IMG/VR virus record: IMGVR_UViG_3300028048_001497
Coordinates: 32,001-96,000 of that record
Length of the DNA stretch: 64,000 nt
Strand: one strand, 5' to 3'
Source: a virus
Lineage: Duplodnaviria; Caudoviricetes
In this document: piece by piece, positions 1-64,000 of the stretch
How the letters are laid out: each line of letters opens with the position of its first letter
Numbering within the stretch: position 1 is the stretch's first letter
Notes under the pieces: model-generated
What the model was told of the DNA's origin: nothing
The model's input: only the letters and a program-made list of their open reading frames with translations
Database searches by the model: none
Made by a program: the position numbers and the translations under genes

Positions 1-1
1 G

Positions 2-733
2 AATATAGATGAAAATAAAATAGAAGAAAAAATTACTAACAAAACAAAAGCTATTATGCCTGTTGATATTTTTGGTAATCCATGTAATTATGATAAAATT
101 TTAGAAATTGCTAAAAAGCATAATTTAAAAATTGTCAATGATTGTTGTCAATCGTTTTTGTCTAAATATAATGATATTCCAATTGGTAGTTTTGGAGATA
201 TATCGTGTTTTTCAGTTGGGGGGACGAAACCATTTTGTAGTATTAGTGAGGGTGGATTTCTTGTTACTAATAATAAAGAGTATATTAATAAAATTAAAAG
301 TTTCTCAAATATAAATGATGCTTTTGATATAAATGTAATATATGAGAATATGAGTATTTTTGAAATTGTTTATTTATATTCAAAAATAAATGAAATAGAT
401 AATATATTACAATGGAAAAATAATATTGCAAATATTTACAAAAAAATGAAAAATGTTGTGTGGCAAGAACAAGAACCTAATTCAACTAGTGTATGGTGTT
501 ACATGCAAGGTTTATTTACTGATAAACGAAATGTTGAAATAGCAAAAAAATATTTCCAATTATCAACTTTATATCAAAAAACTATTTGCGACAATACATT
601 ATACAAAAATTATCAAGATGATGTTCCTATTGCAGAATATATATCTCACAATTCTTTTGGATTACCAATATATCCATATATTAATGAAAAAATATTACAA
701 GATGCGGTGAATAAATATAATAATGAGGTGTAA
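2..733 (+). CDS. DegT/DnrJ/EryC1/StrS family PLP-dependent sugar aminotransferase (5'-truncated by window edge)
   Basis: Frame is open from base 2 (NIDENKIEEKITNKTKAIMPVDIFG). Contains DCCQS and the SxxxTKP catalytic-Lys motif; paralogue of 762..1832. Confidence 0.85.
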   Translation, partial: NIDENKIEEKITNKTKAIMPVDIFGNPCNYDKILEIAKKHNLKIVNDCCQSFLSKYNDIPIGSFGDISCFSVGGTKPFCSISEGGFLVTNNKEYINKIKSFSNINDAFDINVIYENMSIFEIVYLYSKINEIDNILQWKNNIANIYKKMKNVVWQEQEPNSTSVWCYMQGLFTDKRNVEIAKKYFQLSTLYQKTICDNTLYKNYQDDVPIAEYISHNSFGLPIYPYINEKILQDAVNKYNNEV

Positions 734-761
734 TAGTATAGTATAATGAAAGGATAAAAAT

Positions 762-1832
762 ATGATTAAATATTTTTCTAATGAATTTGATTGGTTAATG
801 ACAAAACGCGAAGCATCTAAAATTATAGACGAGCAAAGTAAAACTAGAGATTTTCTTTGGGGGAAATCACTTAATTCTTTTATAAAAAAATTGAGCAATT
901 TTATTGGAGTAAAATATGTTGTTCTTTCAAAATCCGGCACACAAACATTAGCAGTTGCATTAAAGTGCTATGGTATTGGTGAAGGTGATAAAGTAATTAC
1001 AACTCCTTTAACATTTATTGCTACGGTTAATGCAATTCGTTTAGTAGGAGCAGAACCAGTTTTTGTAGATGTAAAAAACGATACATGGAATATAGATGAA
1101 AATAAAATAGAAGAAAAAATAGACGATACTGTAAAAGCTATTATGCCTGTTGATATTTTTGGTAATCCATGTAATTATGAAAAGATTAATGGAATAGCTA
1201 AAAAATACAATATTCCTGTAATTGATGATATGTGTCAAGCGATGACATCAATGTATCATAATAAAAAACTTGGTAATATTTGTGATGTATCGTGTACTTC
1301 TTTTTATCCAACGAAGCCATTTGGAGGATTTGGTGAAGGTGGGGCTTTATTTACAAATGATGAAAAAGTTTATGAATTAGCAAAATCTATTTTAGACCAC
1401 GGTTCTGATGGTAATGATAATTGTACTAGAGTTGGAACAAATGGTGGTTTTGATATGCTTCATGGAGTATTTTTGGATGTAAAAGCAAAATATCTGCCAA
1501 CCATTTTAGAAAAACGTAATACAATTGCAAATATTTACAAACAAATGAAAAATGTTACTTGGCAACAACAAGAACCAAATGCTATTAGTTCTTGGGCTAG
1601 GATGCAGGGAATTGTAACAGATGAAAAATCTAAAGAAATAATAAATAAATTATTTGAAACGGACGATTTGTATTCTAAAGACATTTGTGATAATACTTTG
1701 TATAAACAATATCGTAAAGACACACCAAATTCAGAATATATTACTCATAATTCAATTAGTTTCCCGATTTATACATATATGAATATAAAAGAATTGCAAA
1801 ACGCAGTAAATGAGTATAATTCATTGGTCTAA
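762..1832 (+). CDS. DegT/DnrJ/EryC1/StrS family sugar aminotransferase
   Basis: Motifs SGT, TPLTFIAT, GAEPVFVD, DMCQA and SFYPTKPFGGFGEGG. Confidence 0.92.
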   Translation: MIKYFSNEFDWLMTKREASKIIDEQSKTRDFLWGKSLNSFIKKLSNFIGVKYVVLSKSGTQTLAVALKCYGIGEGDKVITTPLTFIATVNAIRLVGAEPVFVDVKNDTWNIDENKIEEKIDDTVKAIMPVDIFGNPCNYEKINGIAKKYNIPVIDDMCQAMTSMYHNKKLGNICDVSCTSFYPTKPFGGFGEGGALFTNDEKVYELAKSILDHGSDGNDNCTRVGTNGGFDMLHGVFLDVKAKYLPTILEKRNTIANIYKQMKNVTWQQQEPNAISSWARMQGIVTDEKSKEIINKLFETDDLYSKDICDNTLYKQYRKDTPNSEYITHNSISFPIYTYMNIKELQNAVNEYNSLV

Positions 1833-1874
1833 TTTTATATAATTTGTAGAGTTTATTCTAAGAAAAAAAAGGAA

Positions 1875-1985
1875 ATGATGAAATTGAATATAGTTCTTAA
1901 TAAGATTCGTGAAAAAGAATTGCAAAATAGATATGCTTTTGGTTTTGGTGATTTAAAAAATAAAGTAAAAAAACATTTTCCATAA
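1875..1985 (+). CDS. small hypothetical protein (36 aa)
   Basis: ORF MMKLNIVLNKIREKELQNRYAFGFGDLKNKVKKHFP read by hand; preceded by AAGGA. Confidence 0.3.
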   Translation: MMKLNIVLNKIREKELQNRYAFGFGDLKNKVKKHFP

Positions 1986-2036
1986 AAACAAAATTGAACA
2001 AATTTAACAAATAATAATAAAATTAGGATATATTTA

Positions 2037-2064
2037 ATGGATAGTAATAACTATCCATTTTTTG
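2037..2064 (+). terminator. intrinsic terminator-like hairpin
   Basis: aatggatagt-aata-actatccatt followed by a T run. Confidence 0.55.
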
Positions 2065-2318
2065 TATAAATATTATTTATGAATTTTAAAATGGGGTTAT
2101 ATTTATTGAAAAAATGTATATTTTTTTAATGTAAAAGTAAAAAACAGATTGTGTTTGTAGAACAAAACATTTTTTCATAAATTGATTTATCTTGAATAAA
2201 TCGTACTCGCAAATATGTATGGTTTGCAAAAAACGCTATTATCCCGTTTTGTTTGCGAACACGCTCTTGTAATAATAACATTTAAATTTGATAAAATTAT
2301 TTCGGAGGTGTTTATTCG

Positions 2319-2837
2319 ATGGCAACAAATAATGCAGGTGGACATTTTGTTTTTGGTCCTACATTTAACTCTACGCAGTATGTGCGTGCAGCTATCGAAG
2401 GTGCTATCAATGGTTTCTATGACATTGATGCAGAAAAAGCAGAAGCTCTTGACGGAAAGTTAGCAGGTCATTTTGCTGCTATTTCCTCTGATGGTAAAGT
2501 TGTACCAGCAGGTGCAAAGGGCGCAGGTGCAGTTGGTCTTATTCGTGAAGATTTGAAGGATATGATTAACGCTAGTGGTAAGGCTTCATTCTACATGCTC
2601 GGCATGGGTGGCGAATATCACGTTGCAGAGTCCCGTCTCGGCAAGGAAATTAGTGCTTTTACAGTTGGTAAGGAAATTACAACTGATGCAAATGGTGCTA
2701 TCGTTCCTGCTACTGATGGTGATAAGGTTCTCGGTACTGTTGTTTCTATCGGTGAGTTCCGTCAGGGCAACATGTATGAATGGGCTGGCGAAGCCGCTAA
2801 TGGTGGCAAGTTCCTCGGCTTTATTATGCACGTTTAA
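2319..2837 (+). CDS. capsid decoration/cement protein
   Basis: Gly/Ala-rich beta-type protein directly upstream of the capsid gene; GGAGGTG RBS; highly-expressed codon bias. Confidence 0.7.
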   Translation: MATNNAGGHFVFGPTFNSTQYVRAAIEGAINGFYDIDAEKAEALDGKLAGHFAAISSDGKVVPAGAKGAGAVGLIREDLKDMINASGKASFYMLGMGGEYHVAESRLGKEISAFTVGKEITTDANGAIVPATDGDKVLGTVVSIGEFRQGNMYEWAGEAANGGKFLGFIMHV

Positions 2838-2854
2838 TTGGAGGTTGATTAGTT

Positions 2855-3700
2855 ATGTCTATGACACAAGAAGAAAAAGAATATTTAATCTCCAATGCTC
2901 TTGAAACAAGCGAAGGACGCGCAGCTCTTGCTAGTGCTATGGCTAACCCAATTCGTACTTCCCTTGATTATCAGGGTATTGGACGTAAGTTACTCGTTGT
3001 TGACCCACTACCACAGGGCGCACTTCCTGTTTACGACCGCGATGTTGATGCAAAGGCATTTGTCGTTTCTAAACGTGGACAGGCTCCAGACCAGCTCGTT
3101 GAGGGTGAACGTATCCAGGTTCCAACTTTTGAAGTTGTAGCTTATCCACAGGTTCGTTTCTCTCAGATTAAGGAACGTCGTTTCAATATTATTGACCGTG
3201 CTCAGCAACGTGCTAAGTCAGATATTATGGCAGTAGAAGATGAAACTTGCTTCTCACTTCTCGATGCTGCTGCAACATCTGTAAACCCAGAAACAATTTC
3301 TGCTGGTGGTCTTACTCGTGATGCTCTTGCTACTGCTTTCCGTGAAGTCGAAAAGCATGACCTCGCAGCTACGAAGATTGTTATGAACGCACAGGCTTTT
3401 GCTGATATTCGTAAGTGGGGACAGAATGAATTTGACCCAGTAACACAACACGAAGTTCTTCAGACAGGTACATTTGGACATCTTTGGACTGCTGAAATTC
3501 TCATTTCAAAGAAAGTCCCACTCAATACAGTTTATGTACTTGCTGACCCAGAGTTTGTTGGTGTTATGCCAATTCGTCAGGATATCCAAGTTATTCCAGC
3601 AGATATTCCTGAAAGACTTCGCATTGGTTGGGTTGTTTACGAAGAAATTGGTATGTCCGTTGTCAACGGTATGTCCGTTGCTAAGATTACAATTAAGTAA
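2855..3700 (+). CDS. major capsid protein (short HK97-fold, phage G gp27-like)
   Basis: 281 aa; GGAGG RBS; strong codon bias; HK97/encapsulin-like pattern (GRKLLVVDPLPQGALPVYD...IVMN...GWVVYEEIG); followed by a terminator. Confidence 0.85.
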   Translation: MSMTQEEKEYLISNALETSEGRAALASAMANPIRTSLDYQGIGRKLLVVDPLPQGALPVYDRDVDAKAFVVSKRGQAPDQLVEGERIQVPTFEVVAYPQVRFSQIKERRFNIIDRAQQRAKSDIMAVEDETCFSLLDAAATSVNPETISAGGLTRDALATAFREVEKHDLAATKIVMNAQAFADIRKWGQNEFDPVTQHEVLQTGTFGHLWTAEILISKKVPLNTVYVLADPEFVGVMPIRQDIQVIPADIPERLRIGWVVYEEIGMSVVNGMSVAKITIK

Positions 3701-3722
3701 TTTAAACAAAATTAAATATAAT

Positions 3723-3752
3723 AAAAGAGATACAATATGTATCTCTTTTTTT
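3723..3752 (+). terminator. intrinsic terminator after capsid operon
   Basis: aaaagagatac-aatat-gtatctctttt plus T run. Confidence 0.8.
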
Positions 3753-3774
3753 GTTTGTTGTTGGGAGCAAAATA

Positions 3775-4638
3775 ATGTTTTTAGAACAATTCGTCATAAT
3801 TACATGGAATGGCAAAAATAAACAGTATTATATGTCAAAAGGATATAAATTTACAAAAATGTTTGATAAATTTAGATGTAATATTAATGATTTAATTAAA
3901 GGTAGTCGTGCAATTGTAAAATTGAAATGTGATAATTGTGGGAAAGATTTTGAAAAACCATATGGAAATTTGAGAGATAAAACGAAGCATTATTGTAAAG
4001 AATGTAGAATAACAATGATTAAACATACTATTAAAGAAAAATATAATGTCTCATGTGTATCAAAATTAAAGAATGTTCAAGATAAAATAAAGAAAACGAA
4101 TTTAGAAAAATATGGTTGCAAACACCCTATGCAAAATAAAGATGTGTTAAAGAAACAACAAATGACAAATAAAAAACGTTATGGATATATAACTCCATTG
4201 TTAAATACGCAAGTTAATCCACATACTTATCAAAAATTTTCATATATGCAGAAACATATTTGTGAATTAGTTTATGGAATATTAAATTATTATGAGCATG
4301 GATTTTATATTGATGTGGCTTTAGTAAAAGAACATATTGCCATTGAATATGATGGTGGTGGGCATAATTTATCAGTTAAATTGGGTTTTATAACAGAAGA
4401 AGAATTTAAGAAAAAAGAAATACAACGCAGTATAATACTTCAAAGAAATGGATGGAAAATAATACGTATTATTAATACATATGATAAATTGTTGTTGGAT
4501 AAAGATATTCTAGCATATATCAATATATCAAAAAAATATTTATTAACCACAATTCATCATTGGATTTATATAAATTTTGATAATCAACAAATCATAACAA
4601 GTGTTTTTAGAAAGGATTTTAAAGAATATGGAGTATAA
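3775..4638 (+). CDS. putative homing endonuclease (Zn ribbon + DUF559/Vsr-like PD-(D/E)xK domain)
   Basis: CDNCG..CKEC, TNLEKYG-type repeats, FYIDVA..IAIEYDGGGH..GWKIIRI. ATG at 3775 follows GGGAG. Confidence 0.7.
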   Translation: MFLEQFVIITWNGKNKQYYMSKGYKFTKMFDKFRCNINDLIKGSRAIVKLKCDNCGKDFEKPYGNLRDKTKHYCKECRITMIKHTIKEKYNVSCVSKLKNVQDKIKKTNLEKYGCKHPMQNKDVLKKQQMTNKKRYGYITPLLNTQVNPHTYQKFSYMQKHICELVYGILNYYEHGFYIDVALVKEHIAIEYDGGGHNLSVKLGFITEEEFKKKEIQRSIILQRNGWKIIRIINTYDKLLLDKDILAYINISKKYLLTTIHHWIYINFDNQQIITSVFRKDFKEYGV

Positions 4639-5617
4639 AACAAAAGAATGTCCAATTTGTCATAATCAATATAAAATGCTTTCTTCTCATATACAAAAAG
4701 CACATAAAGATTTTTATTTGGAACAGGTTAAATTGGTAGAACAACAAATTAACAATTTAGATATAGATAAAAAAACAGACTTATTATCATATAATATTTA
4801 TTTAAGTTATAATGTTTGTTGCAAAATATGGAAAGACTTTGATATAGAGTTATACGATAAAAGAGTAAAAAATTTAACGTCAAAAAACATTTCAAAAGCA
4901 AAAAAAGGAATGAAAATGTCAGATGAATGGAAACAACATTTATCTGAAGCACATAAAGGGCAAAAAGTGTGGAATTGTGGATTAGATATGTCAGATAAAC
5001 GTGTGCATGATAATATTATGAAACGAAATCATACAATTGCAGAACAAAATAAATTAAAATATAAAACTGGAGAAATGGTTGCTTGGAAAACAGGATTAAC
5101 AAATGAAAATTCTGAAAAAGTAAGAAAAATATCAGAAAAAACATCGAAAACAATGTCACAAAAAGAACAATACAATAGTAGAGGGATTGCAGGAATACGA
5201 CCTGATTTGGGTTTCTTTTGTGCTTCAACATATGAAGCAAATATATATAGAATATATCAATACTATAACAAGAAAGATAATATAGATTATAAAAGGGAAT
5301 ATAACAACATATTTCCTATTCATATTCAAGGGCAAATACATTATTATCGAATAGATATTCAAGATGTATGCGGATTATTTGGAGACAAAAATCAATATAT
5401 TGAAGTTAAAGGATACATGAATGAAGAATCAATTGAAAAAATTAATGCGTTTCGTAAAGAATATCCAAATTATAAATTGATTGTTATTGGTGGAAAAGAT
5501 ACAAATCCTGATATTGATTATTTTCAGTTGCAAGAAAAATATCAGCCTTTAATTTCATTGTGGGAAACAAAAAAGAAAAATATACGTGTAACTCCGTGGT
5601 TATACAACAAAATTTAA
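4628..5617 (+). CDS. putative homing endonuclease (C2H2 finger, NUMOD3, PD-(D/E)xK nuclease)
   Basis: CPICH..H..H; NUMOD3 KMSDEWKQHLSEAHKG; S(T)YEAN..YRID..IEVKGY. Confidence 0.7.
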   Translation: MEYKTKECPICHNQYKMLSSHIQKAHKDFYLEQVKLVEQQINNLDIDKKTDLLSYNIYLSYNVCCKIWKDFDIELYDKRVKNLTSKNISKAKKGMKMSDEWKQHLSEAHKGQKVWNCGLDMSDKRVHDNIMKRNHTIAEQNKLKYKTGEMVAWKTGLTNENSEKVRKISEKTSKTMSQKEQYNSRGIAGIRPDLGFFCASTYEANIYRIYQYYNKKDNIDYKREYNNIFPIHIQGQIHYYRIDIQDVCGLFGDKNQYIEVKGYMNEESIEKINAFRKEYPNYKLIVIGGKDTNPDIDYFQLQEKYQPLISLWETKKKNIRVTPWLYNKI

Positions 5618-5655
5618 TATATGTGTTATATAATTAACCATAGGGAGGAGTTTGT

Positions 5656-7341
5656 ATGTTAAAAAGACATGAAGTTAGCGGACAAAAACAATTAAATATG
5701 GATGTTTACCAAGCGTTTCAAAAACGTATGGATTTTGTCGTGAAAGAATTTGATGTCATTAGTATTTCATTTTCAGGTGGTAAAGATAGTGGTGTTCTTT
5801 TAAATTTGGTTATGGACTATTTAAAAGAGCATAATATTAATGATAAAAAAATATGTATTTTTCATCAAGACATGGAATGTCAGTATCAAGAGACGTCTGA
5901 TTATGTGGAAAGGACATTTAAAGAATTTGCAGATAAAGCAGAATGTTATTGGTTTTGTCAACCCATTGAATCAAGAAATGCGTTAAGCGTGTTTCAACAT
6001 TATTGGTATCCGTGGGATGATGAATGTCCTGAAAAATGGACTAGACCAATGCCAAATTATCCGTATGTATATACATTAAAAAATAATCCATTTTCTTTAT
6101 ATAAATATAAAATGGAATATCATGAACATGCAGAAAAATTTGAAATTTGGCTAAAACAAAAATATGGTGGAAGAGTAATTTCTCTTACAGGTATGCGTGC
6201 AAGCGAATCACTAAATCGTTATCGTGCGGTTGTAAATAAAGTATGTTGTTACAAGGGCAAAAAATGGACAAAAGAAATTGATAAAGATGTATATGTAGCA
6301 TATCCAATTTATGATTGGACAGTTGATGATGTATGGATAGCAAATGCAAAATTTGGATATAAGTACAATCATTTATATGATTTGTTCTATAAAGCAGGAG
6401 TTCCATTAACACAGATGCGCGTTGCCTCACCGTTTCATGATGATGCAAAAAATGATTTAAATATGTATCGTGTAATTGACCCACAAATTTGGTCGAAACT
6501 TCTTTGTCGTGTAGAAGGAGTAAATTTTGCGGCAATTTACGGAAGAACAAAAGCGATGGGATGGAATAAAGTTACCATGCCAAAAGGAAAAACGTGGAAA
6601 GAGTATAATAAATTTATTGTTTTAACATTACCTGCTGAAACACGACAAAATTTTATAGATAAATTTGATTTTTCTATTCAATTTTGGCTAACAAAAGGTG
6701 CAGGACTAAATCAAGATATTGTTCAAAAATTACATGATACAATGTGTTCAGTAACGAACACACCATTTATGGATAAAGACGAAATTTATCATACGAATTA
6801 TAGCATTACAAAAAATGAAAATGGAGAATATATTTTAAATTTACCAAGTAATTTTAAAAACAATATTTTTCATTATACATTCTTTGATAAGGTAAAAGTA
6901 AGAGCAAAAGGAATTTTAAAGGATTTAAATGGAAAACCAATTCATCGTATCAATGCGTTAGGAGAAGAAATAGAGGATGAATATCTTCCTGATATTTATG
7001 GTGAATATGAATACGTATTAGATAAAAATAGTAAAATTTATACAGTAGAGCAAGGAATTAAAGATTCAAAAACAGAAGAAGAAAAAATGTTATATGATGG
7101 CAAAGACAGTAACGATATTTGTCCAAAAATATCTCATTTTGGGAAACATATGAATTTACAAGTTATTTGTTCTGTTATTGCTGATGAAACAGATGTATTG
7201 AAGGAAACACAATCTGTTGCTTCATGGAAACGAATGACAATTTGCTTGTTAAAGAATGATTATCTTTGCAAATATATGGGATTTGGATTAACGAAAGAGC
7301 AACAGAAAAAGGTTAATTATATTAAGAATATGAATAAATAA
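5656..7341 (+). CDS. IbrA/YbdN-like PAPS-reductase family protein (DUF3440)
   Basis: SFSGGKDS PP-loop, GMRASESLNR, YPIYDW, MRVASPF, WKRMTICLLKNDYLCKYMGF. Confidence 0.88.
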   Translation: MLKRHEVSGQKQLNMDVYQAFQKRMDFVVKEFDVISISFSGGKDSGVLLNLVMDYLKEHNINDKKICIFHQDMECQYQETSDYVERTFKEFADKAECYWFCQPIESRNALSVFQHYWYPWDDECPEKWTRPMPNYPYVYTLKNNPFSLYKYKMEYHEHAEKFEIWLKQKYGGRVISLTGMRASESLNRYRAVVNKVCCYKGKKWTKEIDKDVYVAYPIYDWTVDDVWIANAKFGYKYNHLYDLFYKAGVPLTQMRVASPFHDDAKNDLNMYRVIDPQIWSKLLCRVEGVNFAAIYGRTKAMGWNKVTMPKGKTWKEYNKFIVLTLPAETRQNFIDKFDFSIQFWLTKGAGLNQDIVQKLHDTMCSVTNTPFMDKDEIYHTNYSITKNENGEYILNLPSNFKNNIFHYTFFDKVKVRAKGILKDLNGKPIHRINALGEEIEDEYLPDIYGEYEYVLDKNSKIYTVEQGIKDSKTEEEKMLYDGKDSNDICPKISHFGKHMNLQVICSVIADETDVLKETQSVASWKRMTICLLKNDYLCKYMGFGLTKEQQKKVNYIKNMNK

Positions 7342-7342
7342 T

Positions 7343-7378
7343 AAAAATGCTAGGCGTAAATTTGCACCTAGCATTTTT
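7343..7378 (+). terminator. intrinsic terminator
   Basis: aaaaatgctagg...cctagcattttt inverted repeat. Confidence 0.7.
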
Positions 7379-7390
7379 ATACTATATAAT
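7362..7390 (+). promoter_or_regulatory. sigmaA-type promoter, now separated from its HNH gene by the IS
   Basis: TTGCAC (7362-67), 17 nt, TATAAT (7385-90), then GTGGTG RBS at 7395-7400. Confidence 0.55.
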
Positions 7391-7600
7391 ATATGTGGTG
7401 ATAGTCAACTACTCCCACTTAACGCCTACGGCGTTTGAAGTGGGAGCTTGAACCTACCCTGTAACAGCAAAAACTGTCCTAAGAGGTTGTAACGGCAAAG
7501 CCTTCCTCAAGAGTGGTTCTACTCAACACGAAAAATCCGTGTTCGGACGGTTGACAACGCCCGCATGACAGCGACGCAATGCGTACTATCTGTTAGCTAA
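7384..7600 (-). ncRNA. predicted TnpB omega/reRNA (right end + flanking guide)
   Basis: Structured ~190 nt between the tnpB stop and the right end; by family knowledge the guide comes from the flank (TATCACCACATATATT...). Boundaries approximate. Confidence 0.55.
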
Positions 7601-8946
7601 GTTTTTCATAATGAGGGTTTTCAACGCCAGCAATCCAGTCGGTGCCGAGACGGTAGATGTTGAACGCCCCGACAGCGTCATCGTTCATCTGATGCCCGCA
7701 ACAGTCGCAAACATAAAGATGTTTTTCGTGTTTGCGGTTTTCTTTATGGATACGCCCGCACTTCGGACAACGCTGGCTGGTATACGCAGCCGAAACTTCC
7801 AGAACAAGGGACTGATTTTCTAAAGCCTTGTAGACCATCTTTTGCTGAAAATCATAGAAAGCCCATGAATGGAGTTCCCGTTTATGGTCTTTCTTTCGCT
7901 TATTGTTTTTTTCGTCAAAAGAAATATCGGTCAGGTCTTCCAAAACAAAGAGAGTATTCGGGCCATAGTATTCAACGAGTGCCTTGGAAATCTGATGGTT
8001 AACGTCAACCATCCAACGGTTCTCTCGCTGTTCAATGGTGCGGATTCTGCGTTTTGATGACTTCGTATTCTTCATTTGAAGATGTCTGCGAAGCTCATAG
8101 AAATGTCTTCGTCTGCGGGCAATCTGCTTGCCAGAAGCGAAGTGGAACTTACCACGCTCGTCGCAAACAGTCACAATCTGGCGAAGCCCTCGGTCGATAC
8201 CAACGACGTGCTTGACGGTATCCTTGGAAAATTCCCCGACTTCTTTCTGCATGGCAATATGAAGATAAAATTTACCACGGCGTTCGTGCAGGGTAGCCGA
8301 AGTCTGTTCCCACCCACCTTTGTAGAACTTATCAAAGTAGCCGACTTTCCACTGTGCCGTAGCCTTTTCCCTGCCATGAAGCGTAAGTATGGATACCGAA
8401 CCATTGGGAAGGACGCTATAAGAATATTTGCGGGCATATTGAACAAACAGCGTCTTGAATTTAATTGGTTGCCACAGATATTCAAAGACAGTCTTCGGGT
8501 CAAACTCCCATCCTTGCTTCTTTGCTTGTTTGAACAACTTTTGGATATTCTGCGTTTTAACCGTTTTGTATTTTGCAAGGACGGTCTTGATGACGGACTG
8601 TGCTAGGAATGAAGGCATATCAAACTCAGAACGAATCTGTCGGTACAGCCTGTCCTGAAGAACACGCTGTTGCATAATAAAGCCGTGGTCGAAAATGTAT
8701 TGGCTGACCATATTGCAGGCAGTCACAAACTGACGCTGTGTTTCCATAAGGTCGTCGGCTTGTTTTTGTGACACGTTGATTTTGAGTTTCAGGACTTCTG
8801 TAATAATCATTTGTTTTCACCTCCTTATTATTTTGCTAAAATTATTATACCATATATTTTAGTAAAAGTATAGATGATTTATATGTGAAAAGACCGCCAA
8901 TTCATCTCACCGCCTATAGAGGCGGGAGACTTCTTGGCGGATTGGG
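7404..8946 (-). mobile_element. non-autonomous IS200/IS605-family (IS1341-type) element, tnpB only
   Basis: Visibly GC-richer island. Subterminal hairpins at 7412-7446 and 8894-8940. The minus-strand right end reads GTAGTTGAC and the left end is preceded by TTTAA. Confidence 0.85.
7593..8810 (-). CDS. tnpB: RNA-guided endonuclease TnpB
   Basis: RuvC-I VGIDRG, RuvC-II LEDL, Zn finger CPKCG..CDCCG, RuvC-III NDDAVGAFNI; AGGAGGTG RBS. Confidence 0.93.
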   Translation of the reverse strand: MIITEVLKLKINVSQKQADDLMETQRQFVTACNMVSQYIFDHGFIMQQRVLQDRLYRQIRSEFDMPSFLAQSVIKTVLAKYKTVKTQNIQKLFKQAKKQGWEFDPKTVFEYLWQPIKFKTLFVQYARKYSYSVLPNGSVSILTLHGREKATAQWKVGYFDKFYKGGWEQTSATLHERRGKFYLHIAMQKEVGEFSKDTVKHVVGIDRGLRQIVTVCDERGKFHFASGKQIARRRRHFYELRRHLQMKNTKSSKRRIRTIEQRENRWMVDVNHQISKALVEYYGPNTLFVLEDLTDISFDEKNNKRKKDHKRELHSWAFYDFQQKMVYKALENQSLVLEVSAAYTSQRCPKCGRIHKENRKHEKHLYVCDCCGHQMNDDAVGAFNIYRLGTDWIAGVENPHYEKLS

Positions 8947-8952
8947 TTAAAT

Positions 8953-9450
8953 ATGTTAAAACAAATTCCAAATACAAACAATATATATTATGCAGATGCA
9001 GATGGTAACATTTATAATTATAAAAAAGAAAAGAAAAAATGCCATTCAGATAAAGATGGATATTTGATTACTTCCATTGATGGGAAAAGCAAAAAAGTAC
9101 ATCGTTTAATTTTGGAAACTTTTATTATAAATAAAAACAATTATCCAATGGTAAATCATATTAATGGAATAAAAAACGATAATCGGCTTTGTAATTTAGA
9201 ATGGGTATCTGCTTCGCAAAATGTATACAAAGCGCATCATGAAACAAAAACTAGAGTTGCAGGTGTTAATACAGGGATGAAAGCTATTCCTGTGATTTGT
9301 ATTGAAATTTTAACAAATGCCATGTATAATTATAATAGTATTTCAGAAGCAAGTAGAGCCTTGAAAATACCTGAATATATGATAAGTCGTTGTGTAAATG
9401 GAAAACGTAAATCAGCGAAAGGTTTTATGTTTAAAAAAAAGGAGAATTAA
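8953..9450 (+). CDS. HNH homing endonuclease with NUMOD1 domain
   Basis: VHRLI..VNHINGIKNDNRLCNLEWV; YNSISEASRAL..KSAKGFMF. Confidence 0.88.
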   Translation: MLKQIPNTNNIYYADADGNIYNYKKEKKKCHSDKDGYLITSIDGKSKKVHRLILETFIINKNNYPMVNHINGIKNDNRLCNLEWVSASQNVYKAHHETKTRVAGVNTGMKAIPVICIEILTNAMYNYNSISEASRALKIPEYMISRCVNGKRKSAKGFMFKKKEN

Positions 9451-9452
9451 TT

Positions 9453-10028
9453 ATGGAAAAGAAAAATGAAACTGAAGGACAAGAATTTGTTTCGCCTGTT
9501 TATCATGTTCGTCGTGTACCTGTTGAAAAATTAGTTGCAAATGAATACAATCCTAACCACGTAGCTCCCGAAGAATTTAAGCTTCTGTACGATTCAATTA
9601 AATGTGATGGTTATACTATGCCAATTGTTACATATTATCGTAAAGAAGATGACATGTATGAAATTGTTGACGGGTTTCATCGTTATACTATTTTAAAAAC
9701 GCATAAGGATATTTATGAACGAGAACATGGTTGTTTGCCTGTTGTTGTAATTGATAAGCCATTAGAAGAACGCATGGCATCAACTGTAAGGCATAATCGA
9801 GCTAGGGGCACGCATGATGTAGACCTAATGAGTAATATTGTTGGAGAACTTCATAAACTTGGTCGTGAAGATGCTTGGATTGAAAAGCATTTAGGCATGT
9901 CAGAAGATGAAGTACTTCGTTTAAAACAGATTACAGGACTTGCAGAATTGTTTAAAGATAAAGAATTTTCTCAGGCGTGGACAACAGAAGATAATATCTC
10001 TGTAAATGGGGAGGAAGTTGAAGAATGA
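9453..10028 (+). CDS. IbrB/YbdM-like ParB/Srx N-terminal domain protein
   Basis: ANEYNPNHVAPEE, DGYTMPIV, IVDGFHRY, RMASTVRHNRARGTH, LGMSEDEVLRLKQITG. Confidence 0.9.
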   Translation: MEKKNETEGQEFVSPVYHVRRVPVEKLVANEYNPNHVAPEEFKLLYDSIKCDGYTMPIVTYYRKEDDMYEIVDGFHRYTILKTHKDIYEREHGCLPVVVIDKPLEERMASTVRHNRARGTHDVDLMSNIVGELHKLGREDAWIEKHLGMSEDEVLRLKQITGLAELFKDKEFSQAWTTEDNISVNGEEVEE

Positions 10029-11200
10029 AAATTTTTACAGACGATATGAAAATTGATGATGAAGAATGGAAAGATATTGATAAAACATACAAAATTAGTA
10101 ATTTTGGGAGAGTAATATTTTTCCGAAATAAAAAATGGTATTTATCTAGCATAAAGGATAATCAAGTGTCTATTCATGCAAAACAAATACAAGTATGTGC
10201 TTTGGTATTAAAAATATTTAAAAACATTGAATTGACAAACAAAGAATATATCAAACACTTAGATGGAAATGAAGAAAATAATTATATAGAAAATTTAATT
10301 GTTGATACAAAATCTAATAAATACAAACAGTTTGCAAAAGAAGGTAAATTCGATAATTTTATTCATTCTACAATAAAGAATGACATATTAGTAGAATGCT
10401 ATGAATATATAGATGAAAACAATGTCAAATGGAAATCTATTTATGGATATGAAGGATTATATGAAATAGGAACAAATGGGCATATTAAATATTTAACAAA
10501 AGATGGTAAAAAACATGATATGTCTATTAATGATAATGGTAGAAAAGGATATTTAATTGTTCAACTAAGAAAAAATGGAAAACGTTCGAGCAAACTTGTG
10601 CATCGTTTAGTTATGGAAAATTTTAAACCGCTTGAAAATATGAATGATTTGCAAGTAAATCATATTGATGGAAATAACAAAAATAATGATATTTCTAATT
10701 TAGAATGGGTAACGGCAAAAGAGAATATGAAACATGCAAATGATAATGGATTGGTTAATAATCAATCTGTGTTTTTTAAATATAATGGAAAAAAATATTT
10801 TCATATTCACGAGATAATGAAAGAATATGATTTATCCGTTCAAGAAGCGCAAAACGTTGTAGAACGAGTCCCAATTCGTGAAGCTACGTATGTAAAACGA
10901 TGGAAAGAAAAAAATGGCTTGCCAAATGAAAAATGGGAAATCGTAGAAGGATATAATTGTGAAATATCTAATTATGGAAGATGTTTAACATATATTGATA
11001 ATCATCGTTTTCAATGCACTTTAAAACAGATTAGAAAAAATAAATACTATAATTTAACAGATATGTATGGACATCGTAAAGATTATATGATTGCAAAATT
11101 GGTACTTCATGCATTTACTGATTATAATAATGAAAAGATTCAATATAAAGATGGTAATTGTTTAAATTTTAAATTAGAGGATTTAATATGGAAAAAATGA
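10025..11200 (+). CDS. NUMOD4/HNH homing endonuclease with three repeated modules
   Basis: Three W(K/E)xI...ISNxGR-type modules; the central one has an intact VHRLV..VNHIDGNNKNNDISNLEWV. Confidence 0.85.
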   Translation: MKIFTDDMKIDDEEWKDIDKTYKISNFGRVIFFRNKKWYLSSIKDNQVSIHAKQIQVCALVLKIFKNIELTNKEYIKHLDGNEENNYIENLIVDTKSNKYKQFAKEGKFDNFIHSTIKNDILVECYEYIDENNVKWKSIYGYEGLYEIGTNGHIKYLTKDGKKHDMSINDNGRKGYLIVQLRKNGKRSSKLVHRLVMENFKPLENMNDLQVNHIDGNNKNNDISNLEWVTAKENMKHANDNGLVNNQSVFFKYNGKKYFHIHEIMKEYDLSVQEAQNVVERVPIREATYVKRWKEKNGLPNEKWEIVEGYNCEISNYGRCLTYIDNHRFQCTLKQIRKNKYYNLTDMYGHRKDYMIAKLVLHAFTDYNNEKIQYKDGNCLNFKLEDLIWKK

Positions 11201-11892
11201 TATATAAAAAATTTAATTTAGATTTTATAGAAGTAAAGGATAAGTATAATTGTTGTTTTACAGAAAAAGATTTTAAAACAGAAAAATATGACTTTTTATT
11301 TATTAAGAATCAAAAAATGTGTGACACATTTATGTTAAAATATAATTTTATTTGTAAATTTAAAAATGGATTGCTAATTTCAAACAAATATGCGATTTAT
11401 AATGAATCTGTATATGACATTGTAAGATTAAATGAAAATGATGGTCATAAGTATGCAAAAATATATTTAAAACAATGTGGATTGGTCATAAGGTTTTATG
11501 ATAAGCAAACAAGAAATACTATATTAAACAATTATATTAATATTCCAAAAGGCAATAGAGTACCAATTATTAAGTTTACAGAATATTTTTGTATAACAAA
11601 ATATATACATAAAGGTTTTTTGGATAATTTTAGTATAATAAAATTTTTATTTGTTATGTATCTTTTATTGTATAAGAATAAATTGATTTTTGATTTGCAA
11701 CAAGATAATATTATAATTGATAAAAAATTAAACATTTATGTTGTTGATATGGAAGCTAAAAATATTTTTACAAAAAATGAATTAATGCGCTTTTATATCA
11801 TGTCTTATTTTTTTTATTGGTTAAATGTAATAGATAATAGAATGGATAAAGAGTTTTTTGATAAATTATATCAATATGATTTAAAACATTAA
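11188..11892 (+). CDS. hypothetical protein, possibly kinase-like fold
   Basis: DLQQDNIII...YVVDME resembles the kinase catalytic loop DxxxxN plus a DFx-like motif. Confidence 0.4.
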   Translation: MEKMIYKKFNLDFIEVKDKYNCCFTEKDFKTEKYDFLFIKNQKMCDTFMLKYNFICKFKNGLLISNKYAIYNESVYDIVRLNENDGHKYAKIYLKQCGLVIRFYDKQTRNTILNNYINIPKGNRVPIIKFTEYFCITKYIHKGFLDNFSIIKFLFVMYLLLYKNKLIFDLQQDNIIIDKKLNIYVVDMEAKNIFTKNELMRFYIMSYFFYWLNVIDNRMDKEFFDKLYQYDLKH

Positions 11893-12017
11893 CAATTTGT
11901 TATTAAATGAGGATGATAATGAATTATGATTCGTGAGAATTTTACACTAGATGGTAAAAAAATGTTTTAAAAGGTAATATAATAAAAGCAATAGACAATA
12001 TAAAGGAGAAAAGTAAT

Positions 12018-13322
12018 ATGAATTATAATATATGCATTGTTGGATTAGGATATGTTGGAATCCAATTAGCTTGTGAATTTGTTAAAAAAGTTCCTGTATA
12101 TGGATATGATACAAATATAAAAAAAGTGGATAATTATGAAAACGGATATGATGTAACGCAATCGGTAGATACAGAATTGCTATCAGAAATTAATTTCGTT
12201 ACAGATGAAAATCAATTTACATTAGATAAAAACAAACCTAATGTATGGATTGTTTGTGTTCCGACACCTATAGATGATAAACATATTCCTGATATTAGTA
12301 TGTTAAAATCTGCGACAAAAATGGTTGCTAAATATTTAGCAGTTGGAGATACTGTTATTTTTGAATCAACGGTAGCACCAAAAACGACTAGAAATGTTTG
12401 TATTCCTATTTTGGAAACGAATAGTAATTTAGTTTGTGATGAAGATTTTTATGTTGGCTTTTCTCCTGAAAGATTACAACCAGGTAAAGGAGGTAAAACT
12501 ATTAGACAAATTACAAAATTGGTTTCAGGTTCATCAGATAAAGCATTAGAAAAAGTTTATGATATATATCATTTAATTCTTCCAAAGAATAAGATATATA
12601 AATGCAGTTCATTAGAAGTGGCAGAAACATCAAAGATAATGGAAAATGTTAAACGTGATGTGAATATTGCTTTAATGAATGAATTTCAGATGATTTGTTC
12701 TATGAGTGGAATTAATTTTGACGATGTATTAAATTCTGCAAGAACAAAATTTAATTTTAATAATGCTTCATATAATCCTGGTATGGTTGGTGGGCATTGT
12801 ATTGGTGTAGACCCATATTATTTCATTGATTTTGAAAATAAGTATAATAAAGATTGGTATGGTTTAGTAGATTCTGCTAGAGCAATTAATGAAACTGTTC
12901 CATTTTTCTTAGCAAATCAGATTTTAGATGAAATAAATAAAAAACATCCACGTATCACAATATTGGGATTTTCTTTTAAGGAAAATTGTAATGATATTCG
13001 TAATACAAAAATTTATGATTTATATAAATATTTAACTGATGCAGGAGCAGAAGTTTATATTGTAGATAATAAATGTGATAAACAATTAGTTAAAGAACAG
13101 TATGGAATAGATTTATTGGATGAAATTCTTATTGGGAATGATTGTATTTTTATCGCATTGAAAGAACCAGATTTAATTCCACAAGATATAGAAAGTAAAT
13201 TGTTTGATGATGGATTTATTTTTGACTATAAGGGGTTATTTAAAGATTATTTAGATGATATAACAAATAACAATTTAATGGATAAAAACAAAATTCCATT
13301 TGATAGAGTTGTTACATTATAA
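12018..13322 (+). CDS. UDP-glucose/GDP-mannose dehydrogenase family (UDP-HexNAc 6-dehydrogenase-like)
   Basis: GLGYVG, CVPTP, FESTV, FSPER, KIMEN, GGHCIGVDP, FKENCNDIRN. Confidence 0.93.
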   Translation: MNYNICIVGLGYVGIQLACEFVKKVPVYGYDTNIKKVDNYENGYDVTQSVDTELLSEINFVTDENQFTLDKNKPNVWIVCVPTPIDDKHIPDISMLKSATKMVAKYLAVGDTVIFESTVAPKTTRNVCIPILETNSNLVCDEDFYVGFSPERLQPGKGGKTIRQITKLVSGSSDKALEKVYDIYHLILPKNKIYKCSSLEVAETSKIMENVKRDVNIALMNEFQMICSMSGINFDDVLNSARTKFNFNNASYNPGMVGGHCIGVDPYYFIDFENKYNKDWYGLVDSARAINETVPFFLANQILDEINKKHPRITILGFSFKENCNDIRNTKIYDLYKYLTDAGAEVYIVDNKCDKQLVKEQYGIDLLDEILIGNDCIFIALKEPDLIPQDIESKLFDDGFIFDYKGLFKDYLDDITNNNLMDKNKIPFDRVVTL

Positions 13323-13392
13323 AGTTGTGATAGGCATATGTTTTCAATCTATTTCATTTAGAGAAAGAATTTGAATGAGGTGGTGAAAATAT

Positions 13393-13932
13393 ATGCCTAT
13401 AATTTTACAATCGGCAGATGATAATACAATTTCTCCTTTAACAGATAAAGAAAGAGATTTGGTACATAAATTAAGAGCTATGTTAAAAGATGTTCCTGAT
13501 GAACAATTTCGTAGTTTGAATACATTAGTAGAAAAACAAAGAGGACAAAGATGGTCTGATGAATTGTTATTAATCTATTTGCAAATAGCTATGGCAGATA
13601 TTAATGCAGAGCCACCACTTACAATTTATACATTATATGATGTTCCTATTAGTTGGGAAGGCTGTGTTTTAACCGGAAGTTTCATTCTTGCCTTACTAGG
13701 GGAATCAGTAGTACAGAATGGTGAAGCATTTAGTTATTCTGATAACGGCATTTCGTTAAATATCAATCAAGCTGCTGGTTATCAATCTATAGCACAATCT
13801 ATGCAAAGTGCTTATCAACAACAAAAACAGAATATAAAGAAGTCTTTGCGTCCAAATGCTGCGGTACTAAAGAGTAACCCCGCACCAGTCAGGATTCGTT
13901 CTTACGCTCAAAGGATGTGGGTGTACAGATGA
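13393..13932 (+). CDS. putative head-tail connector/neck protein
   Basis: Helical protein with RWSDELL and FSYSDNGISL, typical of adaptor-like virion proteins; GAGGTGG RBS; followed by a terminator. Confidence 0.5.
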   Translation: MPIILQSADDNTISPLTDKERDLVHKLRAMLKDVPDEQFRSLNTLVEKQRGQRWSDELLLIYLQIAMADINAEPPLTIYTLYDVPISWEGCVLTGSFILALLGESVVQNGEAFSYSDNGISLNINQAAGYQSIAQSMQSAYQQQKQNIKKSLRPNAAVLKSNPAPVRIRSYAQRMWVYR

Positions 13933-13947
13933 TAAACTCACACATAT

Positions 13948-13978
13948 AAGAGATTTGATTTTCAAATCTCTTTTTTTT
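13948..13978 (+). terminator. intrinsic terminator
   Basis: aagagatttga-ttt-tcaaatctctt plus T run. Confidence 0.75.
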
Positions 13979-14012
13979 ATAATAAAAAATATGAATAAAA
14001 AGGAGGAAATAT

Positions 14013-15884
14013 TTGTTGAAAGATGCGATTTATAAAATGAAAATTACAAATGCAATTAAAAAAAATAAATCAAAAGAAGCAGATGAATTAAGAAAATATG
14101 CGAAAAGAGAAATTTCAAAAACATTAATTGAAAAAAATGGAATATATGCAAGGGATGAATCTTATTTTAATAATCCGTTATATCATCAAACAAAATGTGT
14201 AGAATGTAATAAAACGTTTTTATATAAACACAAAAATGGAAAAGAACCTCCGAAATTTTGTTCAACAAATTGTAGACATAAACATAATCGAAAGAAAGTA
14301 ATAAAAAAATGTATCATTTGTGGGAAAGAATATATAACAAATAATTGTGATGAAAAGTATGCTCAATTCTGTTCTGACGAATGTTATCAGGAAGGATTAA
14401 AACAGGCTAGAATTAATGAAATACCCATTCTAACGTGCGTTAATTGTGGAAAAGAATATCCTTTATATACAAATACAAGTGGATTTTATGATTCATATCA
14501 ATGTGAATGTGAAATGGACGTAAAGCGCAATCAAAAAATTCATATTTGCCACTATTGTGGAAAAGAATATTTAACAAGTTCTAAAAAATCAAAATTTTGT
14601 TCTTTTCAATGTTCATCAAAACAAACGCGAAAAGATGTTGTGTGGAAAAATTTAAGTGAACATAAAAAAGAATACGAACAAATTACAAAAAGAAAATTAC
14701 CATTAAATAATGAAGATAATTTTGAATGGATAGAAAGAAATGGTATATATGGAAAATCGGAAGAAGATTTTGATTATTTAAGCTATAATCCAAATGCTTT
14801 AAAAACTTGTAAACAATGCGGAAGAAAATATATATCATCGAATAATGAAGATGGATATTGTAGTAGAAAATGTTTCTATGAATCTAAAAAGTCTCATACG
14901 ATTAAAAAATGTTTAAATTGTAATAAAGAATATTCTATATCTGTTACAGATGAACCATATTCACAATTTTGTTCTGATGAATGTGAACAAAATTATTATG
15001 AACATATAAAAGAAAAATGCAAAGTCTATGATAGATTGCATAAATGTACGTGTATAAATTGTGGAAAAGTATTTTATGATATAACAAATACTAGTGTAGA
15101 ATTTTGTTCTTATCAATGTTCTGTTGATTTTAATCATAAACAAAAATTAATAACTAAAAAATGTAAACAATGTGGTAAAGAATTTCAAACATATAATGAT
15201 AGTGATTTTTGTTCTACTAGTTGTTCGTCAAAATATAATATGAAACATGGAAAACGACCACCAAAACAACATTGTCCTTGGAATAAAGGCTTAACTGCGA
15301 AAAATTGTAAAATTATTAAACATAATGCAAAAAAGAAATCTATTACTATGAAAAAAGGTATTGCTTCAGGAAAAATAAAAATGTACTTTAAAGGGAAACA
15401 TTTAACAGAAGAACATAAAAAGCATTGCGCTATTGCTCAATCTAAAGCAATTCGAGAAGGAAGGAAACCTGCTTCACCACAATATATTCATGGATTTTTT
15501 AAAGGTATAGGACATTATGTTCGTAGTGGATGGGAATATAATTTTGCTAAAATATTAATTTATCTACATCGTGATTATGAATATGAATCAAAAACATTTT
15601 TAATAGATGGTGGCAAACAAACATATACACCAGATTTTTATGATAAGGATAGAGATTTGTATTATGAAATAAAAGGTTGGTTTCCAAAAGAAGAACGAGA
15701 AAAATTTAAAAAATTTCGAGAGCAATATCCAAATATAAAGATACATTTATTGCAAGTCAAAAAATTCAAAAATATATATTTATCTTTTAAGGATAAAATA
15801 AAAATGTTAGGCTTGTTTGGTGTAAAAAAATCAAAAGTTGGAATATTAATAACAAAAGATTTAATTAAAATAAAAAGAGATTAA
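14013..15884 (+). CDS. putative homing endonuclease with 8 Zn-finger modules, NUMOD3 and PD-(D/E)xK domain
   Basis: Repeats CxxC(G/N)Kx(Y/F)...FCSxxC; C-terminal RSGWE..YTPDFY..YEIKGW. Confidence 0.75.
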   Translation: MLKDAIYKMKITNAIKKNKSKEADELRKYAKREISKTLIEKNGIYARDESYFNNPLYHQTKCVECNKTFLYKHKNGKEPPKFCSTNCRHKHNRKKVIKKCIICGKEYITNNCDEKYAQFCSDECYQEGLKQARINEIPILTCVNCGKEYPLYTNTSGFYDSYQCECEMDVKRNQKIHICHYCGKEYLTSSKKSKFCSFQCSSKQTRKDVVWKNLSEHKKEYEQITKRKLPLNNEDNFEWIERNGIYGKSEEDFDYLSYNPNALKTCKQCGRKYISSNNEDGYCSRKCFYESKKSHTIKKCLNCNKEYSISVTDEPYSQFCSDECEQNYYEHIKEKCKVYDRLHKCTCINCGKVFYDITNTSVEFCSYQCSVDFNHKQKLITKKCKQCGKEFQTYNDSDFCSTSCSSKYNMKHGKRPPKQHCPWNKGLTAKNCKIIKHNAKKKSITMKKGIASGKIKMYFKGKHLTEEHKKHCAIAQSKAIREGRKPASPQYIHGFFKGIGHYVRSGWEYNFAKILIYLHRDYEYESKTFLIDGGKQTYTPDFYDKDRDLYYEIKGWFPKEEREKFKKFREQYPNIKIHLLQVKKFKNIYLSFKDKIKMLGLFGVKKSKVGILITKDLIKIKRD

Positions 15885-15892
15885 ACATCATA

Positions 15893-15931
15893 AAAAGATT
15901 AAACATAATAAAATGTTTAATCCTTTTTTTT
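15893..15931 (+). terminator. intrinsic terminator
   Basis: gattaaacat...atgtttaatc plus T run. Confidence 0.6.
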
Positions 15932-15957
15932 ATATTTCTTAAATAGGTGATAGAGTA

Positions 15958-16794
15958 ATGATTGATATTGTAATATACTATCCTTATTTGGATGGTACTA
16001 CAACTTCTTTAATTGACCTATGGTTTAATTTAAAACATTTTACGAATGATGTAAGGTGTTCTATAGTTGTAGATACAAATGATATGAAAAGAAATATAGA
16101 TTTTTTTGTTGCATTACAAAAAAGCGTTCCGAAAACATTTGAATATCGGATTATTCCATTATCTGATTTATATCAAATGAAATTTGATAAATTGGTTCTT
16201 TCATTTGGTATTTTCCGTTTTTTACATAAGATACCAACAAATTATAATTATTTGTATGTGTTGGACGCAGGAAGAATTATCTATGATTTTTTTGTAAACA
16301 ATTGTACTTATATTAATTACATGAAATCATTGGTTAATTATACTATCTACACCAACTACACAAATACACAATATATACAAGGATTAAACTATAAAATATA
16401 TTATCACAAATTTAGTCATGAAAGAATCAATTATTTAAAGAAATTAAATAAGATACACAAAACAACAAAAGTAGAAGATAGAGAAAAGACAGGAAACATT
16501 CATTTTGAATATTTAAAGAATGATGTATTAAACTATCATAGATGGAGAAAGGTAATAGATGGTGTGTATGCAGAGAATATAGGTAAGATGATATTTGAAT
16601 TTTCTGCATTAGGAAAACAAGTACATTATAGTAATGAAAATAAAACACAGGATGATGGTTTAACGTGTTATCTAAAACTATTTGGAATAGATGACAATAA
16701 AAATCAAGATATACATATTACAGAAGAAGAACTGTTTGATAAATTAGGTATGAAGGAGAATGATGTATTATTGAATGATATAACACAAAATTAA
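15958..16794 (+). CDS. hypothetical protein, paralogue of 42090..43001 (possibly glycosyltransferase-like)
   Basis: Shares (D/N)G..TS..D...NL, KFS.ERIN.LK and ENIGK..FEF..LGK...DDGLT with 42090..43001. Confidence 0.55.
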   Translation: MIDIVIYYPYLDGTTTSLIDLWFNLKHFTNDVRCSIVVDTNDMKRNIDFFVALQKSVPKTFEYRIIPLSDLYQMKFDKLVLSFGIFRFLHKIPTNYNYLYVLDAGRIIYDFFVNNCTYINYMKSLVNYTIYTNYTNTQYIQGLNYKIYYHKFSHERINYLKKLNKIHKTTKVEDREKTGNIHFEYLKNDVLNYHRWRKVIDGVYAENIGKMIFEFSALGKQVHYSNENKTQDDGLTCYLKLFGIDDNKNQDIHITEEELFDKLGMKENDVLLNDITQN

Positions 16795-16808
16795 AAGGAG
16801 GTGTAATA

Positions 16809-17264
16809 GTGGTAGATAATGTAAGATTAAATGACAGGACGAAAAGAGTAATGAATCAAGTATTAGATTTCATTCATATCAACAATGTTTCTTTTTATAT
16901 TTACAAATCAATGGATTTTCCGTATATGAAAACGATTGTTGATGAATTAAGTAAATATATGAATGACTATGCACATATCAATACACGTCATGTAATCAGA
17001 TTGAAAACATATCGAAAGAATACGAGATTAATTATGTTTACTTTATTGTTAAATGATAAAGGAATAAATGATATAACATGTCAGTATGAGAATTTAAATA
17101 ATTTTGTAAAGACAATTTTTAATGATGTAGAAATTTTGCAAATTAAATTGAATTGTCAGTACACAGAATATCATGAATTTTTATCGAATGTACGGACATC
17201 AATAAAAAATTATTTAGAAGATAGATATAACAATCGTTTGGAAGGAATGGATTCAAATGAATGA
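16809..17264 (+). CDS. hypothetical protein
   Basis: ORF with AGGAGG RBS. Confidence 0.6.
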   Translation: MVDNVRLNDRTKRVMNQVLDFIHINNVSFYIYKSMDFPYMKTIVDELSKYMNDYAHINTRHVIRLKTYRKNTRLIMFTLLLNDKGINDITCQYENLNNFVKTIFNDVEILQIKLNCQYTEYHEFLSNVRTSIKNYLEDRYNNRLEGMDSNE

Positions 17265-17436
17265 GTTAGCGATTCTGTTTATTTTATTAATGGTAGCCTA
17301 TAGTGTTGGACAAGTTGTGCAACTGATTATATCAGTTGCATGTGTTTGTTTTATTACATTATTCTTTTTATGTTCGATTAATGGAGATAAAAATATTTAT
17401 TATTGGTATAAATATATGAGAGCGAAAAGGGGATAA
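17257..17436 (+). CDS. small membrane protein (59 aa)
   Basis: MNELAILFILLMVAYSVGQVVQLIISVACVCFITLFFL...; hydrophobic; overlaps the previous stop. Confidence 0.5.
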   Translation: MNELAILFILLMVAYSVGQVVQLIISVACVCFITLFFLCSINGDKNIYYWYKYMRAKRG

Positions 17437-17442
17437 TGTGGG

Positions 17443-18363
17443 ATGGAATTTCATTCATTAAGTGAGATAAAGAAAATATATGAAGAAGAAGATAACTTAG
17501 GTGCACTTGATGATTTATTATATAGTGCAGTAGATGCCATAGTTACGAATTCAAAATATGCAAAGTTTTTTTATGAAGAATATCCATTTGAAGATGGTAG
17601 AGAAGCGATTAATCGGTGTAATTATGATGATTTAAAAGAATGTACCATAGATACTTATGCTCAATATGTAGCATATTCAAAAGATGATGAGATAATAAAA
17701 GAATATGAATATTCTATTTATGGTTCAACGAATGTAGAAGATTTAGTAGAATTTTCACCATATTGTTTATATGAATTAATTAAATCTGTAGATAAAGACT
17801 TCAATAATGATTTTGAAAAAAAAACCTATTCTGATTATTTTGAACGAAGATTATTTAGAAATAAATATAAAACGATACAAAATGATAGTGATGAAAATAT
17901 AGATAGTGCAAAAGAATTAGATAAAATAAAAGATAATATAGGGGATAAACATAATATCAATTTTGATTATGATTATGAAGATAGAGATTATGCATTTATC
18001 TATTTAGATGGTAAAATTATAGAAGGTAAAAGTGGGTAGACACACGCACAGGTATTGGAAGATTATATGAAAAAAATAAATAGAGAAGAAGATATACCTG
18101 AAGATTATAAAGATGGTGGAGATATAGAAGGAAGTAGACCTTCTAATGACCGCATTAATAGATTATTAGGAACGGAAAACAATGCTTATGGAAATGTGAT
18201 AGATAATATGGCATTAATAGAAGTATTAGAAAATGTATCCGAACAAGAAATAGCGGATGCGTGTAAAAAGCAGTTAAAAGTAGATAAAGTATATATGGTA
18301 AATAGAAATACGAATACAGATGTAGTAAAAAGATTAGCAAAGATAATAAGGATGGATGTATAA
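17443..18363 (+). CDS. acidic protein family copy 1, with in-frame TAG at 18037-18039
   Basis: ORFs 17443..18039 and 18055..18363 are one frame. EGKSG*THAQVLE aligns to EGKEGQTHAQILE in the paralogue; joined length 306 aa vs 317 and 310 aa. Confidence 0.75.
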
Positions 18364-19316
18364 TGAATATAGAATTTCAATCACTACAACAAATAGAAGA
18401 TTTTTTTAAAGAAAATAATAACAATTATTTTAATTCATTTAAATATACAGTAGACTTTTTATTTGATGAAGATAATTTTGAAAAATTTTTTGAAGATGAA
18501 TATATGATAGACATATATGATGAACAAAATGAAGATATATGGGAAGATTTACAAAATGCAGATATATCAGAATTTGTTGATTGGCTAGTAAATACGAGTA
18601 AATATAGTGATGGAAAACTTTCGGATGAATATGCTTATGTATTAGAAGAAGAAATACCTGATAATGAATATTCTTTTACATATGAATGTTTAGAAGAATT
18701 GATTGATAGTTTTGCGCATGAAAATTCGTATGTAGCAGATTTTAATAAAGCGAAAAAATCATATATGGATTTTTTTGAACGCAATGCACTTCATGATGAA
18801 TATAATATGGTAGATGATTATGATGAAGATAAAAAATCCATTAATAGTGCAGAAGAATTAGATGAAATAAATGATAGTGTTGGAGATACGCATAAAATAG
18901 ATTTTAAGTATGATTATAAAGACAGAGATTATGCGTTTATTTATGTAGATGGTGAATTAATTGAAGGAAAAGAAGGACAAACACACGCACAAATATTGGA
19001 AAACTATTTAATAGATAATGATAGGGAAGATGAAATTCCTGAAGATTATAAAACAGATGATGGAGATATAGGTGGTAGTAGACCTAGTAAAAAGCGTGTA
19101 GAAAGATTAGTAGGGAAAGAAGATGCTGATGTAGCTTTTGGTCATGTAATAGATAATGTAGCATTAGTAGAAATTGTAAATGGCGTTTCAGAAGATACAG
19201 TAGCAAAAACGTGTATGAAAGAATTAAATATAGATAAAGTATATTTTGTAAATCATCAGAATGAAGTAGTCAAGAGATTAGCAAAAGTTGTTTTATATAC
19301 AAAGGAGAATGTTTAA
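18363..19316 (+). CDS. acidic protein family copy 2
   Basis: D/E-rich; conserved RDYAFIY.DG..THAQ..GSRPS..FGH.IDN.A..VKRLAK. Confidence 0.8.
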   Translation: MNIEFQSLQQIEDFFKENNNNYFNSFKYTVDFLFDEDNFEKFFEDEYMIDIYDEQNEDIWEDLQNADISEFVDWLVNTSKYSDGKLSDEYAYVLEEEIPDNEYSFTYECLEELIDSFAHENSYVADFNKAKKSYMDFFERNALHDEYNMVDDYDEDKKSINSAEELDEINDSVGDTHKIDFKYDYKDRDYAFIYVDGELIEGKEGQTHAQILENYLIDNDREDEIPEDYKTDDGDIGGSRPSKKRVERLVGKEDADVAFGHVIDNVALVEIVNGVSEDTVAKTCMKELNIDKVYFVNHQNEVVKRLAKVVLYTKENV

Positions 19317-20249
19317 ATGGCAAAGATTGTTTTTAATACAATGAGCGAAGCGAAAGATTATTTAGATTCAGATTTTAATGAATTTTTAAATTCACCTTAT
19401 TGCATTACAGAAGGAGGTATTCGTGATGAATTAGAAGAAAATTATCCAACATGTAGAGGTGACGATATAATGAACGAAATCGCTTATGAAGGATTAAGTA
19501 ATTTAGATGTCAATGATTATATTGATGATATTACAAATAATGACTTGTTATTAGATGAATACAAAAATTGGCTATCTGATTATAATACAGAAGATGAATT
19601 AGATGTTTCTAGCGACTGCGTTTCTGAAATGGCAGAGGAACTAACAAGCAAAACGGATATTGAAGAAAATTTTGATAAAGCATTGAATAGTTATGTATCT
19701 TATTGTGAGCGTAATTATTCAGGTTTTGGTGAAGAAGATGACGATATAACCCTAGATTTAGAGTATAATGAAGAAGATAATTCTGTTGATGATTGGTCAG
19801 ATTTGGCAAAAGTAGATGATAAAATAGGGGAACAAACAAACGTTGAATTTGGAACAAGGTTAGATTATGATACTCGCGATGGTGCGTTTGTATATATAGA
19901 TGGTGATGTAGCCTATGGCGAAGAAGGAAAAACACATGGGCAGATTTTAGCGGATTACATGGAAGAACATGGAAATGAAGATATGATACCAGAGGATTTA
20001 AAAGGTGATGATATAGCAGGAAGTAGACCATCGCAGTCACGTATGAGACGTTTGGTAGATACAGATAATGTAGCGTTTGGGCATATTGTAGATAATATGG
20101 CGTTTGTTGAAGTTTTGGCAACAGGAGCAAATGAAGATGATGTAGCCAAGGCTTGTAAGAAACAATTAAAAGTAGATAAGGTTTATTTCTTAGATAATTA
20201 CAATGATGCAGTTAAACGTTTGGCTAAATGGAAAGTTTATACGAAATAA
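19317..20249 (+). CDS. acidic protein family copy 3
   Basis: Same C-terminal domain (RDGAFVYIDG..THGQ..GSRPS..VKRLAK). Confidence 0.8.
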   Translation: MAKIVFNTMSEAKDYLDSDFNEFLNSPYCITEGGIRDELEENYPTCRGDDIMNEIAYEGLSNLDVNDYIDDITNNDLLLDEYKNWLSDYNTEDELDVSSDCVSEMAEELTSKTDIEENFDKALNSYVSYCERNYSGFGEEDDDITLDLEYNEEDNSVDDWSDLAKVDDKIGEQTNVEFGTRLDYDTRDGAFVYIDGDVAYGEEGKTHGQILADYMEEHGNEDMIPEDLKGDDIAGSRPSQSRMRRLVDTDNVAFGHIVDNMAFVEVLATGANEDDVAKACKKQLKVDKVYFLDNYNDAVKRLAKWKVYTK

Positions 20250-20304
20250 AAAAAGATAATATTTTAAGAAAAGGAATAGTAGAATATTTGTTATATCAAT
20301 AAAA

Positions 20305-20336
20305 AAAAGAGGTAAGCATGAAAACTTACCTCTTTT
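20305..20336 (+). terminator. intrinsic terminator
   Basis: aaaagaggtaag...cttacctctttt. Confidence 0.65.
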
Positions 20337-20476
20337 GTATTTCTTTTGTAGATGTTCATAAAGGTCGTGAAATAATGAATGAAGATATTTACATTATGGA
20401 TATAGATGAATTAAAGGAATTGTTAGGCGATAATTTTAATAATTGTTTAAATGATATTAATAAAGAATCTAATTAA
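20318..20476 (+). CDS. small hypothetical protein (52 aa)
   Basis: MKTYLFCISFVDVHKGREIMNEDIY...; GAGGT upstream, but the start lies inside a terminator hairpin. Confidence 0.35.
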   Translation: MKTYLFCISFVDVHKGREIMNEDIYIMDIDELKELLGDNFNNCLNDINKESN

Positions 20477-20532
20477 AGTGTATTATTATGATTATAGTGA
20501 TAAACAAGTAACGCGACTTGCTAAATTAAAAA

Positions 20533-21732
20533 GTGTATGAAAGGAAAGATTTAATGAAACGTTTAGGAACTGATAAAATGACAGTTGTATATTCACAAGA
20601 GCCTTTTCCAAAAGATGAAATGAAATCTATATTTTTAGCTGGGCCAGTACCTAGAAAAGAATATGAATTATCATGGAAAAATGAAGCATTAAAAATTTTG
20701 GATTCAATGGGATATAATGGTGTTGTATATATTCCTGAAAATAGAAATCCTGAACAAAAAGAAGGAAGCTTTGATTTGCAAGCGCAATTGGATTGGGAAT
20801 ATACTTGTATGTGTGCTTGCGATGCTATTGTATTTTGGATTCCTAGAGAAATGCGTTCGGATTTTGAAATGATTGGATTAACAACAAATGTAGAATTTGG
20901 TCGTTTTCTTAATTCAAATAAACTGTTTTGTGGTTGCCCTGATGAAGCACCAAGAATGGAATATTTGAAATTAATTTCAAGAGATAAGTATGAGTGGCAT
21001 AATACACTTGAAGATACTTTGAAATCTGTGGTACAATATTTAGGTAGAGGAATATATCGAGAAGATGAAGAAATAAAAATTCCTTTGCATATATACAAAT
21101 CAAAACAATTTCAGAATTGGTATAAACAACAATTAAATGTAGGAAATTATTTAACTGGTTTTAATATGGAATATGAATTTGTTATGCCAAAAGCAAAACA
21201 AATGTTTTTAGAGATTTTTCATCCATCGGTTTATATAGCAAAAGAAGATAGAGTAAAAGATAATGAATTTGTAGTGGCAAGAACAGATATGAGTTATATT
21301 CTTGCCTATTATAAAAAAGATGATATAATGGATTCAGAAGTTGTTTTATGCGAAGAATTTCGTAGCCCAATAAATAATAATGAAGAAATGGTTTTTGAAT
21401 TGCCTGGTGGTAGTTCTCTTAATCCAAACGATGATGTTCTTTCGACTGCTTCTAAAGAATTAGAAGAAGAAACAGGGTTAAAATTAGATAAAAATCGTTT
21501 TAAACAGGTAGCATTGAAACAAAGCGCTGCTACATTGTGTTCTCATAAGATAGCTTTGTTTAAGGTAGAATTAACAGAAGAAGAAATCAATTCGCTTAAA
21601 AAAGATAATAGTATTCATGGCGTAATCGAAGATACAGAACAAATTCATTTACATGTAATGAAGGTATCTGAAGCATTGAATATGGTAGATTGGACAAATA
21701 CAGGTATGATATTAAATGGAATAAAGGAATGA
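20533..21732 (+). CDS. nucleoside 2-deoxyribosyltransferase-like domain fused to NUDIX hydrolase
   Basis: IFLAGP..DWE..DAIVFWIPR..GLTTNVEFG; NUDIX box ELPGG...ASKELEEETGL. Confidence 0.85.
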   Translation: MYERKDLMKRLGTDKMTVVYSQEPFPKDEMKSIFLAGPVPRKEYELSWKNEALKILDSMGYNGVVYIPENRNPEQKEGSFDLQAQLDWEYTCMCACDAIVFWIPREMRSDFEMIGLTTNVEFGRFLNSNKLFCGCPDEAPRMEYLKLISRDKYEWHNTLEDTLKSVVQYLGRGIYREDEEIKIPLHIYKSKQFQNWYKQQLNVGNYLTGFNMEYEFVMPKAKQMFLEIFHPSVYIAKEDRVKDNEFVVARTDMSYILAYYKKDDIMDSEVVLCEEFRSPINNNEEMVFELPGGSSLNPNDDVLSTASKELEEETGLKLDKNRFKQVALKQSAATLCSHKIALFKVELTEEEINSLKKDNSIHGVIEDTEQIHLHVMKVSEALNMVDWTNTGMILNGIKE

Positions 21733-21736
21733 AATT

Positions 21737-22846
21737 ATGTTAAAACATTTAAATTTTCATATTAATCAGATTTATTTAATGATGGGGTATCAATGTAATT
21801 TAAAATGTAAATATTGTATTGAACACGATGTAGTAAATCATGCGATGCCAAAGGAAATTAATCCGCAGATTATTGATTGGATGATAGATATTGCTCAAAA
21901 TATAGGTGGTTTTAATGTATTATTTTGGGGTGGTGAACCACTTGTATATTTTGATACTATGAAAAAAGTAGTTGAAATGATAAAAGAAAAAGACAAAGAT
22001 GGTTTGATTACTTTTTCTATGGTAACGAATGGCAAATTGATTAATGATAAAACAATTCCGTGGATAAAAGAAAATTTAAAAGGATTTGGTTTGTCATGGG
22101 ATGGAAGAAATTCTGAAATCACACGTGGATATGATGTAATGAAATCCAATAAAGAAAATATATTTAAATTAGATGATTGGGGTTTTGATGGAGTTTTTTC
22201 TTCCTATACTTATCCGAAAGATTATTTGGATGATTGTTGGGAAATAGAAAAAGAATATGGAAAACCGATTAATATTCATGTGGAAAATTTAATGCAGTAT
22301 GATACACTACCAAATCCTAAGTTAAAAGAGTTTGATGAAGGTAAGTTCTTTCAACAAATGAGAGATATGTGTGATGAGTACGCATATTGTTTTAGGAATC
22401 ATGCTACAATTAGTAATCCAAAATATGCTGAATGGATAAAAACAGAAATATCTTATGTTAGTGTGGATAACAAAAAACCAATGCGTTTGTTCTGCGGTAA
22501 TGGTGGAGAAAATGTAAATTTGGATTTACAAGGTAATTTGTATTGTTGTCACGGTGATACAGAATCAATGGGGACAATTAATGATAATTACTTTGATGTA
22601 TTAAAAAACATTAATGACCATGATAAGACAGTTCAACATGGTATAGATGGATGTAATGAATGTCCTGTACAACCATTGTGTAAAAATGCTTGCCCAAAGA
22701 TGCCACAAAGTTCACGTGATGAATTTTATTGTAGAATGGCTACATTGAGATATTATCCAATTATGGAATTAATGAATGAAATAAATGAGATTAAAAACGC
22801 AGAAATGCAAAAAGACTTTGAATTTATGAAAAACGCAAATATTTAA
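21737..22846 (+). CDS. radical SAM/SPASM enzyme (cassette 1, A)
   Basis: CNLKCKYC, WGGEP, TNG; SPASM CGNG..YCCH..CNECPVQPLCKNACP..YC. Confidence 0.92.
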   Translation: MLKHLNFHINQIYLMMGYQCNLKCKYCIEHDVVNHAMPKEINPQIIDWMIDIAQNIGGFNVLFWGGEPLVYFDTMKKVVEMIKEKDKDGLITFSMVTNGKLINDKTIPWIKENLKGFGLSWDGRNSEITRGYDVMKSNKENIFKLDDWGFDGVFSSYTYPKDYLDDCWEIEKEYGKPINIHVENLMQYDTLPNPKLKEFDEGKFFQQMRDMCDEYAYCFRNHATISNPKYAEWIKTEISYVSVDNKKPMRLFCGNGGENVNLDLQGNLYCCHGDTESMGTINDNYFDVLKNINDHDKTVQHGIDGCNECPVQPLCKNACPKMPQSSRDEFYCRMATLRYYPIMELMNEINEIKNAEMQKDFEFMKNANI

Positions 22847-22860
22847 AGGGGATAAATAAT

Positions 22861-23439
22861 ATGCTAAAAAAGGTTGCAGAAGAATTGAAACAGATTGATA
22901 CAGTAGAGCAATTAAAAAAAGTTTTATCTGATAATGATTGGACTACGGATGAATTAATGGATTATATTGATGACACATGGAAAGCTGATAGTGCGCTTAA
23001 AGATTGGTTTATGACTTTTAAAGGTTTGGACGATTTTTGTGATGAAGCGACAGTTAAAGGTTATATCAATTTTTTGCTCTCTGATAGTGAAAATTATGGA
23101 TATGTAAAAGATGCCATCGAACAGGTTGGATTACCACAAGTTCTTACAACAGGTGATGATATTAATGTATCTGATGAAGTGGCTAAATATTTGATTGGTT
23201 GTATTGATAATGGTAAGTGTTATGATTATCTATCAGATGATATAGATTTTTATGTAGAAAAAACATCAAAAATTATGGATGATATGTATCAGTATGTTAG
23301 TGAATATGATGCGCAAATAGATGATGGTTCTACAAAATATACAAATGAAGAATGGGATAATAAAGTAAATGAAGATTATCAAGATACAATTTGTTCAAGT
23401 GATACAATGATGGGAGTCGCAAAAGAATTGTTTGGTTAA
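22861..23439 (+). CDS. acidic hypothetical protein
   Basis: D/E-rich ORF starting MLKKVA; own RBS and a downstream terminator. Confidence 0.7.
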   Translation: MLKKVAEELKQIDTVEQLKKVLSDNDWTTDELMDYIDDTWKADSALKDWFMTFKGLDDFCDEATVKGYINFLLSDSENYGYVKDAIEQVGLPQVLTTGDDINVSDEVAKYLIGCIDNGKCYDYLSDDIDFYVEKTSKIMDDMYQYVSEYDAQIDDGSTKYTNEEWDNKVNEDYQDTICSSDTMMGVAKELFG

Positions 23440-23446
23440 TATAGAG

Positions 23447-23478
23447 AAAAAGAGAAGTTGAAAGTGCTTCTCTTTTTT
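23447..23478 (+). terminator. intrinsic terminator
   Basis: aaaagagaag...cttctctttt plus T run. Confidence 0.65.
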
Positions 23479-23518
23479 GATATAATATGAATATATAGCA
23501 TTTTGAAAGGATAAAAAT

Positions 23519-24610
23519 ATGCGTAATTATTTAAAAACAGATATATCTACAATTTTTATTATGTTGGGACATGAATGTAATATGAATTGTAAATATTGTT
23601 TGCAACATGATGTTGTAAACGTGGCTTTAGGAAAAGAAATTAATCCTGATATATATAATTTTATTAATGATATTGCAAGAAATCAAAATACAGATTTAGG
23701 ATTACAATTTTATGGTGGCGAACCATTAGTGTTTTTTGAAAAGATAAAAAAATTTATTGATGGTTTAAAATCACGTAATATGTCTAACAACGTATACTTT
23801 ACTATGATTACAAATGGAAAATTGTTAAATGAAGAAAAAGTAAAGTATTTAAATGACAATTTTTCTCATGTAACAATTAGTTGGGATGGAAGAAATTCTA
23901 AAATTACACGTGGGTATGATGTTATTAAAGAAAATAAAGAAAATGTTTTCAAATTAAAGAATTTTTCTTTTTCAGGTGTATTATCTTCTTATAATTATAT
24001 AAAGGATTATTTGGAAGATTGTGAAGAAGTAAATCGAGATTATGTAGAGAATTATCATGGTCATACATTGTATTTTAATGTTGATGAACTATTAGATGTT
24101 AATCTGCAAAATCAGGATTTGAAAAATTTCGATTATAGCAAAGTACAAGAACAAATGGTATCATTATGTGAAGAATATCGGTTATATTTTCAAGAGAATG
24201 AACAAATATCTGTAATAAGAAAAAAGTTTATTGAAGAAAAAATTGGATATTTAAGAAATGCTATCAAAACAAAATCATTTGCACCAACTAGAGATAGATG
24301 TGGTAATGGCTGCGAAGTATTAAATATGGATTTACAAGGGAATTTATATAAATGTCATAATACAGATACAAAAGTTGGATGTATTATAGATAATTATTTT
24401 GATATATTAAAAAATGTATTTGCTTTGGATATGGCAGAAAAAAATTCTAGTAAATGTGATGATTGTATTGTACAAATTATGTGTAGAAATGGTTGTCCTT
24501 TGGTTAAAGATAAAGCTAGAGAAGAATACTATTGCAAAATGGCTATGAGTATGAACTATCCGATAATGCAGTTAATTAAAATCTTGGGTGGTGTTGTAGT
24601 AAATGAGTGA
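23519..24610 (+). CDS. radical SAM/SPASM enzyme (cassette 1, B; close paralogue of A)
   Basis: CNMNCKYC, YGGEP; shares SWDGRNS.ITRGYDV with A; CGNG..YKCH..CDDCIVQIMCRNGCP..YC. Confidence 0.92.
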   Translation: MRNYLKTDISTIFIMLGHECNMNCKYCLQHDVVNVALGKEINPDIYNFINDIARNQNTDLGLQFYGGEPLVFFEKIKKFIDGLKSRNMSNNVYFTMITNGKLLNEEKVKYLNDNFSHVTISWDGRNSKITRGYDVIKENKENVFKLKNFSFSGVLSSYNYIKDYLEDCEEVNRDYVENYHGHTLYFNVDELLDVNLQNQDLKNFDYSKVQEQMVSLCEEYRLYFQENEQISVIRKKFIEEKIGYLRNAIKTKSFAPTRDRCGNGCEVLNMDLQGNLYKCHNTDTKVGCIIDNYFDILKNVFALDMAEKNSSKCDDCIVQIMCRNGCPLVKDKAREEYYCKMAMSMNYPIMQLIKILGGVVVNE

Positions 24611-25496
24611 AAAAGATGTAAAGTTTAGATGTGAAATAACAAATAAACCAAATGGCATTATTACTCCAACAAAATTTAGAGATATAAGAACAGAAAAACC
24701 TGAAAATAAAACTATGAAACGCCAAGATTTGCTAGATATAGCAAATGCTTTGGCTAAATTAGAGAATTACAAAACCCATGTTAGTAATTGTAATTGTACT
24801 CCAATTATTGATTGTCAAACGATTAGATGTCAACAGTTGTTTAAAGGTGCATATGACGAAGAAAGATTAAGTCATGACTTATTAAGTTATGCTCGTTGGA
24901 ATGGTGATAATTCTTTTCCTTATCCGAGAGGCCCAGTACAAAAATATTTGCCAAATGGTAAAAAAAATCCAGAACATAGGTTGAATACAGAAAATGGTAA
25001 ATATAATGATTTTGAATATAAAGTAAACATAGAATTGTGTAGGAAAAATGGTGCAAATTGGGTATACCCAGAAAATCCGTTTACAAAAGAAGTAACGTAT
25101 GGTGTAACGGCTTATGTAAAACAATATATTAAAGATAGAGATTATAAATATGATACGACACCAAAACCGTGGAAACCGTGTCAAAAGATAAAGTCAATTA
25201 GTGATATTTTAAGTTGTGAGAAAATATCTTGTGAATTAACAACATGTCAATTGGTTTTATGTCAAAACAGTAATGCTTGTCAAACATGTCAATCGGTTAA
25301 AGCATGTCAAATATGTCAAACATGTGAAGCACAATGCGTATGTCAATCTTGTCAGTTATGTCAAGAACAAGATATGTATAATAACTGTTGCCAAAAAATA
25401 TCTTGTCAATCACAATGCACTTGTCAGTCTTGTCAATCTTGTGAAAATATTTCTTGTCAAGCATATGTAGATGATGGTAAAGACCTTACGAATTAA
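24603..25496 (+). CDS. Cys/Gln-rich repeat protein, candidate radical SAM substrate
   Basis: Overlaps the rSAM stop; NCNC patch; C-terminal block with 22 Cys, mostly followed by Q/E. Confidence 0.75.
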   Translation: MSEKDVKFRCEITNKPNGIITPTKFRDIRTEKPENKTMKRQDLLDIANALAKLENYKTHVSNCNCTPIIDCQTIRCQQLFKGAYDEERLSHDLLSYARWNGDNSFPYPRGPVQKYLPNGKKNPEHRLNTENGKYNDFEYKVNIELCRKNGANWVYPENPFTKEVTYGVTAYVKQYIKDRDYKYDTTPKPWKPCQKIKSISDILSCEKISCELTTCQLVLCQNSNACQTCQSVKACQICQTCEAQCVCQSCQLCQEQDMYNNCCQKISCQSQCTCQSCQSCENISCQAYVDDGKDLTN

Positions 25497-25554
25497 ATAA
25501 TGAGATAAATGTAAGTCATAGACAATATTTTATCGTTGTAGAGGTGACTTACAC

Positions 25555-25869
25555 ATGGAACAACAAGAACAATCAAAAGTATCAAGATTTTTTCATAATG
25601 TAATGTCTGTTGATGAAACCAGAGTTTCTGTTTTAATGATAGGCTTTATGGTTTCATTAATTTTTGGTGGATATATGTACTTAACTACAGGTGCTTTAAG
25701 TCAAGTTTGGGCAGATATTGTTGAAACATTGATTTTTGCAGTAGCAGGTATTAATGCAGTTAATAGTTTAGTTGGTGGTAATAACAAATTAGGTCAGATG
25801 TTAAGAAGTTCTCAAAATTCTGTTCCGCCAGTTCCACCTGCAATTCCTCCAAGAGAAGAAAAGAAATAA
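25555..25869 (+). CDS. two-TM membrane protein (holin-like)
   Basis: Two hydrophobic segments and a Pro-rich, charged C-terminus; GAGGTG RBS. Confidence 0.5.
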   Translation: MEQQEQSKVSRFFHNVMSVDETRVSVLMIGFMVSLIFGGYMYLTTGALSQVWADIVETLIFAVAGINAVNSLVGGNNKLGQMLRSSQNSVPPVPPAIPPREEKK

Positions 25870-25880
25870 GATTAAATTTG

Positions 25881-25910
25881 AGGGAATTTTAAATAAATTC
25901 CCTTTTTATT
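25881..25910 (+). terminator. intrinsic terminator
   Basis: agggaattt...aaattccct plus T run. Confidence 0.65.
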
Positions 25911-25935
25911 TTTTTTTGTAGAAGAAGGTTTTTTA

Positions 25936-26736
25936 ATGAATACGAAATGTCCTTATTTAGAAATTCAATGTGAAAATTTAAAGTGTGATTGTGTTAAATA
26001 TAAAGCATATGTAGATGCTAAAAATTCTGAAATCTTTCAAAAAGTTATGGAAGAAAATGGTTTTGATACATCACTTCCTGATTTTGATTTAATGATGTCT
26101 ATGCAAAAATCATTTGCTAGTCGCATGAGAAAAATGGAAGGATTAACAAAAAGAGAAATAGATAAATGGATAGACCAATATTTAGTTTGTATTGAGGACG
26201 AAATTAGAGAAGTCAGGGAACATTTAGATTTGTACGGTGGAGAACCAAAGTATAAATCAGATGTGGATAAAAACTTAGAGTTAAAAAAAGAAGTTATAGA
26301 TATACTTCATTTTATGATGGAACTGTTTATTGTTGGAGACGCAGATAAAGATATAATTAAGAAAAACTATTGTGACGAATATCATATTGGTTGGATTAAA
26401 AACGATAAAGATTTGATTGCAGAAGCATATGATAGACAAATTATTACACTACCTAAATATTTGAATACATATGAAGATTCTAGAAAGGATATTACAGTAT
26501 TAAAAGCAAGTTGTCGTTTATCTGATGCTTGTGCACTAGTAAGACAACAAATTTCATGGAAACATTGGAAAAAACCGAGCGATGTACTTGATTACGATAA
26601 GTTATATCATGCTTATGCAGTTGTTTTTCATGAATTTATAAATCTTTGTATTCTTACAATGGATGAAAAAGAAATTAAGGATATTTATGTAAATAAGAAC
26701 GTTGAAAATATTCTTCGTCAGAAGTATGGATATTGA
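25936..26736 (+). CDS. all-alpha (dimeric-type) dUTPase/dCTPase, MazG-like fold
   Basis: EDEIRE, KEVIDILHF, WKHWKK, YVNKNVENILRQKYGY. Confidence 0.82.
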   Translation: MNTKCPYLEIQCENLKCDCVKYKAYVDAKNSEIFQKVMEENGFDTSLPDFDLMMSMQKSFASRMRKMEGLTKREIDKWIDQYLVCIEDEIREVREHLDLYGGEPKYKSDVDKNLELKKEVIDILHFMMELFIVGDADKDIIKKNYCDEYHIGWIKNDKDLIAEAYDRQIITLPKYLNTYEDSRKDITVLKASCRLSDACALVRQQISWKHWKKPSDVLDYDKLYHAYAVVFHEFINLCILTMDEKEIKDIYVNKNVENILRQKYGY

Positions 26737-26751
26737 TTTTTAAAAATGTTG

Positions 26752-26780
26752 TTGACAAAAAAATGAAAGTGTGATAGCAT
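26752..26780 (+). promoter_or_regulatory. sigmaA-type promoter
   Basis: TTGACA, 17 nt with extended -10 TG, then TAGCAT. Confidence 0.65.
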
Positions 26781-26829
26781 ATAAGTAAGATTTAGAGAGA
26801 GACAAACAAAACGAAAGAGGTAATATATA

Positions 26830-28563
26830 ATGTCAGGTGCATACAAGATGTTGCAAGGCGGATTAGTTTCTAATTACTTCCCATATAACTCAAAGAGAGC
26901 GGAACAGAAGGATATTTTATCTTCGTTGGATAAAATCTATTCATATGGAAATAAGTACCGTTATATCGTCATAGAAGCCGGTACAGGCATTGGTAAATCG
27001 GCTATTGCTAAATCTATTTCAGGCAAAGAAGGTAATTGCTATCTTTTGACTGCAACGAAACAATTGCAAGACCAGTATATTACTGATTTTGGCGATATGG
27101 GTGCAAAAGCAGTAAAAGGTGCAGTCAATTATGAGTGTTCTCGTGATGAAGGTATGCCATGCTCGAATGGTGAGTGCAAATTCACAAAGGGTATTTATAA
27201 TGAGTGTACATTGTCAGGTCAATGCCCATATTATAATGCAAAGAAAGAAGCAGAATCGTCAGAAATGTATGTGACTTCTTATGCTTATTTTCTTCGTGTG
27301 TCTCGTAAATTTTTGCCTGGTGGTGATTATCGAGCAAAATTCTCTAAACGTAATGCAATTATTGTAGATGAATGTCATATGTTAGAGGACCAGCTTCTTA
27401 ATTGTGCAGGTTTTACTCTTTCTGCAAAAAAGATGAATGAACGTTACATGATGAATCATGGGTTGGATTTCAAAGAGCTTTGTCTTTATAATCGTAGATT
27501 GAATGATGGTGAAGAAGAAAAGAATTTGGAATGGGTTCATTTGGTTGATAGTATTATCATGCGTAAAATTATGACGATTGATAAGCAGATTCAATGCGTA
27601 AAAACAGGCAATCGTAGTTTGATGACTGCGGATGAATTGAGTGAGCTTGAAGATGTGGATTTGATGAAATTATCAAATCGGAAAGAAGAACTTGTTCGTC
27701 TGCATGAAAAAATTCAAGGATATTTCCTTTCTGAAAATAAAGATAATTGGATTATGTCTGTGAAAGATAATGTTTTGTCTTTAAAACCAATTGATATAGA
27801 TGGTTTGTTTAAAAAATTGATTGATGGATGGTCTAATAGAAAAGTTGTATTTATGTCTGCAACAATTCTAGATAAGGTTGGTTTTTGTAAAGATATGGGG
27901 ATTAAACCAGATGAAACGTGTTTTATTACACGTGATGGCACGTTTGACCCTGAAAAATCTCCTATTGTGTATGACCCTATTGGTTCTATGAGTTATAAAA
28001 ACCTTCCTGCTACTATGCCATATATTATCGAAGAAATTAAAAAAATTATGGCTATGCATCCGAATGAGAAAGGTATTATTCATACTTCTACGTACAATAT
28101 TGCCAAACAGATTACAGAAGCTATTCATAGTGATAGATTTGTAGTGCGTACTGTTGGAGAATCGAATGAATCCTTGTTTAAATATCATGCAACGTCAGAA
28201 AAACCAACTATTTTAGTTAGTCCTTCGTTAATGGCAGGTGTTGATTTACATGATGATTTGAGCAGATTTCAGATTATTGTTAAATTGCCATATATTTCTC
28301 TTGCAGATGAACGTGTAAAACGTAAAATGCAGAAAGATAAGAAATGGTATATATGCAAAATGCTTAGAAATTTGGTTCAGGAGTGCGGTCGTAGCACTAG
28401 AAATGAAGCAGATTGGTCTGTTACGTATATTTTGGATAATGCATTTGAAACGGTTATGAGATATAATCAAAAAATGTTACCACAATCATTCAAAAAGCGC
28501 ATTGTTAATGTAAATGATTTTGATGTAGAAGAATATGAAAGCAGGATGAAGAATGCTAGATAA
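26830..28563 (+). CDS. DinG/XPD-like SF2 helicase (Fe-S type)
   Basis: EAGTGIGKS, Cys cluster (C..C...C..C...CPY), DECH, MSAT, GVDL, KLPY, QECGRSTR. Confidence 0.9.
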   Translation: MSGAYKMLQGGLVSNYFPYNSKRAEQKDILSSLDKIYSYGNKYRYIVIEAGTGIGKSAIAKSISGKEGNCYLLTATKQLQDQYITDFGDMGAKAVKGAVNYECSRDEGMPCSNGECKFTKGIYNECTLSGQCPYYNAKKEAESSEMYVTSYAYFLRVSRKFLPGGDYRAKFSKRNAIIVDECHMLEDQLLNCAGFTLSAKKMNERYMMNHGLDFKELCLYNRRLNDGEEEKNLEWVHLVDSIIMRKIMTIDKQIQCVKTGNRSLMTADELSELEDVDLMKLSNRKEELVRLHEKIQGYFLSENKDNWIMSVKDNVLSLKPIDIDGLFKKLIDGWSNRKVVFMSATILDKVGFCKDMGIKPDETCFITRDGTFDPEKSPIVYDPIGSMSYKNLPATMPYIIEEIKKIMAMHPNEKGIIHTSTYNIAKQITEAIHSDRFVVRTVGESNESLFKYHATSEKPTILVSPSLMAGVDLHDDLSRFQIIVKLPYISLADERVKRKMQKDKKWYICKMLRNLVQECGRSTRNEADWSVTYILDNAFETVMRYNQKMLPQSFKKRIVNVNDFDVEEYESRMKNAR

Positions 28564-28813
28564 AATATTCTTTTGTTCAATTAATCAGATAGATGGTAAA
28601 ATGAATATATCAATAAAAGAATTTGATTATTTAAATGGTGTAAATCCGAATCATGAATTAAATGTTTCTTTAAAGGGAGATAACATTTCATGGGAGAAAA
28701 AACAAATTGAACATTATTTTGAATATGAATTAAATAAACCAAAAATTTTCTGTAATAATTATGATGAATTGAACAAATTATATCGTAATTATGAACGAGT
28801 GTATTTTGATTAA
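28553..28813 (+). CDS. hypothetical protein
   Basis: Overlaps the helicase stop; the same frame stays open for 51 more codons after the TAA. Confidence 0.5.
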   Translation: MLDKIFFCSINQIDGKMNISIKEFDYLNGVNPNHELNVSLKGDNISWEKKQIEHYFEYELNKPKIFCNNYDELNKLYRNYERVYFD

Positions 28814-29070
28814 AAATGGATAAACACGGTTGCAATGGAAGGTACTATTGTTTTCCTAAGTAAAGACATGGAGGAAATTGAAAATACTCCTAGTGAGAAT
28901 CTGGAAGTTCTTTCTGTTAAGAATTCTTCAGAATTTCATGTATCTGAAATTATTGTCAATGCTTTTTAATTGTTTTTTGAAAGGAGTTTAATTAATTTAT
29001 GGAACAAACAATTAAAAAGAAATATAAAGATTTATTTCAGCATAAAGAATATCAAATCTATTTTCTAACA

Positions 29071-29094
29071 AAAGCCACCTTCTGGTGGTTTTTC
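29071..29094 (+). terminator. intrinsic terminator
   Basis: aaaagccacc-ttct-ggtggttttt. Confidence 0.7.
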
Positions 29095-29323
29095 GTTTTT
29101 GTTGAAGTTTTGTTTGATATAATGAAAGAAAAAATGGAGATTGTTTTGTGATTGCTCGTAAGGGACAAGGCTATGTAGACAAATACATCAAACCCAAGAA
29201 AAGGAAAACCAAAAAATTTGCTACGATTTTATTTTACGGTAATGTTTTAAACGCATTATCCTATTTTTTATTTAGAATAAATAGAAAAATATCATTTTAT
29301 ATATAAAAAGGTTGTGTAAATAT

Positions 29324-30796
29324 ATGAATATTGTTTTAAAACAACTTAATACAATGTTTCCGAAACGCCAAAAGAATATTGTATTATCCATGATTCAAAG
29401 AATTGGAAGATGGTCAGATAGTACAAAAACTTCAATGATACCAGAAGGGGAAGAAGTTACAGATTATATTGCTTTAAATACAATTGTTTCGCAAGGTGGG
29501 TATACTCCATTATCAGGAAATTTTGGTAGTACATATTTGGCAATACATCCATGTGATATTGAAAAAGTTGATATTGGAGATTTACCAACATTGTTTGATA
29601 AAGATTTGGCTTTTTTTATTGACCAAATTCCAAAATTAAAGCAGTTATCTAAAAAAATTCATGATGATATTCAAGACATTTTGAAAAAGCATAAAAGGTT
29701 TAAAGACTGGAAAGTTACTGATGAAAAATTAGTTCCACTTGATGTTAATAACGCAAAAAAAGGGATTGGTTTTCATATTGATTCTCCAAAAAATGATTTA
29801 GAGATACCTGATGATAGGCGTGTTGTTTTTTGTTATGGTAACGTAAAAGTATATACTTTTCAACTTTTAAAAAATGAAGGGACTGCCCAAGATAAACAAT
29901 TAAAGGCAACAAATGATACAATTAAGATTATTGATAATCAAAGTTTGAACCTTCGTATTGATAATAAAGATAAAGAAGAAATGGAAACAGAGGAATCTGA
30001 TGACGAAAATAGATTGCAGAAAAATCGTGGGTATAATGTAAGTCATGATAATGTGCCAAAAGTTGGAGACGGAAGGGTAACTGGAGTTCTTCAATATGTA
30101 TTCGGAAATGAAAAAAATCCATATTCAAATGGAAATGCTGATAAACAATTTGAAAAATTGGAAAAAGAATGTAAATATGTTGCTGATATACCTCAACATA
30201 TAGATGAATGTTTCCCTGATGTCGGTGTTGATGCATTTGTTAATACATTGAAAAGAAATAAAACAAATAACAAAGTTTCAAAAGCAACAAGAGATTTTCT
30301 TTTTAAAGAATTAAATGAAGATAAAGAGATTCAAAAAGATAGTGCTGAGTATAAGAAAATGAAAGAAAAAATTAATAAGGTACTAGATGGATTTAATAGA
30401 GATGCACAAGCATATATGTTCGCAATTAAAAATGGATATTCATCTGCAAATGAAATGCAAGAAAAAGCAGTTGAAAAAACAGAACAAATAGAAAATATTA
30501 TTAATCAAGTGCTGGATGGATTACAAAATCATACAATTAAATGGTATACTCCAGGTGTAGAATCTGCATTTAATTGTTTGGAACAATTTAAGAGAATTAA
30601 TAAAAATAATGGCGCAAATGATACAATAGATAAAGAATTAAAAGAAACAGTTAAAGGTACTGCAAAAGCAGCAGGAGTGTATATGACTTGTTATTTTGTA
30701 GGACTAATAGATAGTGTACCAAATTTCGTTTCTATATCAGCAGATGAATTACAAAAGAACTTTGAAAATGCTTTGGCAACGGCAAACAAAGAATAA
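29324..30796 (+). CDS. hypothetical protein (~490 aa)
   Basis: Long ORF; preceded by the TATTT-N6-TAGA motif. Confidence 0.75.
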   Translation: MNIVLKQLNTMFPKRQKNIVLSMIQRIGRWSDSTKTSMIPEGEEVTDYIALNTIVSQGGYTPLSGNFGSTYLAIHPCDIEKVDIGDLPTLFDKDLAFFIDQIPKLKQLSKKIHDDIQDILKKHKRFKDWKVTDEKLVPLDVNNAKKGIGFHIDSPKNDLEIPDDRRVVFCYGNVKVYTFQLLKNEGTAQDKQLKATNDTIKIIDNQSLNLRIDNKDKEEMETEESDDENRLQKNRGYNVSHDNVPKVGDGRVTGVLQYVFGNEKNPYSNGNADKQFEKLEKECKYVADIPQHIDECFPDVGVDAFVNTLKRNKTNNKVSKATRDFLFKELNEDKEIQKDSAEYKKMKEKINKVLDGFNRDAQAYMFAIKNGYSSANEMQEKAVEKTEQIENIINQVLDGLQNHTIKWYTPGVESAFNCLEQFKRINKNNGANDTIDKELKETVKGTAKAAGVYMTCYFVGLIDSVPNFVSISADELQKNFENALATANKE

Positions 30797-30799
30797 TTA

Positions 30800-30833
30800 A
30801 AAAAGACTTTAGGAAAAACCTAAAGTCTTTTTT
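30800..30833. terminator. bidirectional terminator between convergent genes
   Basis: aaaaagactttagg-aaaaa-cctaaagtcttttt. Confidence 0.85.
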
Positions 30834-31548
30834 AATTCAATAATTTATTTAAAGTATCTGAATTGACACGTGGATAATAAATTAAGTGCCATGAACCTGT
30901 TTTTACATCTTTTACAGATACTAATTCGTCTTTTTCATAATCAAATTCATAATTATCATCATCTTGAATTTGGTGTAGAATCTCATTTAAGCAATCGGTA
31001 TAGTCTGCTTCTAAATCTGAAATTCTTTGTTTCATATAATTGTGTTTTTCTTCTACGTTTAAGCAAGAACGAATGATATTGTTTAATGAATTTTTTTGTT
31101 TGGCATTAATCTGGCATTTATATTCTGGTTTCCCTAAATTTTTAATTAGAAAATTAACCATTTTATGATAGTTTTTACTATCTTGTTGTGCTAATTCATC
31201 TATATCCATAAAATCCATATTATACATTTCTTCAAATTCTTGGTCAAAATCGTATGTATCGTTTACATAATCCTCGTATCTTTGTTTCGCTCGTTTTAAA
31301 TCTTTTTCTTTATAGAAATAAATGGTGTCTTTTTCTATAATGAAAGAATGTTTTTTTGAAGAATACTTATTGAAAAATTCGTTTTTGCAATATAGAGTTA
31401 AACGGTTATATAGAATATCTAATTCGCCTTTAATTTCCTCGATTTTTTTACTAGCTTTAGAATGTTGTCGTACAAGTTCTGCAAAATCCCTTGCCATATC
31501 ATCATAAGAAGAGTCCAATTTTATATATTCAACGTCTTTTTCTTTCAT
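30832..31548 (-). CDS. hypothetical coiled-coil protein
   Basis: The only credible non-IS minus-strand gene; GAAGGA RBS and TATAAT upstream on the minus strand. Confidence 0.7.
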   Translation of the reverse strand: MKEKDVEYIKLDSSYDDMARDFAELVRQHSKASKKIEEIKGELDILYNRLTLYCKNEFFNKYSSKKHSFIIEKDTIYFYKEKDLKRAKQRYEDYVNDTYDFDQEFEEMYNMDFMDIDELAQQDSKNYHKMVNFLIKNLGKPEYKCQINAKQKNSLNNIIRSCLNVEEKHNYMKQRISDLEADYTDCLNEILHQIQDDDNYEFDYEKDELVSVKDVKTGSWHLIYYPRVNSDTLNKLLN

Positions 31549-31700
31549 AATTATTTATCCTTCCGAAAATTTTTAACAATTTATTATAGAAAATCGTTAT
31601 TATTTACATCAAGGTGTTTATTTTTTTAGTAGAGTTATAAAATATTTGTTCTAAAAACAAAATAATTTTAGTATAAAAAAATAGAAGGATGTGACTTCCA

Positions 31701-32243
31701 TTGAAACGAATGGAAAAAGTTAATAAACTTTTGGATGTAATGGAACAAAAATATCCTGAAATCTATAAACATTCTGAACGTGTAGCCATGTTATGTTATG
31801 AATTTGGCAAAAAGTTTGATATAGATGGAGTGGATAGGGAAACATTATATATTGCAGGTTTTCTGCATGAAGTAGGTAAATGTAATTTTGATAAAGAAAT
31901 TACAATAGGAAAAGAAAAATATGATTTGGATAACGTCTATCCATTGTTTTCAAAAGCGGTTATTTGTAATTTAGGTGATTATGATAGAATTGCAGATATT
32001 GTTTCACAACATATGGAAAATTTAGATGGTAGTGGTTATCCTAGTGGATTAGATGTCAACAATATCCATTTGTATTCCATTATGATACATTTATGCGATT
32101 TTTATGATAGTTGTCGTATGAATGGCGATTCACATAATACTGCAACAACAAAGATTCGTAAGCAAACAGATGTTATGTTCCCAAAAAAGATGATTACACC
32201 ATTTATTAAAATGCTCGTAACGGATGATTTAGACTTGTGGTGA
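31701..32243 (+). CDS. HD-GYP domain protein (degenerate HD dyad)
   Basis: HSERVA, FLHEVGK (HD changed to HE), QHMENLDGSGYPSGL, CDFYD. Confidence 0.85.
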   Translation: MKRMEKVNKLLDVMEQKYPEIYKHSERVAMLCYEFGKKFDIDGVDRETLYIAGFLHEVGKCNFDKEITIGKEKYDLDNVYPLFSKAVICNLGDYDRIADIVSQHMENLDGSGYPSGLDVNNIHLYSIMIHLCDFYDSCRMNGDSHNTATTKIRKQTDVMFPKKMITPFIKMLVTDDLDLW

Positions 32244-32247
32244 TGAT

Positions 32248-32481
32248 ATGACAGGAAAAATTATAGGTCATATGAAAAAATTAGGATATAGATATTTTAA
32301 AGACCCATTAGGTCATTATTTTGATAAGGGAGATACACGTTTATCAGTAATGATGTCTGGACCAGTTTGGAATTGTTATTGTAATAAAATGATAAATGGT
32401 CAATTTCAATTGCAGGATAAACAAATTAATCTTATTAATGATGATTTCGTTTATCGTTGGTTGTTATTACATATTAATTAA
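32248..32481 (+). CDS. hypothetical protein
   Basis: ORF with GGTG RBS; followed by a terminator. Confidence 0.55.
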   Translation: MTGKIIGHMKKLGYRYFKDPLGHYFDKGDTRLSVMMSGPVWNCYCNKMINGQFQLQDKQINLINDDFVYRWLLLHIN

Positions 32482-32483
32482 CA

Positions 32484-32515
32484 AAAAGGACGTATATTAA
32501 ATTGTACGTCCTTTT
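32484..32515 (+). terminator. intrinsic terminator
   Basis: aaaaggacgta...tacgtcctttt. Confidence 0.7.
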
Positions 32516-32554
32516 ATTTAATATGTAGAGAAATTATTGCGGAGGAAATAAATT

Positions 32555-32848
32555 ATGTTAATAGATTTTAAAGTAGAAGAAGATGAATATGGATATTATG
32601 TTGTAGCTTATCGTATGGTTGGTGGCGTAGAGATACAATTTAATACAAATAAAACATTGGCTATGACATTAAATCTATTACCAGAAGATATTAAATATTT
32701 TTTGTTTGAACAGTATCATTCAGACGAAAAATCTAAAAACGATAGGATGCATTTTCAAGATTATGATTTGGCAGTTGATTGTGCAGATGGATTACGTGAT
32801 TTAATTCCTAAAGCGATTGCAACAGGAAATTTGCATTTAGCAGAATAA
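32555..32848 (+). CDS. hypothetical protein
   Basis: GGAGG RBS; upstream TATTT-N6-TAGA. Confidence 0.65.
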   Translation: MLIDFKVEEDEYGYYVVAYRMVGGVEIQFNTNKTLAMTLNLLPEDIKYFLFEQYHSDEKSKNDRMHFQDYDLAVDCADGLRDLIPKAIATGNLHLAE

Positions 32849-32857
32849 GGTGATAAA

Positions 32858-35590
32858 ATGGTAAATCGTGATATAGTATTCTCTTTTGATGAAAATAAAT
32901 ATGAACACCTTATGGAAGATATAAAAGATGTTTGGGTCGCTAGGGAATATATATATAATTTTACATTTAATTTTACTGTTAATAATTTAGAAGCACCGAT
33001 TAATAATATTATTATTTATAAAAATGGTGAGGTTTATAAAGATTATAAAATTAATCAGCGTTCTAGCATTAAATATGAGATTAAAGATGATAACTGGTTG
33101 GGTTTTGGTAATTACAATTATGCAGTAGAATTAATTCTTGAAGGTGGAAGAACTTTTAAGAATGATTTTTATTTTAAAATTGTTTATTCAAATGTACTAG
33201 ATGATATAAAGGTAAGAAGTTTTTCAACATATGGTTTACATGAAAATTATTCTTATTTAGATATTATCCTAAATCTTCAAACAGAATATCAAATAGATAA
33301 AATCTTGCTTTATACGCATATATTACCATTAACTGAAATAGATGAACATAGCAGAATATCGAAAGAATCATTAACTAATAACCATTATGATAGTGTGGAT
33401 ATTAAATGGAGTTATTTAGGAACGATGGAAATAAAAGATTATCAATATTTTTATCGTCAGTTACTTTTTGATACCACACTAAAAGAAGTTAGAACTGTGT
33501 TATATAAAGCAGTAATTATAACCACAAATGGAATAACAAAACCTGTTATTATGTCCACTTTGATTCAACCAAATTCATTGTCGTTAAATCAAATATCATA
33601 TATAAATGCAGATACAGATGAACAATATGGCATATATGGCGGTATTGTTGGAAAAATTGATAACAATTTAGATAATAATGCAGATGTAAATTTGGTTAAT
33701 CCTGAATATAATGGTAAAATATTTGAAATGGTAATAGATAAACGAGATAAATATAAGAATTTTATTGAAATAAAAGTAGACAATTATCTATTCCATGCAG
33801 AAAAATTTTCTACAGAATATTTAAGAAAAAAGTTTAGAAAACACGCAACCAATAAAAATCCAAACTCTTTTGTATTTAAAGGAAAAGGAATTATTACTAA
33901 AGTAATTGATGAATATAGGAATATTGTTCACAAAGATACATGTACATTCGTTATTTCGTTGTATTGTGGTGATGATATATTTACTTCTTTTACAATTCAA
34001 CCACAACATGATAATACATTGGCTTTAAGCACAAGAAAAACAGGAAATAGTATCGTTAAGTATAGTAAAGATAAAACAAATATTACATTTGATTCAACGT
34101 ATATAGATAAAACAGTTGATGCAGATGCTTTAACAGGGTATTTTACTTTGAATAAAAAGAAAAATGAGTTGACATTTAATTATCCAACATCAGACTATAC
34201 TTCAGAAACAATACCGTCTATATCAAAAATGCCTGTTCCAATTGGCACGCTTAACGAAAAATATTTTCAATACGATTATGTAACATATAATGATACGTAT
34301 TTCTTCTTTGTTGATTTTGATGAATTTGGAATACATTTAGTTCAATATGATGGAATTAATTATGATAAGTTCGATTATGACGTTCGTTTAACAGAGGAAA
34401 CGCTACAATATGTACGTACACATGATATTGGTTGCTTTGACAAAAAAGATAATCTAACATTAAAATTTTTAAATTTTGATGGGAAAAGCATATTGCAGAA
34501 AGTTATGGTAGAGAATTATGAACTATCTGTTATTAATTGTAATGATATGGTAACAAACATTTATGGTTCTTTAAGAACAAAACTTGTTGCATATATACAA
34601 GATATACCAGATATAATTGTTGATGGAGTTACATATGAATTAAAATACAATACAAAGTCTGCTTATAAAACGATTAGCTATGGCTTTGTTGATATGGGTT
34701 ATACAGATTTTAATTTGAAATTTTCTGCGCAAATGTTTTCATATAAAATAAAAATTCCAATTATTGCTAAATTTAATAATTCAAGTACAAATGTTAATGT
34801 TAGATTTAATGCAGATATGGAAGTTACTTGTAGGGAAGATTGTTTAATATATGATGATAATTTTTCTGAAGGAAATCCGAGATATGATATAGATATAGAC
34901 AATGTAAATGTTACATATCATGCGAAGGATAATGGATTGAATTTAATTCCGCAGACAGGTTATGAAAGTCTGAATGATAGATTTTTTGTTAAAGTTTCAA
35001 AACCGTATAAAACAAAGTCAATAGATGACTATGCAATTTTTAGAAATTGTAATTTATATTATGGGAGTATAAATTTATATGCTCCAAAACCACAAGATTT
35101 TTATGGTAATACAGATAAAAGAACATCATTTACATATAAAGATTTGTGTAGAGCGAGAGTATATGAAATTAACGAAAATATTTATATTATATTGAATCGT
35201 GTGAACGGTAAATTAATTAGAACGACTGTAAATGTGCTATTGAAAAAACAAATAGGACAAGAAATTATAGATACAGATGTATATTATAATGATTTGTATA
35301 CTTATTCTCAAAAGCAGTTACAATCATTTGATATGTTACTAAGTAAAGCATATTTGTACGATACAGTTGAAAGAGACATGTATATATTTTCAATAAGCGA
35401 TTTTGATAAGTTGTATTGCGGTGGCTATGATAATGTATATCATCAAATGCAATCCATTACAAGTCTTAGTGGAATTGTTAATGATGATAGAAAAGGATAT
35501 GCATTTAAATATTCATATCAATATCCGTTAAATATTAAAAATAGAAATCTGTATTTAAATGATATGGTGATTAACGAAAAAGGTGAATAA
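32858..35590 (+). CDS. large Y/N/D-rich beta-type protein, possible virion protein
   Basis: 910 aa ORF; composition typical of beta-rich structural proteins; no catalytic motif seen. Confidence 0.55.
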   Translation: MVNRDIVFSFDENKYEHLMEDIKDVWVAREYIYNFTFNFTVNNLEAPINNIIIYKNGEVYKDYKINQRSSIKYEIKDDNWLGFGNYNYAVELILEGGRTFKNDFYFKIVYSNVLDDIKVRSFSTYGLHENYSYLDIILNLQTEYQIDKILLYTHILPLTEIDEHSRISKESLTNNHYDSVDIKWSYLGTMEIKDYQYFYRQLLFDTTLKEVRTVLYKAVIITTNGITKPVIMSTLIQPNSLSLNQISYINADTDEQYGIYGGIVGKIDNNLDNNADVNLVNPEYNGKIFEMVIDKRDKYKNFIEIKVDNYLFHAEKFSTEYLRKKFRKHATNKNPNSFVFKGKGIITKVIDEYRNIVHKDTCTFVISLYCGDDIFTSFTIQPQHDNTLALSTRKTGNSIVKYSKDKTNITFDSTYIDKTVDADALTGYFTLNKKKNELTFNYPTSDYTSETIPSISKMPVPIGTLNEKYFQYDYVTYNDTYFFFVDFDEFGIHLVQYDGINYDKFDYDVRLTEETLQYVRTHDIGCFDKKDNLTLKFLNFDGKSILQKVMVENYELSVINCNDMVTNIYGSLRTKLVAYIQDIPDIIVDGVTYELKYNTKSAYKTISYGFVDMGYTDFNLKFSAQMFSYKIKIPIIAKFNNSSTNVNVRFNADMEVTCREDCLIYDDNFSEGNPRYDIDIDNVNVTYHAKDNGLNLIPQTGYESLNDRFFVKVSKPYKTKSIDDYAIFRNCNLYYGSINLYAPKPQDFYGNTDKRTSFTYKDLCRARVYEINENIYIILNRVNGKLIRTTVNVLLKKQIGQEIIDTDVYYNDLYTYSQKQLQSFDMLLSKAYLYDTVERDMYIFSISDFDKLYCGGYDNVYHQMQSITSLSGIVNDDRKGYAFKYSYQYPLNIKNRNLYLNDMVINEKGE

Positions 35591-35594
35591 AAAT

Positions 35595-35627
35595 AAAAAG
35601 TAGTATAATATAAATATACTACTTTTT
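35595..35627 (+). terminator. terminator hairpin containing a TATAAT box
   Basis: aaaaagtagtata...tatactacttttt. Confidence 0.6.
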
Positions 35628-35643
35628 ATGGAGCGAAAATATA

Positions 35644-36696
35644 ATGAAACATGTTTTACAAATTCATATGACAAATCAATGTAATTTGAAATGTCCATAT
35701 TGTTATATTCATCAGAATGATAAAAAAATAAGTTTGGATGGATTAAAAAAACAAATTGAGCATATACAAGAATTATCTTTGAGAATTGATGAATTTTTTG
35801 ATGGTGAATATGATGTAACATATTTTGGAGGAGAACCGTTAATTGAATATAACAATATTTTGTTGTTTGATAAATATTTAAAAGAAAATTTAAATATTGT
35901 ACATAGTTTTATTCAAACAAATGGCATTTTATTAAATCAAAATATAAAAAATGAATTAGGCAAAAGAAATATTCATGTTGGGATTAGTTGTGATGGTTGT
36001 GATGATAAGAATCATAAATACATAGAACAATTATATAAAAATAAAATTGTTGAAATGAATCCAAAAATGATGGTAAGTAATTATAATGTATCTGATTTGA
36101 TGAAGAATATTGTCTATTTTTATAAATTGGCTATGAATAATCAAATAGATAATTTTTATATAGATGTATCGTTTGTTAAAGATAACATTTGGGATGAAAA
36201 ATCATTAGGTATATTAAAACAACAATTGAATAGTTTGTATGATTTTATTGTTATGAATTATGACAGTTATCATAGATGGATTTATATAGGATTTGTAGAG
36301 AAGATATTGCAAAATATAAAGAATGGAAAAAGAAATTATGTTTGTTTTGCTGGCAGTAGTGGTTTTAGTTTAACTCCTGAAGGTATTATTTATCCTTGTT
36401 CTAGGTTTTATACAAATCATGAATATCCATTGTTTGATAGTAATAAAAATTTATTTTTTGAAGATAATATACAATTTATAAAATCTATGAATACAACAGT
36501 TGATGATAAATGTAATAAATGTGTTTTGAATCAATTTTGTAATCATGGATGTTTATATTCCCAAATTAAAAATGATGGAATTGTAGATGGATATTGCGAA
36601 GTATTAAAAATGTGTTTTCATATGGTAACAGATTTATATAAATATATGAAAAATAAATACAATATAAATATATTAGAAAGGGTGAATGGTAATTGA
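35644..36696 (+). CDS. radical SAM/SPASM enzyme (cassette 2, A)
   Basis: CNLKCPYC, FGGEP, QTNG; CFAG..YPC..CNKCVLNQFCNHGC..YC. Confidence 0.92.
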   Translation: MKHVLQIHMTNQCNLKCPYCYIHQNDKKISLDGLKKQIEHIQELSLRIDEFFDGEYDVTYFGGEPLIEYNNILLFDKYLKENLNIVHSFIQTNGILLNQNIKNELGKRNIHVGISCDGCDDKNHKYIEQLYKNKIVEMNPKMMVSNYNVSDLMKNIVYFYKLAMNNQIDNFYIDVSFVKDNIWDEKSLGILKQQLNSLYDFIVMNYDSYHRWIYIGFVEKILQNIKNGKRNYVCFAGSSGFSLTPEGIIYPCSRFYTNHEYPLFDSNKNLFFEDNIQFIKSMNTTVDDKCNKCVLNQFCNHGCLYSQIKNDGIVDGYCEVLKMCFHMVTDLYKYMKNKYNINILERVNGN

Positions 36697-37757
36697 GAAC
36701 ACCAATGGCGGTTTCTATTAATATGGGAAGTGCTTGTAATTTTCGTTGCAAATATTGTTTTGAAGTAAAAAATGGTGCAGTAGAAAAGAATGAAAGTATT
36801 CCTGAAAAAGTATTTAATCGAATTTTAGATGTTTTACATGAATTGGCAGATATAAATGATTTGCGAATTGAATTTTGGGGTGGAGAACCAACAGTATATT
36901 TTAAAGATATAAAACGAATTATATCAGAATTTTATGATAATGAAAATGTAAATTTCTTTATGTATACAAATGGTTCATTGGTACAATCGTTCAAAGATGA
37001 TTTGCTTGGAATAAAAAGTCATGTTAATGATAGGCTTCAAATACAAGTATCATATGACTATCAAAATATAGAAAACAATCAACGTTTGCAATTAAATCAT
37101 AGCATTGAAGAAACAGATAAAATGGTTCGAGAAGCAATTAAATGGTTGGATAAAAATAATTTTCATTTTGGTACAAAGTCAACATGTACAATGAAAGATT
37201 TGGAAGAACATTTATTTGAACAATATTTGAACTATGAGGATTTAAATAGGGAATTGAAACATAAAATTCCATTTGCTTTAACTCCTGATACATTAAATGT
37301 TGGTGATATTGATTATGATAAAATGAATTGTCAATTTGTAAAACTAATTCGCTATTTTTTAAAGAATAAAGAGTATGGACAAACAGGTTTTTTGTGGTTT
37401 GACCAGCCAAATAGTAATGCGGATTGTTCTGGTGGACATAATTCATTTCAAATAGATACAAATGGTGATGTATCATATTGTCATGGATGTTTGTATGGGA
37501 AAAAAGATTTAGTATATACAAATATTTTTGAAGATAATTTTTTGCATAAAGTAGATTGTAACTATTTAGTTGCAAATAATATGTTTAAAAAGAATGAACA
37601 ATGTTCAAAATGTGAATCGTTGTTTTGCTTTAGATGTAATGCAATAAATAGCAAAGGCAAAAAGGAAAATTGGAACAAGTCAAATAATCCTAAAGTTTGT
37701 AAGTTGTATAATAAAATCTCTGATTACATTAGAGCTTATTTTAAGCTAACTCATTGA
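36693..37757 (+). CDS. radical SAM/SPASM-like enzyme (cassette 2, B)
   Basis: CNFRCKYC, WGGEP, YTNG; CSGG..YCHGC..CSKCESLFCFRCNA..VC. Confidence 0.9.
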   Translation: MRTPMAVSINMGSACNFRCKYCFEVKNGAVEKNESIPEKVFNRILDVLHELADINDLRIEFWGGEPTVYFKDIKRIISEFYDNENVNFFMYTNGSLVQSFKDDLLGIKSHVNDRLQIQVSYDYQNIENNQRLQLNHSIEETDKMVREAIKWLDKNNFHFGTKSTCTMKDLEEHLFEQYLNYEDLNRELKHKIPFALTPDTLNVGDIDYDKMNCQFVKLIRYFLKNKEYGQTGFLWFDQPNSNADCSGGHNSFQIDTNGDVSYCHGCLYGKKDLVYTNIFEDNFLHKVDCNYLVANNMFKKNEQCSKCESLFCFRCNAINSKGKKENWNKSNNPKVCKLYNKISDYIRAYFKLTH

Positions 37758-37829
37758 TATTTATTATATAGTAGTATGAAAATTTTTAAATTTTTAATAT
37801 AAAAATAATTATTAATGGAGTTGATATAG

Positions 37830-39242
37830 ATGTCTGAAGTACAAACTATGGATAAATACGTAGAAGGATTTTATCAGATTATTAAAGATTCGGACGTAGT
37901 TGGTGGAACATCCAGATTTCCAATTTGTAAACCATATCAAAGTGAAGATGGAGCTATTGGTGATAAAAACCATGTTTTTTCTACAAGTGTATGGAATGAT
38001 TTTGGCGATTCTGAAAAGAATTGGTTATCTGCAAATAACTATCAAAATCGCTCTACGAAATTACGTGAAGATTTTACAGATAATCCAATAACAAATAATG
38101 AATGGAACGCATTACTTGTTAAAATACGTGAAGAATTTATGATACGTAATAATTTCTTGTCAAATTATGGTAGTTTAAAACCACGTATTAATAACATGTA
38201 TATACAGAATGGTCATCAGGGGTATTTTGCAACAGGTGATACAATTAGGCAAGATGATATATCACGTATCTTTGATGATATATTAACATTGTTGAGTATT
38301 GAAGTTCCTTCTGTTGCGCGGTCAGGAAGTTCGGTTAATAACCGTTTACCATTAAATACTTTATCTTCGGATGTTGCAAAAACAATAGATGTAGCACAAT
38401 CAAATGGGTCATATACAAAAGTAAAAGTTGAACCACACAACGTAGATTTTGCACAACTAGCTTATAATTTAAATGCTTATGATATAAACGAAGGTTCTCA
38501 TAAAGGAAATAACTGGTTTACTGGTTCACATATGCGTGAATATGTATATCGTCATTCAGGTATTAGAACGGAAGAAACAAGTTCTGTCGATGGTACAGTA
38601 AATAATGGTATTGTTCCTACACATGAACCAACAGATTTGACAACAAGTACAACATACGGTTATGCTGAAGAACCCCCTAGAAATAATAGTACTAGTTCTC
38701 AATTAATTACACATCGTAGACCATTTGGTAATATTGATTATGTAAAATTGGTAAAAGATGGTTCTTTGAAAAAGCCAATTATTGATGGCGATGGATATGT
38801 TGTTTCTGATGAATATATGGAAATGGTGCATACTCGTTGGGCATTTTTGGGTTCAGTTGCCAATGCAGGAAAAATTAGTCCAATGTATGTAAAACATATT
38901 ATAGGGACAAGAGAAATAGTTGTTAAAGATAAAGACGGAAATGTTATGAAAGATACATATGGCAATCCAATTAAACAAATAGAAACAAAAGATTTTTCTG
39001 CTGATACTAACATAACAGTTCCAGACTTCTGTAAGAATCCATTATCAATTACGCATGGAGAATATACATTAAATATAGCTGCATCTAATGTTGCTACATA
39101 TTTTATGAAAGTTATGAATTTAATTTCATCTAAATGTGTATGTAATTGCAACTTTTGTTCTTGCTTTGGTCATGAAGCTGCGTGTGCTTGCTATGTTGTA
39201 AAAGTAACAGGTTGGTGCTATACATATCAGTATATTCTTTAA
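37830..39242 (+). CDS. fibre-like protein with Cys-rich C-terminus, candidate radical SAM substrate
   Basis: S/T/N/G-rich body; ends KCVCNCNFCSCFGHEAACACYVVKVTGWCY (8 Cys). Confidence 0.7.
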   Translation: MSEVQTMDKYVEGFYQIIKDSDVVGGTSRFPICKPYQSEDGAIGDKNHVFSTSVWNDFGDSEKNWLSANNYQNRSTKLREDFTDNPITNNEWNALLVKIREEFMIRNNFLSNYGSLKPRINNMYIQNGHQGYFATGDTIRQDDISRIFDDILTLLSIEVPSVARSGSSVNNRLPLNTLSSDVAKTIDVAQSNGSYTKVKVEPHNVDFAQLAYNLNAYDINEGSHKGNNWFTGSHMREYVYRHSGIRTEETSSVDGTVNNGIVPTHEPTDLTTSTTYGYAEEPPRNNSTSSQLITHRRPFGNIDYVKLVKDGSLKKPIIDGDGYVVSDEYMEMVHTRWAFLGSVANAGKISPMYVKHIIGTREIVVKDKDGNVMKDTYGNPIKQIETKDFSADTNITVPDFCKNPLSITHGEYTLNIAASNVATYFMKVMNLISSKCVCNCNFCSCFGHEAACACYVVKVTGWCYTYQYIL

Positions 39243-39260
39243 TGGAAAGGAATTTTAACT

Positions 39261-39530
39261 TTGTTAAAAGAACAAACAAAAGAAGAAAGACAAAAAATGA
39301 TGGAATTTATGCTAACAGAACATAAATTCCTAGAATTAAACAGACAAATGATTTATCCTATAGATAAAGTTGCATATCAAGCAATTAATAATATTTTATC
39401 TATGTCAATGATTAGTATGGGAAGAAAATACGGACTTGACTATGATGAAAATGTTCAACTAAAAGAAGAAAAACAAGATAAAAATATAGATAGTATTATT
39501 GATGAAATAAATAAGGGGACAGAAGAATAA
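39261..39530 (+). CDS. hypothetical protein
   Basis: TTG start after GAAAGGA; coupled to the next gene. Confidence 0.6.
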   Translation: MLKEQTKEERQKMMEFMLTEHKFLELNRQMIYPIDKVAYQAINNILSMSMISMGRKYGLDYDENVQLKEEKQDKNIDSIIDEINKGTEE

Positions 39531-40165
39531 TGGCAACAATGAATTTTTATAGCAAACTTCTTGAACAGAGTGATAAGAAATTTTTAATTGAGCCTTTTGA
39601 AAAATTAGATGTAGAGCCAATTTTGCTAGACACAAAAGATTATGTTTGGCTTACTCCTGATGCATATACTTATGTAAAAACAAAATTGGATATTGAGCAT
39701 CGTGAACCACAGATGAAAATTTATATTACAGGAGAAGTTGACCCGAATAAAGCATATGATGTTTCGGATTTACAAGAGGTAGAACGTGTTCAAGAAGAAA
39801 CTGATGAAGATGTACTAGATGCTTATAAAGAAAAAACATTACGTTTGATTAATGAACAAATTAGTAATCAATTAATGATTTCAAATTTTGAATTATATCA
39901 TTTCTTTAAATTAAATCATTATTTGGAATCAAAAGGTTTCTTTATTACAGATGAAAATCGTGAAGAAAAATATTTGGAAGTAATTAATAGCGGTGATACA
40001 GAAGCATTAGAAAAACTTTCAGAATATCTTGATTCACTTGATGATTTTAATGCTATAGATGCAACTTATATGAAATATAAGGAATATAAGAACAAAATTA
40101 AGGCAGCAAAAACTAAAGAGGAAATTAGTGATGCATATTATGAATTGTCAGGGAAACTGTTTTAA
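39530..40165 (+). CDS. hypothetical protein, possible fibre-assembly chaperone
   Basis: C-terminal KNKIKAAKTKEEI resembles the end of DUF4376-type proteins found beside tail fibres (from memory). Confidence 0.45.
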   Translation: MATMNFYSKLLEQSDKKFLIEPFEKLDVEPILLDTKDYVWLTPDAYTYVKTKLDIEHREPQMKIYITGEVDPNKAYDVSDLQEVERVQEETDEDVLDAYKEKTLRLINEQISNQLMISNFELYHFFKLNHYLESKGFFITDENREEKYLEVINSGDTEALEKLSEYLDSLDDFNAIDATYMKYKEYKNKIKAAKTKEEISDAYYELSGKLF

Positions 40166-40967
40166 TATAGTTTATATGACAAATCAATCATATTTATTCC
40201 AAACATATGTTTCTATGAAATCACTAAAATATAATAAACATCGTGACATTTGTTACGATGTTTATTTATTATGTATTGAATTTAGAGATATAGGAAAAAT
40301 AAAAGAATTAGATAGTGATGATTTTCATATAAAACCAATTTTTATAGATAAAAACATATTTAAGACTGAAAATAATGCCGGTGTTGTTTATTATAAACTG
40401 TTGTTACATGAACTGTTGGATTGCGATTTTGTTTTTCATATAGATTCTGATACAATCGTAATAAAAGATATATCAGATGTTTTCAAAATAAATATAAATG
40501 ATTATTTTTGTGGTGCAGTTCGTGACAAGATAAATGGATTTTCTTATTTTAATGCAGGGAATGTATTATTCAATTTAAAGAAAATACGAGAAAAGATAAT
40601 AGATAAAGATAAGACAATGTATGTTTATTATGAAGAGTTGAATAATGAGTTGAAAGATAATAAAGGCTTTTTATGGGAACAAGATATTATGAATAAAGCG
40701 TTTAAAAATTATATTAAATATATTGATTATGGGTATAATTTTTTGGCTAATACATATAGCAAATATAAATTTAATGAGTTGGTTCGTTTATATGGAGAAC
40801 CAATTAAATCAGACAATATTAAAATAATTCATTTTGCTAGTAACCCTAAACCTTGGAAAAAAAGTTCATTGTTTGGTGAAATTTGGAAAATGTATGCAGA
40901 AAATAGAATAGATAAAGAATATGAAAATAAAATTTTAAGGATGGCTTGTCGTGAATACAAAAAATGA
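40128..40967 (+). CDS. glycosyltransferase family 8
   Basis: IDSDTIV, YFNAGNVLFNL, EQDIMN, IIHFASNPKPW. Confidence 0.9.
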   Translation: MMHIMNCQGNCFNIVYMTNQSYLFQTYVSMKSLKYNKHRDICYDVYLLCIEFRDIGKIKELDSDDFHIKPIFIDKNIFKTENNAGVVYYKLLLHELLDCDFVFHIDSDTIVIKDISDVFKININDYFCGAVRDKINGFSYFNAGNVLFNLKKIREKIIDKDKTMYVYYEELNNELKDNKGFLWEQDIMNKAFKNYIKYIDYGYNFLANTYSKYKFNELVRLYGEPIKSDNIKIIHFASNPKPWKKSSLFGEIWKMYAENRIDKEYENKILRMACREYKK

Positions 40968-42093
40968 TATGTTTATGATGCAATTTTTGTTAGGTAATAA
41001 ATTTGATAAATTAAAACCAAATAATGATACAATTATTGTGACAAATAGCATGGGTCGTAGAGAAGCACATAGTTATTTGTGGGGAGCAGAAAGATATACA
41101 TTAAAAATTTGTACAGAGTTATCAAAAAAATATAAAGTTCATTTGTTTATAGCTGGTGGAAAATTTTTAGATATTCATAATGTTACAATCCATCCAAATA
41201 TAGTTGCTTATTTATCTCGTGGAACAATTAATGATTATGCAATTAAAATTAGAAATTTAAATCCTAAGTGCATTTTTTGTAATGCTAGTTGTGGACAGGA
41301 TGCGTTATTTTGGACAATTATATCTAAAGTTTCAAAAGTACCTATAATTATGTTTTTTCATAATGAGCCTGAATTTATGAAAGATACAATTTCGCATATA
41401 TTAGCTATGGATTATATTAAAAATCAGGATATAATGAAATCAGGAGAAAGATTATATGATGTTGTATTAAAATATTGTGATAGATTAGCGTTTTTATTAC
41501 CACAATATATAGATGAAAGATATAAAAACAAATCATATGTTTTTTATAATTGTATAGATATTCCTAAAAATGTAGATATTATTAAAAAAAGAAAAAATGT
41601 TTTATATGTTGGAAGAATAAATTCAGATACAAAACGAACACAAATTTTATTGGATTGGATAAAAAATACAAAATATGATTGTGATGTTGTTGGATATAGT
41701 TATCATGGATATGGATATATAAACATGGATGAATATAAATTTAGTAATATTCATTATTTTGGTTATCAAGAAGATGTATCTAGGTTTTATAAAAATGCGA
41801 ATGTATTGGTAATTCCATCAAGATATGAAGGATTGCCAACAGTTATGATAGAAGCATTATCATATGGTGTGCCAATTATAGGATTTAAAGAATGTAAGGT
41901 TATGAATTATCTTATTAAAGATGGATATAATGGATGGTTAGTGGATGATAATTTTTCTGATGTTATGAATTATGTATTATCTATAAATGATATGATTAAT
42001 ATTCGACAAAATTGTTTGCAAGAAGCTAAAAAATATGATATTCATAATATTATGAAAAAAATAAATGAATGTATTGAGAGTGTTGCAGAATGA
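40951..42093 (+). CDS. glycosyltransferase family 4 (GT-B)
   Basis: WGAERY, LYVGRI, PSRYEGLPTVMIEALSYGVP. Confidence 0.9.
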   Translation: MNTKNDMFMMQFLLGNKFDKLKPNNDTIIVTNSMGRREAHSYLWGAERYTLKICTELSKKYKVHLFIAGGKFLDIHNVTIHPNIVAYLSRGTINDYAIKIRNLNPKCIFCNASCGQDALFWTIISKVSKVPIIMFFHNEPEFMKDTISHILAMDYIKNQDIMKSGERLYDVVLKYCDRLAFLLPQYIDERYKNKSYVFYNCIDIPKNVDIIKKRKNVLYVGRINSDTKRTQILLDWIKNTKYDCDVVGYSYHGYGYINMDEYKFSNIHYFGYQEDVSRFYKNANVLVIPSRYEGLPTVMIEALSYGVPIIGFKECKVMNYLIKDGYNGWLVDDNFSDVMNYVLSINDMINIRQNCLQEAKKYDIHNIMKKINECIESVAE

Positions 42094-43001
42094 AAATTAA
42101 TTTGATTTATTTATTTTACGAATTAAATGGAGCATATACATCATTTGAAGATACATTTTATAATTTAAGACGATTTACAAATCATGATATTCGATTTATT
42201 ATTTTATATGAAGATAAAAATTTATTAAGAAGATTTCATGAATATTTAGCTTTTGGTGATGGAATTTGTTATCTTCCATTAGCAGTTGGAAAATACATGG
42301 ATACATATGGAAATACAAATATTATTAAACATAAAAAAATGGTTTATGATATAAAAGGTGATATAAACATTATTAGTTCTGAAATTATTAAATTACAGAA
42401 ACAAAATCGTTTTAAACAATCTGCTAATCAAGAATTTCTTTTATATCCTGCATTTATTTACAAGCAACAAAATAAAAACCAACAAATTTTAAAAGATGAA
42501 ATGGATTATATAAAAGAACATCATGTATTAACAATTTGTAATAAATTTAATTCAAAGTTTGTTGATAATAGTTTTGTTTGGTATATGAAGTTTTCTCCTG
42601 AAAGAATTAATAAACTGAAAAATTTAGTTTCAAATAAAAAAGATGCTCTAGTTGCAGAGGAATATTATCACAGTAAAATAAAAGAAGAAAATATTAAGCC
42701 ATTTGATTATAAAGAATATTTATATTATCGTTATGATAAGAAAAATAATGATAATTTGTATACAGATGATGGTGCTCGGTATTATGAAAACATTGGTAAG
42801 TTACTATTTGAATTTATTTTATTAGGAAAAAATTCAATTTATTTACCAAAAAATAAAAAGTTTGATGATGGATTAACAGAATTTATGAATGATATGGGAT
42901 TAGATGACAATAAAGAGTATAAATTTTCTGATAAAGATAAACAATTTTTTGAGGATAAATTGTTTATGAAGTCGGATGATAAACTTTTAACTATTTTTTA
43001 A
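42090..43001 (+). CDS. hypothetical protein, paralogue of 15958..16794
   Basis: Shared ENIGK..FEF..LGK and DDGLT motifs; sits inside the GT operon. Confidence 0.6.
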   Translation: MKINLIYLFYELNGAYTSFEDTFYNLRRFTNHDIRFIILYEDKNLLRRFHEYLAFGDGICYLPLAVGKYMDTYGNTNIIKHKKMVYDIKGDINIISSEIIKLQKQNRFKQSANQEFLLYPAFIYKQQNKNQQILKDEMDYIKEHHVLTICNKFNSKFVDNSFVWYMKFSPERINKLKNLVSNKKDALVAEEYYHSKIKEENIKPFDYKEYLYYRYDKKNNDNLYTDDGARYYENIGKLLFEFILLGKNSIYLPKNKKFDDGLTEFMNDMGLDDNKEYKFSDKDKQFFEDKLFMKSDDKLLTIF

Positions 43002-43016
43002 GGAAGAAGTTTTTGT

Positions 43017-44606
43017 ATGAAAATATTAGGAATACAATGTTATCAAGATTATAATGTTACATATTATAATACAGATACAAAAGAAATGAAGTTTTTGGAA
43101 TTAGAAAAATTATTAAAAAAGAAACATTTTTCTTTCCATTCAGATAAAATTGATTATATGTCTGAAATAGATAATATTTATCGTGATAATCTTAGAAATA
43201 ATTTATATAAATGTCAAAAATTAATTCATAAAGAATTTAATGTTGATAAATTTGACGTGATTTGTTGGAATTATAAAACATTTAAAGACGGTTATTTAAA
43301 ACAGGAATCATATGATTTTGTAAAAATGTTAGAGCGTTGTGACATTTTAAAATTTCATCATCAAGAAAATCATGTGTTACCAGCAATAATTGAAAATCAT
43401 TTATCTGATGCGCTTTGTTTATCTATAGATGGTAAGGGTGATGGAAATCATGCTTTTTATCATTGGAAAGATAATAAATTGAATAAATTGTTTCAAGAAC
43501 AAAAATTCTCATATGGTATGTATTATGAAGTGTTGTCCTGCTATTTTTTAGATAAACGTCATAAATATGAACAAGGATTAGAAGGTAAATTTATGGCATA
43601 TGCAGGTTTATCTAATAATTTTGTTCAAATTAAAGATATAGATGTTTTTGAAAAAACAATTAAAGACGTGAATTGGAATATATGGGAAGATAAAGAAAAT
43701 ATAGAAACATATATTTATAATTTCTTAGATGAACAATCTAAAGAATTTGATAAGTATGATTTGGCATATACCATGCAAAAATTGTGGATAGATTGGGTAA
43801 TGAGAGAACTATCTTCTTATAGACATGAAAGTGATATATTAGTCCTTTCTGGTGGTTGTGCTATGAATTGTATGTTAAATTATGTGATTGAAAAAACAGG
43901 TTGGTTTAATCATATATACTATACCCCTGTTGTAGCAGACACAGGTCAATCATATGGTGCAGTTTTAAATTATTTGTTGCATTATAAACCAGATGAATTA
44001 AATTATATTAAGTCTAAAAACTATACTGTTACTCAATCAATGCAAGAAAAAGATTTGTATCAACAACATAGTTCTGAATTTAACGATATAGATATAAACG
44101 CTTTGGTTGAAAAATTGGCTAATGATAAAATTGTTGGTGTTTGTCGTGGGAATATTGAAATGGGTGCAAGAGCCTTGGGTAGACGTAGCATTTTATCTTC
44201 TCCATTTCACAAAGAAATGCATGATAAATTAAATACAATAAAGGGTAGAGAATGGTATCGTCCATATGGAATTATAATTCCTGAAGATAAAATAAGTGAA
44301 TATTTCGATATAGATACTGATGTCCCATACATGAATATTTTAGCAAAACCAAAAATAGATAATTTATTAGGTGCTATGCATAAAGATGGAACAATTCGTA
44401 TACAAACAGTTAGTGAAAAAGATGATAAATGGTTATATAATTTGTTATATGCGTTTGGTAATAAAACAGGAGTTGCAATTTTAATTAATACTTCATTTAA
44501 TGATAGTGGTTTGCCAATTTTTAATTATTTTAGTGATATGTATCGTATGTATCAAGAAAAATTGGATGGATTAATTATTGAAAATAAAGTTTCGTATAAA
44601 GAGTGA
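43017..44606 (+). CDS. O-carbamoyltransferase (CmcH/NodU/TobZ family)
   Basis: HHQENH, DGKGD, LSGGCAMN, DTGQSYG, EMGARALGRRS, KGREWYRP, HKDGTIRIQ, NTSFN. Confidence 0.92.
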   Translation: MKILGIQCYQDYNVTYYNTDTKEMKFLELEKLLKKKHFSFHSDKIDYMSEIDNIYRDNLRNNLYKCQKLIHKEFNVDKFDVICWNYKTFKDGYLKQESYDFVKMLERCDILKFHHQENHVLPAIIENHLSDALCLSIDGKGDGNHAFYHWKDNKLNKLFQEQKFSYGMYYEVLSCYFLDKRHKYEQGLEGKFMAYAGLSNNFVQIKDIDVFEKTIKDVNWNIWEDKENIETYIYNFLDEQSKEFDKYDLAYTMQKLWIDWVMRELSSYRHESDILVLSGGCAMNCMLNYVIEKTGWFNHIYYTPVVADTGQSYGAVLNYLLHYKPDELNYIKSKNYTVTQSMQEKDLYQQHSSEFNDIDINALVEKLANDKIVGVCRGNIEMGARALGRRSILSSPFHKEMHDKLNTIKGREWYRPYGIIIPEDKISEYFDIDTDVPYMNILAKPKIDNLLGAMHKDGTIRIQTVSEKDDKWLYNLLYAFGNKTGVAILINTSFNDSGLPIFNYFSDMYRMYQEKLDGLIIENKVSYKE

Positions 44607-45367
44607 TAGAATTGAAACATATTCCTTTGATAGAATATCATTTAGTAAATCATTGTAATTTAAATTGTAAGGGGTGTGCTCATTTTGCACCATTGGCAAA
44701 ACATTGGTTTGCAGATATATATGAATTTGAGAAAGATTTAAAACAACTATCTTCATTGGTTGAAATTGATAGACTAACTTTGTTTGGTGGAGAACCATTG
44801 TTAAATGATAATATAAATGATTTTTTAATTATAGCAAGAAAGGTTCTTCCAAATACAGATATTAGTGTTTTGACAAACGGTGTTGTTTTATTAAAAAAAA
44901 TAAGTTCTATGGCAAAAGTTCTAAAAGATAATAATATTTATATTGATATTACTTGTTATCCAATTAATGTTGACTATGAAATAGAATTAAAAATGTTAAA
45001 AGCATTAAAGATACCATATAGAATTTATAATGATTTAGAACGTGTAAAAACATTAAGGCATCATATTTTATCTCATATAAAAAAAGAAAATACATGGGAT
45101 TGTTTAATGATAAATTCAAATTCGGTTCAATTAAGAAATGGTAAATTGTATATATGTCCTTTGCAAGCGTATATTGATATTTTTAATGATTATTTTCACG
45201 AAAATTTTAAAGTAGATAAAAATAATATTTTGGATATTTATAATTGTACGGACGATGATATAGTAAATATGTATCATAGAAAAAATAGTTTTTGTGAATA
45301 TTGTAGAGAACCAATAGAAGGGAATAAATATTCTACATCTAAAAGGGAGAAGTTAGAATGGATGTAA
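44603..45367 (+). CDS. radical SAM enzyme (short, glycan-locus type)
   Basis: CNLNCKGCAHFAP, FGGEP, LTNG; short C-terminal Cys motif (C..YICP..FCEYC). Confidence 0.88.
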   Translation: MIELKHIPLIEYHLVNHCNLNCKGCAHFAPLAKHWFADIYEFEKDLKQLSSLVEIDRLTLFGGEPLLNDNINDFLIIARKVLPNTDISVLTNGVVLLKKISSMAKVLKDNNIYIDITCYPINVDYEIELKMLKALKIPYRIYNDLERVKTLRHHILSHIKKENTWDCLMINSNSVQLRNGKLYICPLQAYIDIFNDYFHENFKVDKNNILDIYNCTDDDIVNMYHRKNSFCEYCREPIEGNKYSTSKREKLEWM

Positions 45368-46170
45368 AATATTGTTTAAAAACACAAATTGTGGATGAAT
45401 GTAATTTAAATTGTAAAGGGTGTGACCATTTTGCTCCATTAGCAAAACCTTGGCATCAACCATTAGTAGATTTTGTTAATATGATGAAAACGGTTCGTAA
45501 TACAATTGGAAATAATATCAAGGAAATTGAATTATACGGTGGAGAACCTTTATTACATGAACAATTATATGAAATGATTTTAGTTTTGAAAGTTCTTTTC
45601 AACAATGAAATTATAATTTCAATTGAAACAAATGGCATTTTATTAAATAATTTTTTACAAAGTCATAAAAATTTAATTAATGATAATAAAATAGAAATTA
45701 AAATTACGGAATATAAAAGCACAAAAGGAATTGTAAATAGATTAAAGAATAATTATTTACATAATAATATATATCAAGCAAAAATGTTAAATAAAGAACT
45801 TGAATTAACAAATCATTTTTCATATAAAGAAAACTTGTTTAATGTTAACATTAACAAAAAACAAAATGAACAAATTATTGATGTATATAATAATTGTTAT
45901 GTAAAATGTGAGGAAAAAGATTCTTTGTGTTTAAGAGATTGGATTTTATCTCCATGTCCAATGACAATGTGCTTGAATATTTTTGATGATTTTTTTAATG
46001 AACAATATGATAATAAGAATAATCATGTTGTTGTTACTGATAAATTATCTGTTAAAGATTTAGATAAAATGGCACATTATCCATGTGATTTTTGTAAGCG
46101 ATGTGGAAATATTATTTATGGTATTCCATATGGCATTTCTAAAAAGGATAGAAAAGAATGGCAGATGTAA
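45358..46170 (+). CDS. radical SAM enzyme, paralogue of previous
   Basis: CNLNCKGCDHFAP, YGGEP, ETNG, PCP..FCKRC. Confidence 0.88.
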   Translation: MDVKYCLKTQIVDECNLNCKGCDHFAPLAKPWHQPLVDFVNMMKTVRNTIGNNIKEIELYGGEPLLHEQLYEMILVLKVLFNNEIIISIETNGILLNNFLQSHKNLINDNKIEIKITEYKSTKGIVNRLKNNYLHNNIYQAKMLNKELELTNHFSYKENLFNVNINKKQNEQIIDVYNNCYVKCEEKDSLCLRDWILSPCPMTMCLNIFDDFFNEQYDNKNNHVVVTDKLSVKDLDKMAHYPCDFCKRCGNIIYGIPYGISKKDRKEWQM

Positions 46171-47093
46171 AATTTTATATTATTATTCCAACATATAATC
46201 GTTTTGATAAAATAAAAAAAGCGATACAAAGTGTATTGCAACAGATATATGATAAGTATCATATAATTATAGTTGATGACCATTCAGATAAAAATAATCA
46301 TATACAATTAGAAAAATATACTAATTGTAATGATAGAATATCATATTATTATTTGCCTGAAAATAGAGGTCATTGTTATGCTAGAAATTTTGCGTTAAAT
46401 CATATTGAAGAAATTGATAGTTGGGTAAAATATTTAGATGATGATGATTTAATATTACCAAATTGCTTAAAAGATATTGCAGATTATATATCAAAAAACA
46501 AACAAATAAATGTTTTAACAACAAATTTTGATATATTAAACGAACATGATGAAGTGATTAAGCATATTGAACCTAATTATAATATTGATAGTGTTTTTAA
46601 TGGAAATTTAGACACTTGTTGCATTTGTCATAAATATTCATTGTTTAAAGAAATTGGTGGATGGGATGAATTTTTATATCGTATGGCAGATGATGATTTT
46701 TTCTTTAAATATATTACTAATGGTAAATATGGGTTTTTAGATAAAACAACCTCCGTATTTTATCGGACAAGTGATAAAGGTAGAGTATCGAACCAGACAA
46801 CGAATTTAAAATATGTTAATTATATTGCAGACAAATATAATTATCATTATAATAAAAAATGTTTGATTATATGTGATAATAAATATATTGACAATGTGTT
46901 AAATACTGAATTTAAGATTGAATCATTTATGAAGTTTGATATAAATAAAAAGCCATCAAAAGATTATGATTATTTGATTTATATTAAAGATTTTAACGTT
47001 CTTCAAGATTTGTATGATGAACTATATCGTACTAAGAAAGATTTGGTTAAAATAAAAAATTCTATATTGATAAAAAATAGATTAAAGAATTGA
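46158..47093 (+). CDS. glycosyltransferase family 2
   Basis: IIPTYNR, VDDHS, ARN, YLDDDD, IGGWDE. Confidence 0.9.
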   Translation: MADVKFYIIIPTYNRFDKIKKAIQSVLQQIYDKYHIIIVDDHSDKNNHIQLEKYTNCNDRISYYYLPENRGHCYARNFALNHIEEIDSWVKYLDDDDLILPNCLKDIADYISKNKQINVLTTNFDILNEHDEVIKHIEPNYNIDSVFNGNLDTCCICHKYSLFKEIGGWDEFLYRMADDDFFFKYITNGKYGFLDKTTSVFYRTSDKGRVSNQTTNLKYVNYIADKYNYHYNKKCLIICDNKYIDNVLNTEFKIESFMKFDINKKPSKDYDYLIYIKDFNVLQDLYDELYRTKKDLVKIKNSILIKNRLKN

Positions 47094-47118
47094 CAAAACA
47101 GAATTACTCATGTATAAT
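47090..47118 (+). promoter_or_regulatory. consensus sigmaA promoter
   Basis: TTGACA (47090-95), exactly 17 nt, TATAAT (47113-18). Confidence 0.85.
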
Positions 47119-47163
47119 AAATCATATCGAAATATGAATTTGAGAAAGAAAGAGGTATTTGTT

Positions 47164-47388
47164 ATGTCAGACGAATTAAAAACAAATGAACAGGCAGTAG
47201 ATTCAACAACAGCAGTAATGGATAATCTTCAATGGGAAAAATTTGCTAAAGGCGACCTACTCAATTTTCTTGTATCACATGGTCTTGTAAAAATTACAGT
47301 TGATGATGGCGCAGGAAAAAAGGCAACGGTTAAGTTTACTTCCAAGGGTGAATATAATGTTTCTTATACAACGACAGAGTTGATGTAA
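47164..47388 (+). CDS. small hypothetical protein
   Basis: ATG at 47164 after GAGGT; first gene behind the consensus promoter. Confidence 0.65.
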   Translation: MSDELKTNEQAVDSTTAVMDNLQWEKFAKGDLLNFLVSHGLVKITVDDGAGKKATVKFTSKGEYNVSYTTTELM

Positions 47389-47390
47389 TT

Positions 47391-47708
47391 GTGGAAACAA
47401 AATTTGATACTTATCAAAACAAGAAAGAACAAAAAATAGATTCAATTTTGGAAGGTATTATTACAATAATGCGCCAAATTGAAGAAACAAAAAAAAGTAT
47501 AAAAGAATTATCTTCACGTGTTGATAGATTAGAACATAATCAACAGGTCATTTTGCGTAGTACAGGAGATACTATGATTATGACAAATAACAATACGAAT
47601 GATATAGAGGACATAAAAGGTAATACTGAATCTATATCAGAAAAAATAGATAATTTGGATTATACAGTTAAGAATTTGCGCATATACAAATATTATAATG
47701 GTGAATAA
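47391..47708 (+). CDS. coiled-coil hypothetical protein
   Basis: Heptad-like ORF followed by a hairpin. Confidence 0.55.
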   Translation: METKFDTYQNKKEQKIDSILEGIITIMRQIEETKKSIKELSSRVDRLEHNQQVILRSTGDTMIMTNNNTNDIEDIKGNTESISEKIDNLDYTVKNLRIYKYYNGE

Positions 47709-47714
47709 ATATAT

Positions 47715-47746
47715 AGCCCATAGGTATGTTTATCTATGGGTTTTTT
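47715..47746 (+). terminator. intrinsic terminator
   Basis: agcccatagg...tctatgggtt plus T run. Confidence 0.7.
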
Positions 47747-47779
47747 GTATAATAAAAGAAAAAGATTGGAGATAAAATA

Positions 47780-48223
47780 ATGCCAAAAGAAGTTAATATA
47801 GGATTCGTTGGGTATTCTGATTCAAAGTTTGATGTTCAGAGAGCCAAACAAATTATATATGATATTTTTCAAGTGATTGAAAGAAAATATTGTACAGAAG
47901 AAAATATGGACATGAAAATTAATATTATTACAGGTGCAACAAATTTAGGAATCCCTGCTCTTGTATATGAAATTGCACATAATGAAAATGTTAAGTATGG
48001 GAATTGGTTTACTTTAGTTGGCTTTATGGCTAAAGAAGGTTATCAATATAAACTATATCCATGCGATGAAATTTATGCTTATGGTGAAAAATTTGGTGAC
48101 GAAAGTTCATATTTTATTGATAGGATTGATGTTCTTTATAAAATTGGAGGAGGAAAACAATCCATTAAAGAGTTTCAAATGGCAAAAGATAAAGGTATAG
48201 AGACAGTTGAATATTCGTTGTAA
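47780..48223 (+). CDS. SLOG-superfamily (LOG/DprA-like) nucleotide-binding protein
   Basis: IGFVGYS, ITGATNLGIP, IGGGKQSIKE. Confidence 0.6.
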   Translation: MPKEVNIGFVGYSDSKFDVQRAKQIIYDIFQVIERKYCTEENMDMKINIITGATNLGIPALVYEIAHNENVKYGNWFTLVGFMAKEGYQYKLYPCDEIYAYGEKFGDESSYFIDRIDVLYKIGGGKQSIKEFQMAKDKGIETVEYSL

Positions 48224-48301
48224 TTAAGTTATATTTTATGAAATAATATGTATTTTTCCTTTAGATGAAACATTTTAAATAATAGAAAAGGATGATTTGC
48301 T

Positions 48302-48853
48302 TTGTATAAGGTTAAATTAAATGGCAACTATAATGTCTACATTAAAGACCTTAACTTTGAGTTCACTCCTGTTAAACCTGTAAAAACATTCAAAGATGAA
48401 GAATTTGAAAATTCTGATGATATAAAAGTTTTTCTAAATGAATATCTTACGGCAACAAAGGTAGGGAATACAAAGAAAACTGAAAAGGTTTCTGAAACAA
48501 AGGAACTACCAAAAGATGTAAAAGAAGTTCCTGCGAAGAAAACAAAAGAAGAAGATGAAGTAGTTATTAATGCTACTAATGCTTCAAAAACATCTTCTGC
48601 TGATAAGTCAAAAGAAAACAAGAAAACATTAGCAGAAGAAAAACAAGGTAAAAAAGACGATGATGTTGTTGTTGCTGATGGTGCTTCAAAGAGCACACCA
48701 ACATCAAAAGAAACAAAACAGAATGATGATGTTGTTGTTGCTGATGGTGCTTCTAAGAGTGGCGCAAAAAAGACTATTTCAAATACAAAGAAACAAACTC
48801 CTGCGACAAAGAACAAAACAACAAATCGTAAGAGTTCAACTAATAAAAAGTAA
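48302..48853 (+). CDS. Lys/Thr-rich low-complexity protein
   Basis: Duplicated DDVVVADGASKS; basic tail. Confidence 0.7.
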   Translation: MYKVKLNGNYNVYIKDLNFEFTPVKPVKTFKDEEFENSDDIKVFLNEYLTATKVGNTKKTEKVSETKELPKDVKEVPAKKTKEEDEVVINATNASKTSSADKSKENKKTLAEEKQGKKDDDVVVADGASKSTPTSKETKQNDDVVVADGASKSGAKKTISNTKKQTPATKNKTTNRKSSTNKK

Positions 48854-48892
48854 TATTGTTAAATTTGCAAATTTAAGGATGTGTAAAATGGC

Positions 48893-49690
48893 ATGAAGAA
48901 GATTTCTTGGTTAGAGGATTTTGCAGAATCTCGTAAACAGAGTGCAAGCAAGCAGAAGAAAGTAACTGCTTCAAAAAAGGCTACAAAAAAGAGTGTTGCT
49001 GGAGCGGATATGATTATTATTGCTAAGTCCATGCTCCCAAAGGCAGTTAATGGTAATACAGTTAAGTATCAGAATATTAAGTGGAAGGTTGTAGATGCTT
49101 CTTATAAGGATGCAAAAGGTAGTGGCATTGTAATGAAGAAGATTGCAGGTATTGATACAAAGCCACTTACAAGTCCTGAAACACGTGCTTATACAGACCC
49201 AGGTGCAGTCTATGACTATAATGTTCGTGAGACAACAGAAATTCCTGATTTTGAGGAAGCTGCTCGTCAGACAGAGGAACAGATTGCAAAAGAAGATGCA
49301 GTAGACCATGATACAACACCAGCTGCTCGTTATCAGAACCATGCTCTTATGGGTGATGAAGCTCCTGCTATGGCTCCAGAGACAGAGGATGTAGTTCCTG
49401 ACGCCGAAGTTACAGAAGAAGCTCCTGCTGATGAAGATGCTCCTGTTGTTGAGGAAGAAGAAACAGAAGAAGTTGCTCCAGTAGAGGAAGAAGCTCCTGT
49501 TGATGAAGAAGCAGATGATTTTACATTTGATGATGTAGATGCTGAACCTCTTGATGAAACTCCTGCTGAAGAAGAAACAGAAGATACTCCTGTTGAGGAA
49601 GATAAAGAAGAAAAGAAACCTGTTGCTGCAAGCAAGAAGGTTGCTAAGAGACGTAAGAACCCAATTCTTATGGCTATGTTAAAGCGTTGA
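48893..49690 (+). CDS. highly expressed protein with acidic EEAP-rich tract, possible scaffold/internal head protein
   Basis: Capsid-like codon bias; basic ends with KKVTAS/KKVA; EE(A/T)P repeats. Confidence 0.55.
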   Translation: MKKISWLEDFAESRKQSASKQKKVTASKKATKKSVAGADMIIIAKSMLPKAVNGNTVKYQNIKWKVVDASYKDAKGSGIVMKKIAGIDTKPLTSPETRAYTDPGAVYDYNVRETTEIPDFEEAARQTEEQIAKEDAVDHDTTPAARYQNHALMGDEAPAMAPETEDVVPDAEVTEEAPADEDAPVVEEEETEEVAPVEEEAPVDEEADDFTFDDVDAEPLDETPAEEETEDTPVEEDKEEKKPVAASKKVAKRRKNPILMAMLKR

Positions 49691-49710
49691 TAGAAGGAGA
49701 TTGTTGTACA

Positions 49711-50301
49711 ATGACAAAGGAACAAATGCGTAAGATTATTGAAAAGCATATTCAGGAAAAACGTGCAAGTCGTAAGCGTGTTGCAAGCAAGAAGGTTTTT
49801 CCAAAGCGTAAAGTAGCAAGCCGTGATGCAGTAGCTATGAAGAAAGCTATTGCAGAGCATAAGGTTATTGCGAAGCAAGCAAGTGTTCTTGCAGACCGTT
49901 TTGCAAAGAAACTTGATACTCGTATGGAAAAGATTCTCATGGATGCAGAGCAACTTGTTAAAGAATATTTCCCTGCAAAGTATGTAAGCGCTTCTCTTAC
50001 ACGTCTACAGAAGAAACTTATTAGCGAAGGTATTTCTTGCCGTTTTGACAAGACAATTTCTAAGACTGCTCGTATTAAGACTGCTAAGAGTGATATTACA
50101 CCAGATGAGTGTAAGGAAGCTATTGATAAGATTGCAAAGGCAACAGTTGATGCTACAGAAGAAACACTCGATGCTTGCCATTCTGCAATTCGTAATGTTG
50201 CTAAGAAACATTTCCCAAAACATCGTATTTCTTCTACTCATTCAATCTGCAAGCAGGTTGAAGCTAAGATGAAGGAAACAGGTCTTAACTTTAAGTTTTG
50301 A
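49711..50301 (+). CDS. basic protein with repeated (K/R)VAS/KTA motifs, possible head protein
   Basis: GAAGGAG RBS; capsid-like codon bias; internal two-fold repeat (..(K/E)(Y/H)FP..). Confidence 0.6.
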   Translation: MTKEQMRKIIEKHIQEKRASRKRVASKKVFPKRKVASRDAVAMKKAIAEHKVIAKQASVLADRFAKKLDTRMEKILMDAEQLVKEYFPAKYVSASLTRLQKKLISEGISCRFDKTISKTARIKTAKSDITPDECKEAIDKIAKATVDATEETLDACHSAIRNVAKKHFPKHRISSTHSICKQVEAKMKETGLNFKF

Positions 50302-50319
50302 TTAAATTTAATATATAAT

Positions 50320-50355
50320 AAAAACGTAGTTAGTATATAACGCTAACTACGTTTT
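50320..50355 (+). terminator. intrinsic terminator
   Basis: aaaacgtagttag...ctaactacgtttt. Confidence 0.8.
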
Positions 50356-50386
50356 ATTTTTTATATAGATGAATGGTGGTGATAAT

Positions 50387-51496
50387 ATGGATTTATATAA
50401 AGGAGATACAAAAACTTTATATTATGAATTTCAGAAAGATAACCAAGTTGTTTCTGTAAAAAATCCAAAAGTAAGAGTTCTACATGAACATGATGATAAA
50501 ATTTATGAAGATTTGCCTTGGCAGGATATGAAACCGTTTGATAATGGATATGCTTATAATTTTGATACAAATGTGTGTGAAAATTATGGTAAATATGTTA
50601 TCGTATATCAAGGGGAATATAATGGAGAGAAATTAAATTCCATTGATTATTTTAATATAGTTCCTAAAAATATAGAAGATAATGATACTGTTTATCTTTA
50701 TGGTTATGTTAATGATATAAATAGTAATTGTATTATTAAAGATGTCAAAGTACAAATTATTGATTTAGAAAATAATAATATTGTATATCAAACATTTACA
50801 GATGAAGATGGTAAATGGGATGCCAAAATTTTTCCTAGTGAATATGAATTTAAATTCAATTTAGATGGATATGAAAGTCGTTCAATTAGAGCACAGATTG
50901 GCGATTCAAAAGAAGAAATTCAATTTAATAATATTGGATTAGAAAAACAATCAGATATATCACTAGGAACAGGTATGTTTAAAATCGAAGATGATTTTAC
51001 TGCAAAAAACAAAATGGGCATATCTAATATAACAATTTTGATATATGACACGAATGATTTAGAACATCCTTTAATAGAAACAAAAACAGATAGCAAAGGA
51101 AAATGGAAAGCATTTTTAGATAATGGTTCTTATATTATGCAAATTCAATTACCTTCTGGTACGAAAAAGAAATTTCAGATGAATGTATATAATGATGGTT
51201 CTAAATCTATTGAAGAAATTAAAATTAAAAATACGCAGATTGAAGAAACAAAAGTAGATAATGGTCATGGGACAGAAAAATTAACTGATTTTATATTGGA
51301 TGCTCATGGGAATGGTATTGAAAATGCTATAGTGAAAGCGTATAAATATAATATAGAGACGGATGAATATGAATTAGAGTGTGAAGATGAAACCACTTTA
51401 GAAGGGCAATTTGAGTTAAATCTTAATCATGGAAAATATAAATTGGTTGTAAATTGTGATGGTTTTATTCAAAATAGTCAAATAATAGATGTATAA
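50387..51496 (+). CDS. multi Ig-like/carboxypeptidase-regulatory-type beta-sandwich virion protein
   Basis: Repeats TDEDGKW, TDSKGKW, TTLEGQF, each followed by G.Y-like strands. Confidence 0.65.
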   Translation: MDLYKGDTKTLYYEFQKDNQVVSVKNPKVRVLHEHDDKIYEDLPWQDMKPFDNGYAYNFDTNVCENYGKYVIVYQGEYNGEKLNSIDYFNIVPKNIEDNDTVYLYGYVNDINSNCIIKDVKVQIIDLENNNIVYQTFTDEDGKWDAKIFPSEYEFKFNLDGYESRSIRAQIGDSKEEIQFNNIGLEKQSDISLGTGMFKIEDDFTAKNKMGISNITILIYDTNDLEHPLIETKTDSKGKWKAFLDNGSYIMQIQLPSGTKKKFQMNVYNDGSKSIEEIKIKNTQIEETKVDNGHGTEKLTDFILDAHGNGIENAIVKAYKYNIETDEYELECEDETTLEGQFELNLNHGKYKLVVNCDGFIQNSQIIDV

Positions 51497-51543
51497 AATA
51501 TTATTTTTTTAATAGATATAAATTTAAAAAAAGGATGATAATT

Positions 51544-51943
51544 ATGAAGAATCGTAAAATTATAGCTAGTTTAAAAGATGATGTAGAGAGTTGTTTATCT
51601 AAAATGAATGTTTATGAATTAATGTCTATTGCTGATGCTTGTAATTCATATGTATTTCAATATGTAGATTTCTTTCCTATGGATGAATTAGATGAATTTT
51701 TAGAAACAAAAGATAAGGAAGAATGTTTTAGACTCGGTTGTTTTTCTGATTTTAATTTTTCAGATGATTTTGTTATGATTGATGGATATGGAAATCTTCG
51801 TTCTTGTTCAGAAAGTTATATCAAAGATTATATTGATATTGAAGATTTGGCAAATGATGTTTATTGAATATGGTGATAGTTCTGATTATCCTTCTGAATT
51901 AAGCGAAATTCTCGAAGATAATGAGGAAGAAACAGAAGAATAA
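51544..51943 (+). pseudogene. acidic protein with apparent 1-nt frameshift near 51860
   Basis: ORF stops at 51867. Dropping one T of gtttattgaa continues it as IEYGDSSDYPSELSEILEDNEEETEE* up to the next RBS. Confidence 0.55.
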
Positions 51944-51958
51944 TAACGAGGTGTTGAA

Positions 51959-52195
51959 ATGAAACGCTTAGTTGCTATTACAAATGGTGATTTAAAATAT
52001 ATTGATGTTGAAATTAATCCTCTTGATGGAGAAGATATGATACCATTAAAGGAATTAGACTCGGCAGATGTAAAAAATTATCGTTGTCCTGAATGTGAAT
52101 ATTCTCCTTTAACAGATAAAGAAGGGTATTTGGTTTGTAAAAATTGTGGTACTGCATATAAAATTTTTGATGACGTTGTATATGTGGTAAAATAA
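51959..52195 (+). CDS. small Zn-ribbon protein
   Basis: CPEC...CKNCG; GAGGTG RBS. Confidence 0.65.
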   Translation: MKRLVAITNGDLKYIDVEINPLDGEDMIPLKELDSADVKNYRCPECEYSPLTDKEGYLVCKNCGTAYKIFDDVVYVVK

Positions 52196-52197
52196 GG

Positions 52198-52722
52198 GTG
52201 ATGCAGATGAAACCTAGTACAATTTATCCTAGAATGACTTATTATACACGTGTTGTGGATAATGCTACAGGTGAACAGGTATTAGGTTATGCTAGTACCG
52301 CACAAAATAAAAAAATATATTATGGTCATTGTAATGGATTAAAAGGTGGAGAATCCGAATTTATTGTAGAGTTTGATATATGGAACAATGAACCTGCATG
52401 GGATGGTGGCACACCACAGTTAATTTGTCAAAACGCAAATAATTGTAGATTGCGTATTAATATACCTCCTGAAAGTCGTGATTTAAATCCTTTTTTATAT
52501 GCACGTTGTATTACGTATGATATGAAATCAGAATTTCAACCAGTAGATATGTCACATAGAGAATTAAAAGATATACAGGGAAATGCTTCGGACGAATACG
52601 GTGCTATATTAGGTGTATCAGACCATGCAACAATTCAAACAAAAATTAAATTGAAGGAAAATTCTCTTGTAAAGAACCATAAATATTTCTTTACATTAGA
52701 CTTTTTATACAATTATGAATAA
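52198..52722 (+). CDS. hypothetical virion protein
   Basis: Beta-rich ORF in the morphogenesis region. Confidence 0.55.
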   Translation: MMQMKPSTIYPRMTYYTRVVDNATGEQVLGYASTAQNKKIYYGHCNGLKGGESEFIVEFDIWNNEPAWDGGTPQLICQNANNCRLRINIPPESRDLNPFLYARCITYDMKSEFQPVDMSHRELKDIQGNASDEYGAILGVSDHATIQTKIKLKENSLVKNHKYFFTLDFLYNYE

Positions 52723-53113
52723 TTTACATTGGGAAATAGAAACAAAAAATGGATTGATATTAAAAGAGTTTGTTAATGATTTTGTATCCGACCCGAAAGA
52801 AGTTAAATTAATGTATTTTACAGATGATGAAATATATTGTGGTATAAAAAACGATTTAACATTTTTTATTAATCATACAGAATTTAATCCAAAATTAAAT
52901 CAAAATATATTAAAATATTTTCAGTACAAAGAAAGTAAGATTGGTTTAATGGATGGTATGAATGGAACAATATATAATATTGGGGTAAATGCAGAAGATA
53001 ATTTATATACTTATCAATATACTTTACAAATATCAGAAACGAATATATGGTTAAATGCAAAGCAGTTTGATGGGTATAAACAAATTAATGAACGAAATAT
53101 TAAATTGTTATGA
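52715..53113 (+). CDS. hypothetical protein
   Basis: Translationally coupled ORF. Confidence 0.55.
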   Translation: MNNLHWEIETKNGLILKEFVNDFVSDPKEVKLMYFTDDEIYCGIKNDLTFFINHTEFNPKLNQNILKYFQYKESKIGLMDGMNGTIYNIGVNAEDNLYTYQYTLQISETNIWLNAKQFDGYKQINERNIKLL

Positions 53114-53127
53114 GAGGTGAAGATTGA

Positions 53128-53901
53128 TTGGCATATAGTAAACAAGTAACATTTCAAGCAAGTTTTGATGTTATAGGTAGACAATCTTCACATGAATGGA
53201 ATTGTTTTTTTGATATAGTATCTGATGAAAAATTTTTATTGGATTTGCATACAAATAATACTGTTATACATAATCCAACAAATTTAGATTTGGTTCGATA
53301 TAAAATAAAACCTGTAAGTGGTATATTGCAAAATAAAGATAAAAGTTATATTAATACAAAACTTGAATTTATTAAAATGAACGAAATTAATAGTTCATTT
53401 GGTAATGTAATATCTGATATTTGTTATACGGATAAAGGTGGTAGATATAACGCATATATCACTTCTGGAATTTATAATATAGATATTTTTATTAATAATC
53501 AGAAAATAACCAAAAGAAATGTGAATGTTCAAAGCAGATTAAAATATGAATATTATTTTACAGTAAGTGGAATGATATATAAAAAGTACAAAGACGTTGT
53601 CCAATTTCATGGAACTGATTATAAAATGATATATGGTAAATTGGTTGATAATAAAAATACACCAATAGAAAAAGCAGAAATTATTATTATAAACGATGAT
53701 GGATTATGTGTATATCGAAAAACGGATAATGATGGAAATTATAATTTTGCATTAAAAAATGGAAGATATAAAGTAAAAATTAGGTCTAAAAATTCTCCAA
53801 TAAAATCTACTGATATAGAATTAGATGATATGCATGGATTTGGAGAACAAATTGGTTCTAATTCAATTTTATTTAATAAAAAACAAATGATTTATTTATA
53901 A
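53128..53901 (+). CDS. Ig-like/carboxypeptidase-regulatory-type virion protein
   Basis: TDKGGRY and TDNDGNY..G.Y repeats like those in 50387..51496. Confidence 0.6.
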   Translation: MAYSKQVTFQASFDVIGRQSSHEWNCFFDIVSDEKFLLDLHTNNTVIHNPTNLDLVRYKIKPVSGILQNKDKSYINTKLEFIKMNEINSSFGNVISDICYTDKGGRYNAYITSGIYNIDIFINNQKITKRNVNVQSRLKYEYYFTVSGMIYKKYKDVVQFHGTDYKMIYGKLVDNKNTPIEKAEIIIINDDGLCVYRKTDNDGNYNFALKNGRYKVKIRSKNSPIKSTDIELDDMHGFGEQIGSNSILFNKKQMIYL

Positions 53902-53953
53902 AAGCCTGCTATCAAAAATGAAGGAATGAATAAAAAATATGTGGTGATTTGAT

Positions 53954-54790
53954 ATGAACATCGAAGTTTTTCAAAAGGATTTAAATCCTCCTGTACATAT
54001 AGATATATCATATCCACGTGATAATCGTTGTTCGGTTATTACATGGAATGAAGTAAAAAATCCTGATGAACATAAGAAAATAAAAAAGGTAAAAAAAGTT
54101 TGTTATAATGTTTATAAAGGATTTACTCAAAATGGCATTTTTTATAAACAAAATAATAAACCGTTAGAAACTAATCGTTTTGAAGATTTTGGCGTATCAA
54201 ATAATCCACAAGTACAAAATTGGTATAAAGTATCTACAGTATATGAAACCGATGGAACATATATTGAAGGTAAATTATCACAACCTGTATGTTTTCAAGT
54301 ACATAATACAGACCGTTGGTTTTTGAAAATGAATGAACGTAGTTTATGGATATTAAAGAACACAGGTATGTTATTTGATTTGTATACAAGAAAGAAAGAT
54401 GGAGAACGTTGTCCACGTTGTTTTGACCCAATAAGAGGTAGAGCAGGTACATTAGATTGTCCGGTTTGTTATGGGACAGGATATGTTGGTGGATATGACC
54501 CTGCATTTCAATTGTATGTAAGATTAAAACCTGCTCAATCATCAATGGATGTAACACCAAATCAAATGATGGTATATAATAAACCATGTGGAGCATGGAC
54601 AATTTCAGATACGGAAATAAATAATCGTGATGTATTAATTTCACCAACAGGAACAATTTATCAAGTAATTAATTCTATGATAAACCAAGCTGGCGGTTAT
54701 TTATTTCATCAAGAATTGAATTTGAAACCATATGACCCGAATGACCCGATATATGATATGAAGCGTACAACTTTATACCCTAGATTATAA
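53954..54790 (+). CDS. putative neck/head-closure protein (FN3-like + Zn finger)
   Basis: ITW..YNVYK..WYKVS FN3-like pattern; CPRC..CPVCYGTGYVGGY; upstream of tail genes. Confidence 0.6.
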   Translation: MNIEVFQKDLNPPVHIDISYPRDNRCSVITWNEVKNPDEHKKIKKVKKVCYNVYKGFTQNGIFYKQNNKPLETNRFEDFGVSNNPQVQNWYKVSTVYETDGTYIEGKLSQPVCFQVHNTDRWFLKMNERSLWILKNTGMLFDLYTRKKDGERCPRCFDPIRGRAGTLDCPVCYGTGYVGGYDPAFQLYVRLKPAQSSMDVTPNQMMVYNKPCGAWTISDTEINNRDVLISPTGTIYQVINSMINQAGGYLFHQELNLKPYDPNDPIYDMKRTTLYPRL

Positions 54791-54794
54791 TGAG

Positions 54795-54825
54795 AAAGTC
54801 TACTATAAAATCATAGTAGACTTTT
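54795..54825 (+). terminator. intrinsic terminator
   Basis: aaagtctacta...tagtagacttt. Confidence 0.7.
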
Positions 54826-54957
54826 GTTTATATTTCGTTTTTTAATTACTTTTATATAGCTCTAAACAATTTTGATGATATAGAAACAAAAAATAAAGAT
54901 ATTAATAATGATTATTTAATTTATAGGAACAAGCGAAATCAGTATAAGATTTAGAAG

Positions 54958-55641
54958 GTGATTTTTTTGGGAATGTTGTTAGAAGATGCAATAAAACATA
55001 CAAAAGATGTTTTTATTACATTTTTAAGAGTATATTTTAATAATCCAAAAAATTATCGTAATAAATTACCTCGTCAAATATCTGATGAACATTTTACTAA
55101 TGCAGTATTTTATGATTCAGAACCAGAAGAATTACGTGAATTCCCTGTTGTTATTTTAAGCGCAGGAAATGGTAATATGGTTACAACTGGTTTGGGAGAT
55201 ATGGGACGAGAAGTCTTAGACCCACGTACAGGAACAGTTATAGCTTACCGTTATGAGGGTGTATATGAGTTTTCAATTACACTTGATATAGCTTGTAGAA
55301 ATCCTTTAGATAGAGAAGTCTTTACTGATTTAGTCGCAAAGGCATTAAGATTTTCTTTGCGTAGATATATCCAAAACCAAGGTATTATTATAAAAGATGC
55401 TTCTTATGCAGGAGAGACAACGGCAGAATATAATTCTGATAAGATTTATATATCTCAATTGAAATTCAATACGTGGTCTACTTGGATAGAAGATGTTGAC
55501 TTGCTTGACCCGAACGAGTTCAATATTCAAATTGAAACTGCCATGAAAATGGCAAAAGGGGATAAAGAAAAGCATACATATGATTCTGCATTGGTAGATA
55601 AAAATGTGAAAGATAATGGTGAACAAAAACCACCGTTATAA
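54958..55641 (+). CDS. putative tail terminator/completion protein
   Basis: Directly upstream of the sheath gene; FPVVIL..ITLDI pattern. Confidence 0.5.
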   Translation: MIFLGMLLEDAIKHTKDVFITFLRVYFNNPKNYRNKLPRQISDEHFTNAVFYDSEPEELREFPVVILSAGNGNMVTTGLGDMGREVLDPRTGTVIAYRYEGVYEFSITLDIACRNPLDREVFTDLVAKALRFSLRRYIQNQGIIIKDASYAGETTAEYNSDKIYISQLKFNTWSTWIEDVDLLDPNEFNIQIETAMKMAKGDKEKHTYDSALVDKNVKDNGEQKPPL

Positions 55642-55667
55642 ATAAATGAAATTGGAGGTATAACAAT

Positions 55668-57833
55668 ATGCCATATAGAGTACCTGGTGCATATGCGAGA
55701 TTTGTAAAATCTGCAAGCACAGTAAATAATGTTGGGCAAACTCGTGTTCTAGGTTTAATTGGCACGGGCGCAAATTATTTTGAAGTTTACAATGAAGCCA
55801 TAAAAAAGAGTGATTCTCAATCTTATGATTCATTGAAATATAAGAATGTTTTTGAAATTATTTCTGTTACAAATAAGGCTTTAAGTAATGGTGCAATTGT
55901 AAAAGGTTCTACTGTTTACAATGAAGGCGCAAATGAAGCCTTTATGTTAAAAGATGGTAATAAAATTGCATGGAATACAATTCAGGACGCAGAGTATAAA
56001 GTAGTTGCACAAGCAAATGAACGTTCCTTACAATTAAAAGACCAAATTACAATTATTCCAAATGATGATTTACAGTATCAGATTGTTGATGGTTCTTATA
56101 CATTAGAAATTACATATTTGGAAGATGCTTTTGACCATGCCGATTCAGCACACGTTAATTGTGGTTGCTATCGTGTAACAGATAATGCTTCTAAGAAAAT
56201 TATGGGTGAATGGTCAGTAAGTGATGATTTTAATATTGCTGCAATCCCAGGTTTAAAATTAAAGATTACTGATTTGTTTGTTCCTGATAGAGACGGCAAT
56301 TCAATTACAAAAGTTGGTGATAGTGTTACAATTAAAACACGAGCACCAAAAACAGAAATTGAACCACAAGTTGTTTTCGATGAAACAATTACACAGTATA
56401 GCCAAAAACTTCGTGAATCTTTCCTTCCATTGAACAAGGATAAGGTTGATGATGAATCTAAATATGAATATTTCATGATTGTTGATTCTTCTAATGTTGT
56501 TGATGGTCAGTTCGTTGTTCAAGTTACAGACCCATTAACAAAAGAAATCAAGATTTATCAAGAAGATATTGCAGGCACAGAAATTACACCTGCTCTGTAT
56601 GAGGGCGCAGTTGGTGCAGTTACAGAATATCTAAATGTAATCCCTGGTATTACATTCATGCTCCCAGATTTTGATAATACTGCAATTACAACAGGTGATT
56701 GTGTTCGTATTATTACAAAGAAAGCAGTCTTTGGTAAAGCAATCGCAGAAAATGAAGTCTATTATGTTTCTTATAAATATAAGAAAGCAGAAGAAGATTA
56801 TGAACCAAAGATTTTCTATACTTACGATGATGTGGTTCAAGAATATGGCAACTATGATGTTACGGCTTCTTCTGTTGTTACAAATTCATTATCATTAGGC
56901 GCAGAATTGGCTTTCCGTGCAGGTGTTACAACAATTTGTTGTGTACAAGCTAAGAACGATTCTGATTATGAAATGAATAAAGCAATTGACAAGTTACAGA
57001 AAGATGTTGCAGGTACAGAAAATGTTAATGCTATCGTTCCTTTAACAACTTCAACCGTTGTTGGTGCTCATGCACAGGCACACGTTGATGCTATGTCAAG
57101 CGAATCAGGCAGACATGAACGTATGGTTTATCTTTCTGCTTATCCTGGTCAGAAGATTAATAAAAATGCAACCGCAGCAGATAAGACATTGGGTATGAAA
57201 CAACAAGCAGAAGCATATAATGATGAACGTGTTGTATATGTAGTCCCTGGTCGTGTTGCTTATGATGTCAAGAATGTTCAAACAGGTCGTATTAATACAC
57301 GTACATTACCAGGTTGCTATCTTGCATTAGGTGTTGCAACAGTTGGTTTTACACATGATGTTGCAGAACCATTAACACGTAAGAAGATTGGTTGCGGATT
57401 CAAAGGACTTCTTGATACATATACAGAAGTAGAAAAGAACGCACTTGCAGAAAGTGGTTGCACAGTTGTACATGAAAAGAGTAATGCTCTTGTAGTTCGT
57501 CATGGTATTACAACTTGTGATGATGAAGTTAATACAACAGAAATTACACTTATCCAGATTAAGGACTATGTAATTGCGCAGGTTCGCAAGACTTGTGATG
57601 AATTGTATGTCGGTATTAAAAACCTTCCATCTGCTAAGAGTAATGTTCAGTATTCTATTAATAGTATTCTTAGCCAGTTTGTAAGTCAGGAAATCATCTT
57701 AGGATATAGTGGCCCGACCGTTTCAGATTCACCAGATGACCCACGTGAAATCTTGGTTAAGTTTGAAATTGAAGCAGTATATCCATTGAATTATATTACA
57801 ATCTCCTTTGGATTTTCTTCAACAGGTTCGTAA
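55668..57833 (+). CDS. contractile tail sheath protein
   Basis: MPYRVPGAY N-terminus; LIGTG; EPLTRK; VRHGITT; EIEAVYPLNYITISF C-terminus. Confidence 0.92.
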   Translation: MPYRVPGAYARFVKSASTVNNVGQTRVLGLIGTGANYFEVYNEAIKKSDSQSYDSLKYKNVFEIISVTNKALSNGAIVKGSTVYNEGANEAFMLKDGNKIAWNTIQDAEYKVVAQANERSLQLKDQITIIPNDDLQYQIVDGSYTLEITYLEDAFDHADSAHVNCGCYRVTDNASKKIMGEWSVSDDFNIAAIPGLKLKITDLFVPDRDGNSITKVGDSVTIKTRAPKTEIEPQVVFDETITQYSQKLRESFLPLNKDKVDDESKYEYFMIVDSSNVVDGQFVVQVTDPLTKEIKIYQEDIAGTEITPALYEGAVGAVTEYLNVIPGITFMLPDFDNTAITTGDCVRIITKKAVFGKAIAENEVYYVSYKYKKAEEDYEPKIFYTYDDVVQEYGNYDVTASSVVTNSLSLGAELAFRAGVTTICCVQAKNDSDYEMNKAIDKLQKDVAGTENVNAIVPLTTSTVVGAHAQAHVDAMSSESGRHERMVYLSAYPGQKINKNATAADKTLGMKQQAEAYNDERVVYVVPGRVAYDVKNVQTGRINTRTLPGCYLALGVATVGFTHDVAEPLTRKKIGCGFKGLLDTYTEVEKNALAESGCTVVHEKSNALVVRHGITTCDDEVNTTEITLIQIKDYVIAQVRKTCDELYVGIKNLPSAKSNVQYSINSILSQFVSQEIILGYSGPTVSDSPDDPREILVKFEIEAVYPLNYITISFGFSSTGS

Positions 57834-57878
57834 TTAATTTAATTAAGTTTTAATATGAAAATTGGTAGGTGATTTTTC

Positions 57879-58517
57879 ATGGCATTAGTCAATGGTACGC
57901 AATCAGCGTATACATCTGATACTAATAAATGGCTAAATACCCAACGTGCTACAGGTATGGTAGGTATTTTGGACAATAGTGCATCATTACCTATTACATC
58001 TACAAACATTGAAATTTATTGCAATAATCAGAGAGTAGGATTTATTCAATCCTTTGCTCCTTCTGAATCACGTACAATAACTCCTATTCAAGAGTTAGGT
58101 ACAGAAGGTGTTGTACAAATGGCACCAGGTAATACAAATGGTGGACAAATTTCCATCAACCGTATTGCACTTTTCAATGGTAATTTGTTTAATGCTCTAG
58201 GTATGACACAGACAGGCCAATTTGCTCCATATTCTACACAAATTCCTGGTAATGCAGTTGTTCAGGGTGGTACGGCGAATACATTAGGTAATCCTTTTAA
58301 GAACTTGAAGGAACAACGTGTACCACTTGAAATTCAGGTTAAAACAAAAATGCCTGATATGGCAACAAAAGCATATTATGTGGAAACATATATTGATTGT
58401 TGGTTAAGTGCTTATTCAAAAGCAATTACTGCTTCACAAATTACAGTTGCAGAAACTGCAACAATCGTATATTCAGATGTATATTCCGATTATGTAACGG
58501 CAAAAGATAGCAATTAA
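57879..58517 (+). CDS. tail tube protein (copy 1)
   Basis: Follows the sheath gene; VGFIQSF..ESR..IQELG..ETYIDCWL..ITVAETATI. Confidence 0.8.
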   Translation: MALVNGTQSAYTSDTNKWLNTQRATGMVGILDNSASLPITSTNIEIYCNNQRVGFIQSFAPSESRTITPIQELGTEGVVQMAPGNTNGGQISINRIALFNGNLFNALGMTQTGQFAPYSTQIPGNAVVQGGTANTLGNPFKNLKEQRVPLEIQVKTKMPDMATKAYYVETYIDCWLSAYSKAITASQITVAETATIVYSDVYSDYVTAKDSN

Positions 58518-58532
58518 GGGGTGAAGTAGAAT

Positions 58533-59210
58533 ATGGCTTATGATGCAAGTAAACATTTTAACAACTTTGGTCAGAACACTTCTACGAATACCCATCGTGC
58601 TACGAGAAATGATATTCGTGTTGCAAATAATACAATGCAACCGACTTCATCAAATGATAACTCGTTAATTACGACTTCTACAAATATCTTTGTCTATGCA
58701 AATGGATATATTGTGGGAATGATACAAAGTTTTAATGTTAGTGAAACCAGACAGGTTAATAAACTACAAGCAATCGGTTGGGAAGGTGTTGTACAGGCAG
58801 TTCCAACAAACTACCGTGGTGGCACATTACAAGTAAACCGTATTGCATTATATGAATCTTCTATTTGGAACGCTATTGGTTTAACAACTAATGGTCGTGC
58901 TTTCAATGAAGTTGGTAGTAAAGTTTATAAAGAAAAAGATGGTACATCTAACAATTGGGATGCTCCAACATTGGAAAACGATGATGGTGCAGATAGCTAC
59001 CATGTAAATACACGTAGAGTATTTAAAACTTTGAAAGACCAAAAAGTTCCTTTGGAAATTCAAACAAAAACAAGACGTAATGGTTCTGATGATGAATTTT
59101 ATGTAGAAACTTACATTGATTGTTGGTTGGCTTCTTATTCAAAATCATATACAGTACAAAATATCACAGTTGCAGAATCTGCTTCAATTGCTTATGCAGA
59201 TGTCTATTAA
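58533..59210 (+). CDS. tail tube protein paralogue (copy 2)
   Basis: Shares TSTNI, EGVVQ, NRIAL, VPLEIQ and YVETYIDCWL with copy 1. Confidence 0.8.
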   Translation: MAYDASKHFNNFGQNTSTNTHRATRNDIRVANNTMQPTSSNDNSLITTSTNIFVYANGYIVGMIQSFNVSETRQVNKLQAIGWEGVVQAVPTNYRGGTLQVNRIALYESSIWNAIGLTTNGRAFNEVGSKVYKEKDGTSNNWDAPTLENDDGADSYHVNTRRVFKTLKDQKVPLEIQTKTRRNGSDDEFYVETYIDCWLASYSKSYTVQNITVAESASIAYADVY

Positions 59211-59217
59211 TATACAG

Positions 59218-59250
59218 GAAAAGAAATATCGCTATGATATTTCTTTTCTT
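59218..59250 (+). terminator. intrinsic terminator
   Basis: gaaaagaaatatc-gctat-gatatttcttttc. Confidence 0.7.
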
Positions 59251-59294
59251 ATATTTTATTTTATAAATAGAAAAATAAAAAAGGATGGATAAAT

Positions 59295-59531
59295 ATGAAA
59301 ACAATTAAATGTGTACTTGATGTAGATTTTGATGATATAGAATATTGTGCAAATGATAGAGCAAGAAAATTTTTACGGAAAGTTGAAGATTTAGGATTAG
59401 AAGACCAATTTATGGATATTTTTGATGAAGAGACATTTGATGAAATTCTTAATTGTTTAAATAGTGATTTAGGATTAAGAATGATATGTCATTGGATGGA
59501 TATTCCTGAGAAAGATTATTTAGATGTATGA
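59295..59531 (+). CDS. small acidic protein
   Basis: ORF with AAGGA RBS, upstream motif and downstream hairpin (59536-59566). Confidence 0.6.
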   Translation: MKTIKCVLDVDFDDIEYCANDRARKFLRKVEDLGLEDQFMDIFDEETFDEILNCLNSDLGLRMICHWMDIPEKDYLDV

Positions 59532-59928
59532 TGATAAAGAGGAACAATGAAATGTTCCTCTTTTTTATATAATATTTTGGTGATAAATATGTCTAAATTC
59601 GTTGATTTGACAAATCAAGTTTTCGGTGATTTGACGGTTATAAAACGTGCAGAAGATAGATATGGTAGAACAAGATGGTTATGCAGATGTTCCTGTGGAA
59701 AATATGTAGAACGATATGCGTATGATTTAAAACATGGAAATACAACATCTTGTGGTTGTAAAAAATATGAGAAAATATCAAAAAAAGAAAAATTACACGG
59801 TATGTCTAAGACAAAATTTTATAAAAAATTTTATGGAATGAAAAGTCGTTGCTATAATCCAAATAATAAACGATATAAAAATTATGGTGGTAGAGGAATT
59901 AAAGTAGAATGGAATAGTTTTGAAGAAT

Positions 59929-61353
59929 TTGACATCTTTCCCCACCTAAAGAGGTGGGGGATTCCTACTTCTTTGACCGTAGCGTATGCGGTGAAACCGC
60001 ATGAGGTATGGCGTAGCCATGCCTTTGGTACGTCTTACACAATCTCCATAGGCTTAGTTTTATACTGATTCCGCAAGCCCTGCGGTACAGTTTTTATATG
60101 GTTTAGGCTACTGAAAGTAGCCTTTTACCTTCTTTTAAGATATTTATGCTTGCGTTTATATCTCGGTCATGCGTAGCATGACATTTCGGACATTCCCATT
60201 CTCTGATTGACAAATCTTTTACTTTTAGATTTTTATATCCACAAGAACTACAAATCTGAGAACTAGGAAAGAAAGTATCTACCTTTACTACTTGGCAATT
60301 GCATTGCCATTTTGCTTTGTATTCAAGCATAGTAACAAATTTATTCCATGAAGAATCCTGAATACTTTTAGCTAATCTATGATTTTTTACCATATTTTTG
60401 ATTTTTAAATTTTCAATAGCTATGACTTGGTTTTCATCTACTATCTTTCTTGAAAATTTGTGAAAGAAATCATTTTTAAAATTGGTAATTTTTTCATATT
60501 GAATAGCTAATTTAATTCTTCTTTTTTCATGGTTTTGAGATTTAGGCATTGTTCTTGAAAATTGTTTTTGCAATCTTTTTAATTTCTTTTCAAGTTTTTT
60601 AATATGCTCTGTGTCCATGTGGTACTTCGTACCGTTGGACAGGATAGCAAAATCTTTAATACCCAAATCAATGCCAACTTCGTTGGTTTGTGAGACACCG
60701 TAGGTGTCTTTTTCTTCCACAAGAAGTGAAACAAAATACTTATTAGATGGTGTCTTTGACACGGTAGCATTTTTGATTATTCCATTGAAGAATCTACTCT
60801 GCCTTACTTTTACAAGAGTTTTGAGTTTAGGCAAGCGTAGCTTGCTATTCTCAAATCTCACATTATTATTTGTTGTAGAAGTAGTATAAGAATTCATTCC
60901 ATGTTTTTTATGAAATTTTGGAAATCCTGCTCTTTTTTCAAAGAAATTTTTATAAGCGGTTTGCAACCGCTTTGCAGACCAAAACAACGAATTTGAATCA
61001 CTCAATTTCAACCATTTATATTCAGGATATTTTTTTAAATCTGTAATGTGTTTTGTCATTTGAGAAAAATTCATAGATTTCTTTTCATTTTGCCAAAGGT
61101 CTTTTCTAAGACCTAACAAATGATTGTAAACAAATCTACAATTCCCAATGTTTTGGTCAAAAAATTGTTTTTGTTCTTCATTAGGATATAATCTAAATTT
61201 GTATGCTTTTAGCATTTTGTTTCACCTCCTTTGATTTAATTGTATCACTATTTGCAAAAATAGTCAAGAGTTGATATTGGTCATCCCCCACTTTCGTTAC
61301 TCGGTAGCCTAACGGCTACCTCGTAGCTTAGAAGTGGGGGACTTCACTGACGT
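59929..61353 (-). mobile_element. non-autonomous IS200/IS605-family element, tnpB only
   Basis: The minus-strand right end reads ...GATGTCAA after the hairpin at 59940-59959. Left-end hairpin at 61285-61340; left end preceded by TTTAA. Confidence 0.85.
60103..61215 (-). CDS. tnpB: RNA-guided endonuclease TnpB
   Basis: [38 protein letters not shown]. Confidence 0.95.
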
Positions 61354-61871
61354 TTAAAAAAAAGAAAAAAATAAATAAAATAACAAAAGAACTATTATCA
61401 TATGATGATTATAAAAATGAAATTATATCAATTTCGACAAGAAAAAATTTTAACAATTTAATTGGACAAAAATTTGGAGCACTCACAGTTGTTGCAAGAT
61501 TAACAAATAAAAAAGGGAAAATAAGATGGTTATGTAGGTGCGATTGTGGAAACTATTGTGATAAATTAGGAAATAGTTTAACAACAAATCATACCACTTC
61601 TTGTGGATGTAAGATTAATCGAATCGGAATTACATCAATAAATAAAGAAGAATATACCGTGTGGAATAATATAAAACAATGGTGTAATAATAAAAATAAT
61701 CCTAAATACAAATACTATGGTGAAAAAGGAATTTCTATATGTAAACAATGGGAAAGTAGTTTTGAAACATTTTTAAATGATGTTGGGAACAAACCAAAAA
61801 ATTCGATTTTTTGTAGGAAAAATGAATTTGGCAATTTCACAAAAGAAAATTGTTATTGGAAGGTAATATAA

Positions 61872-62900
61872 ATGCCGAATATTATTGATTTAACGAATCA
61901 AAGATTTGGAAATTTAACAGTTATTTGTAGAGCGAAAGGAAAAAATAATCGTGCTTATTGGTTATGTAAATGTGATTGTGGTAATGAAAAAATTATTAAT
62001 GGTGCTAATTTAATTCATCAAAAAACAAAAACTTGTGGAAATTGTAAAATAAAAGATATTCCTTCAAAGGGAACATATGGTATTCATTCTGTTTTTCATA
62101 CATTGGAAGAATGGAGTGACATCACAGGATTATCTGTTGATGATGTAAAAGAATGTTTTGAAAATCATATTTCGTTTCTTGATTTTATGAAAAACAATCA
62201 AACAATAGATGAAACAGGTAAAAAATATGGTCATTTGACAGTATTAAAAAGAGTAAAAAATGATAAATATAATCGTGCTTGTTGGTTGTGTAAATGCGAT
62301 TGTGGAAATGAAATAGTTGTAGAAGGTGCGCAATTAAGAAATGGTCATTATATATCATGTGGATGTGAAAAAAATAAGAAACTAAAAGAATTATCACGGA
62401 CGCATGGATTATCAAATACATCAACATATCAATCTTGGTTAGGAATGAAAAGTAGATGTTACAATAAAAAAAATCCTAGATATAAACATTATGGTGGCAG
62501 AGGAATTGTTGTTTGTGAACAATGGAAAAATAATTTTCAACAATTTGTAAATGATATGGGAGAAAAGCCAAATTCTAGTTATTCAATTGATAGAATAGAT
62601 GTGGATGGCAACTATGAACCGTATAATTGCAGATGGGCAACTAGCATACAACAAGCTAATAACAAACAAAATTCAAATCATAATTATAAAAATAAATTAA
62701 AAATAATTTATTTAAACATTAAATCAAACAAAAATATGCTAGGATGGGCAACATTTATTGAATTTTATCAAGATATGCTAAAATCTTATGTTGAACATTG
62801 TGAAAAATATGGAGAAAAGAACACATTTATCAATAGAATAAATAAATCAAATGGTTTTTCAAAAGAAAATTGTTATTGGGGGTGCGCTTCGGAATTATGA
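61872..62900 (+). CDS. HNH-type homing endonuclease-like protein
   Basis: Two (F/Y)G.LTV..WLCKCDCG modules; MKSRCY..YGGRGI..SIDRIDVDGNYEPYNCRWA. Confidence 0.85.
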   Translation: MPNIIDLTNQRFGNLTVICRAKGKNNRAYWLCKCDCGNEKIINGANLIHQKTKTCGNCKIKDIPSKGTYGIHSVFHTLEEWSDITGLSVDDVKECFENHISFLDFMKNNQTIDETGKKYGHLTVLKRVKNDKYNRACWLCKCDCGNEIVVEGAQLRNGHYISCGCEKNKKLKELSRTHGLSNTSTYQSWLGMKSRCYNKKNPRYKHYGGRGIVVCEQWKNNFQQFVNDMGEKPNSSYSIDRIDVDGNYEPYNCRWATSIQQANNKQNSNHNYKNKLKIIYLNIKSNKNMLGWATFIEFYQDMLKSYVEHCEKYGEKNTFINRINKSNGFSKENCYWGCASEL

Positions 62901-63295
62901 AAAAAGATGTTTTGTAAGACCTAGAAAATTTGGTTCAAAGTATATATAATAAATTTGATATACAAATACCTAGTATTGAATATTATAAATTACTAAGAGA
63001 TTTAAACATTACAATTAAATACAAAAGCAATATAGATATTTTGTATGATAATTGTATTCAAAAACATGACGAAAGTTATATATTTTTAATTTGTAATAGA
63101 ATTGGGAAACATCAGGAAAATTTTGATATAGTTAGAATGATAGGAAATATTATTTTAGATGTTCCATATAATACTAGAGATTTTAATTTAGAAAATTTAA
63201 TTTCTCATTTTGCCATTATGTATTTAGTACCAAAAAATACCATTCAAAAAAATACAAATATTAAATTAGTAAGCGAGAAGTTTGTGCTAGAATAA
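62897..63295 (+). pseudogene. degenerate ImmA/IrrE-like metallopeptidase
   Basis: ENFDIVRMIGNI and SHFAIMYLVP mirror RFT.AHELGH and AN.FA..LL.P but HExxH is lost. The coupled ATG at 62897 meets an in-frame TAA at codon 7. Confidence 0.45.
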
Positions 63296-63342
63296 AAATT
63301 GTTGAATCTGAACTATAAATTTGTTTGAAAGGAAATCATATT

Positions 63343-64000
63343 ATGGAAAAAATCGTTGATTTTGTTCAACCAAAAGGGAAATGGGAATTTAACGAAGAAG
63401 TGGCAAAATGTTTTGATAATATGCTAGAGCGTTCTATTCCTGATTATAATAATATGAGAAAGTTAGAAAAACTCATTGTTAAAAATTCAATACCAGATAA
63501 AAACACAATGTTAGATATTGGTTGTTCAAATGGTATTAATATTGATGATTTTTGTAATGATATGAAATGTTATGGTATTGATGTAAGTGAACCAATGTTG
63601 CAACAAGCTAGAAACAGATTTATTAAAAATAAAAATGTAACTATTGAAAAATATAATATTATTGATGGTTTAAATACTTTGTGTGGTAAATTTGGTTTGG
63701 ACGGATTTGATGTAATTACTTCTGTTTTAACCGTTCAATTTACTCCCATTGAATATAGACAATCTATTTTATCCGATATTTATAATCATTTAAATAAAAA
63801 TGGTGTTTTTATCTTTGTTGAAAAGATTTTGGGTTCTGATAATGTAATTAATAATATGTTAGTAAAATCATATTATGATATAAAATCAGATAATGGATAT
63901 AGTTATGATGCTATTCATAGAAAGAAAAAATCTTTAGAAGGGGTATTAGTTCCTGTTACATCGAATTGGAATAAAGATTTATTGAAACAGGCAGGATTTA
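63343..64000 (+). CDS. CmoA-like class I SAM-dependent protein (3'-truncated by window edge; not in ORF track)
   Basis: WEFNEEVAKCFDNMLERSIPDY, LDIGCSNG, FVEK, NGYSYDAIHRKKKSLEGVL..LKQAGF match the CmoA (carboxy-SAM synthase) pattern. Confidence 0.8.
   Translation, partial: MEKIVDFVQPKGKWEFNEEVAKCFDNMLERSIPDYNNMRKLEKLIVKNSIPDKNTMLDIGCSNGINIDDFCNDMKCYGIDVSEPMLQQARNRFIKNKNVTIEKYNIIDGLNTLCGKFGLDGFDVITSVLTVQFTPIEYRQSILSDIYNHLNKNGVFIFVEKILGSDNVINNMLVKSYYDIKSDNGYSYDAIHRKKKSLEGVLVPVTSNWNKDLLKQAGF

Follow-up and report, generated by a model that had tools for sequence, protein, structure and literature searches.

A phage radical SAM/SPASM enzyme encoded beside a cysteine-rich protein: a candidate module for thioether maturation in megaphages and prophages

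The SPASM radical SAM (rSAM) enzyme QhpD makes Cys-to-Asp/Glu thioethers within a protein subunit, the quinohemoprotein amine dehydrogenase γ-subunit QhpC, and not within a secreted peptide. QhpC, part of a periplasmic enzyme, receives only few links. This pair is cited as a precedent in the report on CrpC/CrpA from Methanococcus voltae (TIGR04463 family; PMC13692751, Sept 2026), a SPASM rSAM enzyme with seven SPASM cysteines that forms ranthionine links in its partner. Ranthipeptide maturation is represented by CteB with the SCIFF peptide CteA (PDB 5WGG/5WHY) and by PapB with PapA (freyrasin), which introduce multiple Cys-to-side-chain thioethers into Cys-repeat cores of short, leader-dependent peptides bound via an RRE. 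In PapB catalysis the point of attack is the methylene adjacent to the carboxylate of Asp or Glu; the known PapB acceptors are carboxylates, and test peptides with Gln or Asn as the C-terminal acceptor were left unprocessed (PMC12373016). The CXXX-repeat system (TIGR04115 maturase, TIGR04119, TIGR04114/TIGR04117 targets) likewise consists of an rSAM/SPASM maturase and targets with Cys repeats. We found no paper on phages stapling a protein of their own with peptide-antibiotic-type radical chemistry, and the closest published precedents, CrpC/CrpA and QhpD/QhpC, do not come from phages.

The gut megaphage DNA analyzed here (the window, 64,000 nucleotides of a 174.5-kb record) encodes an rSAM/SPASM enzyme, B, together with a 297-aa Cys-rich protein, and judging from their sequences and arrangement the two are likely to be enzyme and substrate. 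We propose, with moderate confidence, that they form a phage-encoded protein-maturation module in which B, and perhaps its paralogue A, would modify the Cys-rich protein with thioethers.

All window features described below lie on the + strand. The locus is preceded by a gene for a 399-aa fusion of a nucleoside 2-deoxyribosyltransferase-like domain (Pfam PF15891, E=1.2e-10) and a weakly matched NUDIX domain (20533..21732), which is kept as the upstream neighbor in L005, L010 and L014 and probably lies outside the maturation system. Enzyme A (369 aa, 21737..22846) follows, and then an acidic 192-aa protein (22861..23439) that Pfam, NCBIfam and PHROGs assign to no family. Between this gene and that of enzyme B (363 aa, 23519..24610) lies a hairpin, read from the sequence, followed by a sigma-70-like, TG-extended promoter site, TTGAAA-17-TATAAT (23444..23486; 11/12 matches in a promoter scan). 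The end of B overlaps the start of the Cys-rich ORF (24603..25496) by 8 nt, and the two ORFs lie exactly as the initial annotation described them. Directly downstream, in all megaphage loci, is a gene for a 104-aa protein in which two hydrophobic helices are predicted (25555..25869); tblastn found homologues in 16 loci, and the gene is also present in L014, which has no Cys-rich gene. A terminator-like hairpin and T-run (25880..25904, from a consensus scan) come next. Promoter, hairpin and terminator are consensus matches only; the promoter-like site is the putative start, and the hairpin with its T-run the putative end, of a core unit comprising B, the Cys-rich protein and the two-helix protein. 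B is probably co-transcribed and translationally coupled with the Cys-rich protein, and A probably belongs to a separate transcription unit. The initial description of A and B as a pair of close SPASM rSAM paralogues thus holds for their relatedness (43% identity over 356 residues, E=2e-105) but not for their contiguity, as the 192-aa ORF, the hairpin and the promoter-like site intervene.

Both A and B carry CxxxCxxC at residues 20-27 and score above the PF04055 gathering threshold of 29.5 bits (51.1 for A, 39.6 for B), placing them in the radical SAM family; C and D, two further enzymes of the window, score 50.1 and 43.0 bits. The SPASM pattern was defined as C-x9-15-G-x4-C ... C-x2-C-x5-C-x3-C ... 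C, with two auxiliary 4Fe-4S clusters. Its seven cysteines are invariant in a 19-sequence alignment, where the invariant positions of B are C261, G274, C279, C313, C316, C322, C326 and C339, and two auxiliary 4Fe-4S clusters are accordingly predicted in B from this Cys motif. CteB and CrpC have the same seven cysteines, which suggests an open iron on auxiliary cluster I of the phage enzymes (PMC13692751).

With respect to family, PapB (NF047865) is the best NCBIfam match of all four enzymes, at 107.8 (A), 103.5 (B), 113.5 (C) and 68.3 bits (D) against an equivalog cut-off of 340, so none belongs to the PapB family proper. The SCIFF maturase family of CteB (TIGR03974) gives 78.8 bits for A and 74.9 for B, against a cut-off of 425. 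QhpD (TIGR03906) is also among the top matches, at 72 and 67 bits, far under its cut-off of 453, and the QhpD system lacks both a repeat ladder and any link to phages. For B, CcpM (77 bits), SCIFF (75) and QhpD (67) all remain under cut-off. The CrpC family (TIGR04463) reaches 37.7 and 33.5 bits against 525, and the CXXX-repeat maturase (TIGR04115, cut-off 350) is absent from the best 25 families of A and B. Among solved structures the family profile comes closest to CteB (5WGG, E=2.9e-32). As this alignment begins at residue 96 of CteB, and as only about 19 residues precede CxxxCxxC in the phage enzymes, the latter lack the RRE; in this they differ from CrpC, and also from CteB and PapB, whose N-terminal domain of about 95 residues has no counterpart in them.

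Since all scores lie far under the curated cut-offs of every characterized family, the chemistry cannot be transferred by homology. The same enzyme-substrate pair could therefore employ other radical chemistry, such as Cα sactionine formation, conversion of Cys to formylglycine or dehydro residues as in anSME, C-C or C-O cross-links, or Gln modification, which we consider unlikely. The sactisynthases RumMC (55 bits) and StsB (49 bits) do match, as does anSME (TIGR03942, 58.1 and 49.7 bits against a cut-off of 349; PDB 4K36, E=4e-19), which, like the phage enzymes, has no RRE and acts on a protein-sized target. However, PapB, SCIFF/CteB and QhpD score above the sactisynthases and anSME for A, B, C and D alike, and the 297-aa protein has no C/S-x-P/A-x-R, the substrate motif of anSME. 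By their NCBIfam scores and the CteB profile match, the enzymes most resemble thioether-forming ranthipeptide/SCIFF maturases, and we regard thioether chemistry by them as somewhat more likely than not.

The proposed substrate contains 28 Cys. Its N-terminal region combines an NG.I..T.F motif (residues 17-25) with an amphipathic helix (residues 40-57; together 24651..24773), in which N17, A49 and L53 are invariant over 28 megaphage and prophage proteins. The helix is the sole region modeled confidently by AF2 (pLDDT 72-83), and motif and helix together are a candidate built-in, leader-like recognition element. Behind the helix, as previously noted, lies an NCNC..CQ..CQ patch (residues 62-77, 24786..24833) with invariant N62, C63 and C71 and a nearly invariant Q72. 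An insertion of about 100 aa (24834..25178) follows in the 290-297-aa forms only; it is absent from the 181-203-aa homologues, and one further protein, P0130, has a different insertion at another site.

The C[Q/E] repeat tract (residues 193-286, 25179..25460) precedes an acidic DDGKDL end. On recounting, the last ~105 residues (from nt 25179) indeed hold 22 Cys, with Q or E next in 19 cases. Homologues at only 38-61% identity retain every Cys column without exception, which argues that the Cys pattern is not due to chance. Cys is followed by Q, E, D or N in 75% of cases and preceded by one of them in 37%; the adjacent residue is Gln or Glu here and Asn or Asp in relatives, and these four are precisely the residues whose side chains have a methylene beside a carbonyl. 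Such strict pairing suggests a donor-acceptor layout, which speaks against the other radical chemistries considered above. Neither AF2 (pLDDT 25-35) nor ESM could model the tract, as expected for a RiPP-like core.

The 297-aa protein has no match in Pfam at E<=1, in NCBIfam at E<=0.01 or in PHROGs. Nor did it match any known CXXX-repeat, SCIFF or other target family; the dominant Cys spacing is 3 (C-x-x-C) with a conserved Gln, and not CXXX. This spacing, at about 29% Cys, is typical of metal sites. CxxC-rich tracts are classic metal ligands, phage fiber and spike tips often bind metal ions, and structure predictors cannot fold such a tract without its ligands. The protein might thus be an unmodified metal or Fe-S binder, metallothionein-like or a trimeric metal needle, with the rSAM enzyme acting on another target or using it as a cluster or electron partner. 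We judge this rather improbable: no metallothionein, ferredoxin or zinc-ribbon family was matched, the conserved Gln beside nearly every Cys has no obvious metal role, and CrpA looked similar yet is covalently modified (PMC13692751).

CrpA is the nearest parallel to a substrate of the proposed kind. It too is a repeat-built, protein-sized Cys-rich protein encoded beside its enzyme, conserved in its N-terminal region and with the Cys tract at its C terminus, and its acceptors follow Cys, with C-X-X-Q/D motifs noted (PMC13692751). It differs in having 17-residue repeats rather than C-Q-x triplets, the phage enzymes reach only 34-38 bits to TIGR04463 (cut-off 525), and it belongs to a cellular system of an archaeon, for which a role related to metals is suspected; that paper makes no mention of phages (PMC13692751).

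The coupling of enzyme and Cys-rich protein extends to other phages. A SPASM rSAM gene lies directly upstream in all nine Cys-rich family members with readable upstream DNA, so that no homologue without an rSAM neighbor, which would have spoken against the pairing, was found among them. In the neighborhood survey, which covered 49 loci encoding close relatives of the enzyme, same-strand Cys-repeat ORFs stand beside the enzyme in 41, mostly 0-23 nt after the rSAM stop, as against a background of 0 in 275 distant ORFs; the synteny among related phages is partly inherited and hence not fully independent evidence. This bears out the co-occurrence that the initial annotation had proposed to look for. 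In seven of the eight exceptions the Cys tract forms the C-terminal tail of the upstream protein, which in one is a PHROG tail fiber, so that a tract, free or fused, accompanies the enzyme in 48/49 loci. A metal-binding protein would leave this adjacency, like that in the nine family members, unexplained. Two megaphage loci, L014 and L045, have the enzyme and no visible Cys-rich neighbor. Wherever a host could be identified, it was an anaerobe of the gut or rumen; prophages with the module occur in Acidaminococcus, Megasphaera, Dialister and Phascolarctobacterium.

Only B shares in this conservation, which narrows the earlier coupling of both rSAM enzymes to the Cys-rich protein. A branches separately, as a clade with a long stem of its own inside the megaphage clade (SH-aLRT 98), and is confined to the lineage with the 297-aa substrate; homologues of the acidic 192-aa protein occur only in L010-L012, lineages that also carry A. 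L001, L005 and L177 each have a single rSAM, to which B is orthologous. B is therefore the conserved partner of the Cys-rich protein, and A is a lineage-specific divergent duplicate.

Some loci carry tandem 98-134-aa Cys-repeat ORFs after the maturase, as is typical of RiPP clusters, and their site, with tail genes on one side and lysis genes on the other, is one where morons are common. With their leader-like helix and Cys-rich core, the small proteins could be phage RiPP precursors, the ~60 N-terminal residues being the leader and the Cys tract the core of a bacteriocin or signal freed at lysis, and the 297-aa protein an enlarged form. This too we consider improbable. Neither a protease nor an exporter was seen in any locus examined, and the substrates, at 98-470 aa, do not make a strict RiPP cluster; even the free proteins (98-297 aa) exceed the usual size of RiPP precursors. 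Between 'leader' and 'core' the proteins accommodate insertions of 50-100 aa, and the tract is also fused to proteins of 195-463 aa, including the PHROG tail fiber.

This fiber, a 463-aa protein in L113, ends in a helix and then NCNCDCDCDCDCGDDS. A tail-fiber homologue ends just before the rSAM gene in about 39 of 49 loci. Since the enzyme of the relatives follows fiber genes and the Cys tract is free or fused to a fiber, the product would most likely be a hardened fiber-associated virion component. The helix/NCNC element of the free proteins reaches an hhalign probability of only 4% against the fiber-fused tails, too low to establish homology, and the window proteins have no match among PHROGs tail-fiber families. 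The megaphage module sits outside any tail module, among nucleotide-metabolism and helicase genes: the deoxyribosyltransferase-like/NUDIX fusion, a dUTPase_2/MazG-like enzyme and a DEAD_2 helicase. The notion of an armored virion protein thus fits the temperate relatives, in which the module follows fiber genes or the Cys tail is fused, and sits poorly with the megaphage neighborhood; for this megaphage, a virion location of the Cys-rich protein is possible but falls somewhat short of probable. The same flanking genes could mean that nucleotides or DNA are the substrates of the rSAM enzymes and that the Cys-rich ORF is unrelated to them. This is very improbable, given that prophage loci keep enzyme and Cys-repeat genes in tail modules that do not have those neighbors, and that the SPASM domain of the enzymes is complete and their matches are peptide maturases.

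In the proposed maturation, B, and perhaps A, would act as an RRE-less SPASM rSAM enzyme related to the thioether synthases PapB, CteB and QhpD. It would recognize a docking element within the substrate, made up of the NG..T.F motif, the amphipathic helix and the N-C-N-C patch, and would process the long, presumably intrinsically unstructured tract behind it, in which each Cys is followed by Gln/Glu. Reductive cleavage of SAM would give a 5'-deoxyadenosyl radical, which would take H from the methylene beside the side-chain carbonyl of Q, E, N or D, and a Cys thiolate bound to auxiliary cluster I would then trap the carbon radical. Over ~20 repeats this would build a ladder of redox-insensitive, ranthionine-type thioether staples. 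These would replace disulfides, unavailable in strict anaerobes, and harden a fiber-associated virion component. A Gln/Asn acceptor after Cys, as would mostly be used here, differs from the established PapB acceptors.

More tentatively still, phages of strictly anaerobic gut bacteria, from ~500-kb megaphages to ordinary prophages, might use RRE-independent rSAM enzymes to build ~10-20 thioether staples, from Cys to a Gln, Asn, Glu or Asp methylene, in fiber tips or fiber-associated proteins. If true, this would be an undescribed enzymatic virion maturation that replaces disulfides in reducing habitats, and carboxamide residues would join the acceptor repertoire of ranthionine chemistry.

The window also holds a second module. 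Enzyme C (350 aa, 35644..36696; phrog_1802, E=1.5e-27) exceeds the SPASM cut-off of TIGR04085 (38.7 bits against 27) and stays under those of the CXXX-repeat families TIGR04115 (63.8 against 350) and TIGR04119 (35.5 against 150). Enzyme D (354 aa, 36693..37757) matches phrog_1802 at E=4.8e-32. Directly after this pair comes a 470-aa protein (37830..39242) with a helix in the AF2 model (residues 419-434, 39084-39131) and a C-terminal Cys tail (residues 436-463, 39135-39218), CVCNCN.CSC.GHEA.C.CYVVKV.GWCY, which is invariant in homologues 36-59% identical. The tail gives a weak profile match to the fiber-fused tails (probability 65%, E=6e-5). The 174.5-kb record as a whole contains two Cys-dense ORFs only, each directly after a SPASM rSAM gene pair.

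The first module comprises rSAM A (369 aa; 21737-22846), an acidic ORF of 192 aa (22861-23439), rSAM B (363 aa; 23519-24610), and the 297-aa Cys-rich protein proposed as the substrate (24603-25496), whose gene overlaps that of rSAM B by 8 nt. This ORF map agrees with the layout claimed in the initial annotation, including the overlap. The two SPASM-type radical SAM (rSAM) paralogues share 43% identity across 356 residues. The source record, 174.5 kb of viral sequence, has a CheckV completeness of 35%, which implies a megaphage of roughly 500 kb. The GC content of the window is ~23-37% per 2-kb bin, and mostly 25-30%.

Both enzymes pass the Pfam Radical_SAM threshold, carry CxxxCxxC at residues 20-27, and show the seven Cys of a SPASM pattern, without variation across 19 aligned sequences. 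Thioether-forming maturases (PapB, SCIFF, CcpM, nif11-type, and QhpD) are the top NCBIfam matches of both, with PapB scoring 108 bits for rSAM A and 103 bits for rSAM B, but every NCBIfam family score lies far under its curated cut-off. The closest solved structure to the enzyme-family profile is that of CteB (5WGG/5WHY; E=2.9e-32), which matches better than anSME. The alignment starts at CteB residue 96, behind the RRE of CteB, which makes the phage enzymes SPASM enzymes without an RRE. Judged by sequence, they resemble ranthipeptide maturases yet fall in no characterised family. A quick maximum-likelihood tree places rSAM A and B in a single megaphage clade (SH-aLRT 98), with rSAM B as the orthologue of the lone enzyme of short-form lineages and rSAM A on a long stem. 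Short-form lineages have one rSAM, and only the 290-297-aa lineage has rSAM A in addition, along with the acidic protein. Against isolated phages, neither tblastn of rSAM B (E<=1e-20) nor blastn of the region gave a match.

The Cys-rich protein contains 28 Cys, and our recount confirmed that 22 of these lie within the last ~105 residues and that 19 of the 22 are followed by Q or E. Spacings in this C-terminal tract are mostly 3, 5, and 2. A separate NCNC..CQ..CQ patch occupies residues 62-77, behind a helix at residues 40-57. Sequence searches returned homologues of 290-297 aa at ~60% identity and shorter ones of 181-203 aa that lack the middle ~100 residues. Among homologues 38-61% identical, all Cys columns are invariant, as are most of the following Q/E positions. 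Because the Cys are invariant at this level of protein identity, we rejected a DNA-level repeat or binding site as the explanation of the TGTCAA repeats; conservation is at the protein level. The protein matches no Pfam, NCBIfam, or PHROG family, and a viral-contig scan with it as single query found no match. Exhaustive searching with the family alignment as a profile yielded only 6 proteins; an enzyme-centred locus survey was far richer. AlphaFold2 (AF2) modeling from a 28-sequence alignment gave a mean pLDDT of 45.9, with confidence only at residues ~12-60. The ESM Atlas model (pLDDT 0.33) is of low confidence and yielded no usable structural look-alikes. Complex prediction that paired alignments of rSAM B and the 297-aa protein scored 0.00, with a partner pLDDT below 50, and counts neither for nor against their interaction.

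The coupling of the Cys-rich family to rSAM enzymes held in all members with readable upstream DNA, namely the window protein, the homologues P0002, P0004, P0006, P0008, P0129, P0130, and P0131, and the L020 protein. In every one of these, the Cys-rich gene directly adjoins or overlaps an rSAM/SPASM gene or the C-terminal end of one. P0004, for example, is a 197-aa protein paired in L001 with a 367-aa rSAM. We looked for Cys-rich homologues lacking an rSAM neighbour and found 0 cases among the readable members. Upstream of P0006 (L009:1-378), just the last ~35 rSAM codons are in frame, and the ~275 nt ahead of this remnant are AT-rich and non-coding to the contig end; the gene may be interrupted by an intron or an insertion, or the assembly may be broken here. 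At two loci, L014 and L045, the enzyme is present and the Cys-rich gene was not found nearby.

To examine the neighbourhood from the enzyme side, we surveyed 157 loci that encode enzyme relatives, using both species-representative genomes and viral contigs as sources. Of these, 49 have a close relative (>=180 bits; identity about 31-62%), and Cys-dense ORFs were defined as lying on the same strand, at most 2.5 kb away, with at least 8 Cys per 40 residues. Such ORFs stand beside the enzyme in 41 of the 49 loci, against a background of 0/275 among ORFs lying farther off in the same loci. The usual form is two tandem genes of 98-150 aa that start 0-23 nt past the rSAM stop. The small proteins can be aligned to the window protein and have in common with it an NG.I..T.F motif, a helix, N-V-D-N-C-G-N-C, CQ repeats, and an acidic DD(S/G) end; N17, A49, L53, N62, and C63 are invariant in a 28-sequence alignment of small and window-type proteins. 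Seven of the eight exceptions have a larger protein (195-463 aa) that ends just ahead of the rSAM gene, its C-terminus formed by a helix and then NCNCDCDC..GDDS or a related C-[D/N] tract. Across 58 distinct tracts, composed of 29% Cys and 19% Gln, 75% of the Cys are followed by Q/E/D/N (Q alone, 58%) and 37% are preceded by one.

Where records name a host, it is an anaerobe of the gut or rumen. Most are Negativicutes (Acidaminococcus, Megasphaera, Phascolarctobacterium, Succiniclasticum, Dialister, and Selenomonadaceae), along with Ruminococcus and termite-gut Elusimicrobiota. Related prophages reside in cultivable strains, including Acidaminococcus fermentans WCA-389-WT-5B, A. massiliensis Marseille-P2828, and Megasphaera sueciensis TMW 2.2488. 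More distant rSAM/SPASM relatives (23-27% identity; L071, L081, L085, L089, L091, L095, L096, L149, and L150) belong to phages or prophages of Proteobacteria and freshwater bacteria. They adjoin proteins with NCNCNCAC-type tracts, among them a fibre-like 319-aa protein ending in NFNCNCNCACDCCC, and the theme therefore reaches well past the CQ family.

A second module in the window, at 35644-39242, repeats the architecture of two SPASM-type rSAM genes followed by a Cys-tailed protein. rSAM C (35644-36696) and rSAM D (36693-37757) share a PHROG with A and B; PapB is again their top match, and C has an above-threshold SPASM domain match. Directly downstream, a 470-aa protein (37830-39242) carries a C-terminal Cys tail, CVCNCN.CSC..C.C, that is invariant in homologues just 36-59% identical and comes after a helix predicted by AF2, in a model of the whole protein with a mean pLDDT of 47.3. 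The whole 174.5-kb record holds eight rSAM-motif ORFs and only two Cys-dense ORFs, both of which stand immediately after a SPASM rSAM pair.

Tail-fibre genes recur in relatives of the module. The 463-aa Cys-tailed protein of L113 matches many PHROG tail-fibre families, as do the products of the genes that precede the rSAM in L016 and L044, and, by homology to these fibres, a tail-fibre gene ends just ahead of the rSAM in ~39 of the 49 close-relative loci. This context and the fused forms in relatives, in which the Cys tract is the C-terminal tail of a larger protein, argue for a product that would be virion-associated rather than a secreted peptide. An hhalign comparison of fibre-fused tails with the free type-1 proteins gave a probability of 4%, too low for us to treat the helix/NCNC element of the two forms as homologous. 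In the Sutterella and Rhodospirillales loci (L122:3333-4058 and L169:3023-4156), an NCNCDCDC/CNCACAC tract is followed within the same protein by a Hint/intein-like start with the motif CF.(S/R)G..., which hints at possible autoprocessing directly after the Cys tract. A conserved prophage cassette also lies downstream of the Cys-repeat genes in L016 (7780-10596), L109 (6079-8911), and ~27-40 other loci, and is absent from the window. Its genes encode a protein of 121-129 aa that weakly matches Hint_2, one of ~280 aa, a second and smaller rSAM (~315 aa), and one of ~230 aa, with holin and lysin next.

By analogy with PapB and CrpC/CrpA, these enzymes most likely install several thioether links, which would join Cys sulfur to the carbonyl-adjacent methylene of Q/E/N/D. 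PapB removes an H adjacent to the carboxylate of Asp/Glu while auxiliary cluster I binds the Cys (PMC12373016). CrpC, a seven-Cys SPASM enzyme of Methanococcus voltae described in 2026, adds ranthionine links to the 29-kDa Cys-rich protein CrpA (PMC13692751). Gln or Asn as acceptors would go beyond established thioether acceptors. The substrate appears, from its sequence, to contain a built-in docking element, which would replace an RRE-bound leader. The restriction to anaerobes suggests that thioethers may serve where disulfides cannot.

The module would work like CrpC/CrpA, QhpD/QhpC, and ranthipeptide maturation, but falls outside each of those families by their membership criteria. Full-text literature searches returned no paper on rSAM/SPASM maturation of phage proteins, and no description combining phage and rSAM/SPASM with Cys-rich, thioether, or tail-fibre. 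One cyanophage paper mentions an rSAM maturase merely in passing, and the CrpC paper (PMC13692751) does not mention phages. If the proposal is true, RiPP-type radical chemistry would also harden parts of virus particles, beyond making secreted peptides, and would represent a new class of post-translational maturation for virions. The enzymes would make up a large family whose protein substrates are recognised with no need of an RRE, and Gln/Asn would probably be a new acceptor in enzymatic thioether formation, a point of interest to engineers of peptides and proteins. The stability of phage host-recognition proteins outside the cell in the gut, a reducing environment rich in proteases, would likewise have an explanation.

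The megaphage module of the window sits amid nucleotide-metabolism genes, in the conserved order rSAM, Cys-rich protein, ~100-aa two-helix membrane protein, dUTPase_2-like, and DEAD_2 helicase. Ahead of rSAM B lie a hairpin and a strong promoter-like site, and a terminator-like hairpin follows the 2-TM membrane protein gene. These are consensus matches only, and they suggest that rSAM B, the substrate, and the 2-TM protein may form a transcription unit. The conserved ~100-aa protein with two hydrophobic helices (25555-25869) follows the Cys-rich gene in every megaphage locus and appears, from this arrangement, to share the module's transcription unit; in L014, a 500-kb phage without the Cys-rich gene, it comes straight after the rSAM. 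L014 also encodes, directly upstream of its SPASM rSAM, a 35%-identical homologue (5241-6008) of two small rSAM proteins of the window (254 and 270 aa; 44603-45367 and 45358-46170), which carry the motif CNLNCKGC.HFAP and adjoin carbamoyltransferase and glycosyltransferase genes.

Upstream of the module, two acidic proteins encoded in tandem (317 and 310 aa; 18363-20249) are paralogues alike in their C-terminal halves and matched no family. A 623-aa protein (14013-15884) has many repeated C-x-x-C...C-S..C zinc-ribbon-like units, in a pattern unrelated to the CQ tract. IS605/TnpB (Cas12f1-like) insertions interrupt the otherwise collinear megaphage block in some relatives (L005:18144-19439 and L007:10699-11767).

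Follow-up and report, generated by a model that had tools for sequence, protein, structure and literature searches.

A phage radical SAM/SPASM cassette is a candidate maturation system for a cysteine-tailed protein of a fibre-related family

Whether a phage may use dedicated radical SAM/SPASM enzymes to mature a protein of its own particle is the question raised by the DNA analysed here, a stretch of 64,000 nt (the window; positions 32,001 to 96,000 of the IMG/VR record IMGVR_UViG_3300028048_001497, Caudoviricetes). Such enzymes are known to cross-link small peptides and two or three proteins of cells, and we know of no description of this for virus particles. Between positions 35644 and 40165, the genes of two putative enzymes, c2A and c2B, are followed by the gene of a 470-aa protein with a cysteine-rich C-terminal tail and by two coupled genes for proteins of 89 and 211 aa (Table 1). 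The original prediction held that each enzyme pair in the window serves its own virion fibre tip and that the layout repeats that of another cassette (cassette 1, 21737-25496), whose architecture was found as stated. We regard it as probable that the five genes form one module, the best explanation of the whole including fibre-tip maturation.

Table 1. Position of the cassette genes and associated sequence elements in the window
Feature	Position	Strand	Basis or remark
AT-rich hairpin, GTAGTATA / TATACTAC, 7-nt loop, then TTTTT	35600..35627	+	read from sequence
c2A, radical SAM/SPASM enzyme, clade A, 350 aa	35644..36696	+	Pfam, PHROG, NCBIfam
c2B, radical SAM/SPASM-like, clade B, 354 aa	36693..37757	+	Pfam, PHROG, NCBIfam
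TATTT-N6-TAG motif	37758..37771	+	72 nt 5' of substrate gene
470-aa Cys-tailed protein, presumed substrate	37830..39242	+	homologues, alignments
C-terminal tail, residues 436-470: heptad CVCNCNF, then CSCFGHEAACACYVVKVTGWCYTYQYIL	39135..39239	+	alignments
89-aa helical protein, TTG start, GGAAAGGAA upstream	39261..39530	+	
211-aa helper protein, core motif G[FY].I.D.N.EE.Y..II..GD	39530..40165	+	

Both enzymes belong to the radical SAM superfamily (PF04055), c2A with 50.1 bits (E 4.5e-13) and c2B with 43.0 bits (E 7e-11) against a cut-off of 29.5, and carry the CX3CX2C motif at residues 13-20 and 15-22, respectively, which is kept by every member of both clades. c2A additionally reached 38.7 bits with the SPASM model TIGR04085 (cut-off 27) with the canonical spacing CX2CX5CX3C; the C-terminus of c2B has seven conserved cysteines (CX17C...CX2CX4CX2C...C), and TIGR04085 was not among its best 25 NCBIfam matches listed. 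Ten cysteines, those of CX3CX2C and the seven of the SPASM region, are conserved at a level of at least 90% in clade A (22 members, SH-aLRT support 100) as well as in clade B (23 members, support 98), and 33 homologues of c2B were present in a library of 5.8 billion proteins. The start of c2B overlaps the stop of c2A. The two genes are divergent (28% identity over 120 residues, compared with 43% between the cassette 1 enzymes) and, as had been proposed, stand apart from cassette 1, whose enzymes fall outside both clades. The latter is also in line with the proposal that enzyme clade follows tail type; for the grammar of cassette 1, such co-variation is based on one lineage.

For both enzymes, the nearest solved structure was CteB (5WGG for c2A) and the best NCBIfam model PapB. 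PapB (NF047865) gave 113.5 bits for c2A and 68.3 for c2B where 340 are required, the SCIFF maturase (TIGR03974) 65.9 against 425, QhpD (TIGR03906) 65.4 against 453, and CrpC (TIGR04463) 35.6 against 525 for c2B. As the named maturases score far below their cut-offs, a chemistry cannot be transferred to c2A and c2B by homology. In addition, no fused RRE domain was found in either enzyme; the alignments to CteB begin at chain residue 98-99 (99 for c2A), and since the alignments start at profile positions 97-99, the RRE part of the maturases has no counterpart here.

The presumed substrate carries eight cysteines within its last 35 residues (436, 438, 440, 443, 445, 452, 454 and 463), in agreement with the packing noticed originally, and merely two outside the tail. 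The tail (CVCNCN[YF]CSC...GWCY) is the most conserved region of the 470-aa family and near-invariant among 10 homologues with an overall identity of 30-60%, and thus not a product of chance, and residues 436-470 are the presumed site of modification. The middle region of the family is replaceable, as in a short form of 256 aa (P0012). The description of the protein as rich in Ser, Thr, Asn and Gly holds moderately, with 31% compared to 23% in 22 other window proteins, while its description as fibre-like is not reflected in the AlphaFold2 model, which is non-fibrous and of low confidence (pLDDT 56.7), with a helical-bundle core and the tail unmodelled. Searches of Pfam, PHROG and NCBIfam gave no family match for this protein, which also lacks an S74 domain (Peptidase_S74, PF13884, threshold 22 bits) or a match to a tail-fibre family, and no Peptidase_S74 was found in 174.5 kb of this genome.

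A relation to fibres became apparent at the level of the family. The tail matches the consensus C-T-C-[N/D]-C-N-Y, derived from 226 heptads, with three invariant cysteines, C-x-x-N/D twice per heptad and an always aromatic position 7 (Y in 87%, otherwise H, F or W); this grammar had no match among the precursor models of NCBIfam and Pfam. We defined the family, with phrog_26958 as its core, by a helix 1, a helix 2 ending in ...[IL]N..(AG/SS).C, at least one subsequent C-x-C-[NDQ]-C-[ND]-aromatic heptad, and enzymes of clades A/B and the helper nearby. The window contains KIREEFMIRNNF, NVATYFMKVMNLISSK and CVCNCNF together with the three partner genes, so that the 470-aa protein belongs to the family, though as a divergent member, which has one full heptad and scores below the phrog_26958 threshold.

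When the IMG/VR DNA was scanned by the motif CxCNCNYC alone, 36 real proteins made of C-T-C-[N/D]-C-N-Y heptads were recovered. A c2A-type gene occurred in the same short locus in 22 of the 36, a c2B-type gene in 19 and a homologue of the 211-aa gene in 22, whereas none of 72 spurious-frame loci serving as controls contained clade A, clade B or the helper. The dedication of the enzyme pair to the cysteine tail was thus corroborated, as both clades and the 211-aa gene lie adjacent to the tail motif in many unrelated viral contigs. In the reverse direction, homologues of c2B at 28-39% identity were found with Cys-rich helix-helix-tail proteins directly downstream (L009, L010, L246, L248 and one 274-kb NCBI contig). 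Two, often three, enzyme clades stand side by side.

As expected from the original reading, the two small genes are coupled, the ATG of the second overlapping the TAA of the first. The 89-aa gene is present in close relatives and also in L004 and L052. The 211-aa helper, translationally coupled to it, is a core member of the module. The helper family comprises 82 clusters, none of them named, and includes a homologue in the Campylobacter phage CP220, gp015. The AlphaFold2 model (pLDDT 85.9) consists of an N-terminal beta domain and a helical bundle, with neither a recognisable RRE fold nor a recognisable chaperone fold. The supposed resemblance of its end to tail-fibre chaperones goes back to a 28-residue PHROG match (E 3.7e-4) and to one neighbour, at 0.91, by language model; in Pfam, the tail-fibre assembly chaperone DUF4376 (PF14301) matched none of seven helper-family members at E values up to 1. 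The location of the helper downstream of fibre genes also speaks for a chaperone role, which is only a lead.

Many heptad proteins are tail fibres, as judged from their domains. Of 10 heptad proteins, 6 exceeded the cut-off for Peptidase_S74 (24-34 bits), the domain starting with SDxRLK directly after the last heptad; L248 has a precomputed Peptidase_S74 domain, and tail-fibre PHROGs match the same region in heptad relatives. These relatives thereby resemble the S74 fibres, such as the K1F endosialidase and the T5 L-shaped fibre, in their C-terminal Peptidase_S74 with its Ser-x4-Lys motif (SDxRLK). In K1F endosialidase and the T5 fibre, the S74 chaperone cuts itself off and leaves the mature C-terminal tip. 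Classical S74 fibres carry the domain, which the window protein does not. To our knowledge, neither Cys heptads nor linked radical SAM enzymes have been described for them, and a literature search for these also returned none.

In addition, the genomes of cultured Campylobacter phages of the genus Firehammervirus hold all four module parts. There, phrog_26958 is a 534-aa 'hypothetical protein' (phages CP220, CPt10, CP21 and IBB_35), which shares helix 1 (KIREF...RNNF) and helix 2 with the window protein but has seven CTC[D/N]CNY heptads instead of one full heptad and a 200-residue C-terminal extension that the window protein lacks. A clade-B enzyme (2.4 kb downstream), the clade-A homologue gp023 and the helper homologue gp015 are present as in the window, although scattered and not in one cassette. 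The homologue of IBB_35 (gene 3-9, 60,318 Da) was weakly detected by mass spectrometry of virions, with 2.6% coverage (PMC3322345, supplement). The Firehammervirus phages are known to have 11-12 radical SAM genes with no assigned role (PMC2853527), and neither publication connected the heptad protein with these enzymes. The proposed fibre-tip location is favoured by the S74 domain directly after the heptads in relatives and by the Campylobacter homologue in virions, whereas the window protein itself has no recognisable fibre fold.

We favour, with somewhat more confidence than doubt, the interpretation that the cassette is dedicated to the maturation of a fibre-tip protein, most likely by thioether cross-linking. 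c2A and c2B would be non-redundant, each probably binding three [4Fe-4S] clusters, and would act in the cytoplasm of the infected cell, on the C-terminal tail of the 470-aa protein; this cytoplasm must be low in oxygen, as the radical SAM enzymes would otherwise not work. By analogy with CteB, PapB, QhpD and CrpC, the cysteine sulfur may be joined to a carbon atom in a nearby residue, and Asn or Asp two or three positions from the cysteine would be the obvious acceptors. Since neither enzyme has a fused RRE domain, the 211-aa protein, perhaps together with the 89-aa protein, may hold or present the substrate, and the two conserved substrate helices may serve as the recognised scaffold. In many relatives, the heptad repeat would become the mature C-terminal tip once the S74 chaperone cleaves itself off. 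From the place of the substrate in a family of typically heptad-ending tail fibres, the product in this phage would most likely be a fibre or tip protein that is associated with the virion and covalently stapled at its end. The genes and motifs with their conservation and co-occurrence, and the fibre domains of relatives, are observed, while we infer the modification itself, its chemistry, the role of the helper and the virion location in this phage.

Among known systems, the ranthipeptide thioether synthases CteB/SCIFF and PapB/freyrasin share with c2A and c2B the radical SAM core plus a seven-Cys region of SPASM or, in c2B, SPASM-like type, and their substrates share the Cys-rich C-terminal region with the heptad proteins. 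However, these substrates are short peptides, whereas the heptad family comprises proteins of 120-534 aa and always pairs two enzyme clades, and CteB carries an N-terminal RRE that c2A and c2B lack. In Methanococcus voltae, the SPASM enzyme CrpC cross-links CrpA, a full-size Cys-rich protein with C-x-x-Q/D repeats (PMC13692751). CrpC/CrpA and QhpD/QhpC thus provide cases of RiPP-like thioether links on a whole protein, and the CrpA repeat resembles the C-x-x-N/D of the heptads; CrpC, in contrast to c2B, is a TIGR04463 protein with an RRE. These systems are cellular (archaeal or bacterial) and use one enzyme, while that of the window is viral, with two or three enzymes, a dedicated helper and, as suggested by the relatives, fibre proteins as targets.

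It is also conceivable, though unlikely, that the tail is modified by another chemistry, the two enzymes possibly catalysing different reactions: a cyclophane-type C-C link starting at the heptad's invariant aromatic residue, formylglycine formation by Cys oxidation as in anaerobic sulfatase maturases, or epimerisation. Position 7 indeed belongs to the residue class used by cyclophane-forming SPASM enzymes, the NCBIfam matches include several cyclophane families (YhhB, GrrM/OscB, FxsB, AmcB) as well as an anaerobic sulfatase maturase, and the retention of several distinct clades together would fit different reactions. However, the matches to cyclophane enzymes span only the N-terminal radical SAM core, while the best full-length matches are thioether synthases, and the simplest reading of three invariant cysteines in each heptad is that they are reactants.

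Rather improbable is an enzyme-free, structural role in which the heptads bind metal or form disulfides within a trimeric fibre, in which case the radical SAM enzymes would act on sugars or another protein. The tip of the T4 long fibre contains His-x-His iron sites, within a strand, cysteines at i, i+2 and i+4 would all lie on the same face, and a tail unmodelled by AlphaFold is expected if a cofactor is absent. The neighbourhood of the cassette is, moreover, rich in glycosyltransferases, with a carbamoyltransferase and additional radical SAM genes, and for this reason some of the neighbouring enzymes may have other targets. Yet both clades and the helper accompany heptad proteins in many contigs without adjacent sugar genes, the enzymes group with the peptide-maturase branch of SPASM proteins, and the module is retained despite inserted genes, as in the distant L004, where two methylase genes have been inserted but c2B and the genes for the substrate, the 89-aa protein and the helper are all still present. 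A role of the 470-aa protein as a giant precursor of RiPP type, its tail of about 35 residues being released after modification as a bioactive peptide, for instance against competitors or the host, and not incorporated into the particle, appears very improbable. The layout resembles a leader with a core at its C-terminus, and an upstream motif of its own precedes the substrate gene, but the conserved module contains no protease or exporter gene, the relatives are tail fibres with S74 placed after and not before the repeats, the Campylobacter homologue occurs in virions, and the part outside the tail is conserved and partly well folded.

The same gene set beside Cys-repeat tail fibres in dozens of other phages points to an undescribed enzymatic modification of fibre tips. 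With slightly more doubt than belief, we propose that two or three radical SAM/SPASM enzymes dedicated to this task, together with a helper, covalently staple heptad fibre tips. Such stapling would be the first maturation of a structural virion protein by radical enzymes and would represent a new architecture of fibres. It would occur widely among phages from low-oxygen habitats and account for the long-puzzling excess of radical SAM genes in Campylobacter group II phages. It would also add a new layer to the building and hardening of phage receptor-binding organelles and a new substrate grammar for RiPP-type enzymes. The stapling idea is directly testable in the cultured Firehammervirus phages, since these possess all parts of the module.

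Finally, two sequence elements may govern expression of the cassette. The hairpin, which lies 3' of a 910-aa gene and 5' of the cassette, is likely a terminator that sets the cassette apart from that gene; it is missing from a consensus terminator scan because its stem has only two G-C pairs. The TATTT-N6-TAG motif, a candidate phage promoter element, was observed 21 times in the window compared to 8.0 +/- 2.9 expected copies, about ten of them 14-82 nt upstream of ORF starts. It precedes the substrate gene as noted originally but does not mark structural genes in particular, since it also occurs 5' of an HD-domain gene and of several unknowns. The motif-bearing upstream region of the substrate gene is conserved in relatives, and in L001, L006 and L081 the motif likewise lies 5' of the orthologue.

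The presumed substrate of the cassette, a protein of 470 aa, matched no Pfam, PHROG (phage protein families) or NCBIfam family, and only about eleven relatives of it occur in large protein libraries. Eight of its ten cysteines are located within the last 35 residues. Among the relatives, which share 30-60% overall identity, the tail block C-V-C-N-C-N-[YF]-C-S-C-[FY]-G-[HDN]-E...C.C.VVKV.GWCY.Y.Y is nearly invariant and an N-terminal block, FYQIIK..FPIC[KR]PYG, is conserved too. A short form of 256 aa (P0012) retains both ends, indicating that the middle of the protein is replaceable; the Cys tail is under strong constraint. The AlphaFold2 model, based on an alignment of 11 sequences, displayed a helical-bundle core with beta insertions at moderate confidence, while the tail was left unmodelled (pLDDT about 25). 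No hit rose above background when this model was searched against PDB Foldseek, BFVD, VIA-align wide and ESM Atlas; the top-scoring fold was a designed helical filament (Z 5.9), and the language-model atlas returned unnamed viral clusters alone (<=0.85). As no meaningful fold neighbour was obtained from four libraries and the atlas, the model does not look like a fibre. The original prediction of a fibre-like protein was therefore not borne out by the protein's own model, and what speaks for it are the matches to Peptidase_S74 (S74), the chaperone domain of tail fibres, and to tail-fibre families in the relatives described below.

Features of the cassette and its surroundings (window positions)
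Feature	Position	Strand	Remark
910-aa protein	32858-35590		no family match; directly upstream of cassette
AT-rich hairpin + T run	35600-27		downstream of 910-aa gene, upstream of c2A
c2A	35644-36696	+	radical SAM/SPASM enzyme
c2B	36693-37757	+	start overlaps c2A stop
470-aa gene	37830-39242	+	
89-aa gene	39261-39530	+	
211-aa gene	39530-40165	+	ATG overlaps stop of 89-aa gene
TATTT-N6-TAG sites	15933, 20338, 29262, 31619, 32515, 37758, 48251, 50355, 51502, 54913, 59257		

The two enzymes, c2A and c2B, both scored above the Pfam Radical_SAM cut-off and matched phrog_1802, and c2A in addition passed the SPASM model of NCBIfam. Their mutual identity is 28% over 120 residues only; that of the enzyme pair (21737, 23519) of cassette 1 (21737-25496), the other cassette of the window with a Cys-tailed protein, is 43%. 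In a tree built with 88 radical SAM ORFs of the scan loci, c2A fell within a clade of 22 members (clade A, SH-aLRT 100) and c2B within a clade of 23 (clade B, SH-aLRT 98), and the cassette 1 pair was placed outside both. Ten cysteines, those of CX3CX2C and seven of the SPASM domain, are kept at >=90% in each of the two main clades, suggesting that the enzymes of both are probably active and would hold three clusters each.

The association of these enzymes with Cys-tailed proteins was determined by scanning IMG/VR with a DNA pattern for C-x-C-N-C-N-Y-C alone, so that the enzymes themselves were not used. At least 109 stretches were recovered. Among the matches listed, 36 fell in the reading frame of real proteins (120-534 aa, 9-90 Cys), and 73 were short spurious frames, although one of these (L094) is a real heptad frame that is cut short and has a match to the helper. 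Within the same short loci, the 36 real proteins were accompanied by a clade A enzyme in 22 cases, by a clade B enzyme in 19 and by a homologue of the 211-aa protein, the putative helper, in 22, and most of the real loci without partner genes are truncated by the end of the contig or locus. Among the matches listed, no clade A, clade B or helper homologue occurred in any of the other 72 spurious loci. At L009, a locus with a c2B homologue of ~30% identity, one enzyme resembling c2A and one resembling c2B precede two small proteins that consist almost entirely of tandem C-T-C-N-C-N-Y heptads, which is also the grammar of the tail in the window; farther downstream come another radical SAM gene, the third of the locus, and the orthologue of the 211-aa protein. 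The context of the c2B homologue at L010 follows the same principle with a different tail. A reverse search agreed with the forward scan, with only the most distant context (L247) ambiguous: it gave a locus with a clade A enzyme, a clade B enzyme and a 269-aa heptad protein (L248), another with a clade B enzyme, a Cys-tailed protein and the helper (L246), and an NCBI contig of 274 kb in which genes of 227, 95 and 215 aa come after three enzymes. When prokaryotes were scanned with the same motif, using one genome per species (185,579 species), 120 stretches contained one true case, a Chloroflexota MAG contig with a clade B enzyme (L177), and the rest were out-of-frame or chance matches. With this single prokaryotic case, the module is essentially viral.

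The enzyme complement varies between loci. A third, shorter radical SAM clade (13 rows, support 99, about 280-340 aa, with CX3CX2C and a C-terminal CX3CX2CX2C) is common in heptad loci between the clade A enzyme and the fibre genes (L009:9876-10730, L016:3682-, L057:3440-, L034:3090- and others); counted with A and B, the enzymes then number three, as do the Cys of a heptad. This clade is missing from the window cassette, and a small radical SAM pair elsewhere in the window (44603-46170) is not orthologous to it. Three loci (L010:2742-5066, L246:4516-6737 and L113:7257-8778) have a clade B enzyme only and a tail of the type C[IV]C.S..C...CGC.G.CP, in some ending with a Tyr run (YYYYYYP, YYYY), and the helper is still found downstream in L010 and L246. 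On these sequences, a different enzyme complement seems to go along with a different tail grammar.

The 226 heptads of 29 proteins gave the consensus C - T (73%) - C - N/D/Q (51/37/8%) - C - N (90%) - Y (87%), with H, F or W as the other residues at position 7. The helix before the repeats ends with ...IN.LI..IN.AG..C (window counterpart NVATYFMKVMNLISSKC), and a helix farther upstream ends with ...R(R)G or RNNF (window counterpart KIREEFMIRNNF). In many members, the last heptad is directly joined to Y-S-D-E-R-L-K...GVIAQEL. S74 (Pfam, chaperone of endosialidase) was above cut-off in six of ten heptad proteins tested and started exactly at the Ser; a precomputed S74 domain is also present on the heptad gene of L248, and tail-fibre PHROGs match the S74-bearing region. 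S74 fibres are known to lose this domain by self-cleavage at that Ser, and the heptad run would thus form the mature C-terminal tip. S74 is absent from the window protein, which terminates with the Cys tail, and from the rest of the 174.5-kb source record. Several loci contain three or four heptad fibre paralogues in tandem (L057:4721-7282, L077:7389-9443 and others), and most of these paralogues stop about 12 residues past the cleavage Ser (ending SDE[RQ][LV]K..[IV]EY[IM]). The full S74 domain is retained in one L077 paralogue, and provision of the chaperone in trans is conceivable within such arrays. As to cassette 1, its substrate (297 aa) likewise has a helix, RQDLLDIANALAKLENY, at its start; NCNC comes next, and only then the CQ/CE repeats; the two substrate families of the window may share an ancestral scaffold. 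The only close relative of the cassette 1 enzyme found by protein search of IMG/VR was at L124.

In annotated phage records, a heptad protein of 534 aa was identified in 15 Campylobacter phage entries, and all of those checked belonged to Firehammervirus. This protein (phrog_26958, annotated 'unknown function') contains helix 1 (KIREFIKAMNVEVQTRNNF), helix 2 and seven CTC[D/N]CNY heptads, and a clade B enzyme is encoded 2.4 kb downstream of its gene. Phage CP220 encodes gp023, which is homologous to c2A over the full length (E 1e-28), and gp015, which has the core motif of the helper. Earlier work has counted 11-12 radical SAM genes in these phages, the purpose of which was not known (PMC2853527, 2010). 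The IBB_35 counterpart of the 534-aa protein, gene 3-9 (60,318 Da), was identified by MS as a virion protein, with 2.6% coverage only (PMC3322345 supplement), which is independent, if modest, evidence that the protein is located in the virion. In two records, CP21 (HE815464.1, 74991-76592) and vB_CjeM_WX1 (OP654737.1, 20183-21742), the protein is named 'putative N-acetylneuraminate pyruvate lyase', and it is 'hypothetical' in the remaining ones; as no lyase family was matched, the name looks like a mis-annotation.

For both window enzymes, the best alignment was to the thioether synthase CteB (5WGG/5WHY), from CteB residues 98-99 to about 420. The aligned span comprises the catalytic core and the SPASM domain without the N-terminal RRE, the recognition domain of RiPP enzymes, and the QhpD and SCIFF profiles agree that the RRE part has no counterpart in c2A or c2B. 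The PapB ranthipeptide maturase was the best NCBIfam model (113.5 bits for c2A and 68.3 for c2B at a cut-off of 340), and the scores to all named enzyme families are far under the cut-offs. In the case of CrpC, a SPASM enzyme, a full-size protein rich in Cys and bearing C-x-x-Q/D repeats was shown to receive ranthionine links, and QhpD/QhpC is cited there as the earlier protein example of such cross-linking (PMC13692751, 2026). In each phage heptad, C-x-x-N/D occurs twice, at C1 to N/D4 and at C3 to N6, and the heptad further contains a third Cys together with an aromatic residue that is invariant. On the favoured reading, clade A and clade B enzymes would introduce one distinct link each into the Cys run, with thioethers the most likely outcome. 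A radical chemistry other than thioether formation is, in our estimate, unlikely, a repeat that purely binds metal is improbable, and release of the tail as a peptide is highly improbable. Enzymes of this class are not new, nor is the notion that an entire protein can be cross-linked. However, within an incomplete coverage of the literature on phage radical SAM/SPASM enzymes, thioethers, ranthipeptides, tail fibres and Campylobacter phages, none of the studies ties such enzymes to a fibre or virion protein, and what appears to be new is the use of a viral fibre as substrate, the grammar of the heptads, the obligatory pairing of enzymes from two clades and the presence of a dedicated helper.

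The 211-aa helper gave no match to RRE, PqqD or DUF4376 in Pfam (E up to 1), and fold searches with its model returned only generic three-helix bundles (Z <=9.5) and no known fold or family. In nearly every heptad locus, it is located downstream of the fibre genes, and it may replace the missing RRE or serve as an assembly chaperone. The homologue CP220 gp015 adjoins a 'baseplate hub' gene, which prompted the idea of a hub assembly factor similar to T4 gp51; this was rejected, as IBB_35 annotates another gene (2-49) as gp51.

The source record, an IMG/VR virus entry of which the window covers bases 32001-96000, is 35% complete by CheckV at 174.5 kb, indicating that the window derives from a very large phage. 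Over 87% of its length, the tail sheath (55668-57833) shares 43% identity with gp178 of Bacillus phage G (497 kb), with all other matches at <=30% identity, and the phage is a G-like giant myovirus. Phage G itself has no match to the 470-aa protein, nor did the 470-aa protein (tblastn) or the whole cassette (blastn against 50,697 entries) match any of the phage records searched.

Matches to sigma-70-like promoters within the cassette were no commoner than in shuffles. The motif TATTT-N6-TAG is enriched, with 21 copies in the window versus 8.0 +/- 2.9 expected. Most of the listed sites (about ten copies) are positioned 14-82 nt upstream of ORF starts, those at 20338 and 59257 about 195-290 nt before them, and several copies lie directly downstream of a hairpin. 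The motif also occurs 5' of the orthologous substrate gene in L001, L006 and L081. It had been proposed to mark structural genes; however, it also precedes an HD-domain gene and several genes without assigned role, and with such functionally mixed genes downstream it is not a structural-gene marker. A phage-specific promoter class is plausible from its placement.

In close to moderately distant relatives (L001, L002/3, L006 and L008/L081), the order 910 aa, two enzymes, Cys-tail protein, ~88 aa and ~211 aa is kept and continues with GT8, GT4, a carbamoyltransferase, two small radical SAM genes and GT2. As these represent one phage lineage, the conserved order alone proves little. More telling is L004, where two inserted DNA methylase genes split the c2B orthologue (58% identity) from a short-form substrate, and the substrate, 89-aa and 211-aa orthologues are all retained despite the insertion. 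The inserted genes (L004:1186-3407) are paralogous N6/N4 DNA methyltransferases, the second with a short run of unknown bases. Counterparts of the 910-aa protein (898-960 aa) are always found immediately 5' of the cassette in relatives, and in the window a 97-aa gene with the TATTT-N6-TAG motif precedes the 910-aa gene. The 910-aa protein may provide the attachment structure for the Cys-tailed protein. The conserved block downstream of the cassette (40128-47093) encodes GT8, GT4, one further gene, a Nol-like carbamoyltransferase, two small radical SAM proteins (254 and 270 aa, with a mutual identity of 31%) and GT2. These genes form a sugar-modification set, for which DNA, a virion protein or the host surface are candidate targets, and as the heptads are Asn-rich, protein glycosylation is a candidate worth a look.
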